This document shows, one piece after another, positions 1 through 64,000 of a stretch of DNA of 64,000 bases (the first letter of the stretch is position 1; every line of letters starts with the position of its first letter). This DNA is from an uncultured delta proteobacterium. GTDB taxonomy: Bacteria > Myxococcota_A > Polyangia > Polyangiales > Houyiibacteriaceae. The stretch covers positions 96,001-160,000 of the forward strand of contig CAVOVB010000001.1 of NCBI GenBank assembly GCA_963699755.1, read 5' to 3'. Under the pieces are notes generated by a model that worked only from the letters and a program-made list of their open reading frames with translations, made no database searches and was not told the DNA's origin. The position numbers and the translations under genes were made by a program.

Positions 1-516
1 AAGCCCGTCGAGGCGACGACCCTCATGCCCTCCAAAGGCGAGCGCTACTATTCGATCGCGCACGACCAGAAAGTCATCGTCGAGATTCCGTACTCGACCC
101 TCGCCAAGACGAGCCAGCAGGTGACCGGCTCCGGCGACAACGCCAACCTCGTGATGAAGAAGCTCGGCAAGGAGATCGTCAGCGGCATCGAGACCCGTCA
201 CATCCGCGTCATCGACAAAGACAATGATGCCGTCATCGACCTCTGGCTCACACAGAAGTACCCGGCTGATCTCTGGACGCGGGCGTTTCGAGGTCGGAAT
301 CTCGGGCTGGAGCTGTCTGACGACGAACGCAGCAAGGCAATGAAAAGATACGGGATCAAGCCTGGTTTCTCGATGAAGATGCGCGTTGCGCAGGCCGGCG
401 GCGTGCCTGTGGTCTTTCTGGTGAAAAAGGTCGAACGCATCCCGATTCCGCCCGAGGTCTTCGCGCTCCCCAAAGGCTATTCCCGCGTTCAAGGCCCAGC
501 CGAAGCGCAACCTTGA
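1..516 (+). CDS. DUF4412-like secreted protein, 5'-truncated by the window edge
   Basis: Frame is open from base 1. Contains KKLGKEIVSG..T.H and the C-terminal IPPEVFALPKGYSRV pattern typical of DUF4412-type proteins. Confidence 0.55.
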   Translation, partial: KPVEATTLMPSKGERYYSIAHDQKVIVEIPYSTLAKTSQQVTGSGDNANLVMKKLGKEIVSGIETRHIRVIDKDNDAVIDLWLTQKYPADLWTRAFRGRNLGLELSDDERSKAMKRYGIKPGFSMKMRVAQAGGVPVVFLVKKVERIPIPPEVFALPKGYSRVQGPAEAQP

Positions 517-585
517 CGCTTCGGCGCGACCTTGCGATATAGACCGCGATCATACGGCGGTGCAGGGGCGCCGGAAGGAGATTCT

Positions 586-1599
586 ATGACCAAGCAAATG
601 CTGTTGCGCGCGTTGATTCTGGGGTCCGCGCTGATCGTTCTAAACGGATGCAAGTCCGACACGGCCAAGGACGCCGAGGGGGGCCCTGTTCTCGTGCTCG
701 ACGCCGGCGCAGAGCCGCGCGAGACGCTTCGCTACAAGATTGCGCCCGGGACGACCACCACCGCGACCATGGACTTCGGCCTTGCCTCGATGGCCAGCTC
801 CCGGCGTGGCGCGGCCCTTTCGGTGACCCCCGGCGTCCGGCTGTTTATCGTTTCGGGCCCTTCCATGGAGGGAAAGCGGGGTAGCACGCGGTTCGACGTT
901 CGGATCGTCAAGGCCGAAGCCATCATCCCGGATGGGCTCGACCCGGTGGTCGCGCAAGATCTCAACAAGAGCGCCTCGGTGCTGAACAACGTCGGCGGCT
1001 GGGTCGAGGTCGATGACCGCGGCATCATCCAGAGAACCGAGCTCAACGAAGCCGCCAAGCGCTCGGACGTTCCGGTTCGGCTGCTGGTGATGATCATCAA
1101 CGCGCGCACCTCGCTCGCTCGCGTGCTGCTTCCGGCAGAGCCAGTGGGCGCCGGTGCCCGCTGGGAGGCACGCAAGGACCTCGTTCTGTACGGCTTCAAC
1201 GTGAGCCAGGTCGACACGTATACCCTCGAACAAAAGGTCGGCGACGAGCTCAAGCTCAACGTTCAGATCGCGCAAACCGCGCAGCCTCAGACAATCACCT
1301 TCGAAGAGGAAGGCGTCGAGCTCACCGTCGAGTCGTTCAAGATGAACGCCACCGGCCAGGTCATCGCGAACCTCAACGCGCTCGAAGCCAACGCCTCCGC
1401 GAGCGGCGAGTCCACTGGCATGTTGAACGTGAAGACCGTCGATGACTCCGAAGACATCGAGATCGATCGCGCATTCCAAGTTCGGATGACCGTGAGCTAC
1501 GATGTCGCCACGGCCGCGGCAGACGAGGCCGTAGAAAAGGCCCAGAGCACCAGAAAGGCCGCGGAGAAAGCCGGCAAGAAGCTAGAGACTCAAGAATAG
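586..1599 (+). CDS. Lipoprotein of unknown function (DUF6263-like)
   Basis: AAGGAG RBS before ATG 586, lipobox LNGC, motifs VLDAGAEPRETLRY and LPAEPVGAGARW. Confidence 0.6.
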   Translation: MTKQMLLRALILGSALIVLNGCKSDTAKDAEGGPVLVLDAGAEPRETLRYKIAPGTTTTATMDFGLASMASSRRGAALSVTPGVRLFIVSGPSMEGKRGSTRFDVRIVKAEAIIPDGLDPVVAQDLNKSASVLNNVGGWVEVDDRGIIQRTELNEAAKRSDVPVRLLVMIINARTSLARVLLPAEPVGAGARWEARKDLVLYGFNVSQVDTYTLEQKVGDELKLNVQIAQTAQPQTITFEEEGVELTVESFKMNATGQVIANLNALEANASASGESTGMLNVKTVDDSEDIEIDRAFQVRMTVSYDVATAAADEAVEKAQSTRKAAEKAGKKLETQE

Positions 1600-3794
1600 A
1601 GCGTCCCAGGCCAGAGCGTAGCCACGACGGCACGTTGAGCCCGCTCCCGCTTCCAGTACTCGGATTCGGGGTCGAGCTCGACGCTGCCGTCGATGAGCTT
1701 CTGGAGCGTGGCTTCGACGTCGCTGGCAAAGCCTGCGTCCTGGACGACGACGTTGGCCTCGCTCTCCCAAAAGCTCGCCGTCGCATCGAGGTTGGCCGAG
1801 CCGATGCTGGTGGCCAGCCCATCGACCGAGACGAGCTTGGCGTGGACGTAGGGTCGAATCCGGCCCCCGCGCGCCACGATCATGGGTGACGGCGGTGGAA
1901 CGAACTCGTAGATCTCGACGCCGGCCTGAAGCAAGGGCTCGAGCTTCGCCTTCACCATGTATTCGAACAGCGTGCGGTGAAGGGGCGCCGGAAAGAACGT
2001 CCCATCGTCGCGTCGAGCGGCGGCGTTTCCCGTGAGGAGCTTGACGCTCACGTCTTTGGCCAAGAGCCGATAAATGGCGCGCTCGAGGGCCGGGACGATC
2101 GGGTAATCGTTGACGATGTAGACGTGGTCCTCTGCGACGTCGAACATCGCCTCGTACATCGCAAGGCCATTGGTTTCCGCAAGACCGCGGTGCACGACCA
2201 GCCTTCCCGAAGAGGACCCAGTCGGCTCGAGCTCGGGCATCGTTGCCTCGTCACTCTGAATTGGCGCGCCGCCATGCCGGTGCCAGGTCCCCATGAAGGT
2301 CTCTTGAACCAGGCGCACCAGAGGCCCGGTCACTTCCACATGCGCATCGAGCCAGGGAATGCGTTCGTGACGCGTGTTGTCGTGCACCGGAACCTCGCCG
2401 AAGCCGGTGTAGTACGCGTCGCTCGCATTCCGCCCGGACACGAACGCCCTCCGGCCGTCGAGGATGACCAGCTTGCGGTGGTCTCTCTTCTTGAGTCGCG
2501 AGACGTCGACTTGCTTTCGCGACTCGATCGGGTTCACCGCGAGCACCTCGATGTTCTCCTCTTCCTTCAGCGAGAGGATCAAGGGATTGAGGCGTCCGAA
2601 GACCTCCTCGTCTGAGTAGAGCGCATCGACCATGAACCGAACCTTGACGCCGGCACGCGCACGCTGAATGAGGCGAACGATCAGGTGCTCGGTGAAGACG
2701 CTCGGCTGAACCATGTAGAACTGGATGTGAATCGTCGCGGAGGCTTCATCGAACGCCGCTAGTAGGCGACGCCTGGCCTCGGCGTTGTCGAGCTCGGCAT
2801 GAAACGAGTTGCCCGGAATCAGTCTCGATTGGGTGGTCTGGTCGAGTCGCCAGTCGAGCGGATTGCTGTTCGCCCTGTCGTGCAGCAACTGGGCCGCCTG
2901 CTCCATCTCGGCGGAAAACGAGCCGGCAAGTGCCCGGCTCACAGCCTTCGCTGGCGTTAGCACGCTGACCTGCGACGGACGATCTTCTTCGGGACCCTCG
3001 TCTCGTTCGGTCAGGATCGTAGTCACCGGAACTCCCTTCGCGCGGAGACGGCAGATTGCGGTCGATGCAAACATGTCGACGAAATCGACGCCCAGGCTCC
3101 TCAGCTCCTCCTCCTCAGCCGAGTACACGAGGATCGCACCTGGCGGCAGCCGCTGGGCGCGAAGCGCGTCGCGAATCAGCGGGTCGCGGTTCTTCTCGTG
3201 GATGTCGAAATAGACGAGCTCGAAACCCTCGTCGATCAGCGCGCGGAGCGCTTTGACGGGCGAAGCCGCCGGGACGGGCTGCTCCGGTCGAGGAGGAAGC
3301 AACAGCGCCGCATCCACGAGCACGACCGGCCTGCCGCTAGCAACCTGCAGCAAACGATGTCCAAAGAGATCGGTCACGACCTGACCCTTGTCATTGCAGA
3401 TCGCGACGCTCACGCGGTGAAGGCCCGGCCCGGGTGCATCGATCACCGCGCGTACCTCTGCGCTGCTGCCGATGGACATCTCAGCGGCCACCGCGTCATC
3501 CACGTAGAACCTAGCGACCGTCCCGAGCTTGGCGGAAACACCCAGGCTCGCCGAGAGCTCGACCGATTCCCCCGGGCTCGTGAGCTGGTCGCGCTGCACC
3601 CCGCCGAGAATGCGCCGAAGCCCTGGGTTCCGACCCCAGCGCTCCATCGTGGTGCCGAGCGAACGGGCCGCTGCGTCTAGGATGGAGGGCGACTCCTCGC
3701 TGGTCGCAAAGCGCTTGTCGACCTCCCCGGCAATCGTCGCGGCGATTCGTCGGATTCGCTCGCCCAGGTCCTCGCTCGTCTCTTCTTCGCTCAC
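1590..3794 (-). CDS. Phospholipase D / cardiolipin synthase-like protein with a long N-terminal extension
   Basis: Two HKD motifs (HRKLVILD, HAKLVSVD) and GSANLD. Start moved to GTG 3794 to avoid overlap with hpt. Confidence 0.85.
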   Translation of the reverse strand: MSEEETSEDLGERIRRIAATIAGEVDKRFATSEESPSILDAAARSLGTTMERWGRNPGLRRILGGVQRDQLTSPGESVELSASLGVSAKLGTVARFYVDDAVAAEMSIGSSAEVRAVIDAPGPGLHRVSVAICNDKGQVVTDLFGHRLLQVASGRPVVLVDAALLLPPRPEQPVPAASPVKALRALIDEGFELVYFDIHEKNRDPLIRDALRAQRLPPGAILVYSAEEEELRSLGVDFVDMFASTAICRLRAKGVPVTTILTERDEGPEEDRPSQVSVLTPAKAVSRALAGSFSAEMEQAAQLLHDRANSNPLDWRLDQTTQSRLIPGNSFHAELDNAEARRRLLAAFDEASATIHIQFYMVQPSVFTEHLIVRLIQRARAGVKVRFMVDALYSDEEVFGRLNPLILSLKEEENIEVLAVNPIESRKQVDVSRLKKRDHRKLVILDGRRAFVSGRNASDAYYTGFGEVPVHDNTRHERIPWLDAHVEVTGPLVRLVQETFMGTWHRHGGAPIQSDEATMPELEPTGSSSGRLVVHRGLAETNGLAMYEAMFDVAEDHVYIVNDYPIVPALERAIYRLLAKDVSVKLLTGNAAARRDDGTFFPAPLHRTLFEYMVKAKLEPLLQAGVEIYEFVPPPSPMIVARGGRIRPYVHAKLVSVDGLATSIGSANLDATASFWESEANVVVQDAGFASDVEATLQKLIDGSVELDPESEYWKRERAQRAVVATLWPGTLYS

Positions 3795-3813
3795 AGCGGC
3801 CAGTATAGGCCGC

Positions 3814-4338
3814 TCAGGCCTCGTCGTCGGCGAGGACCGCGAGGTAGGGCAGATTCCTGAACTTCTGGGCGTAGTCGAGGCCGTATCCGACGATGAACGC
3901 ATCATCCACGGTGAAGCCGAGGTAGTCGATCTGCACCGGCATGCGGGTGCGCGCGGGCTTGTGAAGCAGGGACGCGACCTTCACGGACGCCGGCTGACGC
4001 GTCGCCAAGTTCTGGCGGAGATAGGCCACGGTGAGCCCGGTATCGACGATATCCTCGACCAGGATCACGTGCTTGCCTTCGATCGACCGGCTCAAGTCCG
4101 TCGTGATCTGCACCACACCGCTGCTCGTGTGCTGGTCGCCGTAGCTACGGACCCCGAGGAAGTCAATGGCCACATCGAGATCGATCTGACGCACCAAGTC
4201 TGCGGCGAACACGTAGCTGCCCTTGAGAACCGGGACGACGACCAGGTCCTTTCCGAGATAGTCTTCGGTGATGGCGCGGCCTAGGTCCGCGACCCGCCGA
4301 CCAATCGTCTCCGCGTCGATCAGTAGCTTCAGCGACAT
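3814..4338 (-). CDS. hpt: Hypoxanthine phosphoribosyltransferase
   Basis: [16 protein letters not shown] motif [31 protein letters not shown]. Confidence 0.95.
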
Positions 4339-4348
4339 GAAAGCCAAT

Positions 4349-6229
4349 TCAGTTCGCAGAGAATACGATCGGGAACTTCGCGGGTCCGCCTTCGGAGGAC
4401 CTCGGGAACCGCCAGCGCCGGACCGAGGCTTCAACGCACTCGGCGAGACCACCCGGGCCATTGCCGTCCGCGCTCACGTCCTTCACGCGTCCAGACGCTG
4501 CTACGATCACGGACACGTCCAAGCGAACGGACTCCGGTGACTGCTGCCCCCGAATCGCTCGCTCGTAGCAACGCTGCAAGCGCGGCTTGTTCGTCGTCAC
4601 GGTTGCTCGGACCCCGTCGCCATCGAGCGGTTTGTTGCCGGCCTGGTTGCTGACCACCTTCTTCACCGCGATCTCTGCGGGGGCAGCATCGGAGCTCGAT
4701 TCGAACTCGTCGAGAATCTTCTGCTCCTCGGCGCTCAAGGAGCCTTTGTCCGATGCTTCTTGGACAGTTTCGGAGCGTGCGGTCGGGCGTGTTTTCGCGG
4801 TTGGCCGAGGTGCCGGTGCCATCGTCGGCCCGTCATTCGCCGGGTTGGGTGGCTCGAACACCAGCTTGGCTTCTGTGCTCTCCCTAGGAGCCGCCGTAGC
4901 CGGCGTAGCGCGGGCTGGCACGCGCTTGCCCGACTCGCTCTCTGTCACCTTCGCAGCGTCGCTGTCCGACCCGGTCGATGGCTCCGTTCCTGCTGGCGCC
5001 GTCGCGGCTGGATCGGTTCCTACGGCCGTCGCGGGTTCGGAAGATACAGCCGTCGCTGGCCCCCGCAGCGCGCCGGACGCCGCTCTTTTGCGAGTCGCCT
5101 CGCCCCTTCGCGCAGAATCGACCCGCGTCGAAACGCCAGCGCCCAGCCACTCATCCAGCACCGAATCGCCGAAACGCTCGTACATCAGAAACGCCACGAC
5201 GCCCGTGAGGAAGATCACGGCAAAGATCAGCGCCAACACCCCTAGCGAAAGACCACGGCGCGGCTCGGCATTTGCCGCGGCAGCTGCAGGAGGCGCCGAC
5301 GGCACCGAGACCCCTTCCCCCAGCGCGGCCGGAAGTCCGGAAAACGACCCCAGCGGGGGCGATGACCCGAACACTGAGGGAGGCCCGATCGGCGCAGGAG
5401 GTTGCGACATGTCCCGAAGCGGCCAGGGCGGCTCTCCTTCGGGCGCCAGCGAATCAGCCAGTGCAGCGAACTCGCCGGGCGCTCCCGACGCCGAGGCGCG
5501 GTATGCGGGACCAGCGACGACGGTCAGCTGAGACGACTCGGAAATCGAAGTGCGTGAGTCGACGAAAGGCGGCATCGACGAAAACGACGTCCGCTGCGGA
5601 GGACCCGAGTATCGACGTTCGTGTAGCAAAGCCATCAGCTCTGGGACGGTCGCCAGTGGACGCCATTCATCGAAACCCTCTCGCCACACCAGCGAGTACT
5701 CACTGACGGCGCCCGCATCGATCTTGTGGCCCATCTCCTCGAGTCGGACAGGGCCGACCGGGACGTCGTTGATCGATACGTGCCACGCGGGCGCCTCGCC
5801 AGCGATGGCAAGTCGAGGACCGGCAGGCGCCATTGGAAGCGCTGGTGCCAAGCCTGGATGTTGACCCACGAACGCGCTGCTCGCGGCCGCTGGAATCGAC
5901 GAGAGCCTGCGTGACACAGCAGATGGACGACGTGGTGGAACGGATGGCGGCCTGCGCCGAACAGGCGAAGAGGGACGGCGCGAGCGCGCCGTGGGCGCCT
6001 CTTGGGCAAATCGAGCCGTGGCCTCGGTCGGTCGTCGTCTGACCGTTTCGGCATGATAGGCCGACCCCGCAGGAACGGTCCTTTCCGCATCGGGTGCATG
6101 GCCGTCGATCAGGATCTTGTGATTGCACTTGCGACAGGGAAACCGAACGACACGACCCCGAACCTTCTCGTCGGCGATCTTGTACTTGGCATGGCAGCTA
6201 TCGCACTCGAATCTCATCGCTCTCGTCAT
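4349..6229 (-). CDS. Zinc-ribbon + GYF_2 + TM + TonB-C-like membrane protein (AgmX/GltJ-like)
   Basis: N-terminal CDSC..CRKC ribbon, GYF_2-like [14 protein letters not shown], one TM helix, C-terminal LQRCYERA...[12 protein letters not shown]. Confidence 0.75.
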
Positions 6230-6324
6230 CTGTACGCCGACCCACTGACTTGCGCCCATTCCAGAGTGGCATCGACAAGATGCTAGCGCGAATCAACGCT
6301 GCATTCCAGTTGTAACGCAAAATT

Positions 6325-6807
6325 TCACATTCCAGAAAGGACGAAATAGCGGCCCTGAAGCTCGTCATAGAGAAGGACCAGCCGGTTTTCCCCGATGCGA
6401 CGCGACCAGCGCTGATCCTCCTCATCGTAGGCGATTCGGAAGCTCGCGCTGTAGCGGTAGGCGATCAGCACGCGGTCCATTTCCCGAGTGATTGTACGGT
6501 ACTTGATCTCGTAGCGGACGTCGGTGACCCGCTCCCGCCAGCGGCTTAGCTTCTGCTGGAGCGCCCGATAGTCCAGGTCGTCGTCGCCCGAGGGGGTGCC
6601 ATTGTCGTCCAGGTACTGCTGATGCGCCATGGCCAAGAGAGCCCCCACATCTCGTGATTCGACCGCATGTCGGTAGTTCTCCATGAACGTGATGACCGAC
6701 CGATTCTCTGGGGTGTCCTTCACGGTGGTGTTCGGGATGTTCTTCTGGCAGCCCGCAGCCGCCGCGAGCGCCGCACAAAGCGCTACGGCGGTTAGGGTTC
6801 TACGCAT
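6325..6807 (-). CDS. NTF2-like fold lipoprotein
   Basis: Lipobox AAGC. Motifs YRHAVESRDVGALLAMA and YLDDNGTP seen in myxobacterial lipoproteins. Confidence 0.55.
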   Translation of the reverse strand: MRRTLTAVALCAALAAAAGCQKNIPNTTVKDTPENRSVITFMENYRHAVESRDVGALLAMAHQQYLDDNGTPSGDDDLDYRALQQKLSRWRERVTDVRYEIKYRTITREMDRVLIAYRYSASFRIAYDEEDQRWSRRIGENRLVLLYDELQGRYFVLSGM

Positions 6808-6867
6808 ACAGCACATCACAGCTCTAACGCTCCTCTTTGCCACGTCATTCCCACTATCCATCAGCGG

Positions 6868-8226
6868 CTATTGAATCCCATAATCTTTGATTTTGTAAAG
6901 AAGAGCCCGGTGGCTGATCTCGAGCAGCTTGGAGGCCGCCGTCCGGTTGCCGCCGGTCTTCTCGAGAGCCCTGCGAATGAGGGTCTCCTCCATGAATCGA
7001 GCGGTTCTCTTGATCGAGAGCTCCCCGGTGGCAAGGCTCGCCGCAACCGGATCGGCGGGCTCGCGCATCCGCTCGGGCAGATCGGCCACCGTGATCATGT
7101 CCCCGTCCGCCAGAACGACCGCACGCTCGATGGTGTTCTCCAGCTCGCGGACGTTGCCGGGCCAGGGGTAGTCCAGCAGAAGCTTGCGAGTGCGCTGATC
7201 CAAGTCTCGGATCTTGGTGCCGAGTCGGCGATTGTTGCGTTCGATGAAATGCTCCACCAGCAACATGATGTCGTCACGTCGATCGCGAAGCGGCGGGACG
7301 TTGATCTGCAACACGTTGAGTCGATAATAGAGGTCTTCGCGGAAGCGTTTCTGTTCCACTTCGCGACGGAGGTTACGCACGGTTGCAGCGATCACGCGCA
7401 CATCGACATTTTGGTCGCGGGTCGCGCCGAGTGGTCGCATGGCGCCTTCCTGTAAGACGCGCAGCAACTTCACCTGCAACGACAGTGGAAGCTCGCCGAT
7501 TTCGTCGAGGAAGAGCGTGCCCTGGTCAGCCTCCGCAAAGAGGCCCTTCTTGTCGGCGTGCGCATCCGTGAACGCACCCCTTTTGTGGCCAAAAAGCTCG
7601 CTCTCGAGGAGCGTCTCCGGAATGGCGCCGCAGTTGAGGGGGATGAAGGGTTTGTCCTTGCGCGAGCTGCCTTCGTGAAGCGCCCGCGCGACGAGCTCCT
7701 TGCCCGTCCCGCTTTCTCCTTGAATCAACACCGTCGTCTTGTGCTCGGCTACTTTGTCGATCGTAGAGAAGACTTTCTTGATGGCGTCGCTCTTGCCGAG
7801 GATCCCGTGAACGGTCTGCTCCTTGCGCATCGCCTCCTTGAGAGCACGGTTCTCGCGGCGTAGTGATTCGCGCTCTTCGGCTTTGGTGAGCGCGAGTAGA
7901 ACTTCGTCTTGCTTGAAGGGCTTCGAGATATAGTCGTACGCGCCGGCCTTCATCGCTTCGATCGCGAGGTCGACCGAGCCGTAGGCGCTCATCAAGATCA
8001 CGGTGGCCAGCGACGAGCGCGCCTTGAGCTCGGCGCAGAGCTCTATCCCGGTCATCCCGCTCATCCTGACATCCGCGAGCACGAAGTCCGGATCGAAGCG
8101 CTCGAGCTGCTCCAAGCCGGTCTCGGCGCTTTCGGCCGTCTCGACCTGGTAGTCGTGCTTCTTGAGCAGCGTGCGGAGCACGAGCCTGATGTTTTCTTCG
8201 TCGTCGACGACTAGAACGCGGCGCAT
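6868..8226 (-). CDS. Sigma-54-dependent response regulator (NtrC family enhancer-binding protein)
   Basis: Receiver VLVVDDE, GESGTGKE, GAFTDA, WPGNVREL, Fis-type HTH. Confidence 0.95.
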   Translation of the reverse strand: MRRVLVVDDEENIRLVLRTLLKKHDYQVETAESAETGLEQLERFDPDFVLADVRMSGMTGIELCAELKARSSLATVILMSAYGSVDLAIEAMKAGAYDYISKPFKQDEVLLALTKAEERESLRRENRALKEAMRKEQTVHGILGKSDAIKKVFSTIDKVAEHKTTVLIQGESGTGKELVARALHEGSSRKDKPFIPLNCGAIPETLLESELFGHKRGAFTDAHADKKGLFAEADQGTLFLDEIGELPLSLQVKLLRVLQEGAMRPLGATRDQNVDVRVIAATVRNLRREVEQKRFREDLYYRLNVLQINVPPLRDRRDDIMLLVEHFIERNNRRLGTKIRDLDQRTRKLLLDYPWPGNVRELENTIERAVVLADGDMITVADLPERMREPADPVAASLATGELSIKRTARFMEETLIRRALEKTGGNRTAASKLLEISHRALLYKIKDYGIQ

Positions 8227-8252
8227 GGATTCAACTCGATACTTTCTGCATA

Positions 8253-8267
8253 GCAGAATGTTGGCCA
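8253..8267 (-). promoter_or_regulatory. Possible sigma-54 -24/-12 promoter for the NtrC-family gene
   Basis: Minus strand TGGCCAACATTCTGC has correct GG-N10-GC spacing about 27 nt upstream of the ATG. Confidence 0.4.
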
Positions 8268-8384
8268 TAGAAAAAATTTCATAATTCTCGACGGATAAGG
8301 CGAGGTCTGCTGTAAAGTTCTCGCTTGATTGGCCTCAATGCGCTCGAGTGGGTATGATTTCCCTGTCGGGTAGGGGGACAAGAC

Positions 8385-10241
8385 ATGAAGATCCGCTTTG
8401 CTTTTTTACTTGTGATCGTGGGGCTCATCGCCACCGTCAGCAGCTGTACGAAGCGGCCGCTGGACGCGCTCAATCCATGCACGATCAACGGCGTCGTCCA
8501 GAACGTGCCGGTCAACCCACAGCGCGCCTTGGACTTGCTGATCCTGATCGACGACTCGCCTTCGATGCGTGAAGAGCAGGCCAAGCTCGCCGAGCAGGTC
8601 CCCGCTCTCGTGAACATTTTGCTCACCGGTGGTGTCGGCACGGATGCGGTAGATGACTTTCCTCCCGTAGCAAACCTCCACGTCGGCGTGATCACACCAG
8701 ACCTAGGCTACTCGACCGAGCCGCCGACGAACTACACGGTGGGAGTGAACTTCAATCCGACGGGCGCGTGCACGAGCACTGGCAAGGCGGGTTTCATGCA
8801 GGTGACGGGCCTGGCTGGCACGCCGCAGGAATGTTCCGCTCAGACGCCGCCCCTCGATACGCCCTACCTCAACTATCCCGAGCCCCCATTCACCCAAGCT
8901 GACTTCATCAGCGATGTCACCTGCGTGACCGGACAGGCGGACGGCTGCGGCTTTGAACAGCAGCTCGAGGCCATCCTCGCCTCCGACCGCAACACTGGGA
9001 ATAGCGGATTCAATCGTGACGACGCCTTGCTCGCAATCATCATGATCACCGACGAGGATGACTGCTCGACGAGCGACCCGCGCGTCTTCGACGTCGACCC
9101 CCGAAGCCCCGATCTCAATCCCTATCAGGGGCCCTTCGCGGACCCACCCACCGACTCGCTGGTGCAATTCAACCTGCGGTGCTGGCGGCACAGCGAAGCC
9201 TTGCAGAAGATTCAGCGCTACGTGGACGGCATCGCCAACCTCAAAGCCGACCCCAGCCAGGTCGTCTTTGCCGCGATCACAGGCATTCCCGAGGACAGCG
9301 TGCTCGACCGCGCAAACTTCAACAGCGATGAAGAGCGGTACAACGCGATCCTGGCCCATCCGGGCATGGTGGAAGAGCCGAATCCGACTGAAGACGAAGA
9401 ACAGGACCAGGCCCTCACCCCGGCGTGCATCGCAGGAGACGGTTCGGGCGCTGCGGCTCCGGGTGTCCGCATCGTGGAGACGATGAGGGGCCTTGCCGAC
9501 AGCAACTCCGGCGTGGGCACGGTCGTCGAGTCGATTTGTGCCGACGACTACGCGCCTGCGCTCAACGCGATTGTCGACCGCATCGCCGCAGCGCTGCGCC
9601 AGCTTTGTCTACCGCGACCGCTCAACCGCGACTCGAAGGGCCTCGTCGGATGCGAGGTCCGCGAAGTTCAGCCCGCCGGCGTCGAGTGCGACGATGCACG
9701 TGGCCGCGTCTTGATCGGAACGGAGGATGTCGGCCCCACCGGAGAATCCGATGTCCGGAACGTGTGTCGCATCACGCAGCTACCGACCAGAAAGGACGAC
9801 GTCGATCCGCCTGAAGGACTCGGTTGGTTCTACGACGACTTCACCGACGAGACGGCAGGCGCCTGCTCGTTCAATCCCTTGCCACAGCGCGTCAGTTTCA
9901 CCGAAGGAGCAGATCCGGTTTCGGGCGCGCGCGTTCGCTTCGAATGCCTGCAAACCGCACCGCCTCAAGACGTCGACATCGGCTGGCCCTGCGACATCGA
10001 CACCGACTGCAATCCAGACCCTGCGAACTGCCTCGAGGGCGAAGCCTTGACCGCATGCGAGACACGCATCCTCAAGGAGCGCTACGACCGGGACAACCTC
10101 GAGCTCGTCTGCGATACCGACACGAACACCTGCCAGCTGACCTGCGAGAGCAACGTCCAGTGCCCAGGTGGCTTCGCCTGCTACGACGAAAGCGAAGACG
10201 GCAGCAGCTACTGCGTCAACCCGACCTGCACCCTCAACTAG
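8385..10241 (+). CDS. vWA-domain, Cys-rich lipoprotein (myxobacterial type)
   Basis: Lipobox VSSC, MIDAS-like LLILIDDSPSM, ITDEDDCS, Cys-rich C-terminus. Confidence 0.75.
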   Translation: MKIRFAFLLVIVGLIATVSSCTKRPLDALNPCTINGVVQNVPVNPQRALDLLILIDDSPSMREEQAKLAEQVPALVNILLTGGVGTDAVDDFPPVANLHVGVITPDLGYSTEPPTNYTVGVNFNPTGACTSTGKAGFMQVTGLAGTPQECSAQTPPLDTPYLNYPEPPFTQADFISDVTCVTGQADGCGFEQQLEAILASDRNTGNSGFNRDDALLAIIMITDEDDCSTSDPRVFDVDPRSPDLNPYQGPFADPPTDSLVQFNLRCWRHSEALQKIQRYVDGIANLKADPSQVVFAAITGIPEDSVLDRANFNSDEERYNAILAHPGMVEEPNPTEDEEQDQALTPACIAGDGSGAAAPGVRIVETMRGLADSNSGVGTVVESICADDYAPALNAIVDRIAAALRQLCLPRPLNRDSKGLVGCEVREVQPAGVECDDARGRVLIGTEDVGPTGESDVRNVCRITQLPTRKDDVDPPEGLGWFYDDFTDETAGACSFNPLPQRVSFTEGADPVSGARVRFECLQTAPPQDVDIGWPCDIDTDCNPDPANCLEGEALTACETRILKERYDRDNLELVCDTDTNTCQLTCESNVQCPGGFACYDESEDGSSYCVNPTCTLN

Positions 10242-10340
10242 CGAGCGAGAGGATAATGCTCGGAGCGTTGGCTTCGATACCCAGAGCCGCCCTGAGCGGG
10301 TGAGCGGGGCACAATTCCGTGTCATTGTAGTGGCTGCCCG

Positions 10341-10994
10341 ATGCCCACCCCTCCCCCATTCGACGCTCGGCAGGCGCTGAGGTTCGTCACGCATGCGCTC
10401 GGAGGCCGAGTCGCGATCCCTTTGAGCGCGATCCGCAGTCGCCTCGGTCCGATGTTCGAGAAGGTCTCTCTGAGGATCGAAGCCGTGAGCCCGGGTTTAC
10501 GTCTCGAAGGCGAGGCTCACGCGCTGGGTGCGCCGATTCGCTTCGCGGCCCGCATCGACGCGGAGGGCGTGCGGGTCGAGGGCGAGCAACGAACGGTGCG
10601 AATCCGGCTGAGCGAGCTCGCGCTCTCGACGCCCGACGACGCGCCGGGTCCGCTCGCGGAAGCGATTCGCACCGGGATGATCGACACGAAGCATCCGGCG
10701 ACCCTGATCGGGAACATGGTTTCGCTCCCGGACATGGTGGTCGCGGCGGAGGGTCAGGACTTGGTGATCGACTTGATGAAGGCTCCCGCCATCGAGCGCG
10801 ATGAGATTCTGAAAGCGGCTCTCGCGGCGGCGACGAGCTACCTCGGCGTGACTGGGATTCGCGCTTCGGACGATGCCATCGAGCTCCAACTCGGGCTCTT
10901 GCCGGGCGGCGTGAAGGAGGCGGCGCTGAGCACGGCGCGCGCGGCGCTGATGCCGGCGGTGCATTTCCTCTGGCCCGAAGGAACGAAACGATGA
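10341..10994 (+). CDS. Hypothetical protein
   Basis: 217-aa ORF whose stop overlaps the next start (ATGA). First gene of the operon. Confidence 0.6.
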   Translation: MPTPPPFDARQALRFVTHALGGRVAIPLSAIRSRLGPMFEKVSLRIEAVSPGLRLEGEAHALGAPIRFAARIDAEGVRVEGEQRTVRIRLSELALSTPDDAPGPLAEAIRTGMIDTKHPATLIGNMVSLPDMVVAAEGQDLVIDLMKAPAIERDEILKAALAAATSYLGVTGIRASDDAIELQLGLLPGGVKEAALSTARAALMPAVHFLWPEGTKR

Positions 10995-12205
10995 GCGGGC
11001 TCGGCAACTTCAATCCCTTGAGCCGGGCGTCGTTCGCCTCGCGCGAGCAGGAGTTCCACGAAATCGCGATTCGCGGGGTCGACGGCTACGACAATTTCGG
11101 CGACCCGAGCTACCTCGAAGGCCTTCGTCGGCTCCTGTACTCGTACGACCACGAGGCACGCCTTCACACGACCGGGAAGATGACCGCCGTCTACCAGACC
11201 GTCGGCTTGCTCGCCGCCCGCCTGCGCACCGAGCGCTGGTTCGAGATGCGACCCAACTCGGCCAAGATCGCGATCGAACGGCCGATCATCATCACCGGCA
11301 TGGTGCGCACCGGAAGCACGGCCCTTCACTACTTGATGGGCGCCAACCCGGACATGCAGTGCCTGCAATACTGGCTCGCGCTCCATCCGCAGCCTCGCCC
11401 TCCCCGCGCCTACTGGGAAGCGGCGACCGATTTTCAGCACGCCCGCATCGAGCTCGACATGATGTACCAGGCCGGCAAGAGCATGCTCGAGTCGATCCAC
11501 TTCATGATGCCCGACGGCCCCGATGAGTCGGGGCGCGTCCTCGGACAGAATTTCAGCGACGATCGCTTCGAGGTCGTCTCGACGGTGCCGACCTATTCGG
11601 ACTGGTACATGAACACCGTGCACCGGGAGACCTATCAACGGCACAAGCGGATCATGCAGCTCATCGGGTCGTACGAGCCGGACAAGCGCTGGCTCCTCAA
11701 GTACCCGGTGCACATGCGCAACCTCGACGCGCTCCTCGACGCCTACCCGGATGCCTGCATCATCTGGACCCACCGCGACCCTGCCGATGTCTTGCCCTCG
11801 TACGTAAGCCTCTGCGCGCACTTTCGGTCGCTCTTCGAGAAGGACGTCGATCGGCCGCGCATCGCGCTCGAGCAGAAAGAAGCCTGGGCGCGGGCGGTCG
11901 ATCACGGCATGCGGCTTCGCAAAGGTCGCGAGCATCAGTTCCACGACATTTTTTTCGACGACTTCATGGCCGACCCGATCGGCGAGGTCGCCAAGGCGTA
12001 CGCGCGCTTCGACCAGCCTTTTTCAGAGCGAGCCAAAACGGCGCTCAGAGCCTGGCGCGAGGCCCACAGGCCGGGTCAGTTTGGGACCCACAACTACACC
12101 CGCGACGACTTCGGACAGTCGCCTGCACAGGTCCATGAGCGCTACGCGGCGTACATCGAGCAGTTCCCGCGGGTCCTCGAAAAGCCAAGCAGGAGCGCGG
12201 CATGA
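10991..12205 (+). CDS. Sulfotransferase family protein (Sulfotransfer_3 / mycobacterial Stf-like)
   Basis: 5'-PAPS loop IITGMVRTGSTALH, WLLKYP.H, IIWTHRDP. Confidence 0.85.
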   Translation: MSGLGNFNPLSRASFASREQEFHEIAIRGVDGYDNFGDPSYLEGLRRLLYSYDHEARLHTTGKMTAVYQTVGLLAARLRTERWFEMRPNSAKIAIERPIIITGMVRTGSTALHYLMGANPDMQCLQYWLALHPQPRPPRAYWEAATDFQHARIELDMMYQAGKSMLESIHFMMPDGPDESGRVLGQNFSDDRFEVVSTVPTYSDWYMNTVHRETYQRHKRIMQLIGSYEPDKRWLLKYPVHMRNLDALLDAYPDACIIWTHRDPADVLPSYVSLCAHFRSLFEKDVDRPRIALEQKEAWARAVDHGMRLRKGREHQFHDIFFDDFMADPIGEVAKAYARFDQPFSERAKTALRAWREAHRPGQFGTHNYTRDDFGQSPAQVHERYAAYIEQFPRVLEKPSRSAA

Positions 12206-13506
12206 TCCACCGAAGCGACGAAGAGCGTGCGCTGATCGCCGATGCCGAACGGCTCTTCCCCACCCAGACGCGCTGCCTGACCTTCGACCCCGAGCTGAAC
12301 TTCTGCGCTGGGAAGGCCGAGGGCAGCCACATCTGGGATCTGAGCGGCAACGAGTACATCGACTACTTGCTCGGCTCCGGACCGCACCTTCTGGGGCACG
12401 CGCACCCGGCGGTGCTCGAAGCACTTCGCACCGTCCCTGAAGGCGGCACCTCGCACCTCATCATCAACGAGCACGCGGTGAAGCTCGGAAAGAAGATCAT
12501 CGAGCACGTGCCCTGCGCCCAGATGCTGAGCCTGCACAGCAGCGGCAGCGAAGCGACGTTCTTTGCGATGCGCCTGGCGCGCGTCTACCGCAAGCGCGAC
12601 AAAATTTTGAAGTTCGAAGGCGCGTACCACGGGATGAACGACTACGCGATGATGAGCAATCAGTGGACGATGGGCTCGCCGCCTTATCCGAAGGCGGTCC
12701 CCAACACCCATGGGATTCCGCGCGTGCTTCACGATCAAGTGCTCATCGCGCCATACAACGACCTCGAGACGACCGCGGCGATCATTTCGAAGCACCGCGA
12801 CGAGCTTGCCGGAGTGATCATCGAGCCGATTCAGCGGACCTTGGTGCCGAGGCCCGGCTTCCTGCAAGGCGTCCGCGAGGTCACCGCCAACTTCGACATC
12901 CCGCTGATATTCGACGAGGTCGTCACCGGCTTTCGCTCCGGTCTAGGGGGCGCGCAGGCAGAGTACGGCGTCACGCCCGACCTCTGCGCGCTTGGAAAAG
13001 CGATCAGCGGTGGCCTGCCACTCGGCGTCCTGTGCGGGCGGGAAGACATCATGGCCATCGCAAACCCGAAGCGACGCTTACAGATGCTGCCCTACTCGAT
13101 GCAGACCGGGACCTTTTCGTCGAACCCCGTCTGCGCAAGCGTTGCCTTGGCGCTGATCGAAGAGCTCGAGAAGCCCGGCGTCTACGAGCGGATTGAAGAG
13201 GTGGGGACCCGGCTTCAGGCGGGCCTTCGGGACGCGATCGCGCACGCGGGAATCGAAGCCTGCGTCACGGGCGTGCCGAGCGTTTTCGAAATCTGGTTCA
13301 CCGGGGACGAACCCTATGACCACAAGTCATCTAGGGCGTCCGACTTCTACAAGAGCGTTCGCTTCTCCGATCTCTTGCTCGAGCAGGGAGTGCTCAAGGC
13401 AGCCGAGAAGTTTTTCGTCTCGGCCGTTCACAGCGACGAAGACATCGAGCGGAGCATCGAGGCGTTCCACGTCGGGCTCGAGCAGCTCGCCAAGGAGGTC
13501 GCATGA
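12202..13506 (+). CDS. Class III PLP aminotransferase (HemL/GSA aminomutase-like paralog)
   Basis: LIFDEVVTGFR, PLP lysine in ALGKAISGGLP, GTFSSNP. Confidence 0.85.
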   Translation: MIHRSDEERALIADAERLFPTQTRCLTFDPELNFCAGKAEGSHIWDLSGNEYIDYLLGSGPHLLGHAHPAVLEALRTVPEGGTSHLIINEHAVKLGKKIIEHVPCAQMLSLHSSGSEATFFAMRLARVYRKRDKILKFEGAYHGMNDYAMMSNQWTMGSPPYPKAVPNTHGIPRVLHDQVLIAPYNDLETTAAIISKHRDELAGVIIEPIQRTLVPRPGFLQGVREVTANFDIPLIFDEVVTGFRSGLGGAQAEYGVTPDLCALGKAISGGLPLGVLCGREDIMAIANPKRRLQMLPYSMQTGTFSSNPVCASVALALIEELEKPGVYERIEEVGTRLQAGLRDAIAHAGIEACVTGVPSVFEIWFTGDEPYDHKSSRASDFYKSVRFSDLLLEQGVLKAAEKFFVSAVHSDEDIERSIEAFHVGLEQLAKEVA

Positions 13507-14537
13507 AGCGGGTTGTGGTGACGGGCGCCTGCGGAAACATCGGTGCGAACGTCGTCGATCTCCTAGTGGAGCGCGGGTATGCGGTGCGGGCGGTCGACCT
13601 CGACACACAGTCGGGCCGCAAGACCGCGGAGCGCTGGGGCGACCGCGTCGACATGGAGTTCGGCAACATCTGCAGCGAATCCCTGGTGAGAGAAACGGTC
13701 CGCGATGTGCACCACGTGATCCACTTGGCCGCCATGGTCCCGCCGAACACCGACGTCGACCAGGCGGCGGGCTACGCAGTGAACGTGGTCGCGACCCGCT
13801 CGATCATCGCGGCCTGCGAAGCGCAGCCGAGCCCGCCTCGCCTCACCTTCACCTCGACCGCGGCGGTCTGGGGCCGCAACGACGAAGCCGACAGACCCCG
13901 CCGCGCCGACGAGGAGATCTCTCCAAGCGACAATTACTCGCGCCAGAAGGCCGAGTGCGAAGCCATGCTCCGCACCTCGTCGCTCGACTTCGTCATCTTT
14001 CGCATCGCGATGACGCCACCGGTAGAACCGGGCGCGCTGTCACCGTTCGTCTTCGACATGCACCCGGACATGCGGGTCGAGTTCACCCACCCGAAGGACC
14101 AGGCTCTCGGTATCGTGAATTCCCTCGTCATCGACGAGATCTCAGGCCGGACGCTTTGCCTCGGCGGCGGCGCGCGCAATCGCTATCGGTACCGCGAGTT
14201 CATGAACATGGCGTTCGGCGCAATGGGCTTCCCAGCGCTCCCGCGGTCGGCGTTCGGCGACGCGCTCTTTTTGACAGACTGGGTGGACTCCGAGGAGTCT
14301 CAGGCGATTCTCGATTATCAGCGGCGCGGCGCCTCGCAGTACTTCGAGGAGGTCAGCTCAAAGCTCGGGCTAGCCCTTCCCGTCGTGAAACGGATCGGCC
14401 CTGCCCTCGTACCGGTGATCCTCGCGCACTCACGGCACCAGGCACTCGTCGAAGGCAAAAAGCCGCGTGTGCCAGACGCCTACCGCGCGATCACGACCTT
14501 TCGCCGCGCCCTCAAAGCCGCAAAGAGCTACCTCTAA
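13503..14537 (+). CDS. NAD-dependent epimerase/dehydratase (extended SDR)
   Basis: VTGACGNIG, HLAA, YSRQK catalytic motif. Confidence 0.85.
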   Translation: MKRVVVTGACGNIGANVVDLLVERGYAVRAVDLDTQSGRKTAERWGDRVDMEFGNICSESLVRETVRDVHHVIHLAAMVPPNTDVDQAAGYAVNVVATRSIIAACEAQPSPPRLTFTSTAAVWGRNDEADRPRRADEEISPSDNYSRQKAECEAMLRTSSLDFVIFRIAMTPPVEPGALSPFVFDMHPDMRVEFTHPKDQALGIVNSLVIDEISGRTLCLGGGARNRYRYREFMNMAFGAMGFPALPRSAFGDALFLTDWVDSEESQAILDYQRRGASQYFEEVSSKLGLALPVVKRIGPALVPVILAHSRHQALVEGKKPRVPDAYRAITTFRRALKAAKSYL

Positions 14538-14547
14538 GGAGACGACG

Positions 14548-15156
14548 ATGGAAACGAGCAACCGCGTCCTGGACGGCCTGCTGACAGAGCTCTCCCTCCC
14601 CCACGTCGAAGAGCAGATCCCCCGCGATGTCTTCTACCAACTCGGACTCAAGTTCCCGCAGCAGTACGCGATCGCCTGCCGTGACGTCGCCAGCTGCGTA
14701 AGGCGCGCAGAAGCACTGGGGGCGGGCCCGTTCTTGCACGTGACGATCCCAGCACCCCATTGGGTCGAACGCGGCGAGCTCATCAAGGGCTGCAAGCTCG
14801 AGGTTGCGCTCGGCTACGCCGGAGATCGGCAAGTTGAGTTCCTCGGTCCGGGCAAAGGAACCCAGCACTACGCCCGAGAGCTCGTGGACACCGACATCGT
14901 CTTCCACCACGTCGGCATCTACCAACGCGGCATGGACGGGCTCGCGCGCTCGATCGAACACGCCGGTTACCCCGAGGTCGTCAAAGGGGGCCTATCCTTC
15001 GGCAAGGCCCTGTGCTTCGACTTCCGCTACTTCGACTCCCGCGCCGACTATGGCATCTACCTAGAAGTCCAAGACTTCAGCTACCTCGGCCGCGAGCTGA
15101 GCATCGAACCCTTTCTCCGCGCCTACGCCAAACTGAAGGCCACACTGCCACTCTAG
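14548..15156 (+). CDS. VOC/glyoxalase family protein
   Basis: AAGGAG RBS. Motifs QYAIACRDV, QVEFLGP, FHHVGI, YFDSR..YLEV. Confidence 0.7.
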   Translation: METSNRVLDGLLTELSLPHVEEQIPRDVFYQLGLKFPQQYAIACRDVASCVRRAEALGAGPFLHVTIPAPHWVERGELIKGCKLEVALGYAGDRQVEFLGPGKGTQHYARELVDTDIVFHHVGIYQRGMDGLARSIEHAGYPEVVKGGLSFGKALCFDFRYFDSRADYGIYLEVQDFSYLGRELSIEPFLRAYAKLKATLPL

Positions 15157-15210
15157 ATCCGCGCTCGTTCCAACCCCTTACGCCGCACACCCCCAGATCG
15201 ACGGAGAAAC

Positions 15211-15636
15211 ATGGTCACCTACGAAACCGAAATCATCATCGATGCGCCGCCCGCAACGGTCTGGAACCATCTCATCGACCTCGACCGGCACGCCGAATGG
15301 ACTCAGCACTTCAAGCTGCGTGGCGAGCCCATCGTCGGGGCCCCCGGACGCATCGAGTTCTCCCTCTTTGGGATGTCCGCGGGCGCCGATGTCGCCTTCC
15401 AGACGGTCGATGCGCCCCGTGAGCTTCGCTGGCACGGCGGGCCCAAAGGCCTCGCTTACGGGAGCCACTTCTGCATTCTCGAAGCGCTCGATGGCGGGAC
15501 CCGAACCCGCTTCCGTCACGGCGAATCGTTTTCAGGCCTTTTGGCACCCATGGTCGTCCTCTTCCTCAAGGCCGACCTTGGCCCCTCGTACAAGCGATTC
15601 AACGAGGATCTTCGACGCCGCGTGCTCGGCCAATAG
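15211..15636 (+). CDS. SRPBCC (polyketide cyclase/START-like) domain protein
   Basis: EIIIDAPPATVW..L.D and TRFRHGESFSG. Confidence 0.8.
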   Translation: MVTYETEIIIDAPPATVWNHLIDLDRHAEWTQHFKLRGEPIVGAPGRIEFSLFGMSAGADVAFQTVDAPRELRWHGGPKGLAYGSHFCILEALDGGTRTRFRHGESFSGLLAPMVVLFLKADLGPSYKRFNEDLRRRVLGQ

Positions 15637-15673
15637 CGACCGGCAAGCTCATTGCAGCGCCTTTCAACTCCCC

Positions 15674-16627
15674 ATGACTTTCAGCATCCGCAAGCTCTTC
15701 GTCCGCACGAGATATGCCGAGCCCGTCAACTTGGCTGGCAAGGCGATGATCGTCACGGGAACCGGCCGGGGCTCGCTGGGCTTCGCAACGGCGCGCACGC
15801 TCGCCGCATGGGGAGCCTCGGTGGTGGTGACGACGCGTTCGCACACCGACGCGATCGTCGAGGCGCTACGGGCCCAGCTCCCCGACGGCGAGGCTCGCGC
15901 GCGCATCATGGGGCATGCACTCGACCTGTCCCGTCGCGATTCGGTCGAAGAATTCGCGCGCTGGCTCACGGAGACCGGCGGGGACCAGCTGGACGTGTTG
16001 ATCAACAATGCAGGCGTTCACTTGGATCTCCTGTCCAAGTGGAAGGAGCCTCGGCTCACCAGCGATGGTTTCGAAACCCACTGGCGCATCAACTATCTCG
16101 GCACCGCGCACCTCACGCGTCGACTGCTGCCGTTGCTAGAAAAGGCCGGCCAACAAACCGGTGACGCCCGCATCGTCACAGTCGGCTCGCGTCTCTACAA
16201 GAAGGGATCGAACGAGGACATGCTCGAGGCGACGCGCGCCTACAACTCGTGGAACGCCTACGGCAACTCCAAGCTTGCGCTGATGCATATGACATCGGAG
16301 ATCCAACGTCGCTACGCCGATCGTTCGCAGCTACAGGCGTACTGCCTGCATCCGGGCGCAGTGTTCACCCGCGTTGCGGACAAGGGCCTCGAAGAAACCG
16401 GGCTCATCCAGACCGTACGGAGCGCAATGGCCCCCGTCGAGGCATTCTTTCTGAAGACACCAGACGAGGGAGCGCAGACCCAGATCCACTGCGCCACCCA
16501 TCCAGGCCTCGCGGGAGGCATCTACTTCACCGACTGCCAGCCGAGGGAGCCTGGCCAGGATGCCTGCGACGCCGAGGTCGCCGGCCGCCTTTGGGACGCG
16601 ACGCAGGAGTGGATCCGGGGAGGCTAG
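15674..16627 (+). CDS. Short-chain dehydrogenase (retinol dehydrogenase-like)
   Basis: IVTGTGRGSLG, LINNAG, YGNSK, LHPGAV. Confidence 0.85.
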   Translation: MTFSIRKLFVRTRYAEPVNLAGKAMIVTGTGRGSLGFATARTLAAWGASVVVTTRSHTDAIVEALRAQLPDGEARARIMGHALDLSRRDSVEEFARWLTETGGDQLDVLINNAGVHLDLLSKWKEPRLTSDGFETHWRINYLGTAHLTRRLLPLLEKAGQQTGDARIVTVGSRLYKKGSNEDMLEATRAYNSWNAYGNSKLALMHMTSEIQRRYADRSQLQAYCLHPGAVFTRVADKGLEETGLIQTVRSAMAPVEAFFLKTPDEGAQTQIHCATHPGLAGGIYFTDCQPREPGQDACDAEVAGRLWDATQEWIRGG

Positions 16628-16723
16628 CGCTGACGCCGACACTGGCAGTGGCGGCCGCCGACGGCGGCGACGAATCCGGCCGCCGAACCGCACCTAAGCA
16701 CCCGAAGCCCTTCGCCCAGCCCC

Positions 16724-16739
16724 TGGCACGCTCCGTGCT
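16724..16739 (+). promoter_or_regulatory. Sigma-54 promoter upstream of comM
   Basis: TGGCACGCTCCGTGCT: perfect TGGCACG -24 box and GG-N10-GC spacing. Confidence 0.6.
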
Positions 16740-16751
16740 CTGGGTGCTTCC

Positions 16752-18254
16752 ATGCTCGCCACCGCGCATGCCGCCTGCCTCATCGGAATCGAAGCCAACC
16801 CCGTTCAAGTGGAAGTGCGTCTCGGCGAGGGTCTCCCCGGTTTCGACATCGTCGGTCTTCCCGAGCGTGGCGTTCGGGAGAGTCGCATCCGGGTGCGAGC
16901 CGCCCTGTCGTCGATCGGTTTCGCGTTTCCGCCGCGCCATCTTGTTTTGAATTTGGCGCCCGGGGACGTTCCCAAGACCGGCGCTGGCTTGGACCTCGCG
17001 ATCGCCGCCGCGGTCTTGGCCGCTTGTGAAGGTGTCTCCACCGAGCTGCTCTCGAGCACGCTCTTGATCGGGGAGCTCTCGCTTTCCGGGGAGCTGCGTC
17101 CCGTTCGTGGCGTTCTCGCCTTGCTTCGAAGCGCGCGCCAAGCAGGGCTTGAGAACGCGATCATCCCGGAGGGCAACCGTCACGAAGCGATGTTGGTCGA
17201 AGGGGTGTCGGTCCTGAGCGCGCCCCATGTCGGTGCCGTGGTCCGCTGGTTGAGCGGAGAGGCGCCGCTTCCCGACGTCACGGGAGAGGGGGCGGCCCCG
17301 GAGTCCGTTCTCGATGCCGAACCGGAGCGTGATCTCAGCGCGATTCGAGGGCAGGAGGCCGCCCGTCGCGCGCTCGAAATCGCCGCGGCAGGCGGCCACC
17401 ACATGCTCCTGATCGGAAGCCCCGGCGCAGGGAAGACGATGCTCGCCCGAGCCCTGCCTTCGATCCTTCCACCACCCACGTCCGAAGAGGCACTCGAAAT
17501 CGCCACCATCGCGAGCTCGGCGGGTCTTCGTTCGCCCCGTATTCTGACCGGGCGGCAGCGCCCTTTCCGCGCACCGCATCACACGGCAAGTGCGGCAGCC
17601 ATCGTGGGCGGTGGCGAACCGATCCGCGCCGGGGAGCTGACTCTGGCTCACCGTGGCGTGCTGTTCCTCGACGAGCTCCCAGAGTTTCGCCGAGACGCCA
17701 TCGAGACCCTGCGAACGACGATGGAAGAAGGCGAGGTCGTGATCTCCAGAGCGCGGCAACGCGTGCGTCTCCCCGCCGAGCCGATGGTCGTCGCCGCCAT
17801 GAACCCCTGCCCTTGCGGCTACCACGGCGACCCGACGCGATTCTGCCGATGCGGTGAGCTTCAGATCGCACGCTACCGCGGCCGAGTGTCGGGCCCACTC
17901 CTCGATCGCTTCGATCTCCAAGTCGCCGTTCCGCGAGTCAGTGCCCGCATGATGCGAAAGGCAACCCGCGGTGAGGAATCAAGAGCCGTACAGCGAAGGG
18001 TCGAGGAGGCCCGGGCACGCCTGGCTTCGTCTGGCACAGGCGCGAGCCTCGAGTCCCTCACGCGAAACGTCACCCAAGAGGCCCTCACCTTGCTCGAGCT
18101 CGGCGTCGAACGCTTGAAGATGAGCGCCCGGGCCTATCTCAAGGCCCTCCGCGTGGCGCACACGATCGCCTCGCTCGACGCGGCGCTCGAGGTTCTCCCC
18201 GCGCACACCGCCGAGGCATTGCAGTACCGAGTCTTGGATCGCGAGCCGGACTGA
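16752..18254 (+). CDS. comM: YifB/ComM Mg-chelatase-like AAA+ ATPase
   Basis: [34 protein letters not shown]. Confidence 0.9.
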
Positions 18255-18306
18255 GGCTCGACCGATCGCGAGAAGCAACCCCCCGAAAAAAAAGGAGCAA
18301 GAGCAG

Positions 18307-19305
<999 letters not shown>

Positions 19306-19343
19306 CGGTTTGTGAACCGGTCGCTTCCTGTTACAAGACGGGC

Positions 19344-20297
19344 GTGCGCTTTCTGGTTACAGGGGCAACCGGGTTCATTGGCGGCGCCGTCGTGCAGGAC
19401 CTGCACGCGTCCGGCCATGAAGTCGTGGCATACGTCCGAGAAGGTAGTGACTCGCGCCCGCTGCAGAACGTCGAGCGGATCGTCGGAGACCTCAGTGACC
19501 CGAACCGCTTGGCGATTGCCGCGGCGAATTGCGACGCGATGGTCCACGCCGCCGGCATCACCGATCCGGCAGCCGACCCCGAGACACTTGGTTGGGTCCA
19601 CATCGCCGGCACCGAGAACGCGATCAATGCCGCGAGGAAAGCCGGTTGCCAACGCTTCATTCACGTCTCTTGCGCCGATGTCACCCTCTATGACGGGCCG
19701 CGCTCGTTTTGGAACGAGGACGCCGCTCCTTCTCGACCCTACGGGGAGCTCGCACGCAGCAAGCTCCATGCCGAGGAGCTCGCGCGGGTCTCGGGCCGAC
19801 GCGGATTCCGAACCTCCATCATTCGGCCCGCTCTGGTGTGGGGCCCAGGCGACAGGACAAACCTGCCCGGCTGGGAGCGTGAAGCCGAGCGGGGAGGCAT
19901 CGGAATCGTGGGCCGCGGCAAAAAATTGCTCGCGACCACGTACATCGGAAACCTCGCGCACGCAGTGCGGCGATCCGTCGAGACGAAAATCACGACCGGC
20001 AACGTATACTATGTCGTCGACGCCGAGCTCCATGTCGCCCGCGACTTCTTCACCGAGCTCAGCGCGGCCCTCGGATGGAACCCGCCGAGGAATGCAGGCC
20101 CATACCACTGGGCCTTCTTCGCCTCGCGGGCGGGGCTCTCGTCGCTGCATCCGACGCAGGTGATTCGGCGAGGACAGACGAGCGCGTTCGAGATGAACAG
20201 AGCCAAACACGATCTCGGCTACGAGCCAGTCGTCACCCGCGAGCAAGGTTTGGCCGCGCTCGCTGCCTGGTATCGCGAAACGCGGGGTGGCCCATGA
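19344..20297 (+). CDS. NAD-dependent epimerase / 3-beta-HSD-like protein
   Basis: VTGATGFIG, YARSK-like LARSK, IRPALVWGPGD. Confidence 0.8.
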   Translation: MRFLVTGATGFIGGAVVQDLHASGHEVVAYVREGSDSRPLQNVERIVGDLSDPNRLAIAAANCDAMVHAAGITDPAADPETLGWVHIAGTENAINAARKAGCQRFIHVSCADVTLYDGPRSFWNEDAAPSRPYGELARSKLHAEELARVSGRRGFRTSIIRPALVWGPGDRTNLPGWEREAERGGIGIVGRGKKLLATTYIGNLAHAVRRSVETKITTGNVYYVVDAELHVARDFFTELSAALGWNPPRNAGPYHWAFFASRAGLSSLHPTQVIRRGQTSAFEMNRAKHDLGYEPVVTREQGLAALAAWYRETRGGP

Positions 20298-20779
20298 ACG
20301 ACGAAAACCTCGATGCGCAATGGATGCGGGCAGCGATCGCAGAGGCGCGCCTGGCCGAGGCCAAGAGTGAAGTGCCCGTAGGCGCGGTCATCGTTCACGA
20401 AGGCCAAATCATCGGCCGCGGCCACAACGCACGCGAGTCCTCACAGGACCCTACCGCCCATGCCGAGATGATCGCGATTCGCCAAGCGGCTGAGCGACTC
20501 GGGAGCTGGCGCCTGATCGACACGGCCCTCTATGTCACCCTCGAACCCTGTCCCATGTGCGCCGGCGCGCTCGTGAATGCGCGTGTGCCGAGAGTCGTCT
20601 GGGGCTGCGACGATCCCAAAGCCGGCGCTACCAAGACGCTCTACAACATCGGCAGCGACGCTCGCTTGAACCATCGTTTCGAATGCGTTCCAGGGGTTCT
20701 CGAAGAGGCTTGCAGCGCGCTTCTCACCCAGTTTTTCGCGGCAATTCGGGCCAAGGACGAGCCCCGGAACGGCCGTTGA
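20294..20779 (+). CDS. tadA: tRNA adenosine(34) deaminase
   Basis: EVPVGAV, AHAE, YVTLEPCPMC. ATGA overlap with the upstream gene. Confidence 0.93.
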   Translation: MNDENLDAQWMRAAIAEARLAEAKSEVPVGAVIVHEGQIIGRGHNARESSQDPTAHAEMIAIRQAAERLGSWRLIDTALYVTLEPCPMCAGALVNARVPRVVWGCDDPKAGATKTLYNIGSDARLNHRFECVPGVLEEACSALLTQFFAAIRAKDEPRNGR

Positions 20780-20803
20780 CACCCCAAAGCGTTTTGCTAG
20801 CTT
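20776..20803 (+). promoter_or_regulatory. Sigma-70-type promoter for the tRNA-Ser cluster
   Basis: TTGACA, 16-nt spacer ending in TGc, then TAGCTT, 7 nt before the tRNA. Confidence 0.55.
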
Positions 20804-20810
20804 CCGCCGC

Positions 20811-20898
20811 GGAGAGCTGTCCGAGTGGTCGAAGGTGCTTGATTCGAAATCAAGTGTACCGAAAGGTACCAAGGGTTCGAATCCCTTGCTCTCCGCCA
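20811..20898 (+). tRNA. tRNA-Ser(CGA)
   Basis: GGAGAGC acceptor, anticodon arm CTTGA-TTCGAAA-TCAAG, long variable arm, GGTTCGAATCC, CCA end. Confidence 0.95.
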
Positions 20899-20983
20899 GG
20901 TTCTTTGACCTACAAGTTGACGACCGCCGAAGCTTCTGCCCCAAACGCAGAGGCCGAAGCGAACAGGAAGGCGGACTCCGCCG

Positions 20984-21068
20984 GGAGAGGTGACCGAGTG
21001 GTCGAAGGTGCACGACTGGAAATCGTGTGTGCCGAAAGGTACCGGGGGTTCGAATCCCTTCCTCTCCG
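20984..21068 (+). tRNA. tRNA-Ser(GGA)
   Basis: Anticodon arm CACGA-CTGGAAA-TCGTG, variable arm, T arm. CCA not encoded (CCG follows). Confidence 0.95.
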
Positions 21069-21104
21069 CCGATCGGCGCTCCCGCCCTGGGGGCTCCGCG
21101 ATAT

Positions 21105-21184
<80 letters not shown>

Positions 21185-21244
21185 TTTTTTACGCTATCTT
21201 TGTGCATGGCGGGCAAGAGGTCTTACTCAGCGATGGAGCGAATC

Positions 21245-22021
21245 ATGCGTCATTCGATCGCCTTCTCCTTGCTCGTCGCGCTCGCCCAGCCAGTCAGCGC
21301 GCTCGGGCAAGCGTCGACCGCAGAACCCAAGGACGAGCCTGCGTCGATCGTCGTCATCGACTCCCCGCCACCAGCTATTCCGGCACAGGTTCCGTCGACC
21401 GGCGTCGTTCTCGCGCGGCCGGGCCGGGTCGTGCTTTCCGGAACGCCTGTCCCGACTCACTTCCGGTCGCCCGCCGACGGCGTCTCGTTCCATCTTCAGA
21501 CCGGCGGAAGCTACTCCTCGATCAGCGGCCTCAGCTTCGGCATGGGGTACGGCTGGGGCGGGCCGGGCTGGGGTTGGGGCGGCTACGGCGTCGGTTACGG
21601 CGTTGCCCCTTACTACGGCGAGGTCGTCACCAGGGCCTATCAGCCGATCTGCGAAACGCCCTGCGATGCGACCTTGCTATCGGGTCGCCACCGCTTTGCG
21701 CTCTCGCTCGACGGAGGTAGGCCCGTCGACGTCGCGCAACCCATCGACTTGAGCGTCGAGTCGGTCGTCGAAGGCCGCTACGTCGACAAGAGCCGCATGC
21801 GACGAGCCGGCTGGATCTCCTTCGTCGCCGGCTCCATCGCCGGGATGGCCTTCATGTTCGCCTCGATCGATTACCGATCCGACCCGTATTATGGCGACCA
21901 AATCCGCTACGGCGGCATGTTCTACACAGGCGTCGGCCTCTTGGTCAGCTCGATCATCACCGGCTCGGTCCTCGCCTCCCAAAATGACGAAGCAAGCGTC
22001 ACCGTGTTTCCAGTCCAGTAG
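21245..22021 (+). CDS. Hypothetical secreted/membrane protein
   Basis: Signal peptide, Gly/Tyr/Trp-rich segment, ICETPC motif, two C-terminal TM helices. Confidence 0.6.
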   Translation: MRHSIAFSLLVALAQPVSALGQASTAEPKDEPASIVVIDSPPPAIPAQVPSTGVVLARPGRVVLSGTPVPTHFRSPADGVSFHLQTGGSYSSISGLSFGMGYGWGGPGWGWGGYGVGYGVAPYYGEVVTRAYQPICETPCDATLLSGRHRFALSLDGGRPVDVAQPIDLSVESVVEGRYVDKSRMRRAGWISFVAGSIAGMAFMFASIDYRSDPYYGDQIRYGGMFYTGVGLLVSSIITGSVLASQNDEASVTVFPVQ

Positions 22022-22056
22022 AGCGTGAAGCCACGTGGCTACGAAGTCGCTCTGCG

Positions 22057-22133
22057 TGGCGGACTCAAGAGGACTCGAACCTCTAACCCCCGGCTCCGTA
22101 GGCCGGTGCTCTATCCAATTGAGCTATGAGTCC
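22057..22133 (-). tRNA. tRNA-Arg(ACG)
   Basis: Reverse complement GGACTCATAGCTCAATTGGATAGAGC..CCGGC-CTACGGA-GCCGG..GGTTCGAGTCC..CCA, 77 nt. Confidence 0.95.
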
Positions 22134-22213
22134 CCGGGATGCGCACGGTAGCGGCCCCGTCTGGAGCGTCAAGCGCCCCGGCTGGCGGGGCCCATGGCGG
22201 AAGCCCCTACCGG

Positions 22214-22303
22214 CGGAGAGGAAGGGATTCGAACCCCCGGTACGGCTCTACACCGTACGGTCGCTTAGCAAGCGACTGCCTTCGACCACTCGGCCACCTC
22301 TCC
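22214..22303 (-). tRNA. tRNA-Ser(GCT)
   Basis: Anticodon arm GTCGC-TTGCTAA-GCGAC, long variable arm. CCA not encoded. Confidence 0.95.
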
Positions 22304-22427
22304 AAGAAGCAAAGATTTCAACATGCGCCGCCGCCTGTGCGGCGCGCGGGCGGCCTTTGTAGCCGCCCCCCAAAGGAGTGTCAAAGCCCCCTCGGACCCT
22401 GGTCGGAGCCGTGCTACAAGATCGGAG

Positions 22428-22997
22428 ATGCGTTTGTTCTTCGTGCTCTTGATCGGTCTTGCGAGCTTCGCCCAAACCAGCGAGGCCAGAGCCTGCTCTT
22501 GCATGAAAATCAGCCCTTCGGAAGCCCTCAGCTCGGCCTATGCGGTCTTCACGGGGCAGGTCACGAAGATCGAGCCGAACACAGCCACTGGGTTTGGAGG
22601 GATCGAAATCACGCTCCGTGTAAAGAAGCTCTGGAAAGGCACGCTCGACGAGCAGGTCGAGGTGCATACCGCGGGAAACAGCGCGGCCTGCGGGTACGGA
22701 TTCGCGAAAGGCGAGACCTACCTGGTCTATGCTGAGCGTGATGAAGCCGACCCCATGCGAGTCAGCCTCTGCAGCCGGACCTCGCTCGTTGCCAACGCAC
22801 AAGAGGACCTCGACTTCCTCGGTAAACCCTCGCAACGGTTCGACGATGCGACCGGGCGCCGCAAGAGCACGCACGGCGAAGCCAACATGAAAGACAACTG
22901 CAGCGCATCCCCCGGTCCCGCAGGCCGCACTGGCCTTGGGTGGGTCGTGCTCTTGCTCGCCACGAGCGCAACCCTCGCGCGACGACGCATCGCTTGA
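22428..22997 (+). CDS. TIMP/NTR-like secreted protein with a MYXO-CTERM-like tail
   Basis: Signal peptide then ACSC, AVFTGQV, CGYGF..GETYLVYA, LCSRT. C-terminal Cys-linker-TM-RRR. Confidence 0.7.
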   Translation: MRLFFVLLIGLASFAQTSEARACSCMKISPSEALSSAYAVFTGQVTKIEPNTATGFGGIEITLRVKKLWKGTLDEQVEVHTAGNSAACGYGFAKGETYLVYAERDEADPMRVSLCSRTSLVANAQEDLDFLGKPSQRFDDATGRRKSTHGEANMKDNCSASPGPAGRTGLGWVVLLLATSATLARRRIA

Positions 22998-23018
22998 CTC
23001 GCCCCTGAAGGACTCGGT

Positions 23019-24131
23019 TTGCACTGGATCATCCACGCATTTGTGCCGCTCGCGTTCGGGGCGTTGCTCGTGTGCCTGCTCGGCTGCAGCACGACCCCAG
23101 CGAAGCCGTCGCTGATGGCGAACATGGCGCAAGAAGACGTGACCGTCGCGCAGCTGCGAGCCCTGGACTACGAGTACGCGGCCCGCTTTGGTCAGCTCGT
23201 ATCGAGCGCGGCCCTCGATATCGTCGAAGCGAGCGATCAGCTCGAGGTCTTCGATTACGCGTACCAGTGGCAGATGTGGGCTGCTTCACAGGCGCGTGCC
23301 GCCGCATTCGACCGGGACCCTTTCGCCGGGATGCTGGAGCTCTGGGCGCTCGCGGGGCAGCAGCGCGACCACTTCACCGAAGGTGGGGGTAAGGACGCGT
23401 TCGGCGGGCAGCAGGCAATCGCCATCGGCACCACCGAGCGGCTGGAGCGGGATATCCGGGAAGTCGCCGCGGCTGTGATGGCACCCGAAGCGTTCGAAGC
23501 CCTGAGCACGAAAGTCGATGCGTGGGTCGAGGAGCATCCGATCGAGGGCCGGCTTTTCGTGCGGCCCACGGCGAGCGCAGACCTGGCAGCATTGATTCCA
23601 GCCGAGAAGCAAGGCGGCCTCAAAGCCGTCGGCAGCATCGAGGATACATTTCGCGACCTGAACGATCGACTGGCGATTCTCGCCGCACAGCTGCCCGTGG
23701 AGATGCGCTGGCAAGTTGAGTATCTGACGAATTCGTTGTTCGAGGAACGTCTCGAGGCGCCCGTGGACGAGCTGGTCGTCACCATGAACAAGATCAACGG
23801 CTTCCTGGACCGGTTCGAGGGGACGATTGATGGACAGGTGTCGACACTTCTCGATGCCGTGCAGAGCGAACGTCTCGCGGTGTTCGAGGCCGTCGCCGAG
23901 GAGCGGGCCACGGTGCTGGCGGCCATCGAGCAGGAGCGCATCGCGGTGATGAACGAGCTCGACTCCCAGCTGATCTCCGCCACCGCCGGGCTCAACGACG
24001 TCGGAAAGGGTCTGATCGACCACTTCTTCGTTCGCCTGATCGAGGTTCTCGCGGTGATGGGCGTCGTCACGATTCTCACGGTCCTGCTGGTGCTGGTCGT
24101 CCTTCGAAAACGTCGCACCGGCGACGATTGA
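23019..24131 (+). CDS. Hypothetical lipoprotein with a coiled-coil and C-terminal TM helix
   Basis: Lipobox LLGC, helical body, hydrophobic tail followed by RKRR. Confidence 0.6.
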   Translation: MHWIIHAFVPLAFGALLVCLLGCSTTPAKPSLMANMAQEDVTVAQLRALDYEYAARFGQLVSSAALDIVEASDQLEVFDYAYQWQMWAASQARAAAFDRDPFAGMLELWALAGQQRDHFTEGGGKDAFGGQQAIAIGTTERLERDIREVAAAVMAPEAFEALSTKVDAWVEEHPIEGRLFVRPTASADLAALIPAEKQGGLKAVGSIEDTFRDLNDRLAILAAQLPVEMRWQVEYLTNSLFEERLEAPVDELVVTMNKINGFLDRFEGTIDGQVSTLLDAVQSERLAVFEAVAEERATVLAAIEQERIAVMNELDSQLISATAGLNDVGKGLIDHFFVRLIEVLAVMGVVTILTVLLVLVVLRKRRTGDD

Positions 24132-24162
24132 CCCTGCGCCACGAAACGAATATGTCCGTCCT

Positions 24163-25008
24163 ATGGATCTGGTTTCGTTTCGAGAGACGGCTGAGCGGTA
24201 CTCGGTCATTTTTCTCGACGCCTATGGCGTTCTGAAGAGCTCGAGCGGGCTCATCGATGGCGCCCTGGAGGTGGTCGCTTCCTTGATCGACGTAGGCAAA
24301 GAGGTCTTCGTCGTCACCAACGATTCGTCCCGGTCGCCAGAGTCGATGGCCGAACGGTACACGCAGCAAGCCGGACGCGAGCTCTTGCCGTCCGATCGCT
24401 ACATCTCCTCGGGGTTGCTCGCAGCCGAGTACCTCGAGAACCAAATTCCCTACGGCAAGGTCGCCTATCTTGGGAAGCCCGACTCCGCGCACTACATCGA
24501 AATCGCCGGCAAGATCCCGGTTCCCATTTCGGACTGCAGCCCGAAAGACAACATCGTGGCGATCGTAATCCTCGATGACGAGGGTTTCGACTGGTTCCGC
24601 GACGTGAACGCGACGCTCAATCTGATCCGTCGCACAAACGTGCCAGTCATCGTCGCAAACGCTGACATCACCTACCCCACCAGGGGTAACGACATCGCGA
24701 TCGCAGTCGGCAGCCTCGGCCAGCTTCTCTCGAACATCACCGAAAAGACTTTCGTCCGCTTTGGCAAACCGGACTCGATGATGTTCGCGTACTCCCTAGC
24801 TCGAGCCCGCGCACAGCTCCCGAACGTCACCAAGCGCGATGTCCTCTTCGTAGGTGACACGCTGCGAACGGACATCATTGGGGCTAACACCTACGGCTTC
24901 GATACCACCCTGGTCCTCTCAGGCAACACCTTGCCAGAAACGGCCGACCTGATGATCAAGAGCTCGGGCATCATCCCGACGTACATTAGCGCGTCGATCG
25001 CAACCTAG
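24163..25008 (+). CDS. HAD-IIA family hydrolase
   Basis: FLDAYGVL, VTNDSS, FGKPD, VGDTLRTDIIGAN. Confidence 0.88.
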   Translation: MDLVSFRETAERYSVIFLDAYGVLKSSSGLIDGALEVVASLIDVGKEVFVVTNDSSRSPESMAERYTQQAGRELLPSDRYISSGLLAAEYLENQIPYGKVAYLGKPDSAHYIEIAGKIPVPISDCSPKDNIVAIVILDDEGFDWFRDVNATLNLIRRTNVPVIVANADITYPTRGNDIAIAVGSLGQLLSNITEKTFVRFGKPDSMMFAYSLARARAQLPNVTKRDVLFVGDTLRTDIIGANTYGFDTTLVLSGNTLPETADLMIKSSGIIPTYISASIAT

Positions 25009-25021
25009 TCCCGGGGCGCGG

Positions 25022-26065
25022 CTACAGAATCTCGAGAAGGGGCTCGAAGTCTGCGAGCTCCAGCTGGGGCAGGTAGTCGTGCACCGCCTCCTGCTGCAAT
25101 CGGTAGCAAATGTCGGGCTGGAAAAAGTGCTCGCCGACCCGGAGGACGTAGTTCAGGATGAAGAAGCGGTACGCCTCTTTGAGGAAGAGGAGCTCCTCTT
25201 TCGTGAGTCGGTGAACCTCATGGTAGGCGCGTAGGAATTTCATGAAGCGCTCGTCGAAGAACGGGTCGACCGTGTAGCTGAACGCGGTCTGGTCGCCCTC
25301 GGCGCGAACGACGCGGGCGCAGAAATAGAAATCGAGCATCCTGGGCTCGATCCGGAACCAGTCATAGTCCCAGCGCGAAAAGAACTTGAAGCCGTCCCCG
25401 TCCATGCCGACGGAGAAGTTCCCCAGGTTCCAGTCGATCAGGACGGGGATCTTCGTCCACTCGTGGTAGCCGAGGTCATCCGCGTTGCCTAGAAAAGCGT
25501 CGCAGTGGGCGCGGACGTAGCTGATCGACGAGTCCGAGAAACCCCGCTCGCGGCGCCACTCCGAGCTGCCAATCGCGTCGTGCAGACTCGCCACGTCCGC
25601 ACCGAGCGACTGCCAGGTCGGTCTCACCCGATCCGAAATCTCGAAGCATGCTCGATGGAAGAGCCCCATCTCTTGGCCCAACGACTCGATCTGCCCGTCG
25701 GTCAGCACCTTTGGAAGGAAGTCGTAGAAAGGCTGCTGAGCGTAGAACACCACCCACTCGTCCTCCTCGCGGTAGGTGAAGACCTCGCCGTTCTTGAGAA
25801 GCACCGGCGCCAGAAACGATGCGTAGCGCGTTCCGCGAAGCCGATGAATCCACTCGTGGATTCGGTAGTGGTCCTGTCGAAAGTGAACGTACGAGCCGTA
25901 GCTCGACCGCTTCGCCACCACGGCGTGCCCGTCTTCGAGCTCGAGCAGGTACACCGAGTTGGTCGAGACTTTGGCGCTGATCTCCCGTACCTCGACCACT
26001 TCCCGGTGATCCCCGTAGGCATCCCAGGCGGCGATCACGATGGGTGGGACAGCGGGCTCAGTCAC
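25022..26065 (-). CDS. APH/kinase-like fold protein
   Basis: VVAK lysine, LIDWNLGNFS (HxDxxxxN-like), WDYDW (DFG-like). Confidence 0.55.
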   Translation of the reverse strand: MTEPAVPPIVIAAWDAYGDHREVVEVREISAKVSTNSVYLLELEDGHAVVAKRSSYGSYVHFRQDHYRIHEWIHRLRGTRYASFLAPVLLKNGEVFTYREEDEWVVFYAQQPFYDFLPKVLTDGQIESLGQEMGLFHRACFEISDRVRPTWQSLGADVASLHDAIGSSEWRRERGFSDSSISYVRAHCDAFLGNADDLGYHEWTKIPVLIDWNLGNFSVGMDGDGFKFFSRWDYDWFRIEPRMLDFYFCARVVRAEGDQTAFSYTVDPFFDERFMKFLRAYHEVHRLTKEELLFLKEAYRFFILNYVLRVGEHFFQPDICYRLQQEAVHDYLPQLELADFEPLLEIL

Positions 26066-26082
26066 GCTCGAGTGGGCGCTTC

Positions 26083-26994
26083 TTACGCCTGCGCGGCGTA
26101 GAGGTCCATGATGTCGTGCAAGAGCTTGACGGCATCGGCCTCGGACCGCTGGAAGGCGTTGCGCCCCACGATCGAGCCGTAGCCACCGCCCTTCGCAATT
26201 TGCGAGATCTCCTCGAGTACCGCGTCGGTGCCCTTGGCTGCGCCACCCGAGAAGATGACGATGCGCTTGCCGTTGAACGCGGCCTGCACGACGTGCTTGA
26301 TGCGGTCGGCCAGGGTGTCGATGGGGATGTTCTCGTAGCTCTTCCTGGCTGCGTCCTGAAAGATCACCTTGCTTGGGGGCTTGACCTTGACGACATGCGC
26401 GCCGAGCTGGCAGGCGATCTGTGCCGCGTAGGCCGCAACATCGATGGCCGTCTCCGCCTCTTTTGGCATGTTGCCACGTGGGTAGGACCAGACGATGCTC
26501 GGCAGACCGACGGCGCGCGCCTGGCGGATGAGGTCGCGAAGGTCTTGGTACATCTGATTGCGAAGGCCGCTGCCAGGATAGATCGTGAACCCGATCGCCG
26601 AGCAGCCGAGCCGAACCGCGTCATCGACGGCAGAGGTCAGCGCGGAGCAGGGCGTGTCCGGTCCACCGAGCGAATCGCTGTTGTTCACCTTCAGGATGAG
26701 CGGAAGCTCACCGGCATAGCGATGCGCGATCGACTCGATGAAGCCTAGGGGCGCCGCGTAGCCGTTACAACCTGCCTCGACTGCGAGCCTGGGATGATAG
26801 GCAGGGTCGTAGCCGGGAGGGTTCGGCGCAAAAGATCGGGCCGGCCCATGCTCGAAGCCCTGGTCGACCGGCAAGATCACGAGCTTGCCCGTTCCAGCGA
26901 GGCGCCCCGTGTTCATCAGTCGCCTGAGGTTTCCAATGATGCCGGGATTTTCACCTGCGTAGTTCGCGAGGATTTTTTCGACTCGTTCACTCAT
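26083..26994 (-). CDS. fbaB: Class I fructose-bisphosphate aldolase (DhnA/FbaB family)
   Basis: ILPVDQGFEHGP, WSYPRG, AHVVKVK, SGG, GRNAFQR. Confidence 0.9.
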   Translation of the reverse strand: MSERVEKILANYAGENPGIIGNLRRLMNTGRLAGTGKLVILPVDQGFEHGPARSFAPNPPGYDPAYHPRLAVEAGCNGYAAPLGFIESIAHRYAGELPLILKVNNSDSLGGPDTPCSALTSAVDDAVRLGCSAIGFTIYPGSGLRNQMYQDLRDLIRQARAVGLPSIVWSYPRGNMPKEAETAIDVAAYAAQIACQLGAHVVKVKPPSKVIFQDAARKSYENIPIDTLADRIKHVVQAAFNGKRIVIFSGGAAKGTDAVLEEISQIAKGGGYGSIVGRNAFQRSEADAVKLLHDIMDLYAAQA

Positions 26995-27105
26995 GCCCTA
27001 GCCTCCGTTTCTGGCGAAGGACCTTAGCTCAGAGACGGAGATCGGCCATCCAAATCGGAGTGACATTCGGGCGCAAGCCTTTTGCCTCGGTCCGCCTATG
27101 AGGGC

Positions 27106-27633
27106 CTATTCCAGAGCCGTGGCTACCCAATTCCCGGAGCAGAGCTCTTGGCCTACGAGAATGGAACCCTCACCGGATGCGGTAAGGCCGTCGAAGGTGC
27201 CGCTGATATCGAAATAGCCGCGCGGATCTCTCAGCCGAAAGGCGCCATCCACGACGGGGATATCCGGCGCATACGAAAGGAAGCCATCGCATTGTGCGAA
27301 CGCGATCTCGAGCGAAAACGCCTGACAATCCTTAGCGGACTCCACAGCCTTGGTCAGCGCGGTCCCGTCCGCGTTGAGGTGGAAGCAGATCTCCCAGGGC
27401 GCGCCGGGGCCGGTGTCGCCGGAACCCGTCCAGAGCCCTTCGACCGAAGCTTCGCTGCCGCCCGAGCCACCCATGCCAGCAGCGCCACCGACGCCGCCTG
27501 CGCCTGCCTCACCAGCCACACCGCCGGTCCCGGCAGCCGCGTCACCGCCGCCGTCCGTCGAGCCGCCGCATCCAGCGGCGGGAACGAAGACCAGGGCCCA
27601 CACGCCCAGCCCAATTCCGATGAATTTCTTCAA
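27106..27633 (-). CDS. Hypothetical lipoprotein with a Gly-rich linker
   Basis: Probable TTG start (MKKFIG), lipobox AAGC, GGxGG linker typical of myxobacterial exported proteins. Confidence 0.6.
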   Translation of the reverse strand: MKKFIGIGLGVWALVFVPAAGCGGSTDGGGDAAAGTGGVAGEAGAGGVGGAAGMGGSGGSEASVEGLWTGSGDTGPGAPWEICFHLNADGTALTKAVESAKDCQAFSLEIAFAQCDGFLSYAPDIPVVDGAFRLRDPRGYFDISGTFDGLTASGEGSILVGQELCSGNWVATALE

Positions 27634-27674
27634 TGCGCCCCCATGAATCGCTTCCTTCCCACAGTCTAGCGTAC

Positions 27675-27689
27675 GCACCAAGCGCGCCA
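27675..27689 (-). promoter_or_regulatory. Possible sigma-54 promoter
   Basis: Minus strand TGGCGCGCTTGGTGC, GG-N10-GC, upstream of the lipoprotein gene. Confidence 0.45.
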
Positions 27690-27755
27690 ACTCGGGCACG
27701 ACACGGTGGATCTAGCTCGCGAACAGGCCACTCGAGCCCGCCCGAGAGACAGGGA

Positions 27756-29552
27756 CTATGCGTAGAAAGCGGCGATCTCCGAGGCGTACTTCTCGTTCAC
27801 GACGTTGCGCTTCACCTTGAGGGTCGGCGTCAGCTCGCCCCCATCCACGCTGAATACGGTCGGGAGAACCTGGATCTTCTTGATCGTCTGGTAGCGGGCG
27901 ACCTTGGAGTTGCAGAGCTCCTGCACCTCCTTTTCGATGTAGCGCTTCACGTCTGCGTTCCGGGCCGCGGTTTCGACGTCGCTCAGGCCGGAAATCTGAG
28001 AGGCCACCTCGAGCTCCGGCAGGGCCTCGGGGTCGAGGACGATCAAGGCCGACAGATAGGGTTGCCGATCGCCCACCACCACGGCCTGCCCAACACCGGG
28101 GATCGCCTGCAGGTAACCCTCCATCTCGGCGGGCGCGACGTTCTTGCCGCCGGCCGTGATGATGAGGTCCTTCTTGCGTCCTGTGATCGAAATGTAGCCC
28201 TTCTCATCGATCGCACCTAGGTCGCCGGTGTGCATCCAGCCCTCGTCGTCGTAGAGCTGGGCGGTCTTGTCGGGGAGGCGATGGTAGCCCTTCACCATGT
28301 TGACGCCCTTGAGCATGATCTCGCCGTCCTCGGCGATCTTGGCTTCGACGCCGGGAAGCGGCTTGCCGATCGTCCCGAACCGGAGCTTTCCGTACGGCTG
28401 CACGGAGGCAAAGGCCGTGGTCTCGGTCATCCCATAGCCTTCGTGAATCGGCAGGCCGATCGAAGCGAAGAACTCGAGCGTCGAAACCGAAATCGGCGCG
28501 GCGCCACTGACCGCAACCTGCAGTCGATCCAAGCCGAGCGCTTCCTTGATCTTGGAAATGACGAGCTTGTTGGCGAGACTGCGGGAAATGCTCGTCACCG
28601 GACGACCCGTCGCGGCCTCCTGCTTGAAGGCCTCGAGCTCCGTCTTTCGCGCCCAGCTTGCAAGCTTGGTTTTGATGCCGGTGGCCTCGGCGAGCTTGCC
28701 GCGAAGCGCGGCCTCGAACTTCTCCCAAACGCGGGGAACGGCGAGGAAGAACGTCGGGTGCACTTCGACGAGGTAGTCTTTGATCTGCGTGAGGTCGCTG
28801 CAGTAGAACGTTTCAGACTTCAGCGTGAGCCCCGCGAAGTTGGTCATCCCCTGTTCCGCGGCATGGCAGAGTGGCAGATAACTGACCGCGCGCGTCTCGG
28901 TCTCGAGAAGCGTCGGAAATACCTCGGCCACAGCATTGGCGATCAGCTCGATCCCCCGATGGGTGAGCATCGCCCCCTTGGGCAGCCCAGTCGTGCCCGA
29001 CGTGTAGATCAACAGCGCGACGTCGTCCGTCTCGACCGCGTCGAGCCGCGCGTCTAGCTCCGCGTCGCTGATCGAATCGCCCTTCGCCATCAGCCCAGCG
29101 AGGGTGATCACCCGAGGGTCGCGCGAGCCGAGGTCATCCATCGTGACGATGTGCTCGATCGGACTTTCCCCTTTGGCGATCGAGAAGAACTTGTTGAGCT
29201 GAATCTCATCGTCACAGATGACGATTCTCGACTGCGCATTGTTGATGATGTAGGCCATCTGCTCCGGCAGAAGCGTCGTATAGAGGGGCGCCGGAATTCC
29301 CTGAGCGGCGTTGATCCCGTGCTGGCAGATCACCCAGTCGCGCCGATTGGCCCCGACGATCGCCACGCATTCCTCAGGCTGAAGCCCTAGCGCCATGAGC
29401 CCCTTCCCCACCCGCCGAACGCTGTTCCAGTACTCGGCCCAGGTCGAGGTCGCCCAGCCCCCATTCGAGTCCCGATCGTGAATGGCGGGATCGTTCGGGT
29501 GCGCGTCGGCCCAACCTTCGATCCGCGAAAGCATCGTTCCTTGCAACGTCAT
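27756..29552 (-). CDS. Long-chain fatty acid-CoA ligase (paralog 1)
   Basis: IYTSGTTGLPKG, EGYGMTE, HTGDLG, GRKKDLIITAGGKN, ELTPTLK. Confidence 0.92.
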   Translation of the reverse strand: MTLQGTMLSRIEGWADAHPNDPAIHDRDSNGGWATSTWAEYWNSVRRVGKGLMALGLQPEECVAIVGANRRDWVICQHGINAAQGIPAPLYTTLLPEQMAYIINNAQSRIVICDDEIQLNKFFSIAKGESPIEHIVTMDDLGSRDPRVITLAGLMAKGDSISDAELDARLDAVETDDVALLIYTSGTTGLPKGAMLTHRGIELIANAVAEVFPTLLETETRAVSYLPLCHAAEQGMTNFAGLTLKSETFYCSDLTQIKDYLVEVHPTFFLAVPRVWEKFEAALRGKLAEATGIKTKLASWARKTELEAFKQEAATGRPVTSISRSLANKLVISKIKEALGLDRLQVAVSGAAPISVSTLEFFASIGLPIHEGYGMTETTAFASVQPYGKLRFGTIGKPLPGVEAKIAEDGEIMLKGVNMVKGYHRLPDKTAQLYDDEGWMHTGDLGAIDEKGYISITGRKKDLIITAGGKNVAPAEMEGYLQAIPGVGQAVVVGDRQPYLSALIVLDPEALPELEVASQISGLSDVETAARNADVKRYIEKEVQELCNSKVARYQTIKKIQVLPTVFSVDGGELTPTLKVKRNVVNEKYASEIAAFYA

Positions 29553-29694
29553 GGTCCCTCCCTGAAGAGGTGGCTACGCTACTCGATCCGGAGCGGGGAT
29601 CCTAGTCGCGACCGCTGACACGGGCACTGGCGCTGGCGCGGGCACTGAGGCTGGCACTGGCACCGTCTGCAGCCCGCAGCGCCACAGCCCAAAA

Positions 29695-29718
29695 TGGCGG
29701 AGGAGGAGGGATTCGAAC
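29695..29718 (-). repeat. att core, displaced copy of the tRNA-Ser(TGA) 3' end
   Basis: TGGCGGAGGAGGAGGGATTCGAAC, identical to 40442-40465. Confidence 0.95.
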
Positions 29719-29824
29719 ACTCCGCGAATTGACCCTCTAAACGAGATCACCGGGTTTTTAGTCAGGGCACCGCATGAGCGGGGCCGCAAAAACCCCAACG
29801 AAAGCCGAGAGCGCGCCGAGGGCG

Positions 29825-29842
29825 TGACACCGGCCGTGACAC
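29825..29842 (+). repeat. TGACAC tandem pair, candidate integrase arm-type site
   Basis: TGACACCGGCCGTGACAC, matching TGACACCGGCATGACAC at 40390-40406. Confidence 0.6.
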
Positions 29843-29950
29843 TTCCGGCGCACCGCATTGGTGCGGGCGCCTACCCCAATTGCAAAGAGCCGGCCTCCAT
29901 CACAAGGCCGACTCCCTTTTGCGTGCCCCAAGCACGCTCATGGATCACAG

Positions 29951-30286
29951 ATGTCCAGACCATACAGACAAACCGCCAATTCGTCCAGACGACAGCTCAC
30001 GCTCCTACGCGATGACGGCATCGAACATCGCGTGCTCAAGCGGGCCTGCGACGAAATCAGAGACCGCCCGACCACGGCGCCGCTTTGGATTTTCCGGGTC
30101 GCCCAACACCAGCGGGCCGGGCGGCTGCCGTATCGCAAAGCCTGGGACCGGCTCTATGAGGCCGGGCTACGGGCTGGGATGAGTGAACAGCGGATCACCC
30201 GGCACCTGTATTCTGGCTTCGCGCTGGCGAACGCCTTCAAGAGCGAGCCGCCCGAGCTCCGCGCGCTGGCAGGGGGGCTGCAATGA
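29951..30286 (+). CDS. Hypothetical protein (element)
   Basis: ORF coupled by an ATGA overlap to the next gene. Start uncertain. Confidence 0.55.
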   Translation: MSRPYRQTANSSRRQLTLLRDDGIEHRVLKRACDEIRDRPTTAPLWIFRVAQHQRAGRLPYRKAWDRLYEAGLRAGMSEQRITRHLYSGFALANAFKSEPPELRALAGGLQ

Positions 30287-30468
30287 CCCGCGCCGACGAA
30301 ATGATCGCCTGCGCGCTCGAGTCGCTGGTCGACGACGGGATCTTCGTTCGAACCGGCGACCTGAACGACCACGGCGATCCCATCTACAAGCTGGCTCCCG
30401 GGCTCGAACGCCTAAGCGCCGGCGAGCTCGAGGCGCTGGCTGACTGCATCGGAGAGTGGAAGGCGTGA
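30283..30468 (+). CDS. Small hypothetical protein (element)
   Basis: 61 aa. Overlaps the upstream stop (ATGA) and the primase start (GTGA). Confidence 0.6.
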   Translation: MTRADEMIACALESLVDDGIFVRTGDLNDHGDPIYKLAPGLERLSAGELEALADCIGEWKA

Positions 30469-31436
30469 TCTCCATCGTCCGCAACCGATTCGTGAAGGGC
30501 TGGCCCCGTCACGATGACGGAGAACCCGTCTACGTGCGTGAGCTTGGCGAGGCGCTGCCCCGTCCGTATCGCACCGATGCTCACTTCATGGCCTACGCCT
30601 CGCCCAACGCTCGCAGGCTGACGCGCGAAGCCCTCGAGCAAGGCGTCACGGCGCCGATGTCTGCGATCGTTTTCGATGTCGATTGCGCTGACGTTCACGG
30701 GACCAGCGAGCCCGCACCGCAGAGCTGGCGGGATGCGTTGCTCAAGAAGATCGCGCGACTCTCCGAGGTTCACCCTGCCCCGTACACCTACGGAACCCGC
30801 GGCGGTGCCCGCATCCTGTACCGGCTGCCCGAACCGTTCGAGATCAAGTCCCACGATGATGCGCGCCAATGGTCGCAGCTCTACGCGGTGGCGCTGGCCT
30901 ACCTCGCGCGACGGTTCGGCATCGGCGCTGACCCTGCGTGCCACGACTGGCAGCGGTTGTTTCGACTCCCATTCGCAACGCGCGAGCCGGATGGGAAGCC
31001 GGAAGCCTGGCCGACCCTGGGCGACCCGCACAACATCGGGACGCTGAGGATTCACGCGATGGTCGACGACGTGAAGGCCGCGCGGGCGAGCTCGAAGGCG
31101 TTCTCGAGGAGCCGGATTTCGGACGTCACCCTTTGCGCCTCGAGCGGCGAGGGTTTGCTGTACCACCTACTCCGCGCGCGCGGCGATATTCTCCGCGAGC
31201 ATACGCAGCCGGGCGCCTACGTCGTCCGATGCCCAAGGGAGTCCGAGCATTCAACCGGGCGCACCGGAGATGGATCGACTCTGCTTTACCTGCCCGCGGT
31301 GGGTGAACAGGTCGGCGCCATCCATTGCCTTCACGCGCATTGCTCGAACCTGAGCGTGCGTGATTGGGTGCGGTGCTTTGAGGACCGCGAAGTACAAACG
31401 GCCCGACGCGCGGCCGGGATTGAGAGGGCTGCGTGA
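30465..31436 (+). CDS. AEP-superfamily primase with a C-terminal Zn-binding domain
   Basis: IVFDVD (motif I), YGTRGGARILY (motif II variant), DPACHDWQRLFRLP (motif III), C-terminal CP...H...CLHAHC. Confidence 0.75.
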   Translation: MISIVRNRFVKGWPRHDDGEPVYVRELGEALPRPYRTDAHFMAYASPNARRLTREALEQGVTAPMSAIVFDVDCADVHGTSEPAPQSWRDALLKKIARLSEVHPAPYTYGTRGGARILYRLPEPFEIKSHDDARQWSQLYAVALAYLARRFGIGADPACHDWQRLFRLPFATREPDGKPEAWPTLGDPHNIGTLRIHAMVDDVKAARASSKAFSRSRISDVTLCASSGEGLLYHLLRARGDILREHTQPGAYVVRCPRESEHSTGRTGDGSTLLYLPAVGEQVGAIHCLHAHCSNLSVRDWVRCFEDREVQTARRAAGIERAA

Positions 31437-32713
31437 GCTTTGTCACCATGCCGGAAGAGCCGGCCAACGGAACGCCCGCTAACGTCCGTCCGATCAAGTC
31501 CTGGAAGAAACGCCTCACGAAGGGACCGAAGGGCGGGATCAAGAGCACAGTTTCAAACGCGGTGCTGATCTTGTCCCACGATCGCGAATGGGGCGGCGTG
31601 CTGGGCTACGATGAGCGCGGCGAGGAGCCGATTCTACTTTCGAGGCCGCCGTTTCTCGATTGCCCCGACAGCATCCTACGGACACCGCGTTCGCTCACTG
31701 ATGCCGATGACGTTCGAACGACGCAATGGCTCGAGGAGCGGTATGGGATGTCGCAACCGCTAACCCAGGCTCACGCTGCATTGAACGCGGTCGCGCGCAC
31801 ATCGCCGTTCGACCGCGTGCGGGATTACCTCGACGGGCTCACCTGGGACCGAGAGAACCGCCTAGACGACTGGACCACCGAGTACCTTGGGACGCCTCGA
31901 ACCGCCTACACGAAGGCCGTAGGGCGGCGTTGGATGATCTCCGCGGTGGCCCGTACCTATGAGCCGGGATGCAAAGCAGATCATGTGATCGTGCTGGAAG
32001 GCAAACAGGGGATCGGCAAGAGCACCGCGCTCCGAATCCTGGGCGGGGACGAGTATTTCGGCGACGACATCCCGAGCCTGGGCTCGAAGGATGCGCAGCA
32101 ATACCTGGGAACCCTCTGGATCGTGGAGCTCGCCGAGATGGATGCTGCCACGAAATCCGAGGCGTCCACGCTCAAGCGGTTTCTCACGACCACGACAGAC
32201 CGCTATCGGCCGCCCTACGGTCGCCGGACCATCGTACACGCGCGGCGGTGTGTGTTTGCCGGCAGCGTCAACCTCGAGGCGTACCTCAAGGATTCAACAG
32301 GCGGCCGGAGGTTCTGGCCGCTGCAATGCTCCACGGTCGACCTCGAGGCCTTGGCCCTATCCCGAGACAGCCTGTGGGCCGAAGCGGTCGCCGCGTATCG
32401 CGCGGGCGAGAAGTGGCACCTCGACGATCCCGAGCTCGTCAGTCTCGCCGCGAGCGAGCAGACCGAACGCCTCGAGCGCGACCCCTGGCATGACAAGATC
32501 GCCGAGCACATCGCCAAGCCCATCGTGACGTTCATCACGACCCCGGACCTGCTGGAGCACGCCCTTGGGATGGACGCCGCGAAGATGAACAAGGCGGACA
32601 GCAACCGAGTCGGCGCCGTTATGCGGTCCGAGGGCTGGCAATATGGCGAAGGCGATCAGCGCCGCCGAGGCTGGCACCGCCCACCCCACGCAACCCACGC
32701 AAGTCCCAAATGA
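31433..32713 (+). CDS. VapE/VirE family P-loop helicase/ATPase
   Basis: PGCKADHVIVLEGKQGIGKST, WIVELAEM, DRYRPPYGR, LKDSTGGRRFWP. Confidence 0.9.
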   Translation: MSFVTMPEEPANGTPANVRPIKSWKKRLTKGPKGGIKSTVSNAVLILSHDREWGGVLGYDERGEEPILLSRPPFLDCPDSILRTPRSLTDADDVRTTQWLEERYGMSQPLTQAHAALNAVARTSPFDRVRDYLDGLTWDRENRLDDWTTEYLGTPRTAYTKAVGRRWMISAVARTYEPGCKADHVIVLEGKQGIGKSTALRILGGDEYFGDDIPSLGSKDAQQYLGTLWIVELAEMDAATKSEASTLKRFLTTTTDRYRPPYGRRTIVHARRCVFAGSVNLEAYLKDSTGGRRFWPLQCSTVDLEALALSRDSLWAEAVAAYRAGEKWHLDDPELVSLAASEQTERLERDPWHDKIAEHIAKPIVTFITTPDLLEHALGMDAAKMNKADSNRVGAVMRSEGWQYGEGDQRRRGWHRPPHATHASPK

Positions 32714-32839
32714 GATGCGTGGGTGGAATTCCGAGGGTTTTCAAGATGATCACACATCCACGCAACTATGCATGACGTACCTAATGTGCGTGCGCGCGCG
32801 AAGGTGCAAAGAACCGGGAAAAGATGCGTGGATGCGTGG
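32686..32839. repeat. Six CCACGCA/TGCGTGG heptamers, candidate replication origin
   Basis: CCACGCA at 32686, 32695 and 32758. Inverted TGCGTGG at 32716, 32825 and 32833. Confidence 0.6.
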
Positions 32840-32856
32840 GTGAAAGGAATGGACCG

Positions 32857-33174
32857 ATGACCGGCACCAACGAACCAACGAACCCCCAAACCCAAACTGA
32901 CGCTGCAAGCGAAGCGATCCGAACGCTCTGCGAGATCGTGTCCGAGCTCGACCAGGCGATAGGCTCGCTCTCCGAGCGACACGGGGCGCCCTTCACTGCC
33001 GGCGCGATGCTGTTTCTAGCGCAGGGCATGATGGCGATGGCCGAAGAGCACGGGACCGCGCCGGACGCGAAGTTGTGCTGCAGCCTGCTTTGCCGGCACC
33101 ACGGGCTGCGCGACCCATTCCCGGAGACGTTGGCGCGGGCGAAGGCGTTGCTGGGGGGTGCGGGGCAGGGGTGA
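32857..33174 (+). CDS. Hypothetical protein (element)
   Basis: About 105-aa helical ORF after a purine-rich RBS-like tract. Confidence 0.5.
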   Translation: MTGTNEPTNPQTQTDAASEAIRTLCEIVSELDQAIGSLSERHGAPFTAGAMLFLAQGMMAMAEEHGTAPDAKLCCSLLCRHHGLRDPFPETLARAKALLGGAGQG

Positions 33175-33269
33175 GGGGGTGGGCGCACCCGTTGCGTCGA
33201 CACTCCCATGAAACGCAGAGCTTGCGTCTTCGATGCAATCGAATTTCGGGAAGCAAACGCGAATCTGGC

Positions 33270-33285
33270 GGGAACGAAACTTGCA
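33270..33285 (+). promoter_or_regulatory. Possible sigma-54 promoter for the cargo gene
   Basis: GGGAACGAAACTTGCA: GG-N10-GC with a TTGCA -12 box. Confidence 0.4.
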
Positions 33286-33351
33286 CCCCGAATGCGTGAC
33301 CCGTTCCTGGTGACACCCCCCCTTCGCCGCGAACGGCGAAAGGAGCAGGCC

Positions 33352-35148
33352 ATGGAAGCGCACCGTTGCCCGTCGAGTTTGAAGCAGCGAGTTTGGTTCT
33401 CCCCCTATCTCCTGGCCGTCGCGCTGATGCCGGCTTTTATCCAGATCGACTACAGCGGCTGCTTCTACTACGGCGACTCGAGACTCTCGGAGCTCGAACT
33501 GATAGTCGAGGGCGAGAACCGAATCACTGGGTTTGATTCCGACCAACGAAGCTACGACGTAGTGTTGCCATTGGGTACGGCGGAAGCACGAGTCCGCTCC
33601 GTCGCCAACGATCCCGAGGGCCGCGTCTGGGTCTTCGTGCTCATTGACGGCGAGCGCTTTACGTATCTCGACGACGGCCACGGCGGCTCGGACATCGTCG
33701 TGCCCCTCTCGCCAGGGTCAAGTGTATTGCAGGTAGCAGTGGCACCGCATGGTCGAGCTACCGATTTCTATGAAGTGGCGATAGAGATTGGGATCGACCT
33801 GTGCGCGGGTGCGGACTGCGACGACGGCAACGACTGCACCGCTGATATTTGCGATCCGGCGGACGGGTCATGCACGAATGATTTGCTTCCCGAGGGTACG
33901 CTCTGCGGGGTTGACGGGGTGTGTGAAGCTGGGGCATGCCGGGAGAGGAGCTGGGGAACGCCCGTGTTTATCCAGAGCAACGCTGCCCCGGAATGGGCCC
34001 CCCAGCCAGTCGTCGACACTAGCGGGAATGCCACTGTCGTGTGGGTCGGAGTCGATGGGGTCGACTACGGGATCTGGGCCAACCGCTACACGCCCGGGGC
34101 TGGATGGGGGACGCCGGAACTCATCGCGACTGGCATTGACCAAGTACGTGTACCCAGATTAGCCGTCGAACCCAACGGGAATGTCATCGTGGTGGGGCAC
34201 CAGTACGATGGGTCCGAGTTCCGCATCTGGGCCAACCGCTACACGCCCGGGGCTGGATGGGGGATGCCGGAGTTTGTCGCGAGCAGCACCGGAGGGAACA
34301 TATACAACCCCCGGGTAGCCGTCGACCCCAGCGGCAATGCCATTGTGATGTGGCTCCAGCACGATGGGGTCGACTACGGGATCTGGGCCAACCGCTACAC
34401 GCCCGGGGCTGGATGGGGGACGCCGGAACTCATCGCGGTCGACGTTGATAATTGGTTCCAGCTAGCCGTCGACCCCAATGGGAATGCCATTGTGATGTGG
34501 GACCAGTACGATGGGGTCGACTGGGGGACCTGGGCCAACCGCTACACGCCCGGGGCTGGATGGGGGACGCCGGTGCCTATCCAGAGCAACGGCTATGCTG
34601 GCGGCGCCATGCTAGCCGTCGACCCCAATGGGAATGCCATTGCGATGTGGCACCAGTACGATGGGTCCAAGCACCACATCTGGGCCAACCGCTACACGCC
34701 AGCGACCGGCTGGGGGACGCCGGTGTCTATCCAGAGCAACGAAAGCGATGCTACACATCCCCAGATAGGAGTCGACCGCAACGGGAATGCCATTGTGGTG
34801 TGGCTCCAGCACGATGAGCCCGAGCACCACATCTGGGCCAACCGCTACACGCCAGCGACCGGTTGGGGGACGCCGGTGCCTATCCAGAGCAATGATACAG
34901 GCGCCGTTTTAGCCGTCGACCCCAATGGGAATGCCATTGCGATGTGGCACCAGTACGATGGGTCCAAGCACCACATCTGGGCCAACCGCTACACGCCAGC
35001 GACCGGCTGGGGGACGAGCGAGGAGATCGACACCGATCCTCTCGGATCGTCCGAGTGGAAGTTGGCGATTGGCCCGAACGGAAACGCCGTCGCTGTGTGG
35101 GCGAAACATATTCCCTTCATCGGCATTCAGGCCAACCACTTCGAGTAA
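33352..35148 (+). CDS. Exported cargo protein: cadherin-like beta-sandwich, Cys-rich linker and ~8-blade beta-propeller repeats
   Basis: AAGGAG RBS, hydrophobic leader with SGC, LSELEL..GFDSDQRSYDV, CDDGNDCTADIC, seven WANRYTP..GWG repeats. Confidence 0.75.
   Translation: MEAHRCPSSLKQRVWFSPYLLAVALMPAFIQIDYSGCFYYGDSRLSELELIVEGENRITGFDSDQRSYDVVLPLGTAEARVRSVANDPEGRVWVFVLIDGERFTYLDDGHGGSDIVVPLSPGSSVLQVAVAPHGRATDFYEVAIEIGIDLCAGADCDDGNDCTADICDPADGSCTNDLLPEGTLCGVDGVCEAGACRERSWGTPVFIQSNAAPEWAPQPVVDTSGNATVVWVGVDGVDYGIWANRYTPGAGWGTPELIATGIDQVRVPRLAVEPNGNVIVVGHQYDGSEFRIWANRYTPGAGWGMPEFVASSTGGNIYNPRVAVDPSGNAIVMWLQHDGVDYGIWANRYTPGAGWGTPELIAVDVDNWFQLAVDPNGNAIVMWDQYDGVDWGTWANRYTPGAGWGTPVPIQSNGYAGGAMLAVDPNGNAIAMWHQYDGSKHHIWANRYTPATGWGTPVSIQSNESDATHPQIGVDRNGNAIVVWLQHDEPEHHIWANRYTPATGWGTPVPIQSNDTGAVLAVDPNGNAIAMWHQYDGSKHHIWANRYTPATGWGTSEEIDTDPLGSSEWKLAIGPNGNAVAVWAKHIPFIGIQANHFE
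34075..35016 (+). repeat. Intragenic tandem repeats of 144-156 bp
   Basis: Identical core TGGGCCAACCGCTACACGCC at 34075, 34228, 34384, 34531, 34681, 34834 and 34978. Confidence 0.92.
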
Positions 35149-35194
35149 GTATGCCCCAGAGACCCCTAGATCCTGCAGCTCGACGGGCTCTAGC

Positions 35195-35236
35195 GACTCG
35201 ATGTGGGACGTGGGCGCGTTTGAGGTGCAGCCGTAG
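35195..35236 (+). pseudogene. Relic 3' end of a choice-of-anchor-Q-type gene
   Basis: Reads DSMWDVGAFEVQP-stop, resembling the C-terminal CD(I/V)GAFE motif, with no intact upstream gene. Confidence 0.45.
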
Positions 35237-35270
35237 GCGTGACCGTGGGTAGCGCAACGCCCTGCCTATC

Positions 35271-35315
35271 GGGTCCTTCCTAGCGTCGGCAGCCGAGAGG
35301 CTGGAAGGCTCGCAA
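35271..35315 (+). other. Candidate lambda-like cos site (cosQ-like GGGTCCT with downstream CTCGC)
   Basis: GGGTCCTTCC at 35271 and GGCTGGAAGGCTCGC at about the lambda cosN spacing. Intergenic, upstream of the capsid gene. Confidence 0.4.
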
Positions 35316-35461
35316 GGAATGATCGCTGAGAGGGAAATAGGAACGCGCCAAAACCAAGCGACCGCGCCGACCTCGCACATTTTGAGCCCTTTCAGCACCC
35401 TGGGGCGCTAAACATGAGCTTTCCTCACTTTCTGCTATGCTTGGGATGGAATGGAAAGACT

Positions 35462-37318
35462 ATGGCCAACAGATCGGAAGACGGCCCACCCGGGCAACTA
35501 GCCCGACGCCGAGCGGACGACGTGCCCTCGTTGATCGAAGGCATTTGGCGCCCGCAGTCGGCGAACGAAGCCAGCCGATCCGTGGAGGTCGTGTTTTCGA
35601 GCGGCGCGGACGTGCTTCGACAAAGCATGTTCGGCGACTACATCGAACGGCTACGCATTGACGCCGACTCCGTTGATCTGAGTCGACTTCGAACCGGGGC
35701 GCCGGTCTTAGACAGCCATCAAAGGGACGGCGTGCGCAACGTCTTAGGCACCGTGAGCGACGCTTGGATCGAAGGCGATCGCGGCGTGGCAAGAGTCCGT
35801 TTCAGCGAACGAGCTGCGGACGTTTGGAACGACGTGCGCGAAGGAATTCTGCGCCAGGTGTCGATCGGTTACTCACGCGATGCCGAGGTCGAGCTTGACG
35901 AAACGATCAACGGGGTTCCCGTGCGCGAAGTGACAAGGCTCACGCCCTACGAAATCAGTTTTGTCAGCATCGGCGCCGACCCTCATGCACAGGTGCGATC
36001 CCATGAAGTTACAACCGCGGTTCGGCCGCAGGAAGATGAACAAATGAGAGTGACAGACATCGAAGGCGAGCGCGCACGGTGCGCGTATATCGTCGAAAAC
36101 TGTGAGCGGCTTGGCTTGCCGGCTGAGTTCCGACGCGAGCTGATCGACAAAGGCATCAGCCGAGCCGAAGCCGCCGAGCGAATCCTCGAGTACAAGGCAA
36201 ACGAGCCGGGGCAGGTCGAAGAGATCGATCACAGGATCGAATTTTCCGACAGCCGAGCCCGCGACTTCGTCTCGGACGCCGCGGAAGGCTTGGCGGTTCG
36301 CGAGCGTGTTCTCAAGAGTACCGACAACGCCAATGCACGCGAGTTTGCCGGGCTGAGTTTCCTCGAAGTGGCGCAGCGTGCGGCAGGCATAAACGGCACC
36401 GATCTACGGGGCACGCGGGATCACATGAAGCTGCTACAGCGTGCGTGGAATACGAGTTCAACGTTGAGCGATACCGTCGCCGCGTTCAGCACCCGAAGCA
36501 TGATGGAAGCCTATGAAACGCCGCCGAGGACGTTCCTCGATGCGTTCCGTGAGTCCACGAGCCGCAACTTCCGAGCGAACGAACGAATCCGGCTTTCGGA
36601 CGCGCCCGCCTTGGCCGTTGTCGCTGAGGGCGATGCGTTCGGCGAAGTGAGCCTCAGCGATCGCAAAGAGACGTACACGGTTTCCAAGCGAGGCCATATC
36701 ATCGCGTTCACGTTTGAGAGCATGGTGAACGATGATTTGCAGGCGCTCGTTCGACAAAGCGAGCGCGCTGGTTTCAGCGCCGCGACGGCAGAGTCCGATG
36801 CTTTTTGGTCGGTCGTGACGGCGAACGGGAACCTTTCGGATTCCGCGCCCATCTTCGGCGCAGGAACCGGCAACTTGACGACCGGCGTTGCACTGACAGC
36901 CGACGCCCTCGAAGACATTCGCGAGAGCTTCCGAAACGCGGTCAGCGAAACCGGCGTGAAGTTGAATTTGACGCCGCGGTTCCTCTTCGTGGCACCGGAC
37001 CTGGAGCGGGCGGCGGAAAAGCTTCTGCGCCCGCCAACGAATCACAGCACGGCAACGATCGGCGACGTTCTTTCAAACCAGTACGCTTCGCAACTCGAGC
37101 TCCGCGTCGAAAGCAGGCTGCCCGCCGGTGACTACATGGTCGCCGCCGATTTCCGACAAATCGACACCGGCGAATATGCGTGGCTCCAAGGGACACGCGG
37201 ACCGCGGATCGAAAGTGACGAGGACTTCACCACCGCGGGAATCAAGTACCGCGTGATGGACGTGTTCGGCGCTGGCGTCATCGATCGCCGAGGACTGCTG
37301 TACAACGATGCGACCTAA
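35462..37318 (+). CDS. Prohead protease (HK97-type S78/U35) fused to a major capsid protein (Mu gpT/Gifsy-2-like)
   Basis: Protease motifs APVLDSH, ILRQVSIGY, PYEISFVSIGAD. Capsid motifs ETYTVSKRG, MVNDDLQA, LNLTPRFLFV.PDLE, EYAWLQG..GP, FGAGVID.RG. Alternative start at 35414. Confidence 0.88.
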   Translation: MANRSEDGPPGQLARRRADDVPSLIEGIWRPQSANEASRSVEVVFSSGADVLRQSMFGDYIERLRIDADSVDLSRLRTGAPVLDSHQRDGVRNVLGTVSDAWIEGDRGVARVRFSERAADVWNDVREGILRQVSIGYSRDAEVELDETINGVPVREVTRLTPYEISFVSIGADPHAQVRSHEVTTAVRPQEDEQMRVTDIEGERARCAYIVENCERLGLPAEFRRELIDKGISRAEAAERILEYKANEPGQVEEIDHRIEFSDSRARDFVSDAAEGLAVRERVLKSTDNANAREFAGLSFLEVAQRAAGINGTDLRGTRDHMKLLQRAWNTSSTLSDTVAAFSTRSMMEAYETPPRTFLDAFRESTSRNFRANERIRLSDAPALAVVAEGDAFGEVSLSDRKETYTVSKRGHIIAFTFESMVNDDLQALVRQSERAGFSAATAESDAFWSVVTANGNLSDSAPIFGAGTGNLTTGVALTADALEDIRESFRNAVSETGVKLNLTPRFLFVAPDLERAAEKLLRPPTNHSTATIGDVLSNQYASQLELRVESRLPAGDYMVAADFRQIDTGEYAWLQGTRGPRIESDEDFTTAGIKYRVMDVFGAGVIDRRGLLYNDAT

Positions 37319-37718
37319 CAAACTTCGCGGTGTGTTTAGTCTGCACGCCGAGTTGGTCCCCGTTCCTTCCTGTGCTTGAGCCTGCGAGTCAGTAGTTTTT
37401 TCGTCATCACTCCTGACTCGCAACCCCGTGCCCTCGTAGCAAACCTCGATTTTTCCATTTCTGGGGGGCGCTGCGGGGGCACACCTAATTTCGATGACGC
37501 GCCCTCGCGCAGAGGGTTCGCCATGAGCCTCCGCCGGTCTGGAGTTCGGTGGGGGCTCGCCTAATTCTGGTGAAGCCGCAACCCCGCCGCAGTCGTCCAG
37601 CCCCAGCGCAAACACCGACCGCCGAGGATGGCGCGAGAGGCCGCCAAATCGTTTCCAGGTGCTAGGCATCGTCCGGAATTGCGCGCGCGGAGACTGGCCG
37701 CTATCTCTGTTAACAATG

Positions 37719-37765
37719 TTGACAGGCAAGACAGGCCAGGCTAGCGTCCTTCCCATGAGACAGGC
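37719..37765 (+). promoter_or_regulatory. Sigma-70 promoter overlapped by GACAGGC repeats
   Basis: TTGACA (37719), 17 nt, TAGCGT (37742). GACAGGC at 37721, 37730 and 37759. Confidence 0.6.
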
Positions 37766-37784
37766 AATAGGGCAGGCTTCAGGC

Positions 37785-37976
37785 ATGGCATCCCGGTTGA
37801 TTTCGTTCCGCGTAGATGACGAGCTCGCAGACCGGCTCGACGCAGAGCTCGAGGAGATGAGGCAACGCGCGGACCTCGATGGGTACGAGTTGAGCGAGCC
37901 CGAATACTTTCGGATGCTGTTTCGGCAGGCACTATCCGACCGCGAAGCCAAGCGAAAGAAAAGCCGCAAGCGGTAG
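37785..37976 (+). CDS. Ribbon-helix-helix (CopG/Arc-like) DNA-binding protein
   Basis: SRLISFRVDDELADRLD..SE.EYFRML pattern with a basic tail. Confidence 0.65.
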   Translation: MASRLISFRVDDELADRLDAELEEMRQRADLDGYELSEPEYFRMLFRQALSDREAKRKKSRKR

Positions 37977-38029
37977 AAAGGAAAACGCCTCGCAGGGTCT
38001 AGGAAACCCTCGAGGCGTATGGCTCGAGC

Positions 38030-38683
38030 ATGACGAGCGAGAAAAAGGATACAGCACCGGGCGAAGAGGGCAAGGCGGAAAAGCCGGCGCCATCGCGTGT
38101 TAGTCCGATGGTCCTTCGCATGATCGACTGGACCGATGGACAGAGCCTCGCCGGCGCTGCCGATCCTGCAATCGAGCTCGCCCGCGGGTTTCATCGACTT
38201 CTAGATCGCGCCGACCTAGCGCCTAAGGACCGGAGCGCGGCGCTGGTCCTTTTCGATGCCTTGCTGGACGCCCTACTTGCTGGCGATCCACGGGCTGCCG
38301 TGGCGGCGGCTGCGCATCTGATCGATCGAGGCCACCATGCGCGCCGAGTGGGAGCGGCTGGGCCAGGTCGCTGGATCGAGGCTTTGAAATCGCGCCTTCC
38401 GACAATCCAAGCCGGCGACAGCGCGGGCGCCAAGAGAATCGCGATCACGCTGCTGCATGTCGACCTTTGTCTATCGGACGATCGAGCGGCGGCGCTGGAC
38501 ATCGGGGAGACAATCGAGCTGATCGGTCGGGAGCTGCCGCCGGGCGCCGTTCTTTCGCGAAAGGTGCTGCTCAACATCGCTTCCGAGCTCGCCGCACGGT
38601 CCGGGGCTTTCGATTGCAAGGACCCGAAGGCAGCGAAGGACAAACTCCGCAAGCACTTTTCGAAGGGCTCACCGGATGCCTAA
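38030..38683 (+). CDS. Hypothetical protein (element)
   Basis: 217-aa helical ORF with no motif I recognise. Confidence 0.55.
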   Translation: MTSEKKDTAPGEEGKAEKPAPSRVSPMVLRMIDWTDGQSLAGAADPAIELARGFHRLLDRADLAPKDRSAALVLFDALLDALLAGDPRAAVAAAAHLIDRGHHARRVGAAGPGRWIEALKSRLPTIQAGDSAGAKRIAITLLHVDLCLSDDRAAALDIGETIELIGRELPPGAVLSRKVLLNIASELAARSGAFDCKDPKAAKDKLRKHFSKGSPDA

Positions 38684-38687
38684 TTTC

Positions 38688-38701
38688 GGAAACGCGTTTC
38701 C
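38688..38701. promoter_or_regulatory. Perfect 14-bp palindrome, candidate operator
   Basis: GGAAACGCGTTTCC upstream of the XRE-xis-int operon. Confidence 0.5.
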
Positions 38702-38742
38702 AAGTGACCGACCCCGTCCGAGGCTGGTAGTCAACACTCACA

Positions 38743-38955
38743 ATGACCGGCACCGACGATCAAACGAGGCGACGAATCCGGCAACTCCGCGACGCTGCCG
38801 GACTGACGCAAACCCGGCTGGCTTGGCGCACCGGCATCCATCGAAGCACGCTGGCTCAAATCGAGCTTGGCTATATTCGGCTGTACCCGGGGCACCTGAA
38901 ACGCATCGCGCGGGCGCTGGACGTGACGTTGGACGAGCTCCGGGGGGCGGCGTGA
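38743..38955 (+). CDS. XRE/Cro-family HTH regulator
   Basis: IRQLRDAAGLTQTRLA..TGIHRSTLAQIELG..LKRIARALDV. Confidence 0.88.
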   Translation: MTGTDDQTRRRIRQLRDAAGLTQTRLAWRTGIHRSTLAQIELGYIRLYPGHLKRIARALDVTLDELRGAA

Positions 38956-39251
38956 AGATGGCCCCGGTTCACCGGCTCCCCGATGTTGGTGACGGTGACG
39001 ATAGTCGCCGACTGGTCGACATGACCTGGGGCGAGCTTCGCGCGCTCCTGGCCGATGAGCTGCGGCGACTCAGTGACCCTGATACCCAGATCATGAAGCC
39101 AACCGAGTTCGCTAGGCTGTTGGGCGTTGCGGAAAAGCGCGTTCAAGAGTGGTGCGAAATGGGGATGCCGTTCATCCCAACCGGCGACATCAAGGGCAAG
39201 CGCATTCGAACGCAGAGTGCGCTGGCATGGCTGGAGGCCCGTGGTGGCTAA
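38952..39251 (+). CDS. Excisionase-like HTH protein
   Basis: GTGA overlap with the XRE gene. IMKPTEFARLLGVAEKRVQEWCEMGMP..RIR..ALAWLE, directly upstream of the integrase. Confidence 0.75.
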   Translation: MKMAPVHRLPDVGDGDDSRRLVDMTWGELRALLADELRRLSDPDTQIMKPTEFARLLGVAEKRVQEWCEMGMPFIPTGDIKGKRIRTQSALAWLEARGG

Positions 39252-40392
39252 GAGGCGTGGCCCTACCGGCGAGGAGCTGCCCGCGGGCATTTCCTGGGAT
39301 GCATCGAAGAGGCGCTACCGCGTCCGCGGCAAGCATGGGGGCAAGACCCTGTCCGATGCGATGAAGAGGAAGCGCGACCTCGACCGTGAGGCGCGTGGTG
39401 TGAAGCCTCACGTACTGTCTGCCTACTTCGACCACTGGGCGGCCTGGCAGCAGCGCAAGGGTCGCCGCAACGTGAAGAAGGACCGCCGCCGCCTCGAGCT
39501 CCACGTCGAACCCACGTTCGGGCAGAAGGCGTTGACTGGCTTGACGCCGCCCGAGCTCCTCGATTTGTATTGGAAGCTCTACGACAGCGGCGATGGTGTG
39601 ATCGGCGCCCGGACGATTCGGGACGTGAACGGACTAATCAGCAGTGTCTACTCGTTGGCGGTGTTCGAGGGGTTGGCGGACTACAACCCAGCAACGCAGA
39701 TGCCGCGCGGTTCGATGCCGAAGGTCGGCGACAACCCCTGGGAGAGGTACGAACCGGGGGAAGTTGTGACCCTGCTTACCGACGAACGAATCCGGCTCGA
39801 CCGCCGCGTGCTTTACGCTCTGCTCTTCTGGTTCGCGGACCGCGAGGGCGAGGGCTGCGGGTTCACGTTTGAGGACTACGACCGCCTCCCGAAGCCTCTA
39901 GGCGCGATGGCAATCGACAAGCAGTACCAGGGGCAGCCGTTGAAGGGCAGCCGAGATGACTACATCGCCGCGCGTCGATTTCCGGTGCATCCCGAAGCCG
40001 CGGCCTTGATCGCGCGCTGGAGATTGTCGGGCTTCCCGTCGATCTTCGGCCGAACCCCTCGATGCGATGACCCGATCGTGCCTAATCCCCGCACCATGAA
40101 GGCCCGCAAGCCGAACGCGGTCTACAAGGCGCTGATCGAAGATGAGAAGCGCGTCGGCATCGAGCACAAGAAGGGTCGCGCGACCCACGGGTTCCGCAAG
40201 TGCTGGATCTCGATGGCGCATGAAGCCGGGGCCAACCGTGAAGCCGTTCGCGTTCTCACACACACTGGGCGGTCGCGCGATGTGCTGGACCGCTATGCAC
40301 TCTGGTCCTGGGACAAGCTCTGCGAAACTGCGGCGCTCGTCGAGCTCCCCGAGACTGCACAAGTGATCGCGTTAGGGGGCCGTCGTGCATGA
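39241..40392 (+). CDS. Tyrosine recombinase/integrase
   Basis: SAM-like LELHVEPTFG, catalytic R (ADREGE), HGFR, THT and Y (DRY). Next to att and the tRNA. Confidence 0.88.
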   Translation: MVAKRRGPTGEELPAGISWDASKRRYRVRGKHGGKTLSDAMKRKRDLDREARGVKPHVLSAYFDHWAAWQQRKGRRNVKKDRRRLELHVEPTFGQKALTGLTPPELLDLYWKLYDSGDGVIGARTIRDVNGLISSVYSLAVFEGLADYNPATQMPRGSMPKVGDNPWERYEPGEVVTLLTDERIRLDRRVLYALLFWFADREGEGCGFTFEDYDRLPKPLGAMAIDKQYQGQPLKGSRDDYIAARRFPVHPEAAALIARWRLSGFPSIFGRTPRCDDPIVPNPRTMKARKPNAVYKALIEDEKRVGIEHKKGRATHGFRKCWISMAHEAGANREAVRVLTHTGRSRDVLDRYALWSWDKLCETAALVELPETAQVIALGGRRA

Positions 40393-40406
40393 CACCGGCA
40401 TGACAC
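40390..40406 (+). repeat. TGACAC tandem pair, candidate integrase arm-type site
   Basis: TGACACCGGCATGACAC between the integrase stop and the att core. Confidence 0.6.
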
Positions 40407-40441
40407 CGTTTGCGTTCGTCGCAGAAAACCCAGCGCGAAGT

Positions 40442-40531
40442 TGGCGGAGGAGGAGGGATTCGAACCCCCGGTAGAGTCGCCCCTACAACGGATTTCAAAT
40501 CCGCCGCCTTCGACCGCTCGGCCACTCCTCC
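40442..40531 (-). tRNA. tRNA-Ser(TGA), integration target
   Basis: Reverse complement GGAGGAGTGGCCGAGCGGTCGAAGGC..GCGGA-TTTGAAA-TCCGT..GGTTCGAATCCCTCCTCCTCCGCCA. Confidence 0.95.
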
Positions 40532-40647
40532 GTGAGGGGGCGATTTAGCACAGGCTTCGCTCGGTTGCCCTTCCCATTCGAGTCGATCTCGGCCTATATT
40601 TGGCGGTCCCCAGACGGTGGGCGGCTGGGCACTCGAAAGGTGACGCT

Positions 40648-42435
40648 GTGGCGACTGACACGATTCCAAATCGACTTCTGCAAAGAGCGAAAAGGACCCC
40701 CAACGATCCTGCGTACTACGTACGCGAAGGCGGCAGCTGGAAGCCGACGAGCTGGGGCAGGTACTCCGACCAGGTGACGCAGGCCGGGCGCGCGTTGATC
40801 GCCCTTGGCTTCAAGCCAGGACAGACGGTTTGCATCCTCGGGTTCAATCGCCCCGAATGGGCGATCATCGACCTCGCCACAATGGGTGCCGGCGGCGCGC
40901 CCGCTGGCATCTACACCACCTGCTCCCCCGTCGAGGTTCGTTACATCGTCGCCCATGCCGAAGCGCCGGTCATCATCGTCGAGAATGAAGATCAGTGGCG
41001 CAAGGTTCTAGCGGAACGCGAGAACATGCCGAACCTGAAGCACGTCGTCACGATGAAGGGCTGTCCCCCGATCGCTGACGAGATGGTGATGAGCTGGGAA
41101 GAGTTCATGGCCAAGGGCGACGAGGTCGAGAAGCAGGCTTACCTCGGCCGCGTCGAGAGTCTGAATCCGAAGGCGCTTGCAACTCTGATCTACACCTCCG
41201 GCACGACGGGCCCGCCCAAGGGCGTCATGCTGAGCAACGAGAACCTGGCCTGGACGTCGAACATCGCCATCCAGATCACGACGATCAACTCGACGGATTG
41301 CTCGCTCTCCTATCTGCCGCTTTCGCACATCGCCGAGCAGATGTTCACGCTGCACATTCCGATCACCACCGGCGCGCGGGTGTACTTCGCCGAGTCGATC
41401 GAAGCGGTTCCCGAAAACCTCAAAGAGGTTCAGCCCACCATCTTCTTCGGCGTGCCGCGGATCTGGGAGAAGTTCCACGCCGGCATCTCCGCCAAGCTCG
41501 AGGAAGCGACGGGTGTGAAGGCCAGGCTGGTGAAATGGGCGATGAAGGTCGGCTGGGAGGCCAACCAAAGCCCCGAGGGCACCAAAGGCCTTCAATATGC
41601 GCTCGCCAACAAGCTGATCTATTCGAAGCTCCTGCCAGCGATCGGCATGGGCAATGCCCGGGTTTGCGTCACCGGCGCGGCACCCATTGCACGCGAGGTG
41701 CTCGAATTCTTCGCGAGCTTGGACCTCGTCGTGCTCGAGGTCTATGGGCAGTCGGAGGACAGCGGCCCGACCAGCTTCAACACCCCGACCCGGTATCGTT
41801 TTGGCAGCGTCGGTCCCGCACTGCCGGGGGTCGAGGTGAGGATCGCCGAAGACGACGAGATCATGGTCAAGGGCCCCAACGTGTTCATGGGTTACTACAA
41901 GGACAAGGAGGCAACCGACGAGACGCTCACCGACGGTTGGTTGCATTCGGGTGACTTGGGCGCCTTCGATAAGGACGGGTTCTTGAACATCACTGGCCGC
42001 AAGAAGGACATCATCATCACCGCCGGCGGCAAGAACATCACGCCGAAGAACCTCGAAGCGGCCATCAAGAACCATCCGCTCGTCGACGAAGCCGTGGTGA
42101 TCGGCGATCGTCGCAAGTACCTGAGCGCGCTCGTCACCATCGATGCCGAGGCGGGCCCGACCTGGGCTGCAGCCAATGGCGAAGATGCCAGCGCGCTACA
42201 CAAAAGCCAGAAGCTCAGGGCGAGCATCCAGGCGCACATCGACGAGATGAACGCCCATTTCGCGCGCGTGGAGCAAATCAAGAAGTTCACCATTCTCAAG
42301 CGAAACTTCAGCATCGAAGATGGCGAGCTCACGCCGACCTTGAAGGTGAAGCGGGCCAAGGTGAACGCTCACTTCGCCGAAGACATCGAGAAGATGTACG
42401 ACGAGGGCGGCGCGCAGGCCCAGCCGAGGGCGTAG
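40648..42435 (+). CDS. Long-chain fatty acid-CoA ligase (paralog 2)
   Basis: IYTSGTTGPPKG, YGQSE, HSGDLG, GRKKDIIITAGGKN. Confidence 0.92.
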   Translation: MATDTIPNRLLQRAKRTPNDPAYYVREGGSWKPTSWGRYSDQVTQAGRALIALGFKPGQTVCILGFNRPEWAIIDLATMGAGGAPAGIYTTCSPVEVRYIVAHAEAPVIIVENEDQWRKVLAERENMPNLKHVVTMKGCPPIADEMVMSWEEFMAKGDEVEKQAYLGRVESLNPKALATLIYTSGTTGPPKGVMLSNENLAWTSNIAIQITTINSTDCSLSYLPLSHIAEQMFTLHIPITTGARVYFAESIEAVPENLKEVQPTIFFGVPRIWEKFHAGISAKLEEATGVKARLVKWAMKVGWEANQSPEGTKGLQYALANKLIYSKLLPAIGMGNARVCVTGAAPIAREVLEFFASLDLVVLEVYGQSEDSGPTSFNTPTRYRFGSVGPALPGVEVRIAEDDEIMVKGPNVFMGYYKDKEATDETLTDGWLHSGDLGAFDKDGFLNITGRKKDIIITAGGKNITPKNLEAAIKNHPLVDEAVVIGDRRKYLSALVTIDAEAGPTWAAANGEDASALHKSQKLRASIQAHIDEMNAHFARVEQIKKFTILKRNFSIEDGELTPTLKVKRAKVNAHFAEDIEKMYDEGGAQAQPRA

Positions 42436-42472
42436 TCGAGCCCTCAAGAGGCGCTTGGGTCACCAGCGGCGT

Positions 42473-42889
42473 CTAACCGACGACCGTCACGGTGACCCGT
42501 CGCCGATGCCCCCGGCGTCGGTGCTCCCAGACGAAGACGCCCTGCCAGGTGCCGAGCGCACAGCGCCCAGCATTCACCGGAATGCTCAGCGAAGTTTGAG
42601 TCAGGGCGGTTTTGACGTGCGCCGGCATGTCGTCTGGACCTTCCATCGTATGGACGTAGAGCGAATCGCCATCGGGAACGAGCCTGGAAAGGAAGGCCTC
42701 GAGGTCGCGTTGCACGTCTCGGTCGGCGTTCTCGTTGATGATGAGCGACGCGCTTGTGTGATGAATGAAGACGGTGCAGAGGCCTTCCGAAATGCCGGAA
42801 GCCGCGACAGCCTCTTGGACCCGCTCCGTGATCTCGAGCGTGCCCCTGCCCCGCGTCTCGACGGTGAAGGTTTGCGACTTCGCGCTCAT
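42473..42889 (-). CDS. yjbQ: YjbQ/UPF0047 family protein
   Basis: HTSASLIINENAD, EGPDDMPAHVK, LGTWQG..EHR. Confidence 0.85.
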   Translation of the reverse strand: MSAKSQTFTVETRGRGTLEITERVQEAVAASGISEGLCTVFIHHTSASLIINENADRDVQRDLEAFLSRLVPDGDSLYVHTMEGPDDMPAHVKTALTQTSLSIPVNAGRCALGTWQGVFVWEHRRRGHRRRVTVTVVG

Positions 42890-43359
42890 GGCGCCGATAC
42901 CCTCATCCACATTGCGGCTTGGTCGCCCTGATAGATCAGGATCTCATCCTGCCTGAAGCGGAACTCGTAGCGTCCGAACACCTGGTTCTCACGCTGGCGG
43001 ATCTTCACGGCACGAAGCTCCAATTCCAAGGGCGATCCCATCTTGGCAAGGGCGGCGAAGCGTGCGTCGTAGATCCGTCCGCCGTAACCGATCCATCCGT
43101 CTGCGTGACGAAGGCCGAGGACGTAATAGGTGTGCATGAAGCCGAGGATGCCGGTCAGGTGAACCATCAAGCCGCCGCTCACATGCCGCGGATGCCGCAC
43201 CGGGTGCGCCCGCTGATCGCGAGTTAGAGGAAGGTCGGGGCGCGTGCTCATCCGCGCGCGCACGATTCCCGATTCTTTGTCGACTTCGACGAGCTCGTCG
43301 ATACAGATCGCGCCCGGTCCGTACGGGCAATCAGCAACGAATTCCGGGTCCAATGGCAT
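42886..43359 (-). CDS. Hotdog-fold-like hypothetical protein
   Basis: FabA/FabZ-like layout (PY...ID.LVEVD, HP.HV.G.LM), by eye only. Confidence 0.5.
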   Translation of the reverse strand: MPLDPEFVADCPYGPGAICIDELVEVDKESGIVRARMSTRPDLPLTRDQRAHPVRHPRHVSGGLMVHLTGILGFMHTYYVLGLRHADGWIGYGGRIYDARFAALAKMGSPLELELRAVKIRQRENQVFGRYEFRFRQDEILIYQGDQAAMWMRVSAP

Positions 43360-43362
43360 CAA

Positions 43363-44019
43363 CTAGACTCCCTGGGCGTCCGCATCCCAAATCATTTTGT
43401 GAATCTGCATCTGCACACGAACCGGCAAGCCATCTTCCAGGACCCATTGCACCAGGTCCTTGGGGTCGAGCTCCCCCCAGACGCAGCTCAGCAAGACGGC
43501 ATTCACGCGCTCGGCAAGACCGTGCTCCTCGATGACGCCTTTCGCCCAGTCGTAGTCGACGCGATCGGCGAGGACGAGCTTGACCTCGTCTCGTATGCTC
43601 AGGTCTGCGATGTTCTCCCATCGATTGCGATGCGACTCGCCACTCCCAGGTGCTTTGAGATCCATGATTCGATGCACGCGAGGGTCGACCTCGGAGATAT
43701 CGCGCTCGCCGCTGGTTTCGAGGAGGACGGTGCGGCCAGCGTCGCAGAGCTCTCGGAGCAGGGGAATCGCGCCCGGCTGGAGCAGGGGCTCACCACCGGT
43801 GAGCTCGACCAGCGGCGTACCAAACGAGAGCGCCTTTTCTAGCGCCTCGGCGCGCGGCATCTGGGTCCCGCCCTCGAAGGCCTGAGGCGTGTCACACCAG
43901 CGGCAACGGAGGTTGCAGCGGGAGAGCCGCACGAAGGTACAAGGAAGCCCGGCGAACGTCGATTCACCTTGAACCGACTCGTAGATCTCGTGAATCCGTA
44001 TCTGCTCGGCGTCAGACAT
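43363..44019 (-). CDS. queE: 7-carboxy-7-deazaguanine synthase (radical SAM)
   Basis: EIYESVQGE, CNLRCRWCDT, TGGEPLLQ, ETSG, QIHK.IW. Confidence 0.88.
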   Translation of the reverse strand: MSDAEQIRIHEIYESVQGESTFAGLPCTFVRLSRCNLRCRWCDTPQAFEGGTQMPRAEALEKALSFGTPLVELTGGEPLLQPGAIPLLRELCDAGRTVLLETSGERDISEVDPRVHRIMDLKAPGSGESHRNRWENIADLSIRDEVKLVLADRVDYDWAKGVIEEHGLAERVNAVLLSCVWGELDPKDLVQWVLEDGLPVRVQMQIHKMIWDADAQGV

Positions 44020-44021
44020 GG

Positions 44022-45251
44022 TCAGCGTGGGTTCCGTGTAATGAGGATCAACATCTGCCCCTGTTCGGCTGCGCGCGCCGGAGCCTCGACGATCAGATCC
44101 CACATTCCGGGCCGCGCATCCACCTCCAAGGTCTGAGTACGCCGCCGGACGCAGCGCTCGCCCTTTTCGTCCACGCGGACCCAGAGGACGCGGTGCTTGT
44201 AGCCGTCGATATCGAACGCAGAAGCACGGAGACGAGTACGCGCGCTGAGCGCGAGCCGATGCCGGTATAGCCGAGAGCTTGGCCTGAGGACGCCGCAGTG
44301 CTTGGGAAGGGTCCCCGCGAGTGGGAGGCTCGATTTGGTGACGAGGGCGGAGAAGGGAAAGGCGTCAGTGCCAGTGCCCGCGTCAGTGCCAATGCCCGCG
44401 TCAGTGCCAGTGCCCGCGTCAGCGACGACGCCAGTGTCCCTGCCGCTGTCGCTGTCCCCGCCCTCAACCGCCCTCCTCAGCGCATCCAACATCTCCAAGG
44501 TCAACAAGTTCCTCAGATTGTTCCCGTAGCGCAGCCCCTCTTCGGTCAACTGACACGCCGCTTGCGCCCCACCGCGCCCCAGCACGTTCGGGTGCACGCC
44601 GTCTCGCGCCAAACCTTTGCGGGGCAGCGCCGATAGCGCGCCGTGGTAGTCGATGAACGGGAGTGACCAGTGCGTGGCCACCGCTTCGGTGATCGCGTTG
44701 AAGCGGCGGATCCAGCGCTCCTTGAGCGAGTTTCGTCTTGGCAGGGCGGAGCCGAGGATGGGGACGACGCCCATCGCTTCCAGTGCCTCGACCAGGTAGA
44801 CCAGGCGCTTCAAATAGACGCGCTCGTTTTCGTTTTGTGCGTCGTTGCCGCCGAACAAGACCAGCGCCCAGCGTGCTTGCGTCGCCTCGAGCTCTTCTCG
44901 GAAGCTGGCTGGCCGGCCGCCCAAGACGTAGCGGAGGTTCCAGCTCACCCCTGCGGCTTGGCTTTCGCGGTTGAAGGAATTGCGCTGTGCGTTGCCGAAG
45001 TAGGCGAGCGTCTCAGCCAACGCTTCGTGCTCGCCGAGCTCTACATAGGGTGCGGCAAAGCAGTGAAGGAACGCTTTGCTCGCTACACTCGAGCCCCCCA
45101 TCTTCGAGAACACGTCGTCCCGGAGCCCCGGCTTGCGCGCGTGAATCCCTCGAACGTGCGCGCTCACTTCATCGCTCAGCTCGAGCGGTTCGGCACGAGC
45201 GCCTCCGGCGACCGCGAGCGCCAGCACAGGAGCAAGCCAATTTTGCTTCAT
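44022..45251 (-). CDS. SGNH/GDSL hydrolase-like secreted protein
   Basis: Signal peptide, FSKMGGS, FGGND, DGVHP. Contains a DAGTGT repeat linker. Confidence 0.7.
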   Translation of the reverse strand: MKQNWLAPVLALAVAGGARAEPLELSDEVSAHVRGIHARKPGLRDDVFSKMGGSSVASKAFLHCFAAPYVELGEHEALAETLAYFGNAQRNSFNRESQAAGVSWNLRYVLGGRPASFREELEATQARWALVLFGGNDAQNENERVYLKRLVYLVEALEAMGVVPILGSALPRRNSLKERWIRRFNAITEAVATHWSLPFIDYHGALSALPRKGLARDGVHPNVLGRGGAQAACQLTEEGLRYGNNLRNLLTLEMLDALRRAVEGGDSDSGRDTGVVADAGTGTDAGIGTDAGTGTDAFPFSALVTKSSLPLAGTLPKHCGVLRPSSRLYRHRLALSARTRLRASAFDIDGYKHRVLWVRVDEKGERCVRRRTQTLEVDARPGMWDLIVEAPARAAEQGQMLILITRNPR

Positions 45252-46126
45252 TGAATCGCGCTCGAAGGGACTTCGTAGAGTCGGCTCGGCTCGCGGGTGA
45301 TGCCGCGGTTCTTGTTGTCGGTGAGGAGCAGCGCCGAGCCATCCTCCATCCAGAGGAGCCCTTCGAAATTCGGCAGTGGAGACACGAGCGCCGAGAGATC
45401 GGCCGCAAGGGTTGGCTCGATCCACTGTGCCTCAGGCCCCCTGGGGACTCGAAAGCGTAGCAGGCGCGACACGCCGTAGTGGCGCTCGACGGCGAGCGCT
45501 ACGATCGACTCGCCGACGAGCTTGCAACTCAGCGCGGCCAGCTTCCCGGTCCCAGTCGTGAGCTCGACCCGGTGTGCGGTCCAGCTCTGCGTCTTCGGAT
45601 CAAACACGCCGACGGGTGCCCAGCGTCGCTTGCGCTGTCGTTCCACGAGCTCGGTCGCCAACACGAAGAGGCCATCTACGTGACAAATCCCCTCGATGCC
45701 ACGGTTATCTGGGGCGGTCAGCTGCCAGCGGGCGTAGTCGAGCTGGCCGACCCGCGTGACCCGGAATCGCCCGCCCTCGAGCCTGCCTTCGAGGAGGAGA
45801 TCGCTGAGGCGGTCCTTCTGCTGGGTTTCGGTGCCGAGGAGGAACCGCGTCCCGTCCACCCAGGCCATCGCCTCTAGATCGGTCCCGGGCGGCGCACCCA
45901 CGACGGAGTAGCGGGTGACGCCGAAGGTCGCAGGGTCGATGCGGAGCACCGAATCCCCGTCTTCGCCCGGCGCCCAAAACGCGCCGTGCTCATCCGAGGT
46001 GAGTCCAGACAAGCCGGCGACCTCGGAATCCAGTGTGACGACGCGCCCCGGGCCACGCGGCTCCCTCTTCGTGCAGCCAGCGAAGGCGAGCAGCAGCAGC
46101 GCGGCAAGCGCGGCCCAGATGCGCAC
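45248..46126 (-). CDS. Lipoprotein, phytase-like/SdiA-regulated beta-propeller
   Basis: Lipobox FAGC, LSGL, DLEAMA, NRGIEG, NFEGL, LTDN. Confidence 0.6.
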   Translation of the reverse strand: MRIWAALAALLLLAFAGCTKREPRGPGRVVTLDSEVAGLSGLTSDEHGAFWAPGEDGDSVLRIDPATFGVTRYSVVGAPPGTDLEAMAWVDGTRFLLGTETQQKDRLSDLLLEGRLEGGRFRVTRVGQLDYARWQLTAPDNRGIEGICHVDGLFVLATELVERQRKRRWAPVGVFDPKTQSWTAHRVELTTGTGKLAALSCKLVGESIVALAVERHYGVSRLLRFRVPRGPEAQWIEPTLAADLSALVSPLPNFEGLLWMEDGSALLLTDNKNRGITREPSRLYEVPSSAIQ

Positions 46127-46128
46127 GT

Positions 46129-47445
46129 TCAGCGGACCGCTTCGAGCACGGCAGCCGCGCCGAGGCCGCCGGCGGCACAGATCCCGAGAAGGGCTGTCTC
46201 CTTGCCACTGCGTGCGAGCTCGTTGGCCATCGTCGTCACCATGCGCGCCCCTGTGGCGCCAAACGGATGCCCAATCGAGAGCGAGCCGCCGTAGATGTTG
46301 AAGGTCTCTTCATCGATTTCGCCGACGGCCTTGCTCCTGCCAAGTCTCAGCTCGGCGAAGCCCTTGCTCGCAAGAGCCTTGGTCACCGAAAGAACCTGCG
46401 CCGCGAACGCTTCGTGCATGTCGACGAGGCTCGTGTCCTTGAGCTCCATGCCGGCTCGGTCGAGCGCCCGCGGCATTGCGAGCGCAGGACCGATGAGCAG
46501 CTGATCCGCCGGGTCCACACCGACGTACGACCAGCTACGGAAGGCGGCTAGCGCCTTGTAGCCCAGCGCCCGCGCCTTGTCCTCGCTCATCAGCAAGACC
46601 GCAGCCGCGCCGTCGGTCAGGGGCGATGCGTTGCCTGCCGTCACGGTGCCGTTCTTCGCGAATACGGGGCGGAGCTTCGAGAGCTTCTCGAAAGTCGTGT
46701 CGCCGCGCACGAGGTTGTCGGCGTACACCCATCCGTCCGAAGTCTCTACGGCGGTGACTTCATCGTCGAAACGCCCCGACGCGATCGCTGCGGCCGCCCG
46801 GTGGTGCGAACGCTCTGAGAAACGGTCCTGTGCCTCGCGCGTGATCTCATTGCGCTGAGCCATCGACTCCGCGGACTCGCCCATCACTTCGCCGGTAGTG
46901 CGTTCGGCAATTTTCGGCATCTTCGGGAGAATTTCAGTGATCGGCATCATCTGCGACAGTACCCCGAGGTAGTCCGTGGGCGTGGAAGCCTTGCCGAATG
47001 CAAGCGGCGCGAGCGCGTGAACCGCCTTCTGTGGAAGGTTGAGCGGCGCGTTGCTCGTCGAGTCCGAGCCGCCAGCAATCACGACGTCCGCCTCGCCGCG
47101 CTCAATTGCCGCAGCCGCGAGGGTGACTGCCTGCAAACCCGAAGCGCAGGCGCGCGTACAGGTCATGCCTTCGACGCTGGCAGGCAAACGCAGGTCTAGC
47201 GCAATCTCGCGTGCGATGTTCGGCGCGTGCGAAGGCAAAATGACGCCGCCCCAAACGATGCTGTCAATCTCCTGATGAGGAACATCGGTGCGCTCGAGAA
47301 GCGCCTTCACCGCGATGTCACCCAAGTCGATGCTGTCGAGCTTGAGAAACTTGCCAAAGGCTTTGACGAACGGGGTCCGAACGCCAGCGACGATGACCGC
47401 GCGACGCTTCTTGCCCCAACCATTCTTCTTCTTGGCCATCTTCAT
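46129..47445 (-). CDS. Acetyl-CoA C-acyltransferase (thiolase, FadI/FadA2-like)
   Basis: RACASG, HEAFAAQ, GHPFGATG, GICAAGGLG. Confidence 0.92.
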   Translation of the reverse strand: MKMAKKKNGWGKKRRAVIVAGVRTPFVKAFGKFLKLDSIDLGDIAVKALLERTDVPHQEIDSIVWGGVILPSHAPNIAREIALDLRLPASVEGMTCTRACASGLQAVTLAAAAIERGEADVVIAGGSDSTSNAPLNLPQKAVHALAPLAFGKASTPTDYLGVLSQMMPITEILPKMPKIAERTTGEVMGESAESMAQRNEITREAQDRFSERSHHRAAAAIASGRFDDEVTAVETSDGWVYADNLVRGDTTFEKLSKLRPVFAKNGTVTAGNASPLTDGAAAVLLMSEDKARALGYKALAAFRSWSYVGVDPADQLLIGPALAMPRALDRAGMELKDTSLVDMHEAFAAQVLSVTKALASKGFAELRLGRSKAVGEIDEETFNIYGGSLSIGHPFGATGARMVTTMANELARSGKETALLGICAAGGLGAAAVLEAVR

Positions 47446-48866
47446 GCTCCTACGAGTGCGCCACCGCAGACACGAACCGTTTGACCGGTGAGACCTACGG
47501 CGCCAGGGGTTGCCAGAAAAGTGATCGCCTGGCCGACGTCCTCGGGCTTGCCCCCCTGTCCGACGGCGGCCATGCGGCGTGCGACCTCGCGAAGCGCGAC
47601 CGGCATCGCGTTGGTGAGGCGCGTCTCGATGAAGCCCGGTGCGATCGCGTTGACGGTGATGCCCTTCTTGGCGACCTTGGAGGCCAGCGCGGCGACGAAT
47701 CCGACGATGCCGGCCTTGCCCGCCGAGTAGTTCGTTTGCCCGCGATTTCCGGCGATTCCGGAAACCGAGGAGAGGCAAATGATCCGCCCACCCGGCCGCA
47801 GGACCTCATCTCTGAGCAGTCGTTCGGTGATACGAATGACCGCGCCGAGATTGATGTCGACCGCCGTGTCCCAGGCGTCGGGGCTCATCCGCCCGAGGGT
47901 CTTGTCGCGCGTCACGCCCGCATTGTGCACGACGATGTCCGCACCTCCGAATCGCTCCTTGAGCTCCGCGGCGATTCGTTCCGGCGCATCGACGTCGGTG
48001 ATGTCGACTAGGAGCGTGGAGCCGCCGACGCGCTGCGCGACCTGGCTACACGGGCCATCGTCCGCAGGTCGATCGAGACAGACCACGTGCGCACCTTCGG
48101 CGGCGAGTAGCTCGGCGGTTGCTTCACCAATACCGCGCGCTGCGCCGGTGACTAGGGCGACTTTGCCGCCGAGCACGTGCGTGTCGGGCGCCTTCTCGCC
48201 CGTGGCAAACGTGGTGATGTGAAACGGCTGGCAGCTGATGTAAGCAGATCTCGGCGATAGGAGGAAACGAAGCACAGCGTCGAGTCGCTGCTCGGCCCCC
48301 TCTTCTACGAAAACACTGTTGGCGGTCGATCCATTGCCACCAATCTCCTTTGCGAGGCTCCGCGTGAACCCCTCGAGGCCGGCGCGGGTGGCAGCATGGA
48401 CCGGCTTCTTCGCGTCCGACGCCGGACGACCGAGCACGACGACACGTCCGGAGCGATTGAGCCGACGAATCCACGGATGGATGAATGCGTAGAGCTGATG
48501 AAGGTCCTCGGGTGTTTCGAGGCCGGTCCCGTCGAACACGATGGCGTCGACGCGCACGCCCTCAGGCGCCTCGCCGGGCGCAACCAGGTGTGGCGTACGC
48601 GCCCAAGCCTCGCCAGGACCTCTGAAAGGCTCGAGATCGGCCTCTGAGGCGCCAACGACCAAGGGATTGGCGCCTGCTTTCGTCAGGACCTGCGCAAGCA
48701 CGCTCTGAAGCGCACCGACCCCGCAGACGATCACGTTCTTGTCATCGAGCGGCCGCTCCTCATAGGGGCCTTTGCCCCGCGCCAGTTTCTCAGGCACAGG
48801 AATTGGGAGTCCAAGAGCCTTGACTAGTTTTCGCGCATTTTCGTTTTCGAGCAGAAGATCCGTCAT
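47442..48866 (-). CDS. High-molecular-weight 3-oxoacyl reductase (FabG4-like)
   Basis: N-terminal extra domain, then VTGAARGIG, HNAGVTRD, YSAGK. Confidence 0.88.
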   Translation of the reverse strand: MTDLLLENENARKLVKALGLPIPVPEKLARGKGPYEERPLDDKNVIVCGVGALQSVLAQVLTKAGANPLVVGASEADLEPFRGPGEAWARTPHLVAPGEAPEGVRVDAIVFDGTGLETPEDLHQLYAFIHPWIRRLNRSGRVVVLGRPASDAKKPVHAATRAGLEGFTRSLAKEIGGNGSTANSVFVEEGAEQRLDAVLRFLLSPRSAYISCQPFHITTFATGEKAPDTHVLGGKVALVTGAARGIGEATAELLAAEGAHVVCLDRPADDGPCSQVAQRVGGSTLLVDITDVDAPERIAAELKERFGGADIVVHNAGVTRDKTLGRMSPDAWDTAVDINLGAVIRITERLLRDEVLRPGGRIICLSSVSGIAGNRGQTNYSAGKAGIVGFVAALASKVAKKGITVNAIAPGFIETRLTNAMPVALREVARRMAAVGQGGKPEDVGQAITFLATPGAVGLTGQTVRVCGGALVGA

Positions 48867-48872
48867 TCGAGC

Positions 48873-49769
48873 TCAGCTCCTCACTGAATAGGTTCCAACT
48901 AAATAGGCCGGGCCACCCGGCGCGTCCCCGACAAAGACAGAGTCATCCTCGATGTAGAGGCCGACCTTGGCGGGCAGTACCAAGGGCTTGGTGAATTTCA
49001 CGTCGATCGACTCGAGCCTACTCACATCGCCGGAAAAGAGCGAACGGTTCAAGCCCTCGATAGCACGCGCCATGGTGGAGAACCCATGATTGATGATGTT
49101 GCGGAAGCCGTTGGCGCGAGCCGCGGGCGGAATCCAGTGAATGGGATTGAAGTCGCCGGTGAGCTTTGCGAAATCCAGGCCCACGTGCGTGCCGAGCTTC
49201 CAACGTCCGAGCTCCTTCGCCATGACGGGAACGCGCGGACGGTCATCTTCGCGCTTCGGCGATTTGTCACCGCCACCCAGGGGAACGATGCCGTACACGT
49301 CGCAGACGATCGCCTCGGGATGAGTCGATGTAGAGGTCGTCGCGCGCTGATGAATCACGGCGCGGCGTCCGTTGTCGTCGATGTCGAGAAGCTGCACCTT
49401 GAGCTCGTAGGGCTCGCCGAGCGGAAGGGGCGCGTTCATCTGGAGGCGGCTGCCGCCATTGAGGACACGCTGGATCGGGTACTGGAGCCCTTCGATGCCG
49501 CGTGCCTGAAGGGGGAAGACCCACTGCGGGAACAGATGAGCAGGGACCTGGCCACGATACCAGCCAGGGTCTCCGCCAACGTGCCGAATGTAGTCGCGCA
49601 CCAGGTCGGGCGGCCGCGCAGGGATTGTCGCCGAGACGATAGGGCCCGGAACCTCGGCCGGTGCCTTGTTGGGTTGCCCGGACGCGCTCTTCACTGCGAC
49701 GAAGGCCGCGCGAACGAGGGCGCCGAGCATCGGCCCCTGGTGCAAGATGTAACGCGAAGGTACCGACAT
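48873..49769 (-). CDS. MaoC-like double-hotdog dehydratase (HtdX-like)
   Basis: FAKLTGDFNPIH..HG, VKFTKPLVLP. Confidence 0.85.
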   Translation of the reverse strand: MSVPSRYILHQGPMLGALVRAAFVAVKSASGQPNKAPAEVPGPIVSATIPARPPDLVRDYIRHVGGDPGWYRGQVPAHLFPQWVFPLQARGIEGLQYPIQRVLNGGSRLQMNAPLPLGEPYELKVQLLDIDDNGRRAVIHQRATTSTSTHPEAIVCDVYGIVPLGGGDKSPKREDDRPRVPVMAKELGRWKLGTHVGLDFAKLTGDFNPIHWIPPAARANGFRNIINHGFSTMARAIEGLNRSLFSGDVSRLESIDVKFTKPLVLPAKVGLYIEDDSVFVGDAPGGPAYLVGTYSVRS

Positions 49770-49877
49770 ATCGATTCTCCGAAGTCGCCGGCTCGCCGTA
49801 GCCCCCGGCACTCGATCCAGCTCTCTACCATTTGGTAGGGAGCCGCGCAAACCCGGTCCCGCTGCTAGGCTTGGGCG

Positions 49878-51905
49878 ATGCCTAACCCGCTGATCCAACT
49901 CGGATTCGAGATTCCCTTCGACGAGATCGAGGCTGCGCACGTTGAGCCGGCGCTCGACGAGCTGCTGGCTCGGGCACAGGCGGCGATCGATGCCATCGCC
50001 ACGGGCCAAGAACCTCGAAGCTACGCCAACACGCTTGGCGCGCTCGAGGAGGCTACCGAGATGCTCGAACGGGCCTCGGCGGTGGTCGGTCATCTCGAAA
50101 GCGTGGCCACGGACGACGCGCTGCGCGCTGCGTACAACGCGACCCGCCCGAAGGTGAGTGCGTTCTGGTCGGAGCTCGCCATGAACGACGGGCTCTATCA
50201 GGCCGTCCGCGCGTTTGCGAGAACCGAGGAAGGCGCGGCGCTCCCTTCAACCGAGAAGCGCTTCTTGGAAAAGACGCTCGATGATTTCCGACGGCACGGC
50301 GCGGAGCTCAGCGCCGACGACAAGGAGAAGCTACAAGCCATCGAGATCGAGCTCACCAAGCTGACGACGCAGTTCTCGCAGAACGTCCTGGACGAAACCA
50401 ACGCGTTCGAGTTGCTCATCAGCGAAGAGAGCAGGCTTGCGGGCCTGCCTGATAGCGCAAAGCAAGCCGCGGCGGAGAACGCCAGGGCAAAGGGGCTAGA
50501 AGGCTGGCGCTTCACCCTACACGCCCCGAGCATGATCCCCGTGCTGACCTACCTCGACGACCCCGAGATACGCAAGCACGTTTGGCACGCCTCCAACACA
50601 CGTGCCGTTTCGGGCGAACGCGACAATCGCAAGATCATCGAGCGGATTCTCGAGCTTCGCCGCGCCAAGGCCGAGCTGCTCGGGTACGCGGACTTCTCCG
50701 ACCTAGTCACCGAGGACCGGATGGCCAAGGCAGGCGCGAAGGCCAAGGCGTTCATAGACGACCTCCGTTTGCGAACAGAGGAGGGGTTCCGCCGCGAGAA
50801 CCAGGCTCTTCAGGCCTTTCGGAAAGAGATCGAAGGCGACACGGCCCCCGCGCTCGAGCCCTGGGACATCGCCTACTACGCGGAGAAACAACGGCAGGCG
50901 AAATACGATTTCAACGAAGAAGAGCTTCGGCCCTACTTTCCGCTCGACCGCGTGCTCGACGGCCTCTTCGCGACCGCGGGGGCTCTCTATGAAATCGAGA
51001 TCGTCGAGCGAGACGCGAAAGTCTGGGATCGGGAGGTGAAGTCCTACGCCATCGAGGACCGGGACGGCACGATGGTCGCCGCGTTCTACGTCGACCTGTT
51101 TCCACGCGAGAACAAACGCGGCGGGGCCTGGATGACTTCGCTGATCAGCGCGCCGCATCGGGAGGGCCGGCCGGATCCGCAGCTCGGTTTGTTCTGCGCC
51201 AACGTCAATCCTCCAGTCGGTGGAAAGCCTGCCCTTCTGACCCATCGCGAGGTCGAAACCCTCTTTCACGAATTCGGTCATCTGCTGCACCACTGCTTCA
51301 GCCAGGTGAGCGTGCGGAGCCTCGCTGGCACCAATGTCGCCTGGGACTTCGTGGAGCTCCCCTCACAGATCATGGAGAACTGGTGTTGGGAACGGCGTGG
51401 CCTCGACCTATTCGCCGCGCACTATGAAACAGGCGAACCGGTCCCAGACGAGCTCTACGAAAAAATGGTCGCTGCGCGGACCTACCGCGCAGCCAATGCG
51501 CAGATGCGACAACTAGGCTTTGCAGCGGTCGACCTCGCCCTTCACCAGGACTACGACCCGACTCGAGACGGTGATGCGATGGACTATGCGAGAAAGATCA
51601 TCCAGGCGTATTCGTCGACCACGCTTCCGGGCGACTACGCGATGCTGGCCAGCTTCGGCCATGTGTTCGCGCATCCTACCGGCTATGCGTCTGGTTACTA
51701 CAGCTACAAATGGGCCGAGGTGCTAGACGCCGACGCCTTCACCCGCTTCAAACGCGAAGGCATCACCAATCCAGAGGTCGGACGCGCGTTCCGGGCCGCG
51801 ATCCTATCGAAGGGCAATAGCGACGAACCGGAGAAGCTCTACGAGGAGTTCATGGGGCGCGGGCCGGAGCTCGAACCACTGCTAGAGCGAACCGGGCTTG
51901 TGTAG
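49878..51905 (+). CDS. prlC: Oligopeptidase A (M3 family)
   Basis: LFHEFGHLLH, WDFVELPSQ, GYYSYKWAEVLDAD. Confidence 0.9.
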   Translation: MPNPLIQLGFEIPFDEIEAAHVEPALDELLARAQAAIDAIATGQEPRSYANTLGALEEATEMLERASAVVGHLESVATDDALRAAYNATRPKVSAFWSELAMNDGLYQAVRAFARTEEGAALPSTEKRFLEKTLDDFRRHGAELSADDKEKLQAIEIELTKLTTQFSQNVLDETNAFELLISEESRLAGLPDSAKQAAAENARAKGLEGWRFTLHAPSMIPVLTYLDDPEIRKHVWHASNTRAVSGERDNRKIIERILELRRAKAELLGYADFSDLVTEDRMAKAGAKAKAFIDDLRLRTEEGFRRENQALQAFRKEIEGDTAPALEPWDIAYYAEKQRQAKYDFNEEELRPYFPLDRVLDGLFATAGALYEIEIVERDAKVWDREVKSYAIEDRDGTMVAAFYVDLFPRENKRGGAWMTSLISAPHREGRPDPQLGLFCANVNPPVGGKPALLTHREVETLFHEFGHLLHHCFSQVSVRSLAGTNVAWDFVELPSQIMENWCWERRGLDLFAAHYETGEPVPDELYEKMVAARTYRAANAQMRQLGFAAVDLALHQDYDPTRDGDAMDYARKIIQAYSSTTLPGDYAMLASFGHVFAHPTGYASGYYSYKWAEVLDADAFTRFKREGITNPEVGRAFRAAILSKGNSDEPEKLYEEFMGRGPELEPLLERTGLV

Positions 51906-51952
51906 CCGCAGAGGCGATTCTGAGCATCGCCAAGTGGCTGAACCTGGCCGAG

Positions 51953-52555
51953 CTACTGCGCGACCGCATGCAAGTCGACGGAGACCTGAATGTCGTTGGC
52001 GATTTTGAGCCGCACAATCGACGGAACGGAAACGTCGTGGTCTTCGAGAGCAACCGTGAAGTCGGCTTTGATGTGAAGCTTCTTCCCGGACCAGTTCACG
52101 ACCCCCTTCGCGACGGCCGGCTTCGTGACCCCATGGGCCGTAAACTTGCCCTTGACCTGAACCTTCCGGTCCTTGCCCGGCTTGAGCTCGGGCGAGTCTT
52201 TCTTGCCGAGGATGACTTCGGTGATTTCGAAATAGATCTTCGGAGTCTTTTTGGCATCGAGCCAACCGTCGCCTCGGAGGTGCTCATCCCGCAGGTCGTT
52301 GTCGGTGGTCAGTGAAACGACAGGGACTTCGAACGAGCCGGTGGTCTTCGTGATGTCCACCGGATCCATGGTCAGGCTGCCGCTCACCTTCGAGCTCTTC
52401 CCAATCATCGTATCGAGCGGCGCATCGGAGACGAAGGTCGCGCCGCTCTTGCCGTCGGGACGTACTATGAATGTCGTCCCGTCCGCATGAGAAACCGCCG
52501 GGATGGCTATCCACGCGGCCAGCATCAGGCTCACTCTGGTGGCGTTCTTCGTCAT
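51953..52555 (-). CDS. YceI family protein
   Basis: Signal peptide, LTTDNDLRDEHL, G.FTAHGVTK. Confidence 0.85.
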   Translation of the reverse strand: MTKNATRVSLMLAAWIAIPAVSHADGTTFIVRPDGKSGATFVSDAPLDTMIGKSSKVSGSLTMDPVDITKTTGSFEVPVVSLTTDNDLRDEHLRGDGWLDAKKTPKIYFEITEVILGKKDSPELKPGKDRKVQVKGKFTAHGVTKPAVAKGVVNWSGKKLHIKADFTVALEDHDVSVPSIVRLKIANDIQVSVDLHAVAQ

Positions 52556-52639
52556 TCGCTCGTTCCCCCCTCGAAATTAAGTATGCAGCTTTTGGACGCG
52601 CTGTTCACCCCCGTTTGAACGCGCCGTTTACGCCCGTAT

Positions 52640-54232
52640 TCACGCGGCCGCGACGATCCGAGCGGTCTCGTGGAAGGTCCAACTGTCGTTGTCGCGCTCC
52701 GCCCGGCCGAGCTCCCACTCGTCTCGGAATAGGGCTACTGGGCGATTGTCTCGGTCCACGACGGCCATCGGGACCCGCCTGGCCTTCAGTGCCGCACAAT
52801 TTTCGACTCCCTCGATCCAGCGCGCGTGCTGATAGGGGAGAAGGTCGAAGGTCACGCGCGCCCCGTACTCGTGCTCGAGTCGAAACATGAGCACGTCGAA
52901 CTGCAGGCGGCCCACAACACCGCACACCGGATCCTTCTCGCGGCCCGGTTCCATGAAGAGTTGAACGGTGCCTTCTTCCGAAAGCTCCTGGATGCCTTTT
53001 TGAAGCTGCTTGCGTTTGAGCGGGTCGAGAAGCTGCAAACGTCCGAAGTGTTCCGGCGAAAACTGTGGGACCGCGTCGAAGCTCATGGGGCCGTCTGTCG
53101 AAAGGGTGTCACCGATTCGGAAGAGCCCCGGGTCGTAGAGGCCTACGATGTCACCCGCGTACGCCTGCAGTACGCTCTCGCGCTCCTGTGCGAAGAACTG
53201 CTCGGCCCGATTGAGCCGGATCTCTTTACCGAGCCGGAAGTGGTGGACGCGCATGCCTCCCTCGAACTTGCCCGAGCAGATGCGTGCGAATGCGATCCGG
53301 TCCCGGTGGGACGGATCCATATTGGCCTGCACCTTGAACACGAATGCGCTGAAGCGGTCGTCGGAGGGGCTCACCGTGATGCCACCGGTCGCTTCGCGCG
53401 CGCCCGGCGGGGGGCAAAGGTCCTTGAACGCATGCAAGAACGGCTCGACGCCGAAGTTGGTGAGGGCGCTGCCGAAGAAGACCGGCGTGATTTCACCGGC
53501 AAGGAACCGCCCTTTGTCCCAGTCCTCTCCAGCGCCGTCGAGGAGCTCGACCTCGTCGCGCAGGGTCTGCGCCGCCTCCTCGCCGAGCAGGGCGTCGAGC
53601 TCGGGGTCGTCGAGGCCAGCGACCTTCATCGCCGCACGCTTGGCTTGGCCCTCGGCCGATCGTTCGAAACGAATGACGAGCTTGTTCATGCGGTCGTAGA
53701 CGCCTTGAAACAAATCGCCGCTGCCGATCGGCCAGGTGAACGGCACGGTGCTCACGCCGAGCACTTCCTCGACCTCGCTCATCAAGGCGAAGGCATCTCG
53801 GGCCGGCCGGTCCATCTTGTTGATGAAGGTGACGACCGGCGTGTTGCGCATGCGGCACACGTGAAAGAGCTTTCGGGTCTGCGGCTCGACGCCTCGTGCG
53901 GCGTCGAGAATCATGATGCCGCAGTCGGCTGCCATCAGTGTTCGATAGGTGTCCTCGCTGAAGTCGTTGTGACCCGGCGTGTCGAGCAAGTTCCAGCGAA
54001 TCTCATCGTACTCGAACTGCAAGACGGAGGTCGTGACCGAAATGCCACGTTGCTTCTCGAGCGCCATCCAATCGCTGACCGCAGAGCGCTTCGCCTTGCG
54101 CGACTTGACGGCGCCGGCCGCATGAATGGCGCCTCCGTAAAGCAGAAGCTTTTCGGTCAAAGTCGTCTTTCCGGCATCCGGATGCGAGATGATCGCAAAC
54201 GTTCGCCGCCGCTGGTATTCGTTGTGGCTCAT
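52640..54232 (-). CDS. prfC: Peptide chain release factor 3
   Basis: RRTFAIISHPDAGKTTLTEKLL, DTPGHNDFSEDTYR. Confidence 0.96.
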   Translation of the reverse strand: MSHNEYQRRRTFAIISHPDAGKTTLTEKLLLYGGAIHAAGAVKSRKAKRSAVSDWMALEKQRGISVTTSVLQFEYDEIRWNLLDTPGHNDFSEDTYRTLMAADCGIMILDAARGVEPQTRKLFHVCRMRNTPVVTFINKMDRPARDAFALMSEVEEVLGVSTVPFTWPIGSGDLFQGVYDRMNKLVIRFERSAEGQAKRAAMKVAGLDDPELDALLGEEAAQTLRDEVELLDGAGEDWDKGRFLAGEITPVFFGSALTNFGVEPFLHAFKDLCPPPGAREATGGITVSPSDDRFSAFVFKVQANMDPSHRDRIAFARICSGKFEGGMRVHHFRLGKEIRLNRAEQFFAQERESVLQAYAGDIVGLYDPGLFRIGDTLSTDGPMSFDAVPQFSPEHFGRLQLLDPLKRKQLQKGIQELSEEGTVQLFMEPGREKDPVCGVVGRLQFDVLMFRLEHEYGARVTFDLLPYQHARWIEGVENCAALKARRVPMAVVDRDNRPVALFRDEWELGRAERDNDSWTFHETARIVAAA

Positions 54233-54302
54233 GCCCGCGCGGCAAGATAGTCACTGTCGTCGGTTGCGCCAGCCCGCGAACGTGCTGTGATCGGCGCTGC
54301 CG

Positions 54303-55244
54303 ATGGCGGGGCTATTTCCAGAGATCGAGCCTTATGATGCCGGACACCTTCGCGTCGATGACCTGCACTCGGTCTATTACGAGCAATGTGGCAATCCCAA
54401 GGGCAACCCGGCTGTTTTCGTCCACGGAGGGCCGGGTGGAGGATCGAGCCCGGTGCACCGAAGGTTCTGGGACCCCGAGGTGTACCGCATCGTCCTGTTC
54501 GACCAGCGAGGCTGCGGCCGGAGCACACCGCACGCGGAGCTGCGCAAGAACACGACCTGGGACCTCATCGGCGACATGGAATGCCTTCGGGAGCATCTCG
54601 GCATCGAGCGCTGGCAATTGTTCGGCGGCTCCTGGGGCAGCACTCTCTCTTTGGCCTACGCCCAAGAGCACCCGAACCGCGTCACCGACATGGTCCTGCG
54701 CGGCATCTTTTTGCTCAGGCAGCGCGAGATCGACTGGTACTACCAAGAAGGCGCGAGCCGGATCTTCCCAGAAGCGTGGCAGAGGTATCTCGAGCCAATT
54801 CCCGAAGATGAACGGGGCAATTTGGTGGATGCCTACTACCGCCGTCTAACCAGCGCCGACCGGTCTGAACGAATTCGAGCTGCACGCGCCTGGAGCATGT
54901 GGGAAGGCAGCACGAGCAGGCTCGTCCCCGACCCAGAATTGATCGAACGCACCGGAGACGAAACCTTCGCAGAAGCATTCGCCCGCATCGAATGCCACTA
55001 CTTCATCAACCGCGGCTTCTTCCAAGATGACAACCATCTGCTCAACAACATCGACCGCATCAAACACATCCCCGCAGTCATCGTCCAAGGCCGCTACGAC
55101 ATCGTCTGCCCCCCAGAAAGCGCCTACCAACTCCACCAAGCCTGGCCCAACAGCACCCTGAAGATAGCCCCGCTTTCCGGGCACTCCGCCCTAGAACCCG
55201 AAATCACCGCGCTGCTAGTAAGGGAAGGCTCTCCTGCCGCATAA
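54303..55244 (+). CDS. pip: Proline iminopeptidase
   Basis: HGGPG, DQRGCGRS, GGSWG, QGRYD, GHS. Confidence 0.93.
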   Translation: MAGLFPEIEPYDAGHLRVDDLHSVYYEQCGNPKGNPAVFVHGGPGGGSSPVHRRFWDPEVYRIVLFDQRGCGRSTPHAELRKNTTWDLIGDMECLREHLGIERWQLFGGSWGSTLSLAYAQEHPNRVTDMVLRGIFLLRQREIDWYYQEGASRIFPEAWQRYLEPIPEDERGNLVDAYYRRLTSADRSERIRAARAWSMWEGSTSRLVPDPELIERTGDETFAEAFARIECHYFINRGFFQDDNHLLNNIDRIKHIPAVIVQGRYDIVCPPESAYQLHQAWPNSTLKIAPLSGHSALEPEITALLVREGSPAA

Positions 55245-55278
55245 CCGCCAGCTGCTTGGAGCTTAGGACTGTGTCCTT

Positions 55279-56952
55279 CTAGCGGGAGAACTTGCGGTAC
55301 TTGATTCGGTGCGGGACGTCGGCTTCGGTGCCTAGGCGGGCTTTGCGGTCGGCGGCGTAGTCGGCGTAGGAGCCTTCGTGCCAGACGACGCAGCTGTCAC
55401 CTTCGAACGCCAGGATATGGGTGCAGATTCGGTCGAGGAACCAGCGATCATGGCTGATGATCATCGCGCAACCGGGGAAGGCCAAGATCGCTTCTTCTAA
55501 CGAGCGTAGTGTTTCTACGTCGATGTCGTTGGTGGGCTCGTCGAGAAGCAGGACATTGCCGCCGCTCTTCAGGAGCTTCGCGAGGTGAACGCGGTTGCGC
55601 TCGCCCCCGGAGAGGTTCTTGACGGGCTTTTGCTGATCACTGCCGCGGAAGTTGAACCAGCCGACGTATGCGCGCGACTTCACAGTGCCTCCGCCAACGT
55701 CGATCTCGTCGGCGCCCCCCGTGATCTCCTTGAACACGTTGTTCCCATCGTCGAGCGTCTCGCGGCTCTGGTCCACGTACGAAAGCACGACGGTATCGCC
55801 TGTGACGATCGTCCCCGAATCGGGCGTCTCCTGGCCCACCAGCATTCGAAACAAGGTCGTCTTGCCAGCACCGTTCGGCCCGACGATGCCGACGATCGCC
55901 CCGCGCGGCACGACGGAGCTCAGGTCTTCGAAAAGGAGCTTGTCACCATACGCCTTGCTCACGCCATTGAGCTCGAACACCTGTGTCCCAAGCCGAGGCC
56001 CGGGAGGAATACGAATCTCATTGGCATCGGCGCGGGCCTTGGCCGCATCGGCGACCAGGCTCTCGAACGCAGTGATGCGCGCCTTGCTCTTGGCTTGTCT
56101 GGCCTTCGGCGATGAACGCACCCACTCGAGCTCTGTGGCAATCCTGCGCTTCCGCGAGCTGTCCTTCTTTTCTTCTTGGGCGAGCCGCGCTTCCTTGGCT
56201 TCGAGCCACTGGGAGTAGTTGCCTTTGAAGGGGTGCGCGTCACCGCGGTCGAGCTCGAGGATCCACTCCACGATCTCGTCCAAGAAGTACCGATCATGGG
56301 TCACGAGGATCACGCAGCCGGGATACTTCTGGAGGTAGCCCTGTAACCATGCGACCGACTCGGCGTCGAGGTGGTTGGTTGGCTCGTCGAGCAGCAAGAG
56401 CTCCGGCTTTTCGAGCAGCAATCGGCAAAGCGCGACTCGACGTTTCTCACCACCGGAAAGCAAGCTCGGGTCGGCATCGGCAGGCGGCAGGCGAAGCGCG
56501 TCCATCGCGATCTCGAGCGTGCTCTCCAAGTTCCAGCCATCGACAGCGTCGATCTTGTCCTGAAGGGCTCCTTGCCGGTCGAGCAACTTCGCCATCGCCT
56601 CGTCGCTCATCGGCTCGCCAAGCTTCATGCTCAGCTCGTTGAACTCGTCGAGAATCGCGCGCACCGACGAAACACCGGCCTCGACCGCTTCCAAAACGGT
56701 CTTAGCGTCCCCGAGGTCCGGTTCCTGAGACAGGTAGCCCACCTTCGCACCGGGGCGAATCCACGCCTCGCCCGTGAAGCTGTCGTCGACACCAGCCATG
56801 ATGCGCAGAAGCGAGGATTTACCGCTGCCGTTCACACCAATGACCCCTATCTTCGCGTTCGGAAGGAACGAAAGATAGAGGTCTTCGATGATCTTCTTGT
56901 CCGGGGGATGGACCTTCGTCACCCCCTTCATCGTGAAGATGAATTCTGCCAT
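55279..56952 (-). CDS. ettA: Energy-dependent translational throttle ABC-F protein
   Basis: Two ABC domains, LEWVRSSPKARQAKSKARI linker, PHRIKYRK end. Confidence 0.95.
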   Translation of the reverse strand: MAEFIFTMKGVTKVHPPDKKIIEDLYLSFLPNAKIGVIGVNGSGKSSLLRIMAGVDDSFTGEAWIRPGAKVGYLSQEPDLGDAKTVLEAVEAGVSSVRAILDEFNELSMKLGEPMSDEAMAKLLDRQGALQDKIDAVDGWNLESTLEIAMDALRLPPADADPSLLSGGEKRRVALCRLLLEKPELLLLDEPTNHLDAESVAWLQGYLQKYPGCVILVTHDRYFLDEIVEWILELDRGDAHPFKGNYSQWLEAKEARLAQEEKKDSSRKRRIATELEWVRSSPKARQAKSKARITAFESLVADAAKARADANEIRIPPGPRLGTQVFELNGVSKAYGDKLLFEDLSSVVPRGAIVGIVGPNGAGKTTLFRMLVGQETPDSGTIVTGDTVVLSYVDQSRETLDDGNNVFKEITGGADEIDVGGGTVKSRAYVGWFNFRGSDQQKPVKNLSGGERNRVHLAKLLKSGGNVLLLDEPTNDIDVETLRSLEEAILAFPGCAMIISHDRWFLDRICTHILAFEGDSCVVWHEGSYADYAADRKARLGTEADVPHRIKYRKFSR

Positions 56953-56955
56953 GAG

Positions 56956-58572
56956 CTATTGGGCTGTGCGTCTCCTCGTCAGCCACATAGCAACGAAGCA
57001 AAGGGCGATCCAACCGAGCGAAGCGCTCTTCGCCGCGCTCACGCTGCAGCCATCGGAGCTGCTCACATCTCCGTTTGGCGCGCTCTTCCGGTCGCCCTCC
57101 TCGGGCTCACCCTTTGGCGCCGTTTCGAGCGCGCCGGCTTCGAGGTCGAGCTCGGGGATGTCGGTTTGGATCAGGCCCGGTAGCTGCTTGGTCAAGGTCT
57201 TGCCGGCTCCACCCTTGAGAGCGGTGTTGCCCGCGGCAAACGGACGCGGCTCTGGGCCGCCAGGCGGTCCTCCCCAAATCCCACGCTGTGGATTTTCACA
57301 GGCGACCTCTCCCTCCCAGGGATGCAGAATCACGTAGCGCCCTTGGAAGTTGTTCATGCTCGACGCCTGCGCGCGTCGTTCCCCGAGCTGGCCCTCTTGG
57401 TCGGGCATCCCGCGACCGCCCACGATCGGACCGGCCGCACGGAACACCAGGTCCTCATCGAGCCCGTCCTTGTCGTAGCGATAGTGCAATCGAGTGAGCA
57501 CGAAGCTAGACGGCTGCCAGCGAGGCGGAGGCCGCCTTTGCGGGACCACGCCAGGAATGTCGGAGTAGGGATCCGTCTCCGCTGGGACGAGCACGTCGGC
57601 TCCGAGGGTCGCCAGCTCGTCGGGCCTGAGCGGCGGTTCGGGACATGGATCGCAGCTCGTGGCGTCCCAGGAATACTCGGTGACCACAGCCCCCGGGTTC
57701 TTCTCGATCGTCCTTTCAAAAAGCGCGTCGTAGAACGCACCAAAGCTCTTCCGAACGCTGTCCTCGACGCGGATGTTGGTCGGGATCGAGGCGTTCTTGT
57801 AGTTGGCGACCTCGTAGCGCTGCTGCTTTCCGAGAAGGTGGACGATCAAGTCCTGCTTGCCCGCGCTATTGAGGAGCCCGAGTCGAACGGGAAGCGTGAA
57901 GGTCGGCGCGTCGTAGTGAAAGCGCAGCGGCGAAAGCACCGCAATGCCGTCCTTGAACTTCACCTTCTTGGCGTCGACCTTGGCCACGAAGAACTTGGTG
58001 TCCTGCTCCACGTAAGGTCGAAGCACCTTTTCAGCGCCCTTCGGGATGTTGTATTTGTTCTGCCGAAGCCACTTGTCGAGGCCGCTCGAATCCGTGGCGC
58101 TCAAGATGACGATATCGTACTCGGCAACTTTGAACTGTGCTTCGATGGTGACGCCCAGCTCCTCGTCCTGTGCACCGTCGGCCATGGACTTGGACCTTCT
58201 CGCCATCGGCCCACCGGCGGCCATCTCGTAGACGACCATCGGACGACAGGGATCCTGCTCCCAATACTCCACCAGTCGCGGCGCCGCGAGCTTGTCGACC
58301 CGCGAAAAGATCTCCGGTGGCAGAGTCTTCACATTGTCTTCCTGCAGAACGACCGGCACCGGCACGATCATCGCGAAGTCTTCGGGCGGACCCTGGTAGT
58401 TGTTCTGCATCGACAGCACGGTTCGCGTGCCCTCGCGCATCATCACGACCATGGTCGCGTTGTTGTAGAGCGAGGCATCTGCCCCGCTCACGTAAAACCC
58501 ACAAAACGCGCGTGACGTCGTCGGCCAGGCCATGACCACACACAAACCCGAAATAGCGATTGCTTGCTTCAT
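56956..58572 (-). CDS. DUF2330 protein with a MYXO-CTERM-like tail
   Basis: AFCGFYV, APRLVEYWEQDPC, VLTRLH.RY. C-terminal GCSV..TM..RRR. Confidence 0.85.
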   Translation of the reverse strand: MKQAIAISGLCVVMAWPTTSRAFCGFYVSGADASLYNNATMVVMMREGTRTVLSMQNNYQGPPEDFAMIVPVPVVLQEDNVKTLPPEIFSRVDKLAAPRLVEYWEQDPCRPMVVYEMAAGGPMARRSKSMADGAQDEELGVTIEAQFKVAEYDIVILSATDSSGLDKWLRQNKYNIPKGAEKVLRPYVEQDTKFFVAKVDAKKVKFKDGIAVLSPLRFHYDAPTFTLPVRLGLLNSAGKQDLIVHLLGKQQRYEVANYKNASIPTNIRVEDSVRKSFGAFYDALFERTIEKNPGAVVTEYSWDATSCDPCPEPPLRPDELATLGADVLVPAETDPYSDIPGVVPQRRPPPRWQPSSFVLTRLHYRYDKDGLDEDLVFRAAGPIVGGRGMPDQEGQLGERRAQASSMNNFQGRYVILHPWEGEVACENPQRGIWGGPPGGPEPRPFAAGNTALKGGAGKTLTKQLPGLIQTDIPELDLEAGALETAPKGEPEEGDRKSAPNGDVSSSDGCSVSAAKSASLGWIALCFVAMWLTRRRTAQ

Positions 58573-58668
58573 CGATAGCTCCTCACTTGGCCTGGTAGAC
58601 GCACGAGCGCGCAATTCGGATCTATTTCATGAAAACCAATGAATTCCGGCTGGATGAACCGGTCGCGG

Positions 58669-59625
58669 CTAGTTCTTGATATCGATGAGCTCGACGTCGA
58701 AGACGAGCATCCCAGCGGGGCGTCCAGGTCGGCCACCGTAGGCCAGGTTCTCGGGGATCCAGAGTCGTCGCTTCTCTCCGACCACCATGAGCTGCAAGGC
58801 CTCGGTCCAGCCAGGAATCACTCGGTTGAGACCAAAGGTCGCGGGCGTCCCGCGTACGACGGAGCTGTCGAACATCTGCCCGTCAGTCGTCCACCCCGTG
58901 TAGTGCACGGTCACGACGCTCGTGGCGCTGGGATGCTCCGTACCCGTTCCCTTCTCGAGCACGCGCGAACCAAGGCCGGACTCGGTCTTCTTCGCGTTCT
59001 TCGGAATCTTCGCGACATCCTTGGGTGTGTCAGGTGGCTTAGGGGCCTCGTTGAAGCTGATGAGCTCCACGTCGAACACCAGGGTGCCCCGGGGCGGACC
59101 GAACGCGGCGTGCGGATCGTTGTCCGGCGCATCGCCATAGGCGAGGTCGCCCGGGATCCAGAAGCGGCGCTTTTCGCCGGCAACCATCATCTGCACGCCT
59201 TCGGTCCAACCTTTGATGACCCGATTGAGCGGAAACTCGGCGGGCTGCCCACGCTTCACCGAGCTATCAAACATCCGCCCTTCGGTGGTCCAGCCGGTGT
59301 AGTTGACCTTTACGATGTCTGCCGCAGATGGGTGCTTGTCGCCGGTGCCCGCCTGTAAGACGGTCCAGGCGAGGCCGGACTCGCTACGCTCGGCATTCTC
59401 TGGGGGCGCGGCTACGTCGGCAGGCGCGGGAATCGCGGCATTCGCGTCGGCTTCAGCCTCGCTCTTTGGAGCGGCTGCTTCGTTCTCAGCGGCTTCGGCT
59501 TTCTCAGCTTCGACTTCGGTCTTGGCGGCGGGCTCGCCGTCAGCCGGTACGGGTTCGCTGCTCTTGCAGGCGGTCAGCGCGGCGCCGAGCACCACGCAGC
59601 AAAGAAGGGTCCAGACATCTTTCAT
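58669..59625 (-). CDS. Lipoprotein with two FKBP-type PPIase domains
   Basis: Lipobox LTAC, two copies of YTGWT..G.MFDSS and LVFDVELI. Confidence 0.92.
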   Translation of the reverse strand: MKDVWTLLCCVVLGAALTACKSSEPVPADGEPAAKTEVEAEKAEAAENEAAAPKSEAEADANAAIPAPADVAAPPENAERSESGLAWTVLQAGTGDKHPSAADIVKVNYTGWTTEGRMFDSSVKRGQPAEFPLNRVIKGWTEGVQMMVAGEKRRFWIPGDLAYGDAPDNDPHAAFGPPRGTLVFDVELISFNEAPKPPDTPKDVAKIPKNAKKTESGLGSRVLEKGTGTEHPSATSVVTVHYTGWTTDGQMFDSSVVRGTPATFGLNRVIPGWTEALQLMVVGEKRRLWIPENLAYGGRPGRPAGMLVFDVELIDIKN

Positions 59626-59657
59626 GGAGGCTTGGTAGCCGACTGAGCGCGCGCTGT

Positions 59658-60149
59658 CTACTTCTCTAGCTGCTCGGGGGGATTCTGTTTTTGGACCGCC
59701 TCTACGACCTCCCCTTCCACATCAATCACCTCTTGGGGACGACGGGGCCCGCCGTTGTAGCCAGGCGCGTACACTTGGACGCGACCCGCTGCGATTTGCC
59801 GCTCGAACCAACTGCGCACGAACCCCGCGATGACCCTGCGCGTCGGGGGCATCACCATCGAAAGTCCGGCAATGTCGGTCAGGATACCGGGGGTGATCAG
59901 CATCAAGCCGCCGATGAAAATCAGCAAGCCATCGATGACCCCGTCTTTGGGAACCTCTTGTCGCGCCATTGCGTCTTGCCAGCGACGGATCACACGGGCG
60001 CCCTCGAGGCGAGCAAACCACGCTCCGACCAGGCCCGTCATCACCACCAGGCCGATCGTCGCGACCGGTCCGAGGGTGCGGCCGATGGCGATCAAGAGGT
60101 AGAGCTCGACCAAGGGAACGACGGTGAATAAGAGAAAAAGACGGCCCAC
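59658..60149 (-). CDS. fxsA: FxsA family membrane protein
   Basis: VPLVELYLLI, GGLMLITPGILTD. Confidence 0.88.
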   Translation of the reverse strand: MGRLFLLFTVVPLVELYLLIAIGRTLGPVATIGLVVMTGLVGAWFARLEGARVIRRWQDAMARQEVPKDGVIDGLLIFIGGLMLITPGILTDIAGLSMVMPPTRRVIAGFVRSWFERQIAAGRVQVYAPGYNGGPRRPQEVIDVEGEVVEAVQKQNPPEQLEK

Positions 60150-60264
60150 CGAATGAACCTAGGTCGTATCTCGAAGCTGCGCTACCCTAGCTGGCGCGCT
60201 TCGCTTGGCGTCCCCGTCGTTCTGCCGTACACCCGGCGGCATGAATACGGCGGTGGAAGGCTCG

Positions 60265-61245
60265 ATGAGCCCGAAATGGGGACTGCGTTGCCTCTTGGGT
60301 GGCGTGCTGATGGGGCTTGCAAATCTCGTACCGGGGATCAGTGGCGGCACGATGTTGCTCGCGGCTGGCGTCTATCCTCGCTTCATTCAGGCGCTGGCCG
60401 AGCTGAGCGGGCTTCGGTTTCGAAAGAGCTCGCTTCTCGTCTTGGGGCTGGTGGGTATCGCTGCAATGGCGGCGATCCTCCTCGGTGCCGGCCCGGTCAA
60501 AGATGCCGTCGTCCAGCATCGCTGGGCGATGTACAGCTTGTTCATTGGCCTGACGCTCGGCGGGGTTCCGGTGCTCTGGCAAATGGCTCGGCCCGCGACC
60601 AGTGCGTTCTCGGCCGCAATGGTGGCAGGTCTGCTCGTCATGGCAGCGCTCGCGTGGCTTCAATTCGGAGGCGCGAGCTCCGGAGCGAGCCGGGAGGGCG
60701 TCGTCATGATGTTCATCGCCGGAGTGGCCGGCGCGAGTGCGATGATCTTGCCCGGTGTGAGCGGCGGCTATCTCCTCTTAGTGATCGGGGTCTACGTTCC
60801 TATCCTGAGCGCGATCGATGCGCTCAAAGAGGCACTCAAGTCGGGCGACCTCGCGAGCGCCTCCGAACCGTTCATCGGGGTCGCGCTTCCCCTCGGCATC
60901 GGCGTGGCCATCGGCATCCTCTTGATCAGCAACCTGATCAAGATGGTGCTCGAACGCTACGAGCAGCCGACTTTGGGCGTGCTCATGGGCCTGCTCGTCG
61001 GTGCCGTATTCGGCTTGTGGCCGTTCCAGGAAGGCGTCCCGCCGAAAGTCGGCGAGGTGTTCAAGGGGCAGATTCTGACCGCCGAGCGGCTCGCCGACCT
61101 GACAGCGGACAAGTTTCCAACCGAGTTCTATACGCCAAGCTTCAATGACATGATGATGTCCGCCGGTTTGATCGGCATGGGCTACTTGATCACCACACTG
61201 GTCGCCCGGGTGGGCGGGGCGAAGCCGAAACGAGATCAATCGTAG
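60265..61245 (+). CDS. DUF368 family membrane protein
   Basis: MGLANLVPGISGGT and AMILPGVSG. Start may be 60241. Confidence 0.88.
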   Translation: MSPKWGLRCLLGGVLMGLANLVPGISGGTMLLAAGVYPRFIQALAELSGLRFRKSSLLVLGLVGIAAMAAILLGAGPVKDAVVQHRWAMYSLFIGLTLGGVPVLWQMARPATSAFSAAMVAGLLVMAALAWLQFGGASSGASREGVVMMFIAGVAGASAMILPGVSGGYLLLVIGVYVPILSAIDALKEALKSGDLASASEPFIGVALPLGIGVAIGILLISNLIKMVLERYEQPTLGVLMGLLVGAVFGLWPFQEGVPPKVGEVFKGQILTAERLADLTADKFPTEFYTPSFNDMMMSAGLIGMGYLITTLVARVGGAKPKRDQS

Positions 61246-63026
61246 AGCGATTCGATCGCGTCGTTGTACCGCTGAAGCACGACACGGCGCTTGAGCTTGA
61301 GCGTGGGGGTGAGCATGCCGTTGTCGGTGGTGAAGTCCTCCTCACCGATGAAGAGCTTGCGAGCCTTTTCATAACCTTTGAACTCGGCGGAGAACTTGGC
61401 GACCTCCTGCTCGACCAAGGCGCGAACGTCCTCGTTCTTGGCCAAGGACGCAGGATCGGGGTCGAGTCCCTTTTCGGCGGCCCAGGCTTTGAGCACCTCG
61501 TAGTCCGGTATGACGACGGCCACGTTGAACTCGCGGTTCATGCCGTAGACCATGACATTCGAGATATACGGTGAAAGCTTGATCTTCTCTTCAAGCGGCG
61601 TCGGAACGACGTACTTTCCGTTGAGCAGCTTGTACTGCTCCTTCACGCGGCCGGTGATGTGCAAAAACCCCTCGTCATCGACGAAACCCAAGTCCCCCGA
61701 ACGGAACCCGCGCTTTCCATTTCTCTCGACGAAAACTTCGGCGTTGGCTTTGTCGAGGTTGTGATAGCCCTCCATGATGTTGTGACCGAAGATGAGAACT
61801 TCGCCCTGGACTGGATCGTCGGTCGCCGATACGTCGATCTCGATTTCGACACCGGGAATCGGCTTACCGACCGAGCCGATTTTTCGCCCCCCCGGATAGT
61901 TCGCCGTCGCGATCGGGGAAGTCTCGCTGAGTCCGTAGCCCTCGTAGACGGTGATCCCGAGGTTGTCGATGAACTCCGCAACCTCCTTGGAGATCGCTGC
62001 ACCACCGCTGAACGCGTACTTGAGTCGACCCCCGAAACGCTCGCGGACCTTCGAAAAGACGAGGGCATCGAGGACCTTGAATTTGAAATCGAGCCATCGG
62101 CTGCTCTTGCCCTGAGCCGCCAATCGCTTTCGCGCCGCGGCCGTTTCCAGCGCCGCCTCGAAGAGCTTCTTCTTGAGCCCACCTTCTTCGGCCATACGCG
62201 CGTGGAGGCCGTCGTAGATGCGGTTGAACACCCGGGGGACGCTGATGAACAAAGTGGGTTTCACCTCCCCGAGGTTGGCGATGATCTTGTCGACCGCCTC
62301 GGCAAGTCCGATGGACCCGCCCATCGACAGCAAGCCGTGTAGCTCCACCGTCTGTCCGAACGAATGCGCCCAGGGTAGGAAGCAGAGCGAACGGTCGTCG
62401 GGCTCCATCGGCAAGAGCACATGCATCGCGCTGACGTTGTAGGCGAGGTTCCGATGCGTGAGGCGTACGCCCTTTGGCTCGCCGGTCGTGCCGGAGGTGT
62501 AAATGAAGTCCGCGATGGCATCGGGGCCTGGGTCGACCAGGTCGGAGGGCGGGTAGTCCAGCAAGTCTGCAAAAGCACGCTCGCCGCCCTTCGGCGTACC
62601 CGAGAAGACGATGACCTCCTTGAGGTCCGGGAGCGCATCGCGAAAGTTTCGAACGCGCTCTGCGATCTGCTCGTTGGCGACGAACAGCACCTTTGCGCCA
62701 CAGTCCTTGAGGATGTGCTTCCAGTCCTTGTCGAGCTGCGACTCGTACATCGCGACATAGGCGGCACCGACCCCGTAGGACGCGTACGCGCCCATTGCCC
62801 ATTCGGGGCTGTTGTTCGCAATCACCGCGACGCGATCCCCGGCATGAACGCCGAGAGTTGCGAGCGCCGTTCGCAAGCGCCGCGTGCGATCGCCCCACTC
62901 CCGGTAGGTCATCCATTGCCACTGACCATTGCGTTTGACGCCAAAGAGCGCTCTGTCCCCAAACTTCTCGACGGAGTGGTTGAAGACTTGGACAAGGCTT
63001 TCGAACTTGGGCTTGAATTCCGGCAT
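61236..63026 (-). CDS. Long-chain fatty acid-CoA ligase (paralog 3)
   Basis: IYTSGTTGEPKG, EGYGLSE, RSGDLG, GRVKEQYKL.NGK. Confidence 0.92.
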   Translation of the reverse strand: MPEFKPKFESLVQVFNHSVEKFGDRALFGVKRNGQWQWMTYREWGDRTRRLRTALATLGVHAGDRVAVIANNSPEWAMGAYASYGVGAAYVAMYESQLDKDWKHILKDCGAKVLFVANEQIAERVRNFRDALPDLKEVIVFSGTPKGGERAFADLLDYPPSDLVDPGPDAIADFIYTSGTTGEPKGVRLTHRNLAYNVSAMHVLLPMEPDDRSLCFLPWAHSFGQTVELHGLLSMGGSIGLAEAVDKIIANLGEVKPTLFISVPRVFNRIYDGLHARMAEEGGLKKKLFEAALETAAARKRLAAQGKSSRWLDFKFKVLDALVFSKVRERFGGRLKYAFSGGAAISKEVAEFIDNLGITVYEGYGLSETSPIATANYPGGRKIGSVGKPIPGVEIEIDVSATDDPVQGEVLIFGHNIMEGYHNLDKANAEVFVERNGKRGFRSGDLGFVDDEGFLHITGRVKEQYKLLNGKYVVPTPLEEKIKLSPYISNVMVYGMNREFNVAVVIPDYEVLKAWAAEKGLDPDPASLAKNEDVRALVEQEVAKFSAEFKGYEKARKLFIGEEDFTTDNGMLTPTLKLKRRVVLQRYNDAIESLYD

Positions 63027-63108
63027 GGCGGCGGATGCTACCAAACCTGATACCCCGATCAAGGCTCCGCCGAGTCCATGATTCGCGTCGCCCACGGGGC
63101 TGCGCTCC

Positions 63109-64000
63109 TCAGTTGCTGAGGAGCTCGTCGCACTCGGCACTGATGTAGCCAAGCGCCACCAGCTGACGACAAAGCTCAGGGGTCATTTCCTGCCTTTCCT
63201 GAGTCAATCCAGGGGCCTTCTTGGCTGAGGAGCCAATGGTCGCGGCCAACCAGCGCCCTCGATCCTCCGCCCCGAGGAATTGCCCGTGGAGCACGCGGAG
63301 GTAGCGCTGGGCAATGGGTTGGCGGCTGCCGTCGAGCTCCTGTTTCTCCCAGTAGTCGTTCTCGAGGTCGAACATGACCTGACTCAGGTCGCCTCGGATG
63401 ATCATCTTCCAATCGCCTCCGCGAATCACACGGCGATGATCGAGGAAATCGCTAAAGGCGACGTAAGGGCCGGCGGGCCAATCGCCCAGCATGAAGCCGA
63501 GCAGGCTTCGACCCTCGAAGGCTTCGGGGACGGGCACGCCCGAGGCTTCCAAGACCGTCGGCCCGATGTCTATCGTGCCGACGACTGGACCGATGCGCGT
63601 GTCTGCCGGGATGACGCCGGGCCAGCGGAACATCAGCGGCACGTTGAGGAGCTCCTGGTAGACCGAGTGCCCATGGCCCCAGGAGCCATGCTCTTGAAAC
63701 TCCTCGCCGTGGTCCGAGGTCACGACGACGATGGTGTTTTGATCGAGACCGAGCTCATGGAGCTTCGCCAAGAACCTCCCGAAGTACTCGTCGTGGTAGC
63801 TGATCTCGCCATCGTGCAGCGCTTCGATTCGCTCCTTGTCGCGCTCGGTGAAGGTGTACTTCCCCGGGTTCTTCTTCGCGTCATCGAGCATCAGGTGTGT
63901 TTGGCGATTCTTCACTTGCCCGTTGTAGGGCCGAGAGTCGTACATCTCGAGGAACTCGGCGGGCGGGTCGTACGGCACGTGTGGATCGATCGTCTGAATG
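63109..64000 (-). CDS. Sulfatase family protein, 5'-truncated by the window edge
   Basis: DPHVPY, DGEISYHD, VTSDHGEEF.EHG..GHG. Confidence 0.88.
   Translation of the reverse strand, partial: IQTIDPHVPYDPPAEFLEMYDSRPYNGQVKNRQTHLMLDDAKKNPGKYTFTERDKERIEALHDGEISYHDEYFGRFLAKLHELGLDQNTIVVVTSDHGEEFQEHGSWGHGHSVYQELLNVPLMFRWPGVIPADTRIGPVVGTIDIGPTVLEASGVPVPEAFEGRSLLGFMLGDWPAGPYVAFSDFLDHRRVIRGGDWKMIIRGDLSQVMFDLENDYWEKQELDGSRQPIAQRYLRVLHGQFLGAEDRGRWLAATIGSSAKKAPGLTQERQEMTPELCRQLVALGYISAECDELLSN

Follow-up and report, generated by a model that had tools for sequence, protein, structure and literature searches.

The satellite P4 uses the capsid protein of its helper, reshaped by Sid and Psu, and SaPIbov5 carries a capsid homologue, Ccm. 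In the parts of de Sousa et al. 2023 (PMC10085698) drawn on here, the PICI model of SatelliteFinder has five core components, including a capsid-morphogenesis gene. The same parts define cf-PICIs, with 9-11 core components, by their own TerL, portal, head-tail adaptor and connector, and the capsid protein and prohead protease are merged in the cf-PICIs of Firmicutes. PICI-like tycheposons of Prochlorococcus, according to excerpts of Hackl et al. (bioRxiv 10.1101/2020.12.28.424599), carry a tyrosine recombinase, xis, a primase/helicase and 'either a terS or MCP'. In these excerpts the authors infer that helper particles are hijacked, PICI-like tycheposons are described as never carrying extra cargo, and a figure legend gives tRNA-Ser(TGA) as its example of a tRNA label. 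The 'mini' HK97 genomes (Nat Commun 2026, PMC13669383) are, in the sections consulted, 5-11.6 kb long (mean 8.75 kb), come mainly from the human gut and have an integrase, sometimes an excisionase, replication genes (often RepA) and encapsulin-like MCP domains. MCP and scaffold are their sole structural functions, and a satellite hypothesis is offered for them. A preliminary description of the locus studied here had stated that it fits none of the known layouts. That claim is not supported, and 'undescribed layout' is overstated, because both MCP-carrying PICI-like tycheposons and mini HK97 genomes that lack a portal have been published.

The locus lies in a stretch of 64,000 nucleotides from an uncultured delta proteobacterium (contig CAVOVB010000001.1, positions 96,001 to 160,000), here called the window, whose numbering is used throughout. 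A repeat search of the window gave a perfect 24-nt direct repeat with copies at 29695-29718 (attL) and 40442-40465 (attR), spaced by 10,747 bp; by our own arithmetic, chance alone would give ~3e-7 perfect 24-mer pairs over a span of 13 kb. The attR copy is the 3' 24 nt of an intact tRNA-Ser(TGA) gene on the minus strand (40442-40531; ARAGORN, and Rfam RF00005 at 59.9 bits), and attL duplicates this tRNA 3' end. Homology to the right flank begins at 40442 in 10 of 15 congeneric loci and no more than 2 nt from it in 13 of the 15. Seven of these loci (G278, G410, G411, G408, G418, G413 and G319) have an empty site, in which the acyl-CoA synthetase gene of the left flank, a single att copy and the tRNA gene form an uninterrupted series that aligns through attL. 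The 10,747-bp unit has inserted at the tRNA-Ser(TGA) 3' end with duplication of a 24-bp core, which flanks it on both sides; the repeat search, ARAGORN, Rfam and the congeneric empty sites all agree with the repeats and unit length first described. A search for reads across the attP junction or the empty attB had also been proposed, and the low-depth Logan contigs of two runs, the only public ones that hold element sequence, contained neither joint and so gave no direct sign of mobility.

All genes of the element are intact and lie on the plus strand, with int last, and the integrase, primase, VapE and capsid ORFs are uninterrupted, as claimed before. Both orf142 (29858-30286) and orf116 (32824-33174) have coding-like GC3 and no match in Pfam, PHROGs, NCBIfam or PADLOC. 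The product of prim326 (30456-31436) had been called a primase. Although it matched no Pfam, PHROGs or NCBIfam profile, its predicted structure and the domain fusions of its relatives support an AEP-fold primase with a C-terminal Cys/His cluster. The top Foldseek PDB matches of the AF2 model (pLDDT 91.7) are mostly AEP enzymes, namely LigD polymerase, Prim-PolC, D5/E5 AEP and RepB' (best E 6.2e-4, TM about 0.3). Its homologues form 141 clusters, clusters of RepB_primase and BT4734-like_N are among its Atlas neighbours (scores 0.96-0.97), and relatives carry a fused helicase of the D5_N/DUF5906, DnaB_C or VapE kind. The primase stop is overlapped by the start of a VapE-family helicase gene (31433-32713; PF05272, E 3.6e-79), which also matches phrog_1313 (E 3e-97) and phrog_256 (E 2e-94), both 'DNA helicase'. 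A cargo gene at 33208-35148 encodes a Cys-rich protein of 646 aa with seven ~50-aa repeats, corresponding to seven tandem ~150-nt copies, and weakly matches NF053835, 'PDIAV lipoprotein' (E 5e-8, under the cut-off). Paralogues were found by tblastn on contigs C10 (54% over 613 aa), C7, C3 and C2 of the same assembly, and by sequence comparison this gene is host-derived.

The right part of the element holds its putative regulators and the integrase. The repeat search placed a hairpin (37383-37422) and two 26-nt direct repeats (at 37475 and 37551) in an intergenic segment spanning 37383-37576. The product of orf105 (37659-37976) has no match in the four databases and contains the stretch 'ISFRVDDELADRL', which we take to be ribbon-helix-helix-like, so that it is probably a regulator of this type. 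The Ala-rich orf217 (38030-38683) has no significant match in them either, and its best Atlas score, 0.77, is uninformative. An XRE/Cro-type HTH regulator is encoded by orf70 (38743-38955), with PADLOC matches to HTH_VI (E 4.3e-8), 'Control_protein' (E 3.6e-7) and capH (E 5.3e-7). The next ORF (38958-39251, 97 aa) is MerR/HTH_17-like with a predicted winged helix, and may encode either an excisionase/AlpA-like protein or a lone Nu1-like DNA-binding domain. It matches phrog_66 excisionase at E 0.0097 and phrog_57 'terminase small subunit' at E 9.4e-7, the latter only over the N-terminal positions 9-62 of 199; phmmer links it to a TerS-cluster protein of a related phage module (E 1.6e-5), and it shares 51% identity with the ORF upstream of int in the congeneric genome G075. 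The excisionase ORF of the preliminary description is intact, with no more than a weak HTH_17 match (E 0.0048, under the cut-off). The accompanying claim that AlpA is absent is doubtful, because this MerR/HTH_17-like ORF lies immediately upstream of int. The tyrosine integrase (39244-40392) has 382 aa in its database form, which starts at 39244, and the longest ORF starts at 39127. It matches phrog_1 (E 1.3e-24) and Phage_int_M (E 3.4e-6), and is 50% identical to the integrase of G075; its homologues at E<=1e-20 fall into 33 more clusters, 20 of them at 44-84% identity.

The only recognisable virion gene of the element, as the preliminary description also found, lies at 35414-37318 and encodes a fusion of prohead protease, helical scaffold and HK97-fold major capsid protein (database start 35462, 618 aa). 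It matches PF25209 (E 1.6e-30), Peptidase_S78 (PF04586, E 2.3e-7) and PF10124 in Pfam, phrog_4523 'major head and protease protein' from end to end (E 6.9e-130, residues 46-632), and NF045541 at E 3e-133 with 445.6 bits, under the 525-bit cut-off. The AF2 model has three parts: a beta-rich part (residues 35-170), helices (199-360) and an HK97 domain (360-618). The protease residues H86, S134 and E164 are kept in the window protein and in all eight close metagenomic relatives. With these residues conserved, end-to-end profile matches and an HK97 fold in its three-part model, the fusion is complete. Foldseek aligned the model to capsids and encapsulins, 374 PDB chains in all at E<=0.001, and encapsulins rank among the top matches. 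This resemblance would suit an autonomous portal-less HK97 'mini virus' or an encapsulin-like compartment on an integrative element, with packaging by something other than a terminase or with protein cargo, an option that the consulted sections of PMC13669383 raise for integrase-bearing genomes of 5-11.6 kb with MCP and scaffold only. We consider it very improbable: a prohead protease fused to the capsid protein is a feature of phage heads, the capsid domain groups by sequence with Mu-GpT/lambda-module phage capsids, replication is by primase and helicase genes rather than a rolling-circle Rep, and the element has no lysis or entry function.

The preliminary description had also reported no terminase, portal, tail or lysis gene, and indeed no ORF of the element matched families of these kinds in Pfam, PHROGs, NCBIfam or PADLOC. 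Its statement that TerS is missing stands as well, with no Nu1 or TerS family above the Pfam cut-off and only the HTH part of the 97-aa ORF resembling a TerS N-terminus. No pac or cos site was recognisable in the element. It had further suggested looking for a co-resident prophage with a GpA-type terminase, and no helper was found: the 5.35-Mb assembly, a MAG with 9% contamination that may have missed phages, had no match to any of eight families, namely the terminase families PF03354, PF03237, PF05876 and PF04466, the portal families PF04860 and PF05136, and PF05065 and PF10145. GpA-type terminases are rare in this bacterial family (1 of 60 other genomes).

The capsid gene occurs in four of 55 genomes of the genus, and none of the four has an adjacent terminase or portal gene. 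One of them, G278, has a 9,792-bp element at tRNA-Asp, bounded by perfect 51-bp repeats, with genes for an integrase, an HTH_17 protein, an MT-A70 methylase, a D5-like protein and the capsid fusion. Another, G403, has a prim326 homologue (38%), an HTH_17 gene, a capsid gene that lacks the protease domain and, adjoining tRNA-Met, a serine recombinase; AbiTii lies near this element. Both differ from the window element in their recombinases and replication genes, and their capsid identity to it is 39-42%, which implies that elements have stayed portal-less over long divergence and while modules were exchanged. Decay is also seen in the genus, judging from the sequences: G075 retains xis, int and a capsid gene with frameshifts, VapE is missing from its whole genome, and G193 has only a 67-aa C-terminal integrase stub at the same tRNA.

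To place the capsid family more widely, 147 distant loci with a scorable capsid ORF were surveyed, and a locus was called portal-less when it had no TerL and no portal with at least 4.5 kb of upstream sequence present. The family adjoins a GpA terminase and/or a lambda-type portal in 115 of the 147, and 28 are tail-less units of TerL, portal, capsid and integrase. About 20 lack both TerL and portal, and the tree needs at least seven origins for them; among these 20, H86 is kept in 18, S134 in 16 and E164 in 15. Pfam found no TerL or portal in 13 of these 20 loci (149 proteins). The class is mixed, since seven of these 13 carry a tape-measure-like gene. In six of the 13 the recognised virion genes are limited to the capsid gene, together with a free-standing ClpP-type protease in L036 and, in two loci, a TerS of Nu1 type; a replication module was recognised as well in four of these six. 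In the portal-less relative L057, putAbiC lies beside the capsid gene. In the capsid tree the window protein, eight metagenomic proteins and G278 form one clade (SH-like support 100%), whose sister is a viral contig of 39 kb that has both TerL and portal. The eight closest relatives (43-76% identity to the window protein) could sit in phages; by length, their contigs correspond to none of those on which close int or primase homologues lie.

The survey and the genus genomes bear on whether the element is a decaying remnant of a prophage or of a larger head-module element. In that case its ancestor would have had TerS, TerL and a portal besides the capsid fusion, and loss of the packaging genes would have left an immobile or at most integrase-mobile island with a capsid gene that no longer has a role. 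The usual company of terminase or portal in the 115 loci is what such an origin would predict, further loss is easily imagined from the 28 tail-less units, and G075 and G193 show that decay happens; the host-derived gene between the replication and capsid genes and the lack of a helper in the assembly point the same way. However, all ORFs are intact and co-oriented, the att repeats are perfect, the His, Ser and Glu columns of the protease and the full capsid domain are retained, and two other bounded or intact elements of the genus are portal-less too, despite their divergence. Because the capsid-bearing, portal-less layout recurs in these two elements and in about 20 of the 147 distant loci, it is not a one-off deletion remnant, an alternative that the preliminary description had itself raised. 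We regard decay as unlikely. Rather less likely still is a defence or interference island, in which the fusion would act as a decoy shell protein that poisons or diverts head assembly of an infecting phage. Its sole or main role would then be to protect the host population, not to carry the DNA of the element. Known satellites redirect capsid assembly and so block helpers, as stated in the portions of PMC9618062 and PMC10085698 used here, a phage-related capsid protein could co-assemble with phage capsids, and the putAbiC and AbiTii neighbours would be in keeping with defence. Yet PADLOC found no defence family in the element apart from generic HTH, a decoy needs no intact protease and scaffold part although both are conserved, and in known satellites interference and self-transfer do not exclude each other.

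On balance, we favour the view that the element is an integrative, self-replicating type of phage satellite that supplies only the capsid shell. We infer its helper, packaging and mobility: with its own integration and replication genes, one shell gene and no packaging, portal or tail gene, it most likely borrows the rest from a helper phage. Infection by the helper would release expression through the element's regulators, Int and Xis would excise the circle, and primase and helicase would amplify it. The fusion protein would then assemble and mature itself on the helper portal, plausibly as a small capsid that fits about 10.7 kb, and the terminase, connectors and tail of the helper would package and deliver the element. 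A helper with a head of the GpA/Nu1-terminase, lambda-type-portal kind would be the best guess, because the nearest phage capsid relatives are paired with these genes. More tentatively, and with somewhat less than even confidence, such elements may form a widespread, repeatedly evolved 'shell-only' guild between PICIs and cf-PICIs, which would build their own, probably small, head from a protease-scaffold-HK97 polyprotein on a stolen portal, with terminase, connectors and tail from a lambda-head-type helper. If so, this would be the first satellite lineage for Myxococcota-like bacteria, where the replication and integrase genes of the element are common.

Compared to P4-like satellites as outlined in the parts of PMC10085698 consulted, the element shares an integrase at a tRNA gene, a module of primase-helicase type, a size of about 11 kb and, by our reading, helper dependence, but PHROGs and Pfam showed none of its 11 ORFs to be a homologue of Sid, Psu, Delta or Epsilon. 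Its size is near the PICI median of 9.5 kb given in the same parts, and like PICIs it lacks tail and lysis genes. The PICI integrase (phrog_1, Phage_int_M) and primase-replicase module (AEP primase and VapE) are present, the alpA/merR/stl regulator may be represented by the MerR/HTH_17-like ORF, with its sub-threshold match, and the XRE HTH ORF, and the capsid-morphogenesis component may have its counterpart in the capsid gene, here a full MCP fusion. It differs from PICIs in having no TerS family above the cut-off, a complete protease-scaffold-MCP instead of an accessory protein that redirects capsid size, and co-oriented genes with int last. With cf-PICIs it shares an HK97 capsid protein and a prohead protease of its own, here fused, and the lack of tails and holins, but not the TerL, portal, head-tail adaptor and connector. 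The mini HK97 genomes, as far as the sections consulted describe them, resemble it in size range, integrase, the lack of terminase, portal, connector and tail, and the restriction to MCP and scaffold; the present element differs in its Mu-GpT/Phage_capsid_4-type capsid fused to an S78 protease, its AEP primase and VapE, and its host, a sediment bacterium. PICI-like tycheposons belong to another host phylum, the element here carries the 646-aa host-derived gene, and the protease-scaffold-capsid fusion is not mentioned in the excerpted tycheposon passages. In gene layout, as given in those passages, the two are nonetheless alike, with a tRNA-targeting recombinase, xis, a primase/helicase and a lone MCP as the sole virion gene.

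The element abuts a tRNA-Ser(tga) gene on the minus strand of the window (40442-40531; Rfam score 59.9 bits), and tRNA was the sole match in the Rfam scan. A perfect 24-nt direct repeat, identical to the 3' end of the tRNA, was found at 29695-29718 and at 40442-40465 with a spacing of 10,747 bp; by our own arithmetic, about 3e-7 such repeat pairs are expected by chance in 13 kb. Both flanks were compared with 15 loci in other congeneric genomes. The right-hand homology began at window position 40442 in ten of these loci and at most 2 nt away in 13, and in seven of the 15 (G278, G410, G411, G408, G418, G413 and G319) the site was empty, with one att copy and the tRNA directly following the left-flank acyl-CoA synthetase gene. 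The flank alignments and the empty congeneric sites thus showed that a conserved site has been interrupted by insertion of the 10.7 kb, and the repeats, the tRNA call and the empty sites together bore out the att-flanked unit proposed in the preliminary description. The G+C content of the element was not distinct from that of the surrounding DNA.

The site had further features. Two paralogous long-chain acyl-CoA synthetase genes with about 40% identity flank the element and diverge around the tRNA (27756-29552, minus strand; 40600-42435, plus strand). Four more tRNA genes (Ser-cga, Ser-gga, Arg-acg and Ser-gct) are located 18 kb upstream at 20811-22303, and several congeneric loci have a comparable cluster about 5-9 kb from tRNA-Ser(tga). 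Two other congeneric loci, L204 in G405 (~7728-10035) and L205 in G402 (~2132-4106), carried about 2 kb of unassigned DNA between the left-flank gene and the tRNA. In tblastn against the element proteins, none of its matches exceeded 60 aa, and it could represent remnants of other elements.

Eleven genes were called within the element by a GC3-based procedure, all on the plus strand and with nothing convincing on the opposite strand. The VapE helicase gene (31433-32713) matched PF05272 with an E-value of 3.6e-79. The preceding 326-aa ORF, prim326 (30456-31436), had no match in Pfam, PHROGs or NCBIfam, and a sequence search of the PDB returned nothing relevant. Its structure model had a pLDDT of 91.7, and the top of the Foldseek list consisted mostly of AEP enzymes (LigD polymerase, Prim-PolC, the D5/E5 AEP domain and RepB') at modest scores (best E-value 6.2e-4, TM about 0.3). 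Its Atlas neighbours included RepB_primase and BT4734-like_N clusters, and at least 141 homologue clusters were found, some of them from Polyangiales, Polyangiaceae and Myxococcaceae MAGs. In relatives the domain forms the N-terminus of proteins with D5_N/DUF5906, DnaB_C or VapE helicase C-termini, and in others it adjoins an SNF2-type helicase in phage-like contexts. On the basis of the model, the Atlas neighbours and these domain fusions, we accept the ORF as a predicted AEP-fold primase that would act with VapE. A metagenome scan with the primase alignment gave many loci that ended just past the match, and the downstream census covers 15 loci; tblastn found no capsid fusion in 80 primase loci.

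At the right-hand end, the integrase (longest ORF 39127-40392, database form from 39244) matched phrog_1 with an E-value of 1.3e-24. The 97-aa ORF just upstream (38958-39251) is MerR/HTH_17-like, with matches to HTH_17 (E 0.0048), the TerS N-terminus of phrog_57 (E 9.4e-7) and the excisionase phrog_66 (E 0.0097), and weak phmmer matches to a TerS-like cluster of related phages. From its position and size we favour an Xis/AlpA-type role, with a Nu1-like DNA-binding role as a conceivable alternative. An XRE-type HTH protein is encoded by orf70 (38743-38955) and a putative ribbon-helix-helix protein, read from the sequence by eye, by orf105 (37659-37976). The 646-aa ORF at 33208-35148 contains seven repeats of about 150 nt. 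Paralogues of it occur at other places in this assembly, the closest with 54% identity over 613 aa, and the ORF is thus a host-family gene carried as cargo. No explanatory match was found for orf142, orf116 or orf217 in Pfam, PHROGs, NCBIfam or PADLOC, and an Atlas search of orf217 was uninformative. Promoter and terminator sites were no more numerous than in shuffled sequences, and the repeat search for iterons or a cos site yielded no more than a hairpin and a single pair of 26-nt repeats. These lie at 37383-37576, within a 340-bp gap after the capsid gene; the hairpin has a 14-bp stem and the two direct repeats are 76 bp apart; candidate roles are a terminator together with operators, or packaging.

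The capsid gene (35414-37318) encodes a fusion of prohead protease, scaffold and HK97 major capsid protein, with matches to PF25209, Peptidase_S78 and Mu-like_gpT. It matched phrog_4523, "major head and protease protein", over its full length (E 6.9e-130) and NF045541, "prohead protease/major capsid protein fusion", with an E-value of 3e-133 and 445.6 bits against a cut-off of 525. An AlphaFold model built from 25 sequences (mean pLDDT 77.6) showed three parts, of which the N-terminal one is beta-rich (residues 35-170), the middle one helical (199-360) and the C-terminal one HK97-like. Foldseek returned 374 PDB chains at E ≤ 0.001, comprising phage capsids, among them those of SaPI1 and a cf-PICI, and encapsulins. 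In the protease part, the His, Ser and Glu of the invariant columns, which we take to be the catalytic residues, were present in the window protein and in all eight close relatives. An encapsulin was rejected as the main reading, given that the prohead protease is fused to the capsid part and that the gene is akin to those of phage modules. Another reading, among the main rivals, is that the capsid protein serves in interference or defence; PADLOC found no defence system in the element.

No element ORF matched a family for terminases, portals, connectors, tails or lysis in Pfam, PHROGs or NCBIfam. The earlier observation of a bounded element with intact ORFs and no terminase, portal or tail was confirmed. 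The element is single-copy in an assembly of 5.35 Mb in 11 contigs that is 100% complete by markers with 9% contamination. Assembly-wide, there was no match to TerL_ATPase, Terminase_6N, GpA_ATPase, Terminase_3, Phage_portal, Phage_portal_2, Phage_capsid or PhageMin_Tail. The co-resident prophage with a GpA-type terminase that the preliminary description suggested looking for was not found in the 5.35 Mb; with a MAG, a helper phage could simply have escaped binning. Terminases of the GpA type are rare across the bacterial family (one of 60 other genomes). Only two public runs, both from one sediment-metagenome study, contain the stretch, in the form of short Logan contigs with a depth near 4. 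Among these contigs neither the 40441-29695 joint nor the empty-site joint was listed, and the suggested attP and attB junctions therefore found no counterpart in this shallow material. No RNA dataset containing the stretch was listed. In run X1, one 632-nt Logan contig begins exactly at 40442, the first base of attR and the tRNA 3' end. A possible cause is a branch of the assembly graph at the junction, and the contig is by itself no evidence.

Eight close capsid relatives were found in the protein database, all metagenomic and with 43-76% identity; IMG/VR and GTDB scans gave only relatives of about 30% identity. No contig was common to the capsid, primase and integrase match lists, so the modules of the element look shuffled. 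In the genus, four of 55 genomes had the capsid gene. The G278 capsid (39% identity) lies in a 9,792-bp unit with perfect 51-bp repeats at tRNA-Asp, together with an integrase, an HTH_17 protein, an MT-A70 methylase and a D5-like protein, and with terminase and portal absent. The G403 version (41-42% identity) lacks the protease domain and comes after a homologue of prim326 (38%), a 581-aa ORF and an HTH_17 protein; next in line is a large serine recombinase, beside tRNA-Met. The layout has persisted within one genus through capsid divergence to about 40% identity and exchange of the recombinase and the replication module. A second VapE-bearing cluster is present at a contig end in G278 (L212, G278:C6:380000-394222, ~9974-13738), with 437-aa, 73-aa and 141-aa ORFs and a VapE 37% identical to that of the window.

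Also among the main rivals is the reading that the element is a remnant en route to loss, and decay is documented within the genus. At a contig start in G075, a frameshifted capsid copy in four frame pieces with one internal stop, which is by its sequence decaying, is followed by xis (51%) and int (50%), and VapE is absent from the entire genome. At the same tRNA-Ser site in G193, a 67-aa integrase C-terminal stub (64%) is left in about 2 kb of extra DNA. Class-wide, seven of 401 sampled genomes had the capsid gene. Three of them (G164, G368 and G364) belong to another bacterial family, and in these three the capsid gene is accompanied by an integrase and by a replication gene of DnaB-like or IstB-like type, in one case also by a baseplate gene resembling Mu GpP; no terminase or portal was found in their scanned ORFs (53 proteins in all).

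For the distant relatives, 160 loci at about 30% identity were fetched from species genomes and IMG/VR, followed by gene calling and clustering. A capsid ORF could be scored in 147 loci, including five from a separate genome search. Full phages, with a head module and tail genes, made up 39 of these; in 48, TerL and/or portal were seen as a head module with the remainder off the contig; 28 were tail-less head modules (TerL-portal-capsid, sometimes cement, then integrase); 20 were portal-less, lacking TerL and portal with at least 4.5 kb of upstream sequence present; and 12 had too little sequence for classification. The cluster representatives included GpA terminase, a lambda-type portal, a cement protein and Phage_attach. 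The tail-less units, mostly from Alphaproteobacteria (L016, L021, L025, L033, L037, L038, L041, L045-L047, L052, L056, L067, L068, L071, L086, L097, L106, L141, L143 and others), have the order TerS-like gene, GpA terminase, lambda-type portal, protease-capsid fusion, sometimes cement protein, integrase and host genes, and they look like capsid-forming satellites on this capsid family.

The portal-less class is mixed. In 13 of its 20 loci, Pfam found no TerL or portal among 149 proteins. Seven of the 13 (four Rhizobiales loci, L014, L019 and L032) had a tape-measure-like PhageMin_Tail gene. In the other six, the capsid was the sole recognised virion gene save for a ClpP-type protease (L036) and a Nu1-type TerS (two loci); a replication module was recognised in four (L059, L060, L078 and L036) and in neither L027 nor L057. 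A further rival reading, and a less likely one, is that the capsid forms an autonomous portal-less particle or compartment. In the protease part, the His column was conserved in 18, Ser in 16 and Glu in 15 of the 20 portal-less rows, and the remaining rows were nearly all gaps (ORF starts or a separate protease gene), with two substitutions, Asp and Arg, in the Glu column. A FastTree phylogeny of 156 rows required at least seven origins of the portal-less state under well-supported branches; the portal-less set includes one row, L177, from an unpublished genome (G364), and no conclusion hangs on it alone. The window protein, the eight metagenomic proteins and G278 formed one clade with 100% SH-like support, whose sister was a viral contig of 39 kb that carries TerL and portal. 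A conserved Rhizobiales island (L013, L011, L074 and L008, from Ochrobactrum, Rhizobium, Agrobacterium and a Rhizobiaceae MAG; L028 and L039 by gene pattern) contains an integrase, DUF6074, an opposite-strand tape-measure-like gene (780-970 aa), a tail-assembly-chaperone-like ORF, the capsid fusion and a Phage_attach ORF, with no terminase and no portal.

The data show a bounded and intact element, predicted to be integrative and self-replicating, whose sole virion gene would encode a complete shell-building polyprotein. A phage satellite that makes its own shell, with a helper supplying the portal, terminase, connectors and tail, is a reasonable but unproven reading. The helper would most plausibly be of the GpA/Nu1-lambda-portal head type, because this type accompanies the capsid family in phages. 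The element would be induced, excise and replicate, its shell would assemble on a foreign portal, and the element would then be packaged. The satellite reading put forward earlier therefore stands in part: the bounded, intact unit and the recurrence of the layout in the genus favour it, and mobility and a helper are what we infer. If it holds, the element would offer a first way into the study of phage parasitism for this sediment and soil bacterial group; as a mere remnant, it would be no more than an ordinary genomic island. The capsid family, spanning full phages, tail-less head modules with integrase and portal-less elements, offers a natural system for studying the origin of satellites from phages.

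Among known satellites, P4 reportedly has Sid/Psu and SaPIbov5 Ccm. In the published excerpts used for comparison, capsid genes are absent from VEIMEs (PMC9618062), and the SatelliteFinder PICI model has a core of integrase, regulator, primase-replicase, capsid morphogenesis and terS, to which the cf-PICI model adds terL, portal, adaptor and connector (PMC10085698). A myxophage survey, in its excerpted text, mentions satellites only in its reference list (10.64898/2026.09.14.751636). The literature searched, whose supplements could contain cases, gave no satellite with a protease-MCP fusion as its sole structural gene and, supplements aside, no satellite of Myxococcota. EPIP satellites are described with TerS, MCP, scaffold and a tape-measure protein (PMC12822802), which the pairing of capsid and tape-measure genes in the Rhizobiales island recalls. 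The text available for PICI-like tycheposons gives them "either a terS or MCP" with a tyrosine recombinase, xis and primase/helicase, and a figure legend uses tRNA-Ser(TGA) as its example of a tRNA label (10.1101/2020.12.28.424599). HK97 genomes of 5-11.6 kb with integrase, excisionase and Rep/helicase, and with MCP and scaffold as the only structural genes, were reported in 2026, and their authors name the satellite hypothesis (PMC13669383). With these two groups in print, as far as the excerpts go, the idea of an entirely undescribed layout was overstated. If the element truly moves, one structural gene would be enough for a satellite to own its capsid, the fused protease-scaffold-capsid protein would be a minimal head module, and the element would bridge the reshaping of a helper capsid, as in P4 and PICIs, and the making of a full head, as in cf-PICIs.

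Follow-up and report, generated by a model that had tools for sequence, protein, structure and literature searches.

The window, the whole stretch of 64,000 nt that was analysed, holds a mobile island of 10,747 bp (29695–40465) adjoining a gene for tRNA-Ser(tga), as delimited by a repeat search and ARAGORN. Its edges are exact 24-nt direct repeats (repeat family D7) spaced 10,747 bp apart, in agreement with the size of about 11 kb given by an earlier note on this DNA, and the 24-mer is the 3′ end of the tRNA gene (Table 1). The only island ORFs longer than 300 aa are the primase-like orf3, a VapE-type helicase, a repeat-containing putative lipoprotein, a fusion of prohead protease and major capsid protein, and a tyrosine integrase.

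Several of the smaller assignments are tentative. The product of orf3, which gave no sequence match in Pfam, PHROG, NCBIfam or PDB, is a probable RepB-like primase, a name taken solely from the ESM Atlas, where its first hits (recognition 3190; 0.97–0.99) are viral clusters of about 330 aa, nine of them with PF16793 RepB_primase. The Cys-rich orf6 is probably host-derived cargo encoding a secreted lipoprotein: its match to the PDIAV lipoprotein model NF053835 is weak and below the cut-off (E 5.1e-8), it has paralogues elsewhere in the genome (for example C10, with 54% identity over 613 aa), and no homologue was found in the related islands of genomes G128 and G048. The orf11 product matches PF12728 HTH_17 below the cut-off (E 0.0048) and phrog_57 over its N-terminal HTH part only (E 9.4e-7), and shares 51% identity with the gene immediately upstream of the G048 integrase. 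From its translation orf8 looks like a ribbon–helix–helix regulator, with weak GC3 support and no match in Pfam, PHROG or NCBIfam. The ORF orf9 may not be a real gene, since a search of 5.8 billion proteins recovered only itself and no Pfam, PHROG or NCBIfam family and no PDB sequence matched. No family was matched by orf1 in Pfam, PHROG or NCBIfam, or by orf5 in NCBIfam or PHROG, and a promoter and terminator scan stayed at chance level.

Table 1 Features of the island, in window coordinates
Feature	Position	Strand	Evidence
attL, displaced copy of the last 24 nt of tRNA-Ser(tga)	29695..29718	.	exact repeat with 40442-40465
orf1, hypothetical, up to 142 aa	29858..30286	+	GC3 phase; tblastn 34% identity to L037:6208-5771 (related island, genome G048)
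orf2, hypothetical, 61 aa	30283..30468	+	GC3 phase; 62% identity to L037:5771-5619 (G048 island)
orf3, 326 aa, probable RepB-like primase (lead only)	30456..31436	+	ESM Atlas
orf4, VapE-type primase-associated helicase, 426 aa	31433..32713	+	PF05272 VapE-like E 3.6e-79; phrog_1313 E 3e-97 and phrog_256 E 2e-94 (DNA helicase)
orf5, hypothetical, 116 aa	32824..33174	+	strong GC3 phase signal, 0.86-0.90
orf6, 646-aa Cys-rich protein with ~50-aa tandem repeats	33208..35148	+	7 copies of a 144-156-nt repeat
Prohead protease / scaffold-like linker / major capsid fusion, 618 aa	35462..37318	+	Pfam, PHROG, NCBIfam, structure models
Protease domain (putative), residues ~40-195, with His102, Ser150, Glu180	35531..35998	+	PF04586; domain model; T4 gp21 match; invariant residues
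Helical scaffold-like linker, residues ~196-349	35999..36460	+	AF2 helices 211-347 between low-confidence hinges
HK97-fold capsid domain, residues 350-634	36461..37318	+	PF25209; Foldseek PDB capsid matches; PDB profile hits
orf8, small protein, probable start 37785	37659..37976	+	ribbon-helix-helix look, judged by eye from translation
orf9, 217-aa orphan ORF	38030..38683	+	GC3 signal ambiguous; ESM recognition low, 1562
orf10, XRE/Cro-CI-type HTH repressor, 70 aa	38743..38955	+	NF041951 RstR E 5.7e-10; 13 PHROG regulator families, best 2.4e-11; GC3 phase; 52% identity to G048
orf11, Xis/AlpA-like HTH_17 protein, ~97 aa	38958..39251	+	ORF open from 38676; start inferred from GC3 phase change
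Tyrosine integrase, ORF 421 aa, true start perhaps later	39127..40392	+	phrog_1 E 1.3e-24; PF22022 Phage_int_M E 3.4e-6; 50% identity to G048 integrase
tRNA-Ser(tga), 3′ 24 nt (40442-40465) = attR	40442..40531	-	ARAGORN; repeat

The fusion gene lies in a frame open over 35414..37318 (+; 634 aa, the numbering used for its domains), in which the ATG at 35462 gives 618 aa, a start that agrees with the database gene call P0002 and with that of 8 close homologues (alignment A2). The earlier note had described an intact ORF of this length with S78 motifs, a helical linker and a Mu-gpT-like capsid domain, and every element was recovered. The LDSH, VSIGY and YEIS motifs are all found, and Pfam assigns PF04586 Peptidase_S78 to residues 123–196 (E 2.3e-7; 31.5 bits, cut-off 21), PF25209 Phage_capsid_4 to residues 350–629 (E 1.6e-30) and a match to PF10124 Mu-like gpT (E 7.6e-5; 22.6 bits, cut-off 20.1). 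Residues 46–632 cover profile positions 21–642 of the 644 in phrog_4523, ‘major head and protease protein’ (E 6.9e-130), and residues 35–616 cover positions 2–632 of the 634 in NF045541, ‘prohead protease/major capsid protein fusion protein’ (E 2.8e-133). The NF045541 score, 445.8 bits, falls under the curated cut-off of 525, consistent with a divergent relative of that family and in keeping with the long stem branch of the tree described below. His102, Ser150 and Glu180 are conserved without exception across the 29 aligned homologues, and the whole genome contains no second copy of the fusion.

Structure prediction recovered the HK97 fold that the earlier note had proposed to look for, and also a protease fold, with the catalytic His and Ser among the invariant residues. 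The full-length AF2 model (pLDDT 77.5) consists of a beta-rich N domain (39–184), a helical region (211–377) and an alpha/beta C domain, and Foldseek against the PDB returned 366 matches at E ≤ 0.001, headed by HK97-fold capsids, among them 1ohg_A (E 9.6e-9); PDB profile hits of the capsid domain include the Mu-gpT-type capsids 9jod_A (1.2e-10) and 8rkc_A (9e-7). Modelled alone, the N domain (pLDDT 86) gave nothing at E ≤ 0.001 with Foldseek (best 5jbl_B, 5.6e-3), and its best VIA match is the T4 gp21 prohead protease 5jbl_A (Z 10.1, rmsd 3.4 Å, 132 residues aligned), followed by the VZV protease (Z 7.1). The assignment of the protease fold is thus drawn from VIA-align and HMM matches, and the domain, with its conserved His and Ser, is a putative protease of the S78/assemblin fold. 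Encapsulins also occur among the fold matches; we rejected an encapsulin reading on the strength of the fusion to protease and scaffold parts and of the sequence matches to phage families. A monomer model of the fusion cannot yield a T number.

Relatives of the protein normally sit within a complete head module. In Rhodobacter phage RcDormio, the gene order is terS, terL, gpW, portal, fusion, and in 13 of 18 loci of the phylum a PF05136 lambda-type portal lies directly upstream of the fusion. The position after a lambda-type portal that the earlier note had ascribed to Gifsy-2-like phages therefore holds as to the portal, and the comparison with Gifsy-2 is loose: the ClpP-like fusion model NF045540 (E 3e-49) fits far worse than the S78-type NF045541 (E 2.8e-133). 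The tailed-phage fusions (NF045541, phrog_4523, RcDormio gp9) share with the window fusion the domain order and full-length homology, with 29% identity to RcDormio; theirs follows terS, terL, gpW and portal and precedes head–tail genes, whereas the window fusion stands alone. As the earlier note had observed, neither kind of neighbour is present: no portal, large terminase or head-completion family matched among the island ORFs in Pfam, PHROG or NCBIfam, and neither PF05136 (lambda portal) nor PF05876 (GpA terminase) gave a single match across the whole genome (11 contigs, 100% complete), these two families having been searched genome-wide and the remaining portal and TerL families on the island ORFs. 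The island also shows no full-length terS match and no cos or pac site, and blastn found no non-coding block common to the window, G048 and G128 islands that might be a candidate cos site. Scanning with the A2 profile located fusion-encoding loci once in genome contigs (L011, the same DNA as contig C11 of G048) and on two short metagenome contigs, and none in viral contigs.

A lone capsid gene could be the functionless leftover of a decayed prophage from which the portal, terminase and tail genes have gone. Remains of phages are indeed present in the genus: a lambda-type portal was found in 1 of 55 genomes (G541), where a lone TerL and portal pair lies as a remnant between housekeeping genes. 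At locus L041, moreover, IS elements have replaced the portal/TerL side of the fusion, and the G048 fusion copy, split over two contig ends in several frames with TAA and TGA inside the matches, looks broken, being either decayed or badly assembled. Against such decay at the window locus stand an intact fusion ORF with invariant catalytic residues, exact att repeats and an intact integrase; no tail, lysis or portal gene or fragment was matched among the island ORFs in Pfam, PHROG or NCBIfam, and 5 further sites, at different tRNAs, have the same reduced set of genes. Selection and phylogeny point the same way. The NG86 dN/dS of the fusion against its homologues L012 and L013 is 0.17–0.22, a rough value given saturated dS (1.5–2.6), so that the gene is under purifying selection and not the relaxed selection that the earlier note had asked about. 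In the tree, the window fusion, G128, L012 and 8 database proteins (on contigs of ≤15.5 kb) form a clade of their own (SH-aLRT 100, stem 1.13; genomic context seen for 2 of its 11 members), as that note had also considered, and the 12 prophage or phage copies on the tree all lie outside it. All the computational checks proposed in that note thus turned out in favour of its interpretation. We therefore consider a prophage remnant improbable. With its full-length family matches, both predicted folds, invariant residues and dN/dS, the fusion looks functional.

The long separate branch of the window fusion is accompanied by a short linker. Between D189 and R296 it has 107 aa, and the 10 clade members measured all have 107–123 aa, compared with 149–174 aa in 9 of the 12 prophage and phage copies; linker length alone does not split the island clade from the prophages, because the other three (L042, L046, L056) are equally short, at 114–120 aa.

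Five other tRNA-integrated islands of 9.1–10.5 kb carry att repeats, integrase, replication genes and a protease–capsid fusion: G128 (9,792 bp, tRNA-Asp), G048 (about 10.5 kb, tRNA-Ser), L051 (9,207 bp), L054 (9,678 bp) and L055 (9,085 bp). In G128 and L054, a Nu1-type small terminase adjoins the fusion (phrog_57, E 7.9e-15 and 1.4e-29, respectively). No portal or TerL was recognisable in these five, leaving one 520-aa ORF of G048 without assignment, and PF05136 had no match in the two congeneric genomes with related islands. Searches of Pfam, PHROG, NCBIfam and PDB gave nothing for that ORF. It falls in a very large family without annotation, one member of which carries the source name ‘putative DNA primase/helicase’; a role in replication is probable, a portal role being for that island a formal possibility. 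Taken with the window’s, the six islands span 9.1–10.7 kb and differ in integration sites and replication modules. These sizes are near the 11.6 kb that P4 is reported to pack in a T=4 head (PMC13669383).

The gene content of the island resembles that of the PICIs, whose core set and median size of about 9.5 kb are described by de Sousa et al. 2023 (PMC10085698). It combines an integrase and a specific att site (phrog_1 E 1.3e-24; 24 nt at tRNA-Ser), a primase–replicase module (VapE E 3.6e-79, with the RepB-like primase as a lead) and, by homology, a capsid-morphogenesis gene in the form of the fusion, within a small element (10,747 bp) without tail or lysis genes. As to an AlpA/MerR/Stl-type regulator, the HTH_17 match stays below the cut-off (E 0.0048) and an XRE-type repressor is clear. 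The small terminase is missing from the window island and present in those of G128 and L054; known PICIs that bear the helper’s cos or pac site are described as likewise lacking terS (PMC6092414). Neither the head genes of a cf-PICI (its own portal, TerL, head–tail adaptor and connector) nor the portal, terminase, tail and lysis genes or remnants of a prophage were matched among the island ORFs, and general PHROG and Pfam profiles gave no match there to Sid/Psu, delta, epsilon, alpha primase or AlpA.

We give somewhat better than even chances to the reading that the island is a PICI-like satellite and that its fusion builds or redirects small heads in the manner of SaPIbov5 Ccm. On this proposal, growth in the cell of a helper whose portal is of lambda type and whose cos terminase is of GpA type would let the island excise and replicate. 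The fusion protein would assemble on the helper portal, alone or together with the fusion protein of the helper. The shorter scaffold linker built into the island’s protein would lead to a small shell, and that protein’s own protease domain would cut away the protease and scaffold parts. Helper terminase, connectors and tail would then finish particles holding about 10 kb, too small for the helper genome, by which the island would spread and the helper be hindered. Assembly of a small shell, like the redirection or poisoning of helper heads, is what we infer from the gene content and the comparisons that follow. Weighing against the proposal, just 1 of 55 genomes of the genus has a lambda-type portal, no small terminase, cos or pac site was found in the window island, and the G048 copy of the fusion looks broken.

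The closest precedent is SaPIbov5 of Staphylococcus aureus, for which interference and spread by a capsid homologue, Ccm, have been shown experimentally (Carpena et al. 2016, PMC5052747). Ccm, too, is an HK97-fold capsid homologue on a satellite with a shorter N-terminal helical scaffold part, the SaPIbov5 helpers are cos phages, and Ccm makes small capsids and blocks cos phages by experiment; the short linker of the window fusion parallels the Ccm delta domain, 44 residues shorter than the helper’s (PMC5052747). SaPIbov5 is likewise a small island without portal or large terminase. Ccm differs in having 355 aa and no protease domain and in forming no capsids alone, as described in PMC5052747, whereas the window protein joins protease, scaffold and capsid with conserved catalytic residues. 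The two share only the fold and no sequence relationship, the window fusion is known from sequence alone, and it comes from an uncultured deltaproteobacterial lineage and not from S. aureus.

Among Gram-negative PICIs, PmCI172 (Pasteurella) and EcCICFT073 (c1499) have a capsid homologue (Fillol-Salom et al. 2018, PMC6092414; Dokland 2019, PMC6893505), and by their descriptions they resemble the window island in the layout of integrase, regulator and pri-rep genes with a lone capsid homologue. PmCI172 is reported to be packaged in small heads and EcCICFT073 in full-size lambda heads, the role of their capsid homologues being unproven; a protease fusion is not among the features described for them in these sources (PMC6092414, PMC6893505). 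Unlike them, the window island has no terS. The idea is therefore less new than the earlier note implied, since lone-capsid satellites are already on record (SaPIbov5 Ccm, PmCI172 and EcCICFT073; PMC5052747, PMC6092414). The cf-PICIs build their own small capsids (Alqurainy et al., 10.1101/2022.09.08.507074; de Sousa et al. 2023, PMC10085698), and their definition includes portal, TerL, TerS, HNH, head–tail adaptor and connector genes (PMC10085698). The window island differs in that none of these six was found in it. P4, with Sid and Psu, is comparable as a cos-site island of about 11.6 kb that uses a small T=4 head; it has no capsid gene and reshapes the helper capsid protein by an external scaffold. 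In Mycobacterium tuberculosis, phiRv1 and phiRv2 carry capsid and protease genes. These small prophage-like elements are filed as PICI by SatelliteFinder (PMC10085698). A literature search found nothing on satellites bearing a protease–capsid fusion.

The same gene could serve purely in defence, the fusion co-assembling with or titrating the head parts of an infecting phage (portal, capsid protein or protease substrate) and so poisoning assembly, in an island that is never packaged. The window island has no small terminase or recognisable packaging signal and no helper prophage was seen among 55 genomes of the genus, both of which would suit such an element, and overexpression of Ccm alone is reported to lower phage titres 10^3 to 10^4 fold (PMC5052747). 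The narrow range of 9.1–10.7 kb over six islands is, however, difficult to account for unless packaging imposes a limit, two sister islands keep the Nu1-type small terminase, a packaging gene, and PADLOC found nothing on the island past generic HTH matches and no defence family. We judge interference without transfer unlikely, if still appreciable; it overlaps with the satellite reading, because transfer and interference are coupled in known satellites.

Small elements of a different kind offer a further comparison. The ‘twilight-zone’ genomes of Aguilar et al. 2026 (PMC13669383) are 5–11.6 kb long and are reported to have integrase and excisionase, replication genes and an HK97 capsid as nearly the sole structural gene, with no portal, terminase or tail; that report leaves both satellite and non-canonical lifestyles open. 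By analogy, the island might be an autonomous mini virus with an HK97-fold shell that encloses its genome without portal, terminase or tail. Their main group, however, comes from the human gut and has genomes of about 8.75 kb, encapsulin-like capsid domains and a separate scaffold, and the word ‘protease’ is absent from the text of PMC13669383, whereas the window fusion combines a head protein of the lambda/Mu-gpT type with an S78 protease. A head protein typical of tailed phages, whose relatives are tied to a lambda portal and GpA terminase in 13 of 18 loci, argues against this autonomy, as does the terminase small subunit kept in two sister islands, a sign of conventional packaging with the aid of a helper. 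The replication module is moreover of the primase and helicase kind and not the rolling-circle Rep discussed in PMC13669383. We consider an autonomous virus very improbable.

Returning to the satellite reading, we put forward, speculatively and as less probable than that reading itself, a class of ‘shell-only’ capsid-forming satellites between classical PICIs and cf-PICIs. In these, one polypeptide would supply protease, scaffold and shell, and hence capsid size, and a helper with a lambda-type head module would supply portal, terminase, connectors and tail. The class may have arisen at least twice, from Mu-gpT/PF25209-type and HK97/PF05065-type fusions, and would be held at 9–11 kb by a T=4-like head. 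Should the fusion by itself determine a small head, no simpler switch of capsid size would be known from a satellite, a single gene doing what elsewhere takes an additional scaffold protein (CpmAB, Sid, TcaP) or an entire head module (cf-PICI). It would mean, too, that a foreign portal can serve as the base for a shell encoded by a satellite. Redirection of head size by a satellite-borne capsid homologue has experimental precedent, so this would extend a known principle and not establish a new one. It would carry capsid-bearing satellites into an uncultured sediment deltaproteobacterial lineage and give a bounded, concrete example of the portal-less small HK97 elements seen in metagenomes, favouring their satellite reading. 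Being compact, the fusion protein is a candidate, too, for the production of small and defined protein shells.

The island was found as short Logan contigs in two sediment-metagenome runs of one study, and no RNA runs containing it are listed. No excision joint, in attP or attB form, appeared in these short contigs, which cannot prove absence. The three joints that they do contain all lie within or beside the orf6 repeats.

The fusion gene, described in the earlier note as an intact ORF of about 618 aa, is indeed uninterrupted, with a frame open over 634 aa (the numbering used for residues here) and a likely start at the ATG at 35462, since the database product P0002 is the same 618 aa and eight close homologues start there. 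Matches to a PHROG named 'major head and protease protein' (full length, E 6.9e-130) and to NCBIfam NF045541, 'prohead protease/major capsid protein fusion protein' (E 2.8e-133; 445.8 bits, under the naming cut-off of 525), identify the protein at the sequence level as a divergent member of a named phage head protein family. Its Pfam matches are Phage_capsid_4 (E 1.6e-30), Peptidase_S78 (31.5 bits, cut-off 21) and Mu-like gpT (22.6 bits, cut-off 20.1). Our AlphaFold2 model, built from 29 homologues (pLDDT 77.5), has three parts, a beta-rich N domain (39-184), a helix run (211-377) and an alpha/beta C domain, and a PDB search with the whole model returned 366 chains at E<=0.001, led by the HK97-fold capsids that the earlier note had anticipated. 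The S78-type protease domain that it had read from motifs is also borne out: modelled alone (pLDDT 86), the N domain is nearest to the T4 gp21 prohead protease (VIA Z 10.1, rmsd 3.4 Å, 132 residues), followed by herpesvirus proteases (VIA Z 7.1), and His102, Ser150 and Glu180 are unchanged in 29 of 29 homologues. Foldseek with the N domain alone returned nothing significant.

Such fusions normally follow a lambda-type portal, as had been proposed. In the Rhodobacter phage RcDormio (29% identity), the gene order is terS, terL, gpW, portal, fusion and then head-tail genes. Homologues are present in 20 of 401 genomes of the phylum, the window's included; we examined 18 loci, leaving out two matches on contigs <3.4 kb, by scanning ORFs of at least 170 aa, picked by a GC3-GC2 filter, against Pfam. 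A PF05136 portal lies directly upstream of the fusion in 13 of the 18, most of which also have a GpA terminase and genes for head or tail close by. One locus (L041) holds a prophage-type fusion with two IS transposase genes (rve, DDE_Tnp_1) occupying the upstream portal/terminase side and sheath and baseplate genes remaining downstream, another (L050) breaks off at a contig end next to an integrase, and three (L051, L054, L055) are small islands that lack both portal and TerL.

The window's fusion gene lies in an island bounded by an exact 24-nt direct repeat of the 3′ end of tRNA-Ser(tga), for which a GC3 frame plot and family searches gave twelve genes, all co-oriented (Table). No ORF of the island matched portal, large or small terminase, connector, tail or lysis families. 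In the full assembly, of 11 contigs with 100% completeness and 9% contamination, PF05136 (lambda portal) and PF05876 (GpA terminase) had no match and no second copy of the fusion was found; the gene is therefore alone genome-wide with respect to the families that accompany its relatives, and the reported absence of portal and head-completion neighbours holds. For this island we found no cos site, small terminase or helper, and the two metagenome runs containing it gave no sign of excision. The Cys-rich repeat protein belongs to a multi-copy host family (closest paralogue on contig C10, 54% identity over 613 aa), has no counterpart in the sister islands of G128 and G048 and, judged by sequence, resembles cargo acquired from that host. 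The att core contains the palindrome TTCGAA. AMP-binding genes that share one three-domain pattern adjoin the island on both sides, on opposite strands, and a cluster of four tRNAs lies about 8 kb upstream.

Table. Window island, its genes, related islands and associated loci (window coordinates unless a contig or locus is named)
Feature	Position	Remarks
Window island	29695-40465	10,747 bp; tRNA-Ser
att cores, window	40442-40465; 29695-29718	24 nt
tRNA-Ser(tga)	40442-40531
Two small conserved ORFs		island
RepB-like primase		island; ESM Atlas lead only
VapE helicase		island; E 3.6e-79
116-aa ORF		island
646-aa Cys-rich tandem-repeat protein	33208-35148	repeats ~50 aa
Fusion (protease/linker/capsid)	35462-37318 (+)	frame open 35414-37318 (+)
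Small protein resembling ribbon-helix-helix regulator		island; read by eye
217-aa orphan ORF		island
XRE repressor		island
Xis/AlpA-like HTH protein		island
Tyrosine integrase		island
Cys-rich paralogues	C10:15202-17007; C7:4701-5909; C3:238560-240107; C2:366338-367452	host family
AMP-binding (acyl-CoA-synthetase-like) genes	27756-29552 (-); 40600-42435 (+)	adjoin island
tRNA cluster	20811-22303	Ser-cga, Ser-gga, Arg-acg, Ser-gct
G128 island (same genus)		9,792 bp, 51-nt att; tRNA-Asp
G048 island (same genus)		about 10.5 kb, estimated; tRNA-Ser
G048 fusion gene	L037:1-880 (C10); L038:1-1160 (C11)
att cores, G048	L037:6328-6351; L038:4278-4300
L051 island		9,207 bp; tRNA-Arg
L054 island		9,678 bp; tRNA-Pro
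L055 island (G463)		9,085 bp; tRNA-Met
Tape-measure-like protein	L055:11652-13787	711 aa
Prophage-type fusion locus	L041:64-7233 (G254)
TerL/portal pair	L058:7210-11285 (G541:C1)

Six islands, the window's included, share a common plan of integrase, replication module and protease-capsid fusion. Their replication modules differ in type (VapE, D5-type, DnaB-like, or AAA_25 plus ERF), and the capsid family in L051, L054 and L055 is the other one, PF05065. A Nu1-type small terminase adjoins the fusion in G128 and L054 (phrog_57, E 7.9e-15 and 1.4e-29), and the 9.1-kb L055 island carries a tape-measure-like protein (phrog_8125, E 7.9e-15) and no other tail gene, recalling mycobacterial satellites that carry a tape measure (PMC12822802). 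The window and G048 islands have in common the integrase (50% identical), Xis and XRE genes and orf1 and orf2, two small hypothetical ORFs at the attL end. The G048 island is broken over two contig ends, both within the fusion gene (overlap ~48 codons), and this copy is read in several frames with TAA and TGA inside matches, suggesting that it is either decaying or misassembled at a variable site. These two islands share the tRNA-Ser target, and their att cores are oriented oppositely with respect to the island genes, with the intact tRNA beyond the integrase end in the window and beyond the orf1 end in G048.

The earlier note had set against its own reading a position among ordinary prophage capsids with relaxed selection, which is not what we found. 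We inferred a maximum-likelihood tree for 45 fusion proteins by a quick IQ-TREE search, with SH-aLRT as its sole support measure. In it, the window protein belongs to a clade of eleven (support 100, stem 1.13 changes per site) that also takes in the G128 protein, a copy from a metagenome (L012) and eight database entries, these on contigs of <=15.5 kb; all 12 prophage or phage copies lie outside the clade, and genomic context is known for only two of its eleven members. The L050 copy lies outside, on a long, unreliable branch. Within the clade, NG86 dN/dS comes to 0.17-0.22 (0.38 to its G128 member), with dS saturated. Capsid core segments are nearly constant in length in all sequences; the protease-capsid linker (D189 to R296) spans 107-123 aa in the ten members of the clade that were measured, whereas of the 12 prophage or phage copies nine have linkers of 149-174 aa and three of 114-120 aa. 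Another eight fusion proteins (P0023-P0031; 584-613 aa), one of them from an 8.76-Mb contig, form a second tight clade, in which linkers are shorter than anywhere else, at 80-84 aa.

The reading best supported by the island's limits and mobility genes, by a head protein whose three parts are intact and conserved, by the narrow size range in which the plan recurs and by the separate position of the clade, with no match to the lambda-portal or GpA-terminase families, is that of a satellite resembling phage-inducible chromosomal islands (PICIs), with the fusion as its capsid-morphogenesis gene. A helper phage would supply a lambda-type portal and cos terminase, and the fusion would assemble on the helper's portal, alone or mixed with the helper's protein. 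The fused protease may process its own polypeptide, the shorter linker could set a small, T=4-like shell (a monomer model cannot give the T number), and the helper genome would be excluded. The earlier proposal of a small capsid, or of interference with helper heads, came through every computational check it had set, on fold, clade and selection; the function of the fusion is putative, and a clear precedent exists.

That precedent, a direct one, is Ccm of SaPIbov5, described as a capsid homologue of HK97 fold whose delta domain is shorter by 44 residues than that of its helper counterpart and which produces small capsids and blocks phages of the cos type, though not those of the pac type (PMC5052747). 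Lone capsid homologues are already reported in satellites, namely Ccm, PmCI172 and EcCICFT073 c1499 (PMC6092414, PMC6893505). Capsid-forming PICIs are described as building their own heads, with the capsid gene merged with the protease in Firmicutes; their gene content further includes portal, TerL, TerS and connectors (PMC10085698), none of which was found in the window's island, so that it falls outside that group. A small set of keyword literature searches returned no paper on satellites with a complete protease/scaffold/capsid fusion as sole virion gene. An October 2026 metagenome report describes small genomes that bear an integrase and an HK97 capsid protein but lack portal, terminase and tail (PMC13669383); their main group is encapsulin-like and the word 'protease' is absent from the text of that report, whereas the window's fusion carries a protease domain.

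Within the genus, the PF05136 portal is absent from G128 and G048 and present in 1 of 55 genomes. That single portal (L058) is of the lambda family and is paired with a GpA-type large terminase; a scan of ORFs of 90 aa or longer over 20 kb detected no capsid or other phage gene, and the pair stands alone between housekeeping genes, with an esterase upstream and a metallo-beta-lactamase-fold protein and citrate synthase downstream.
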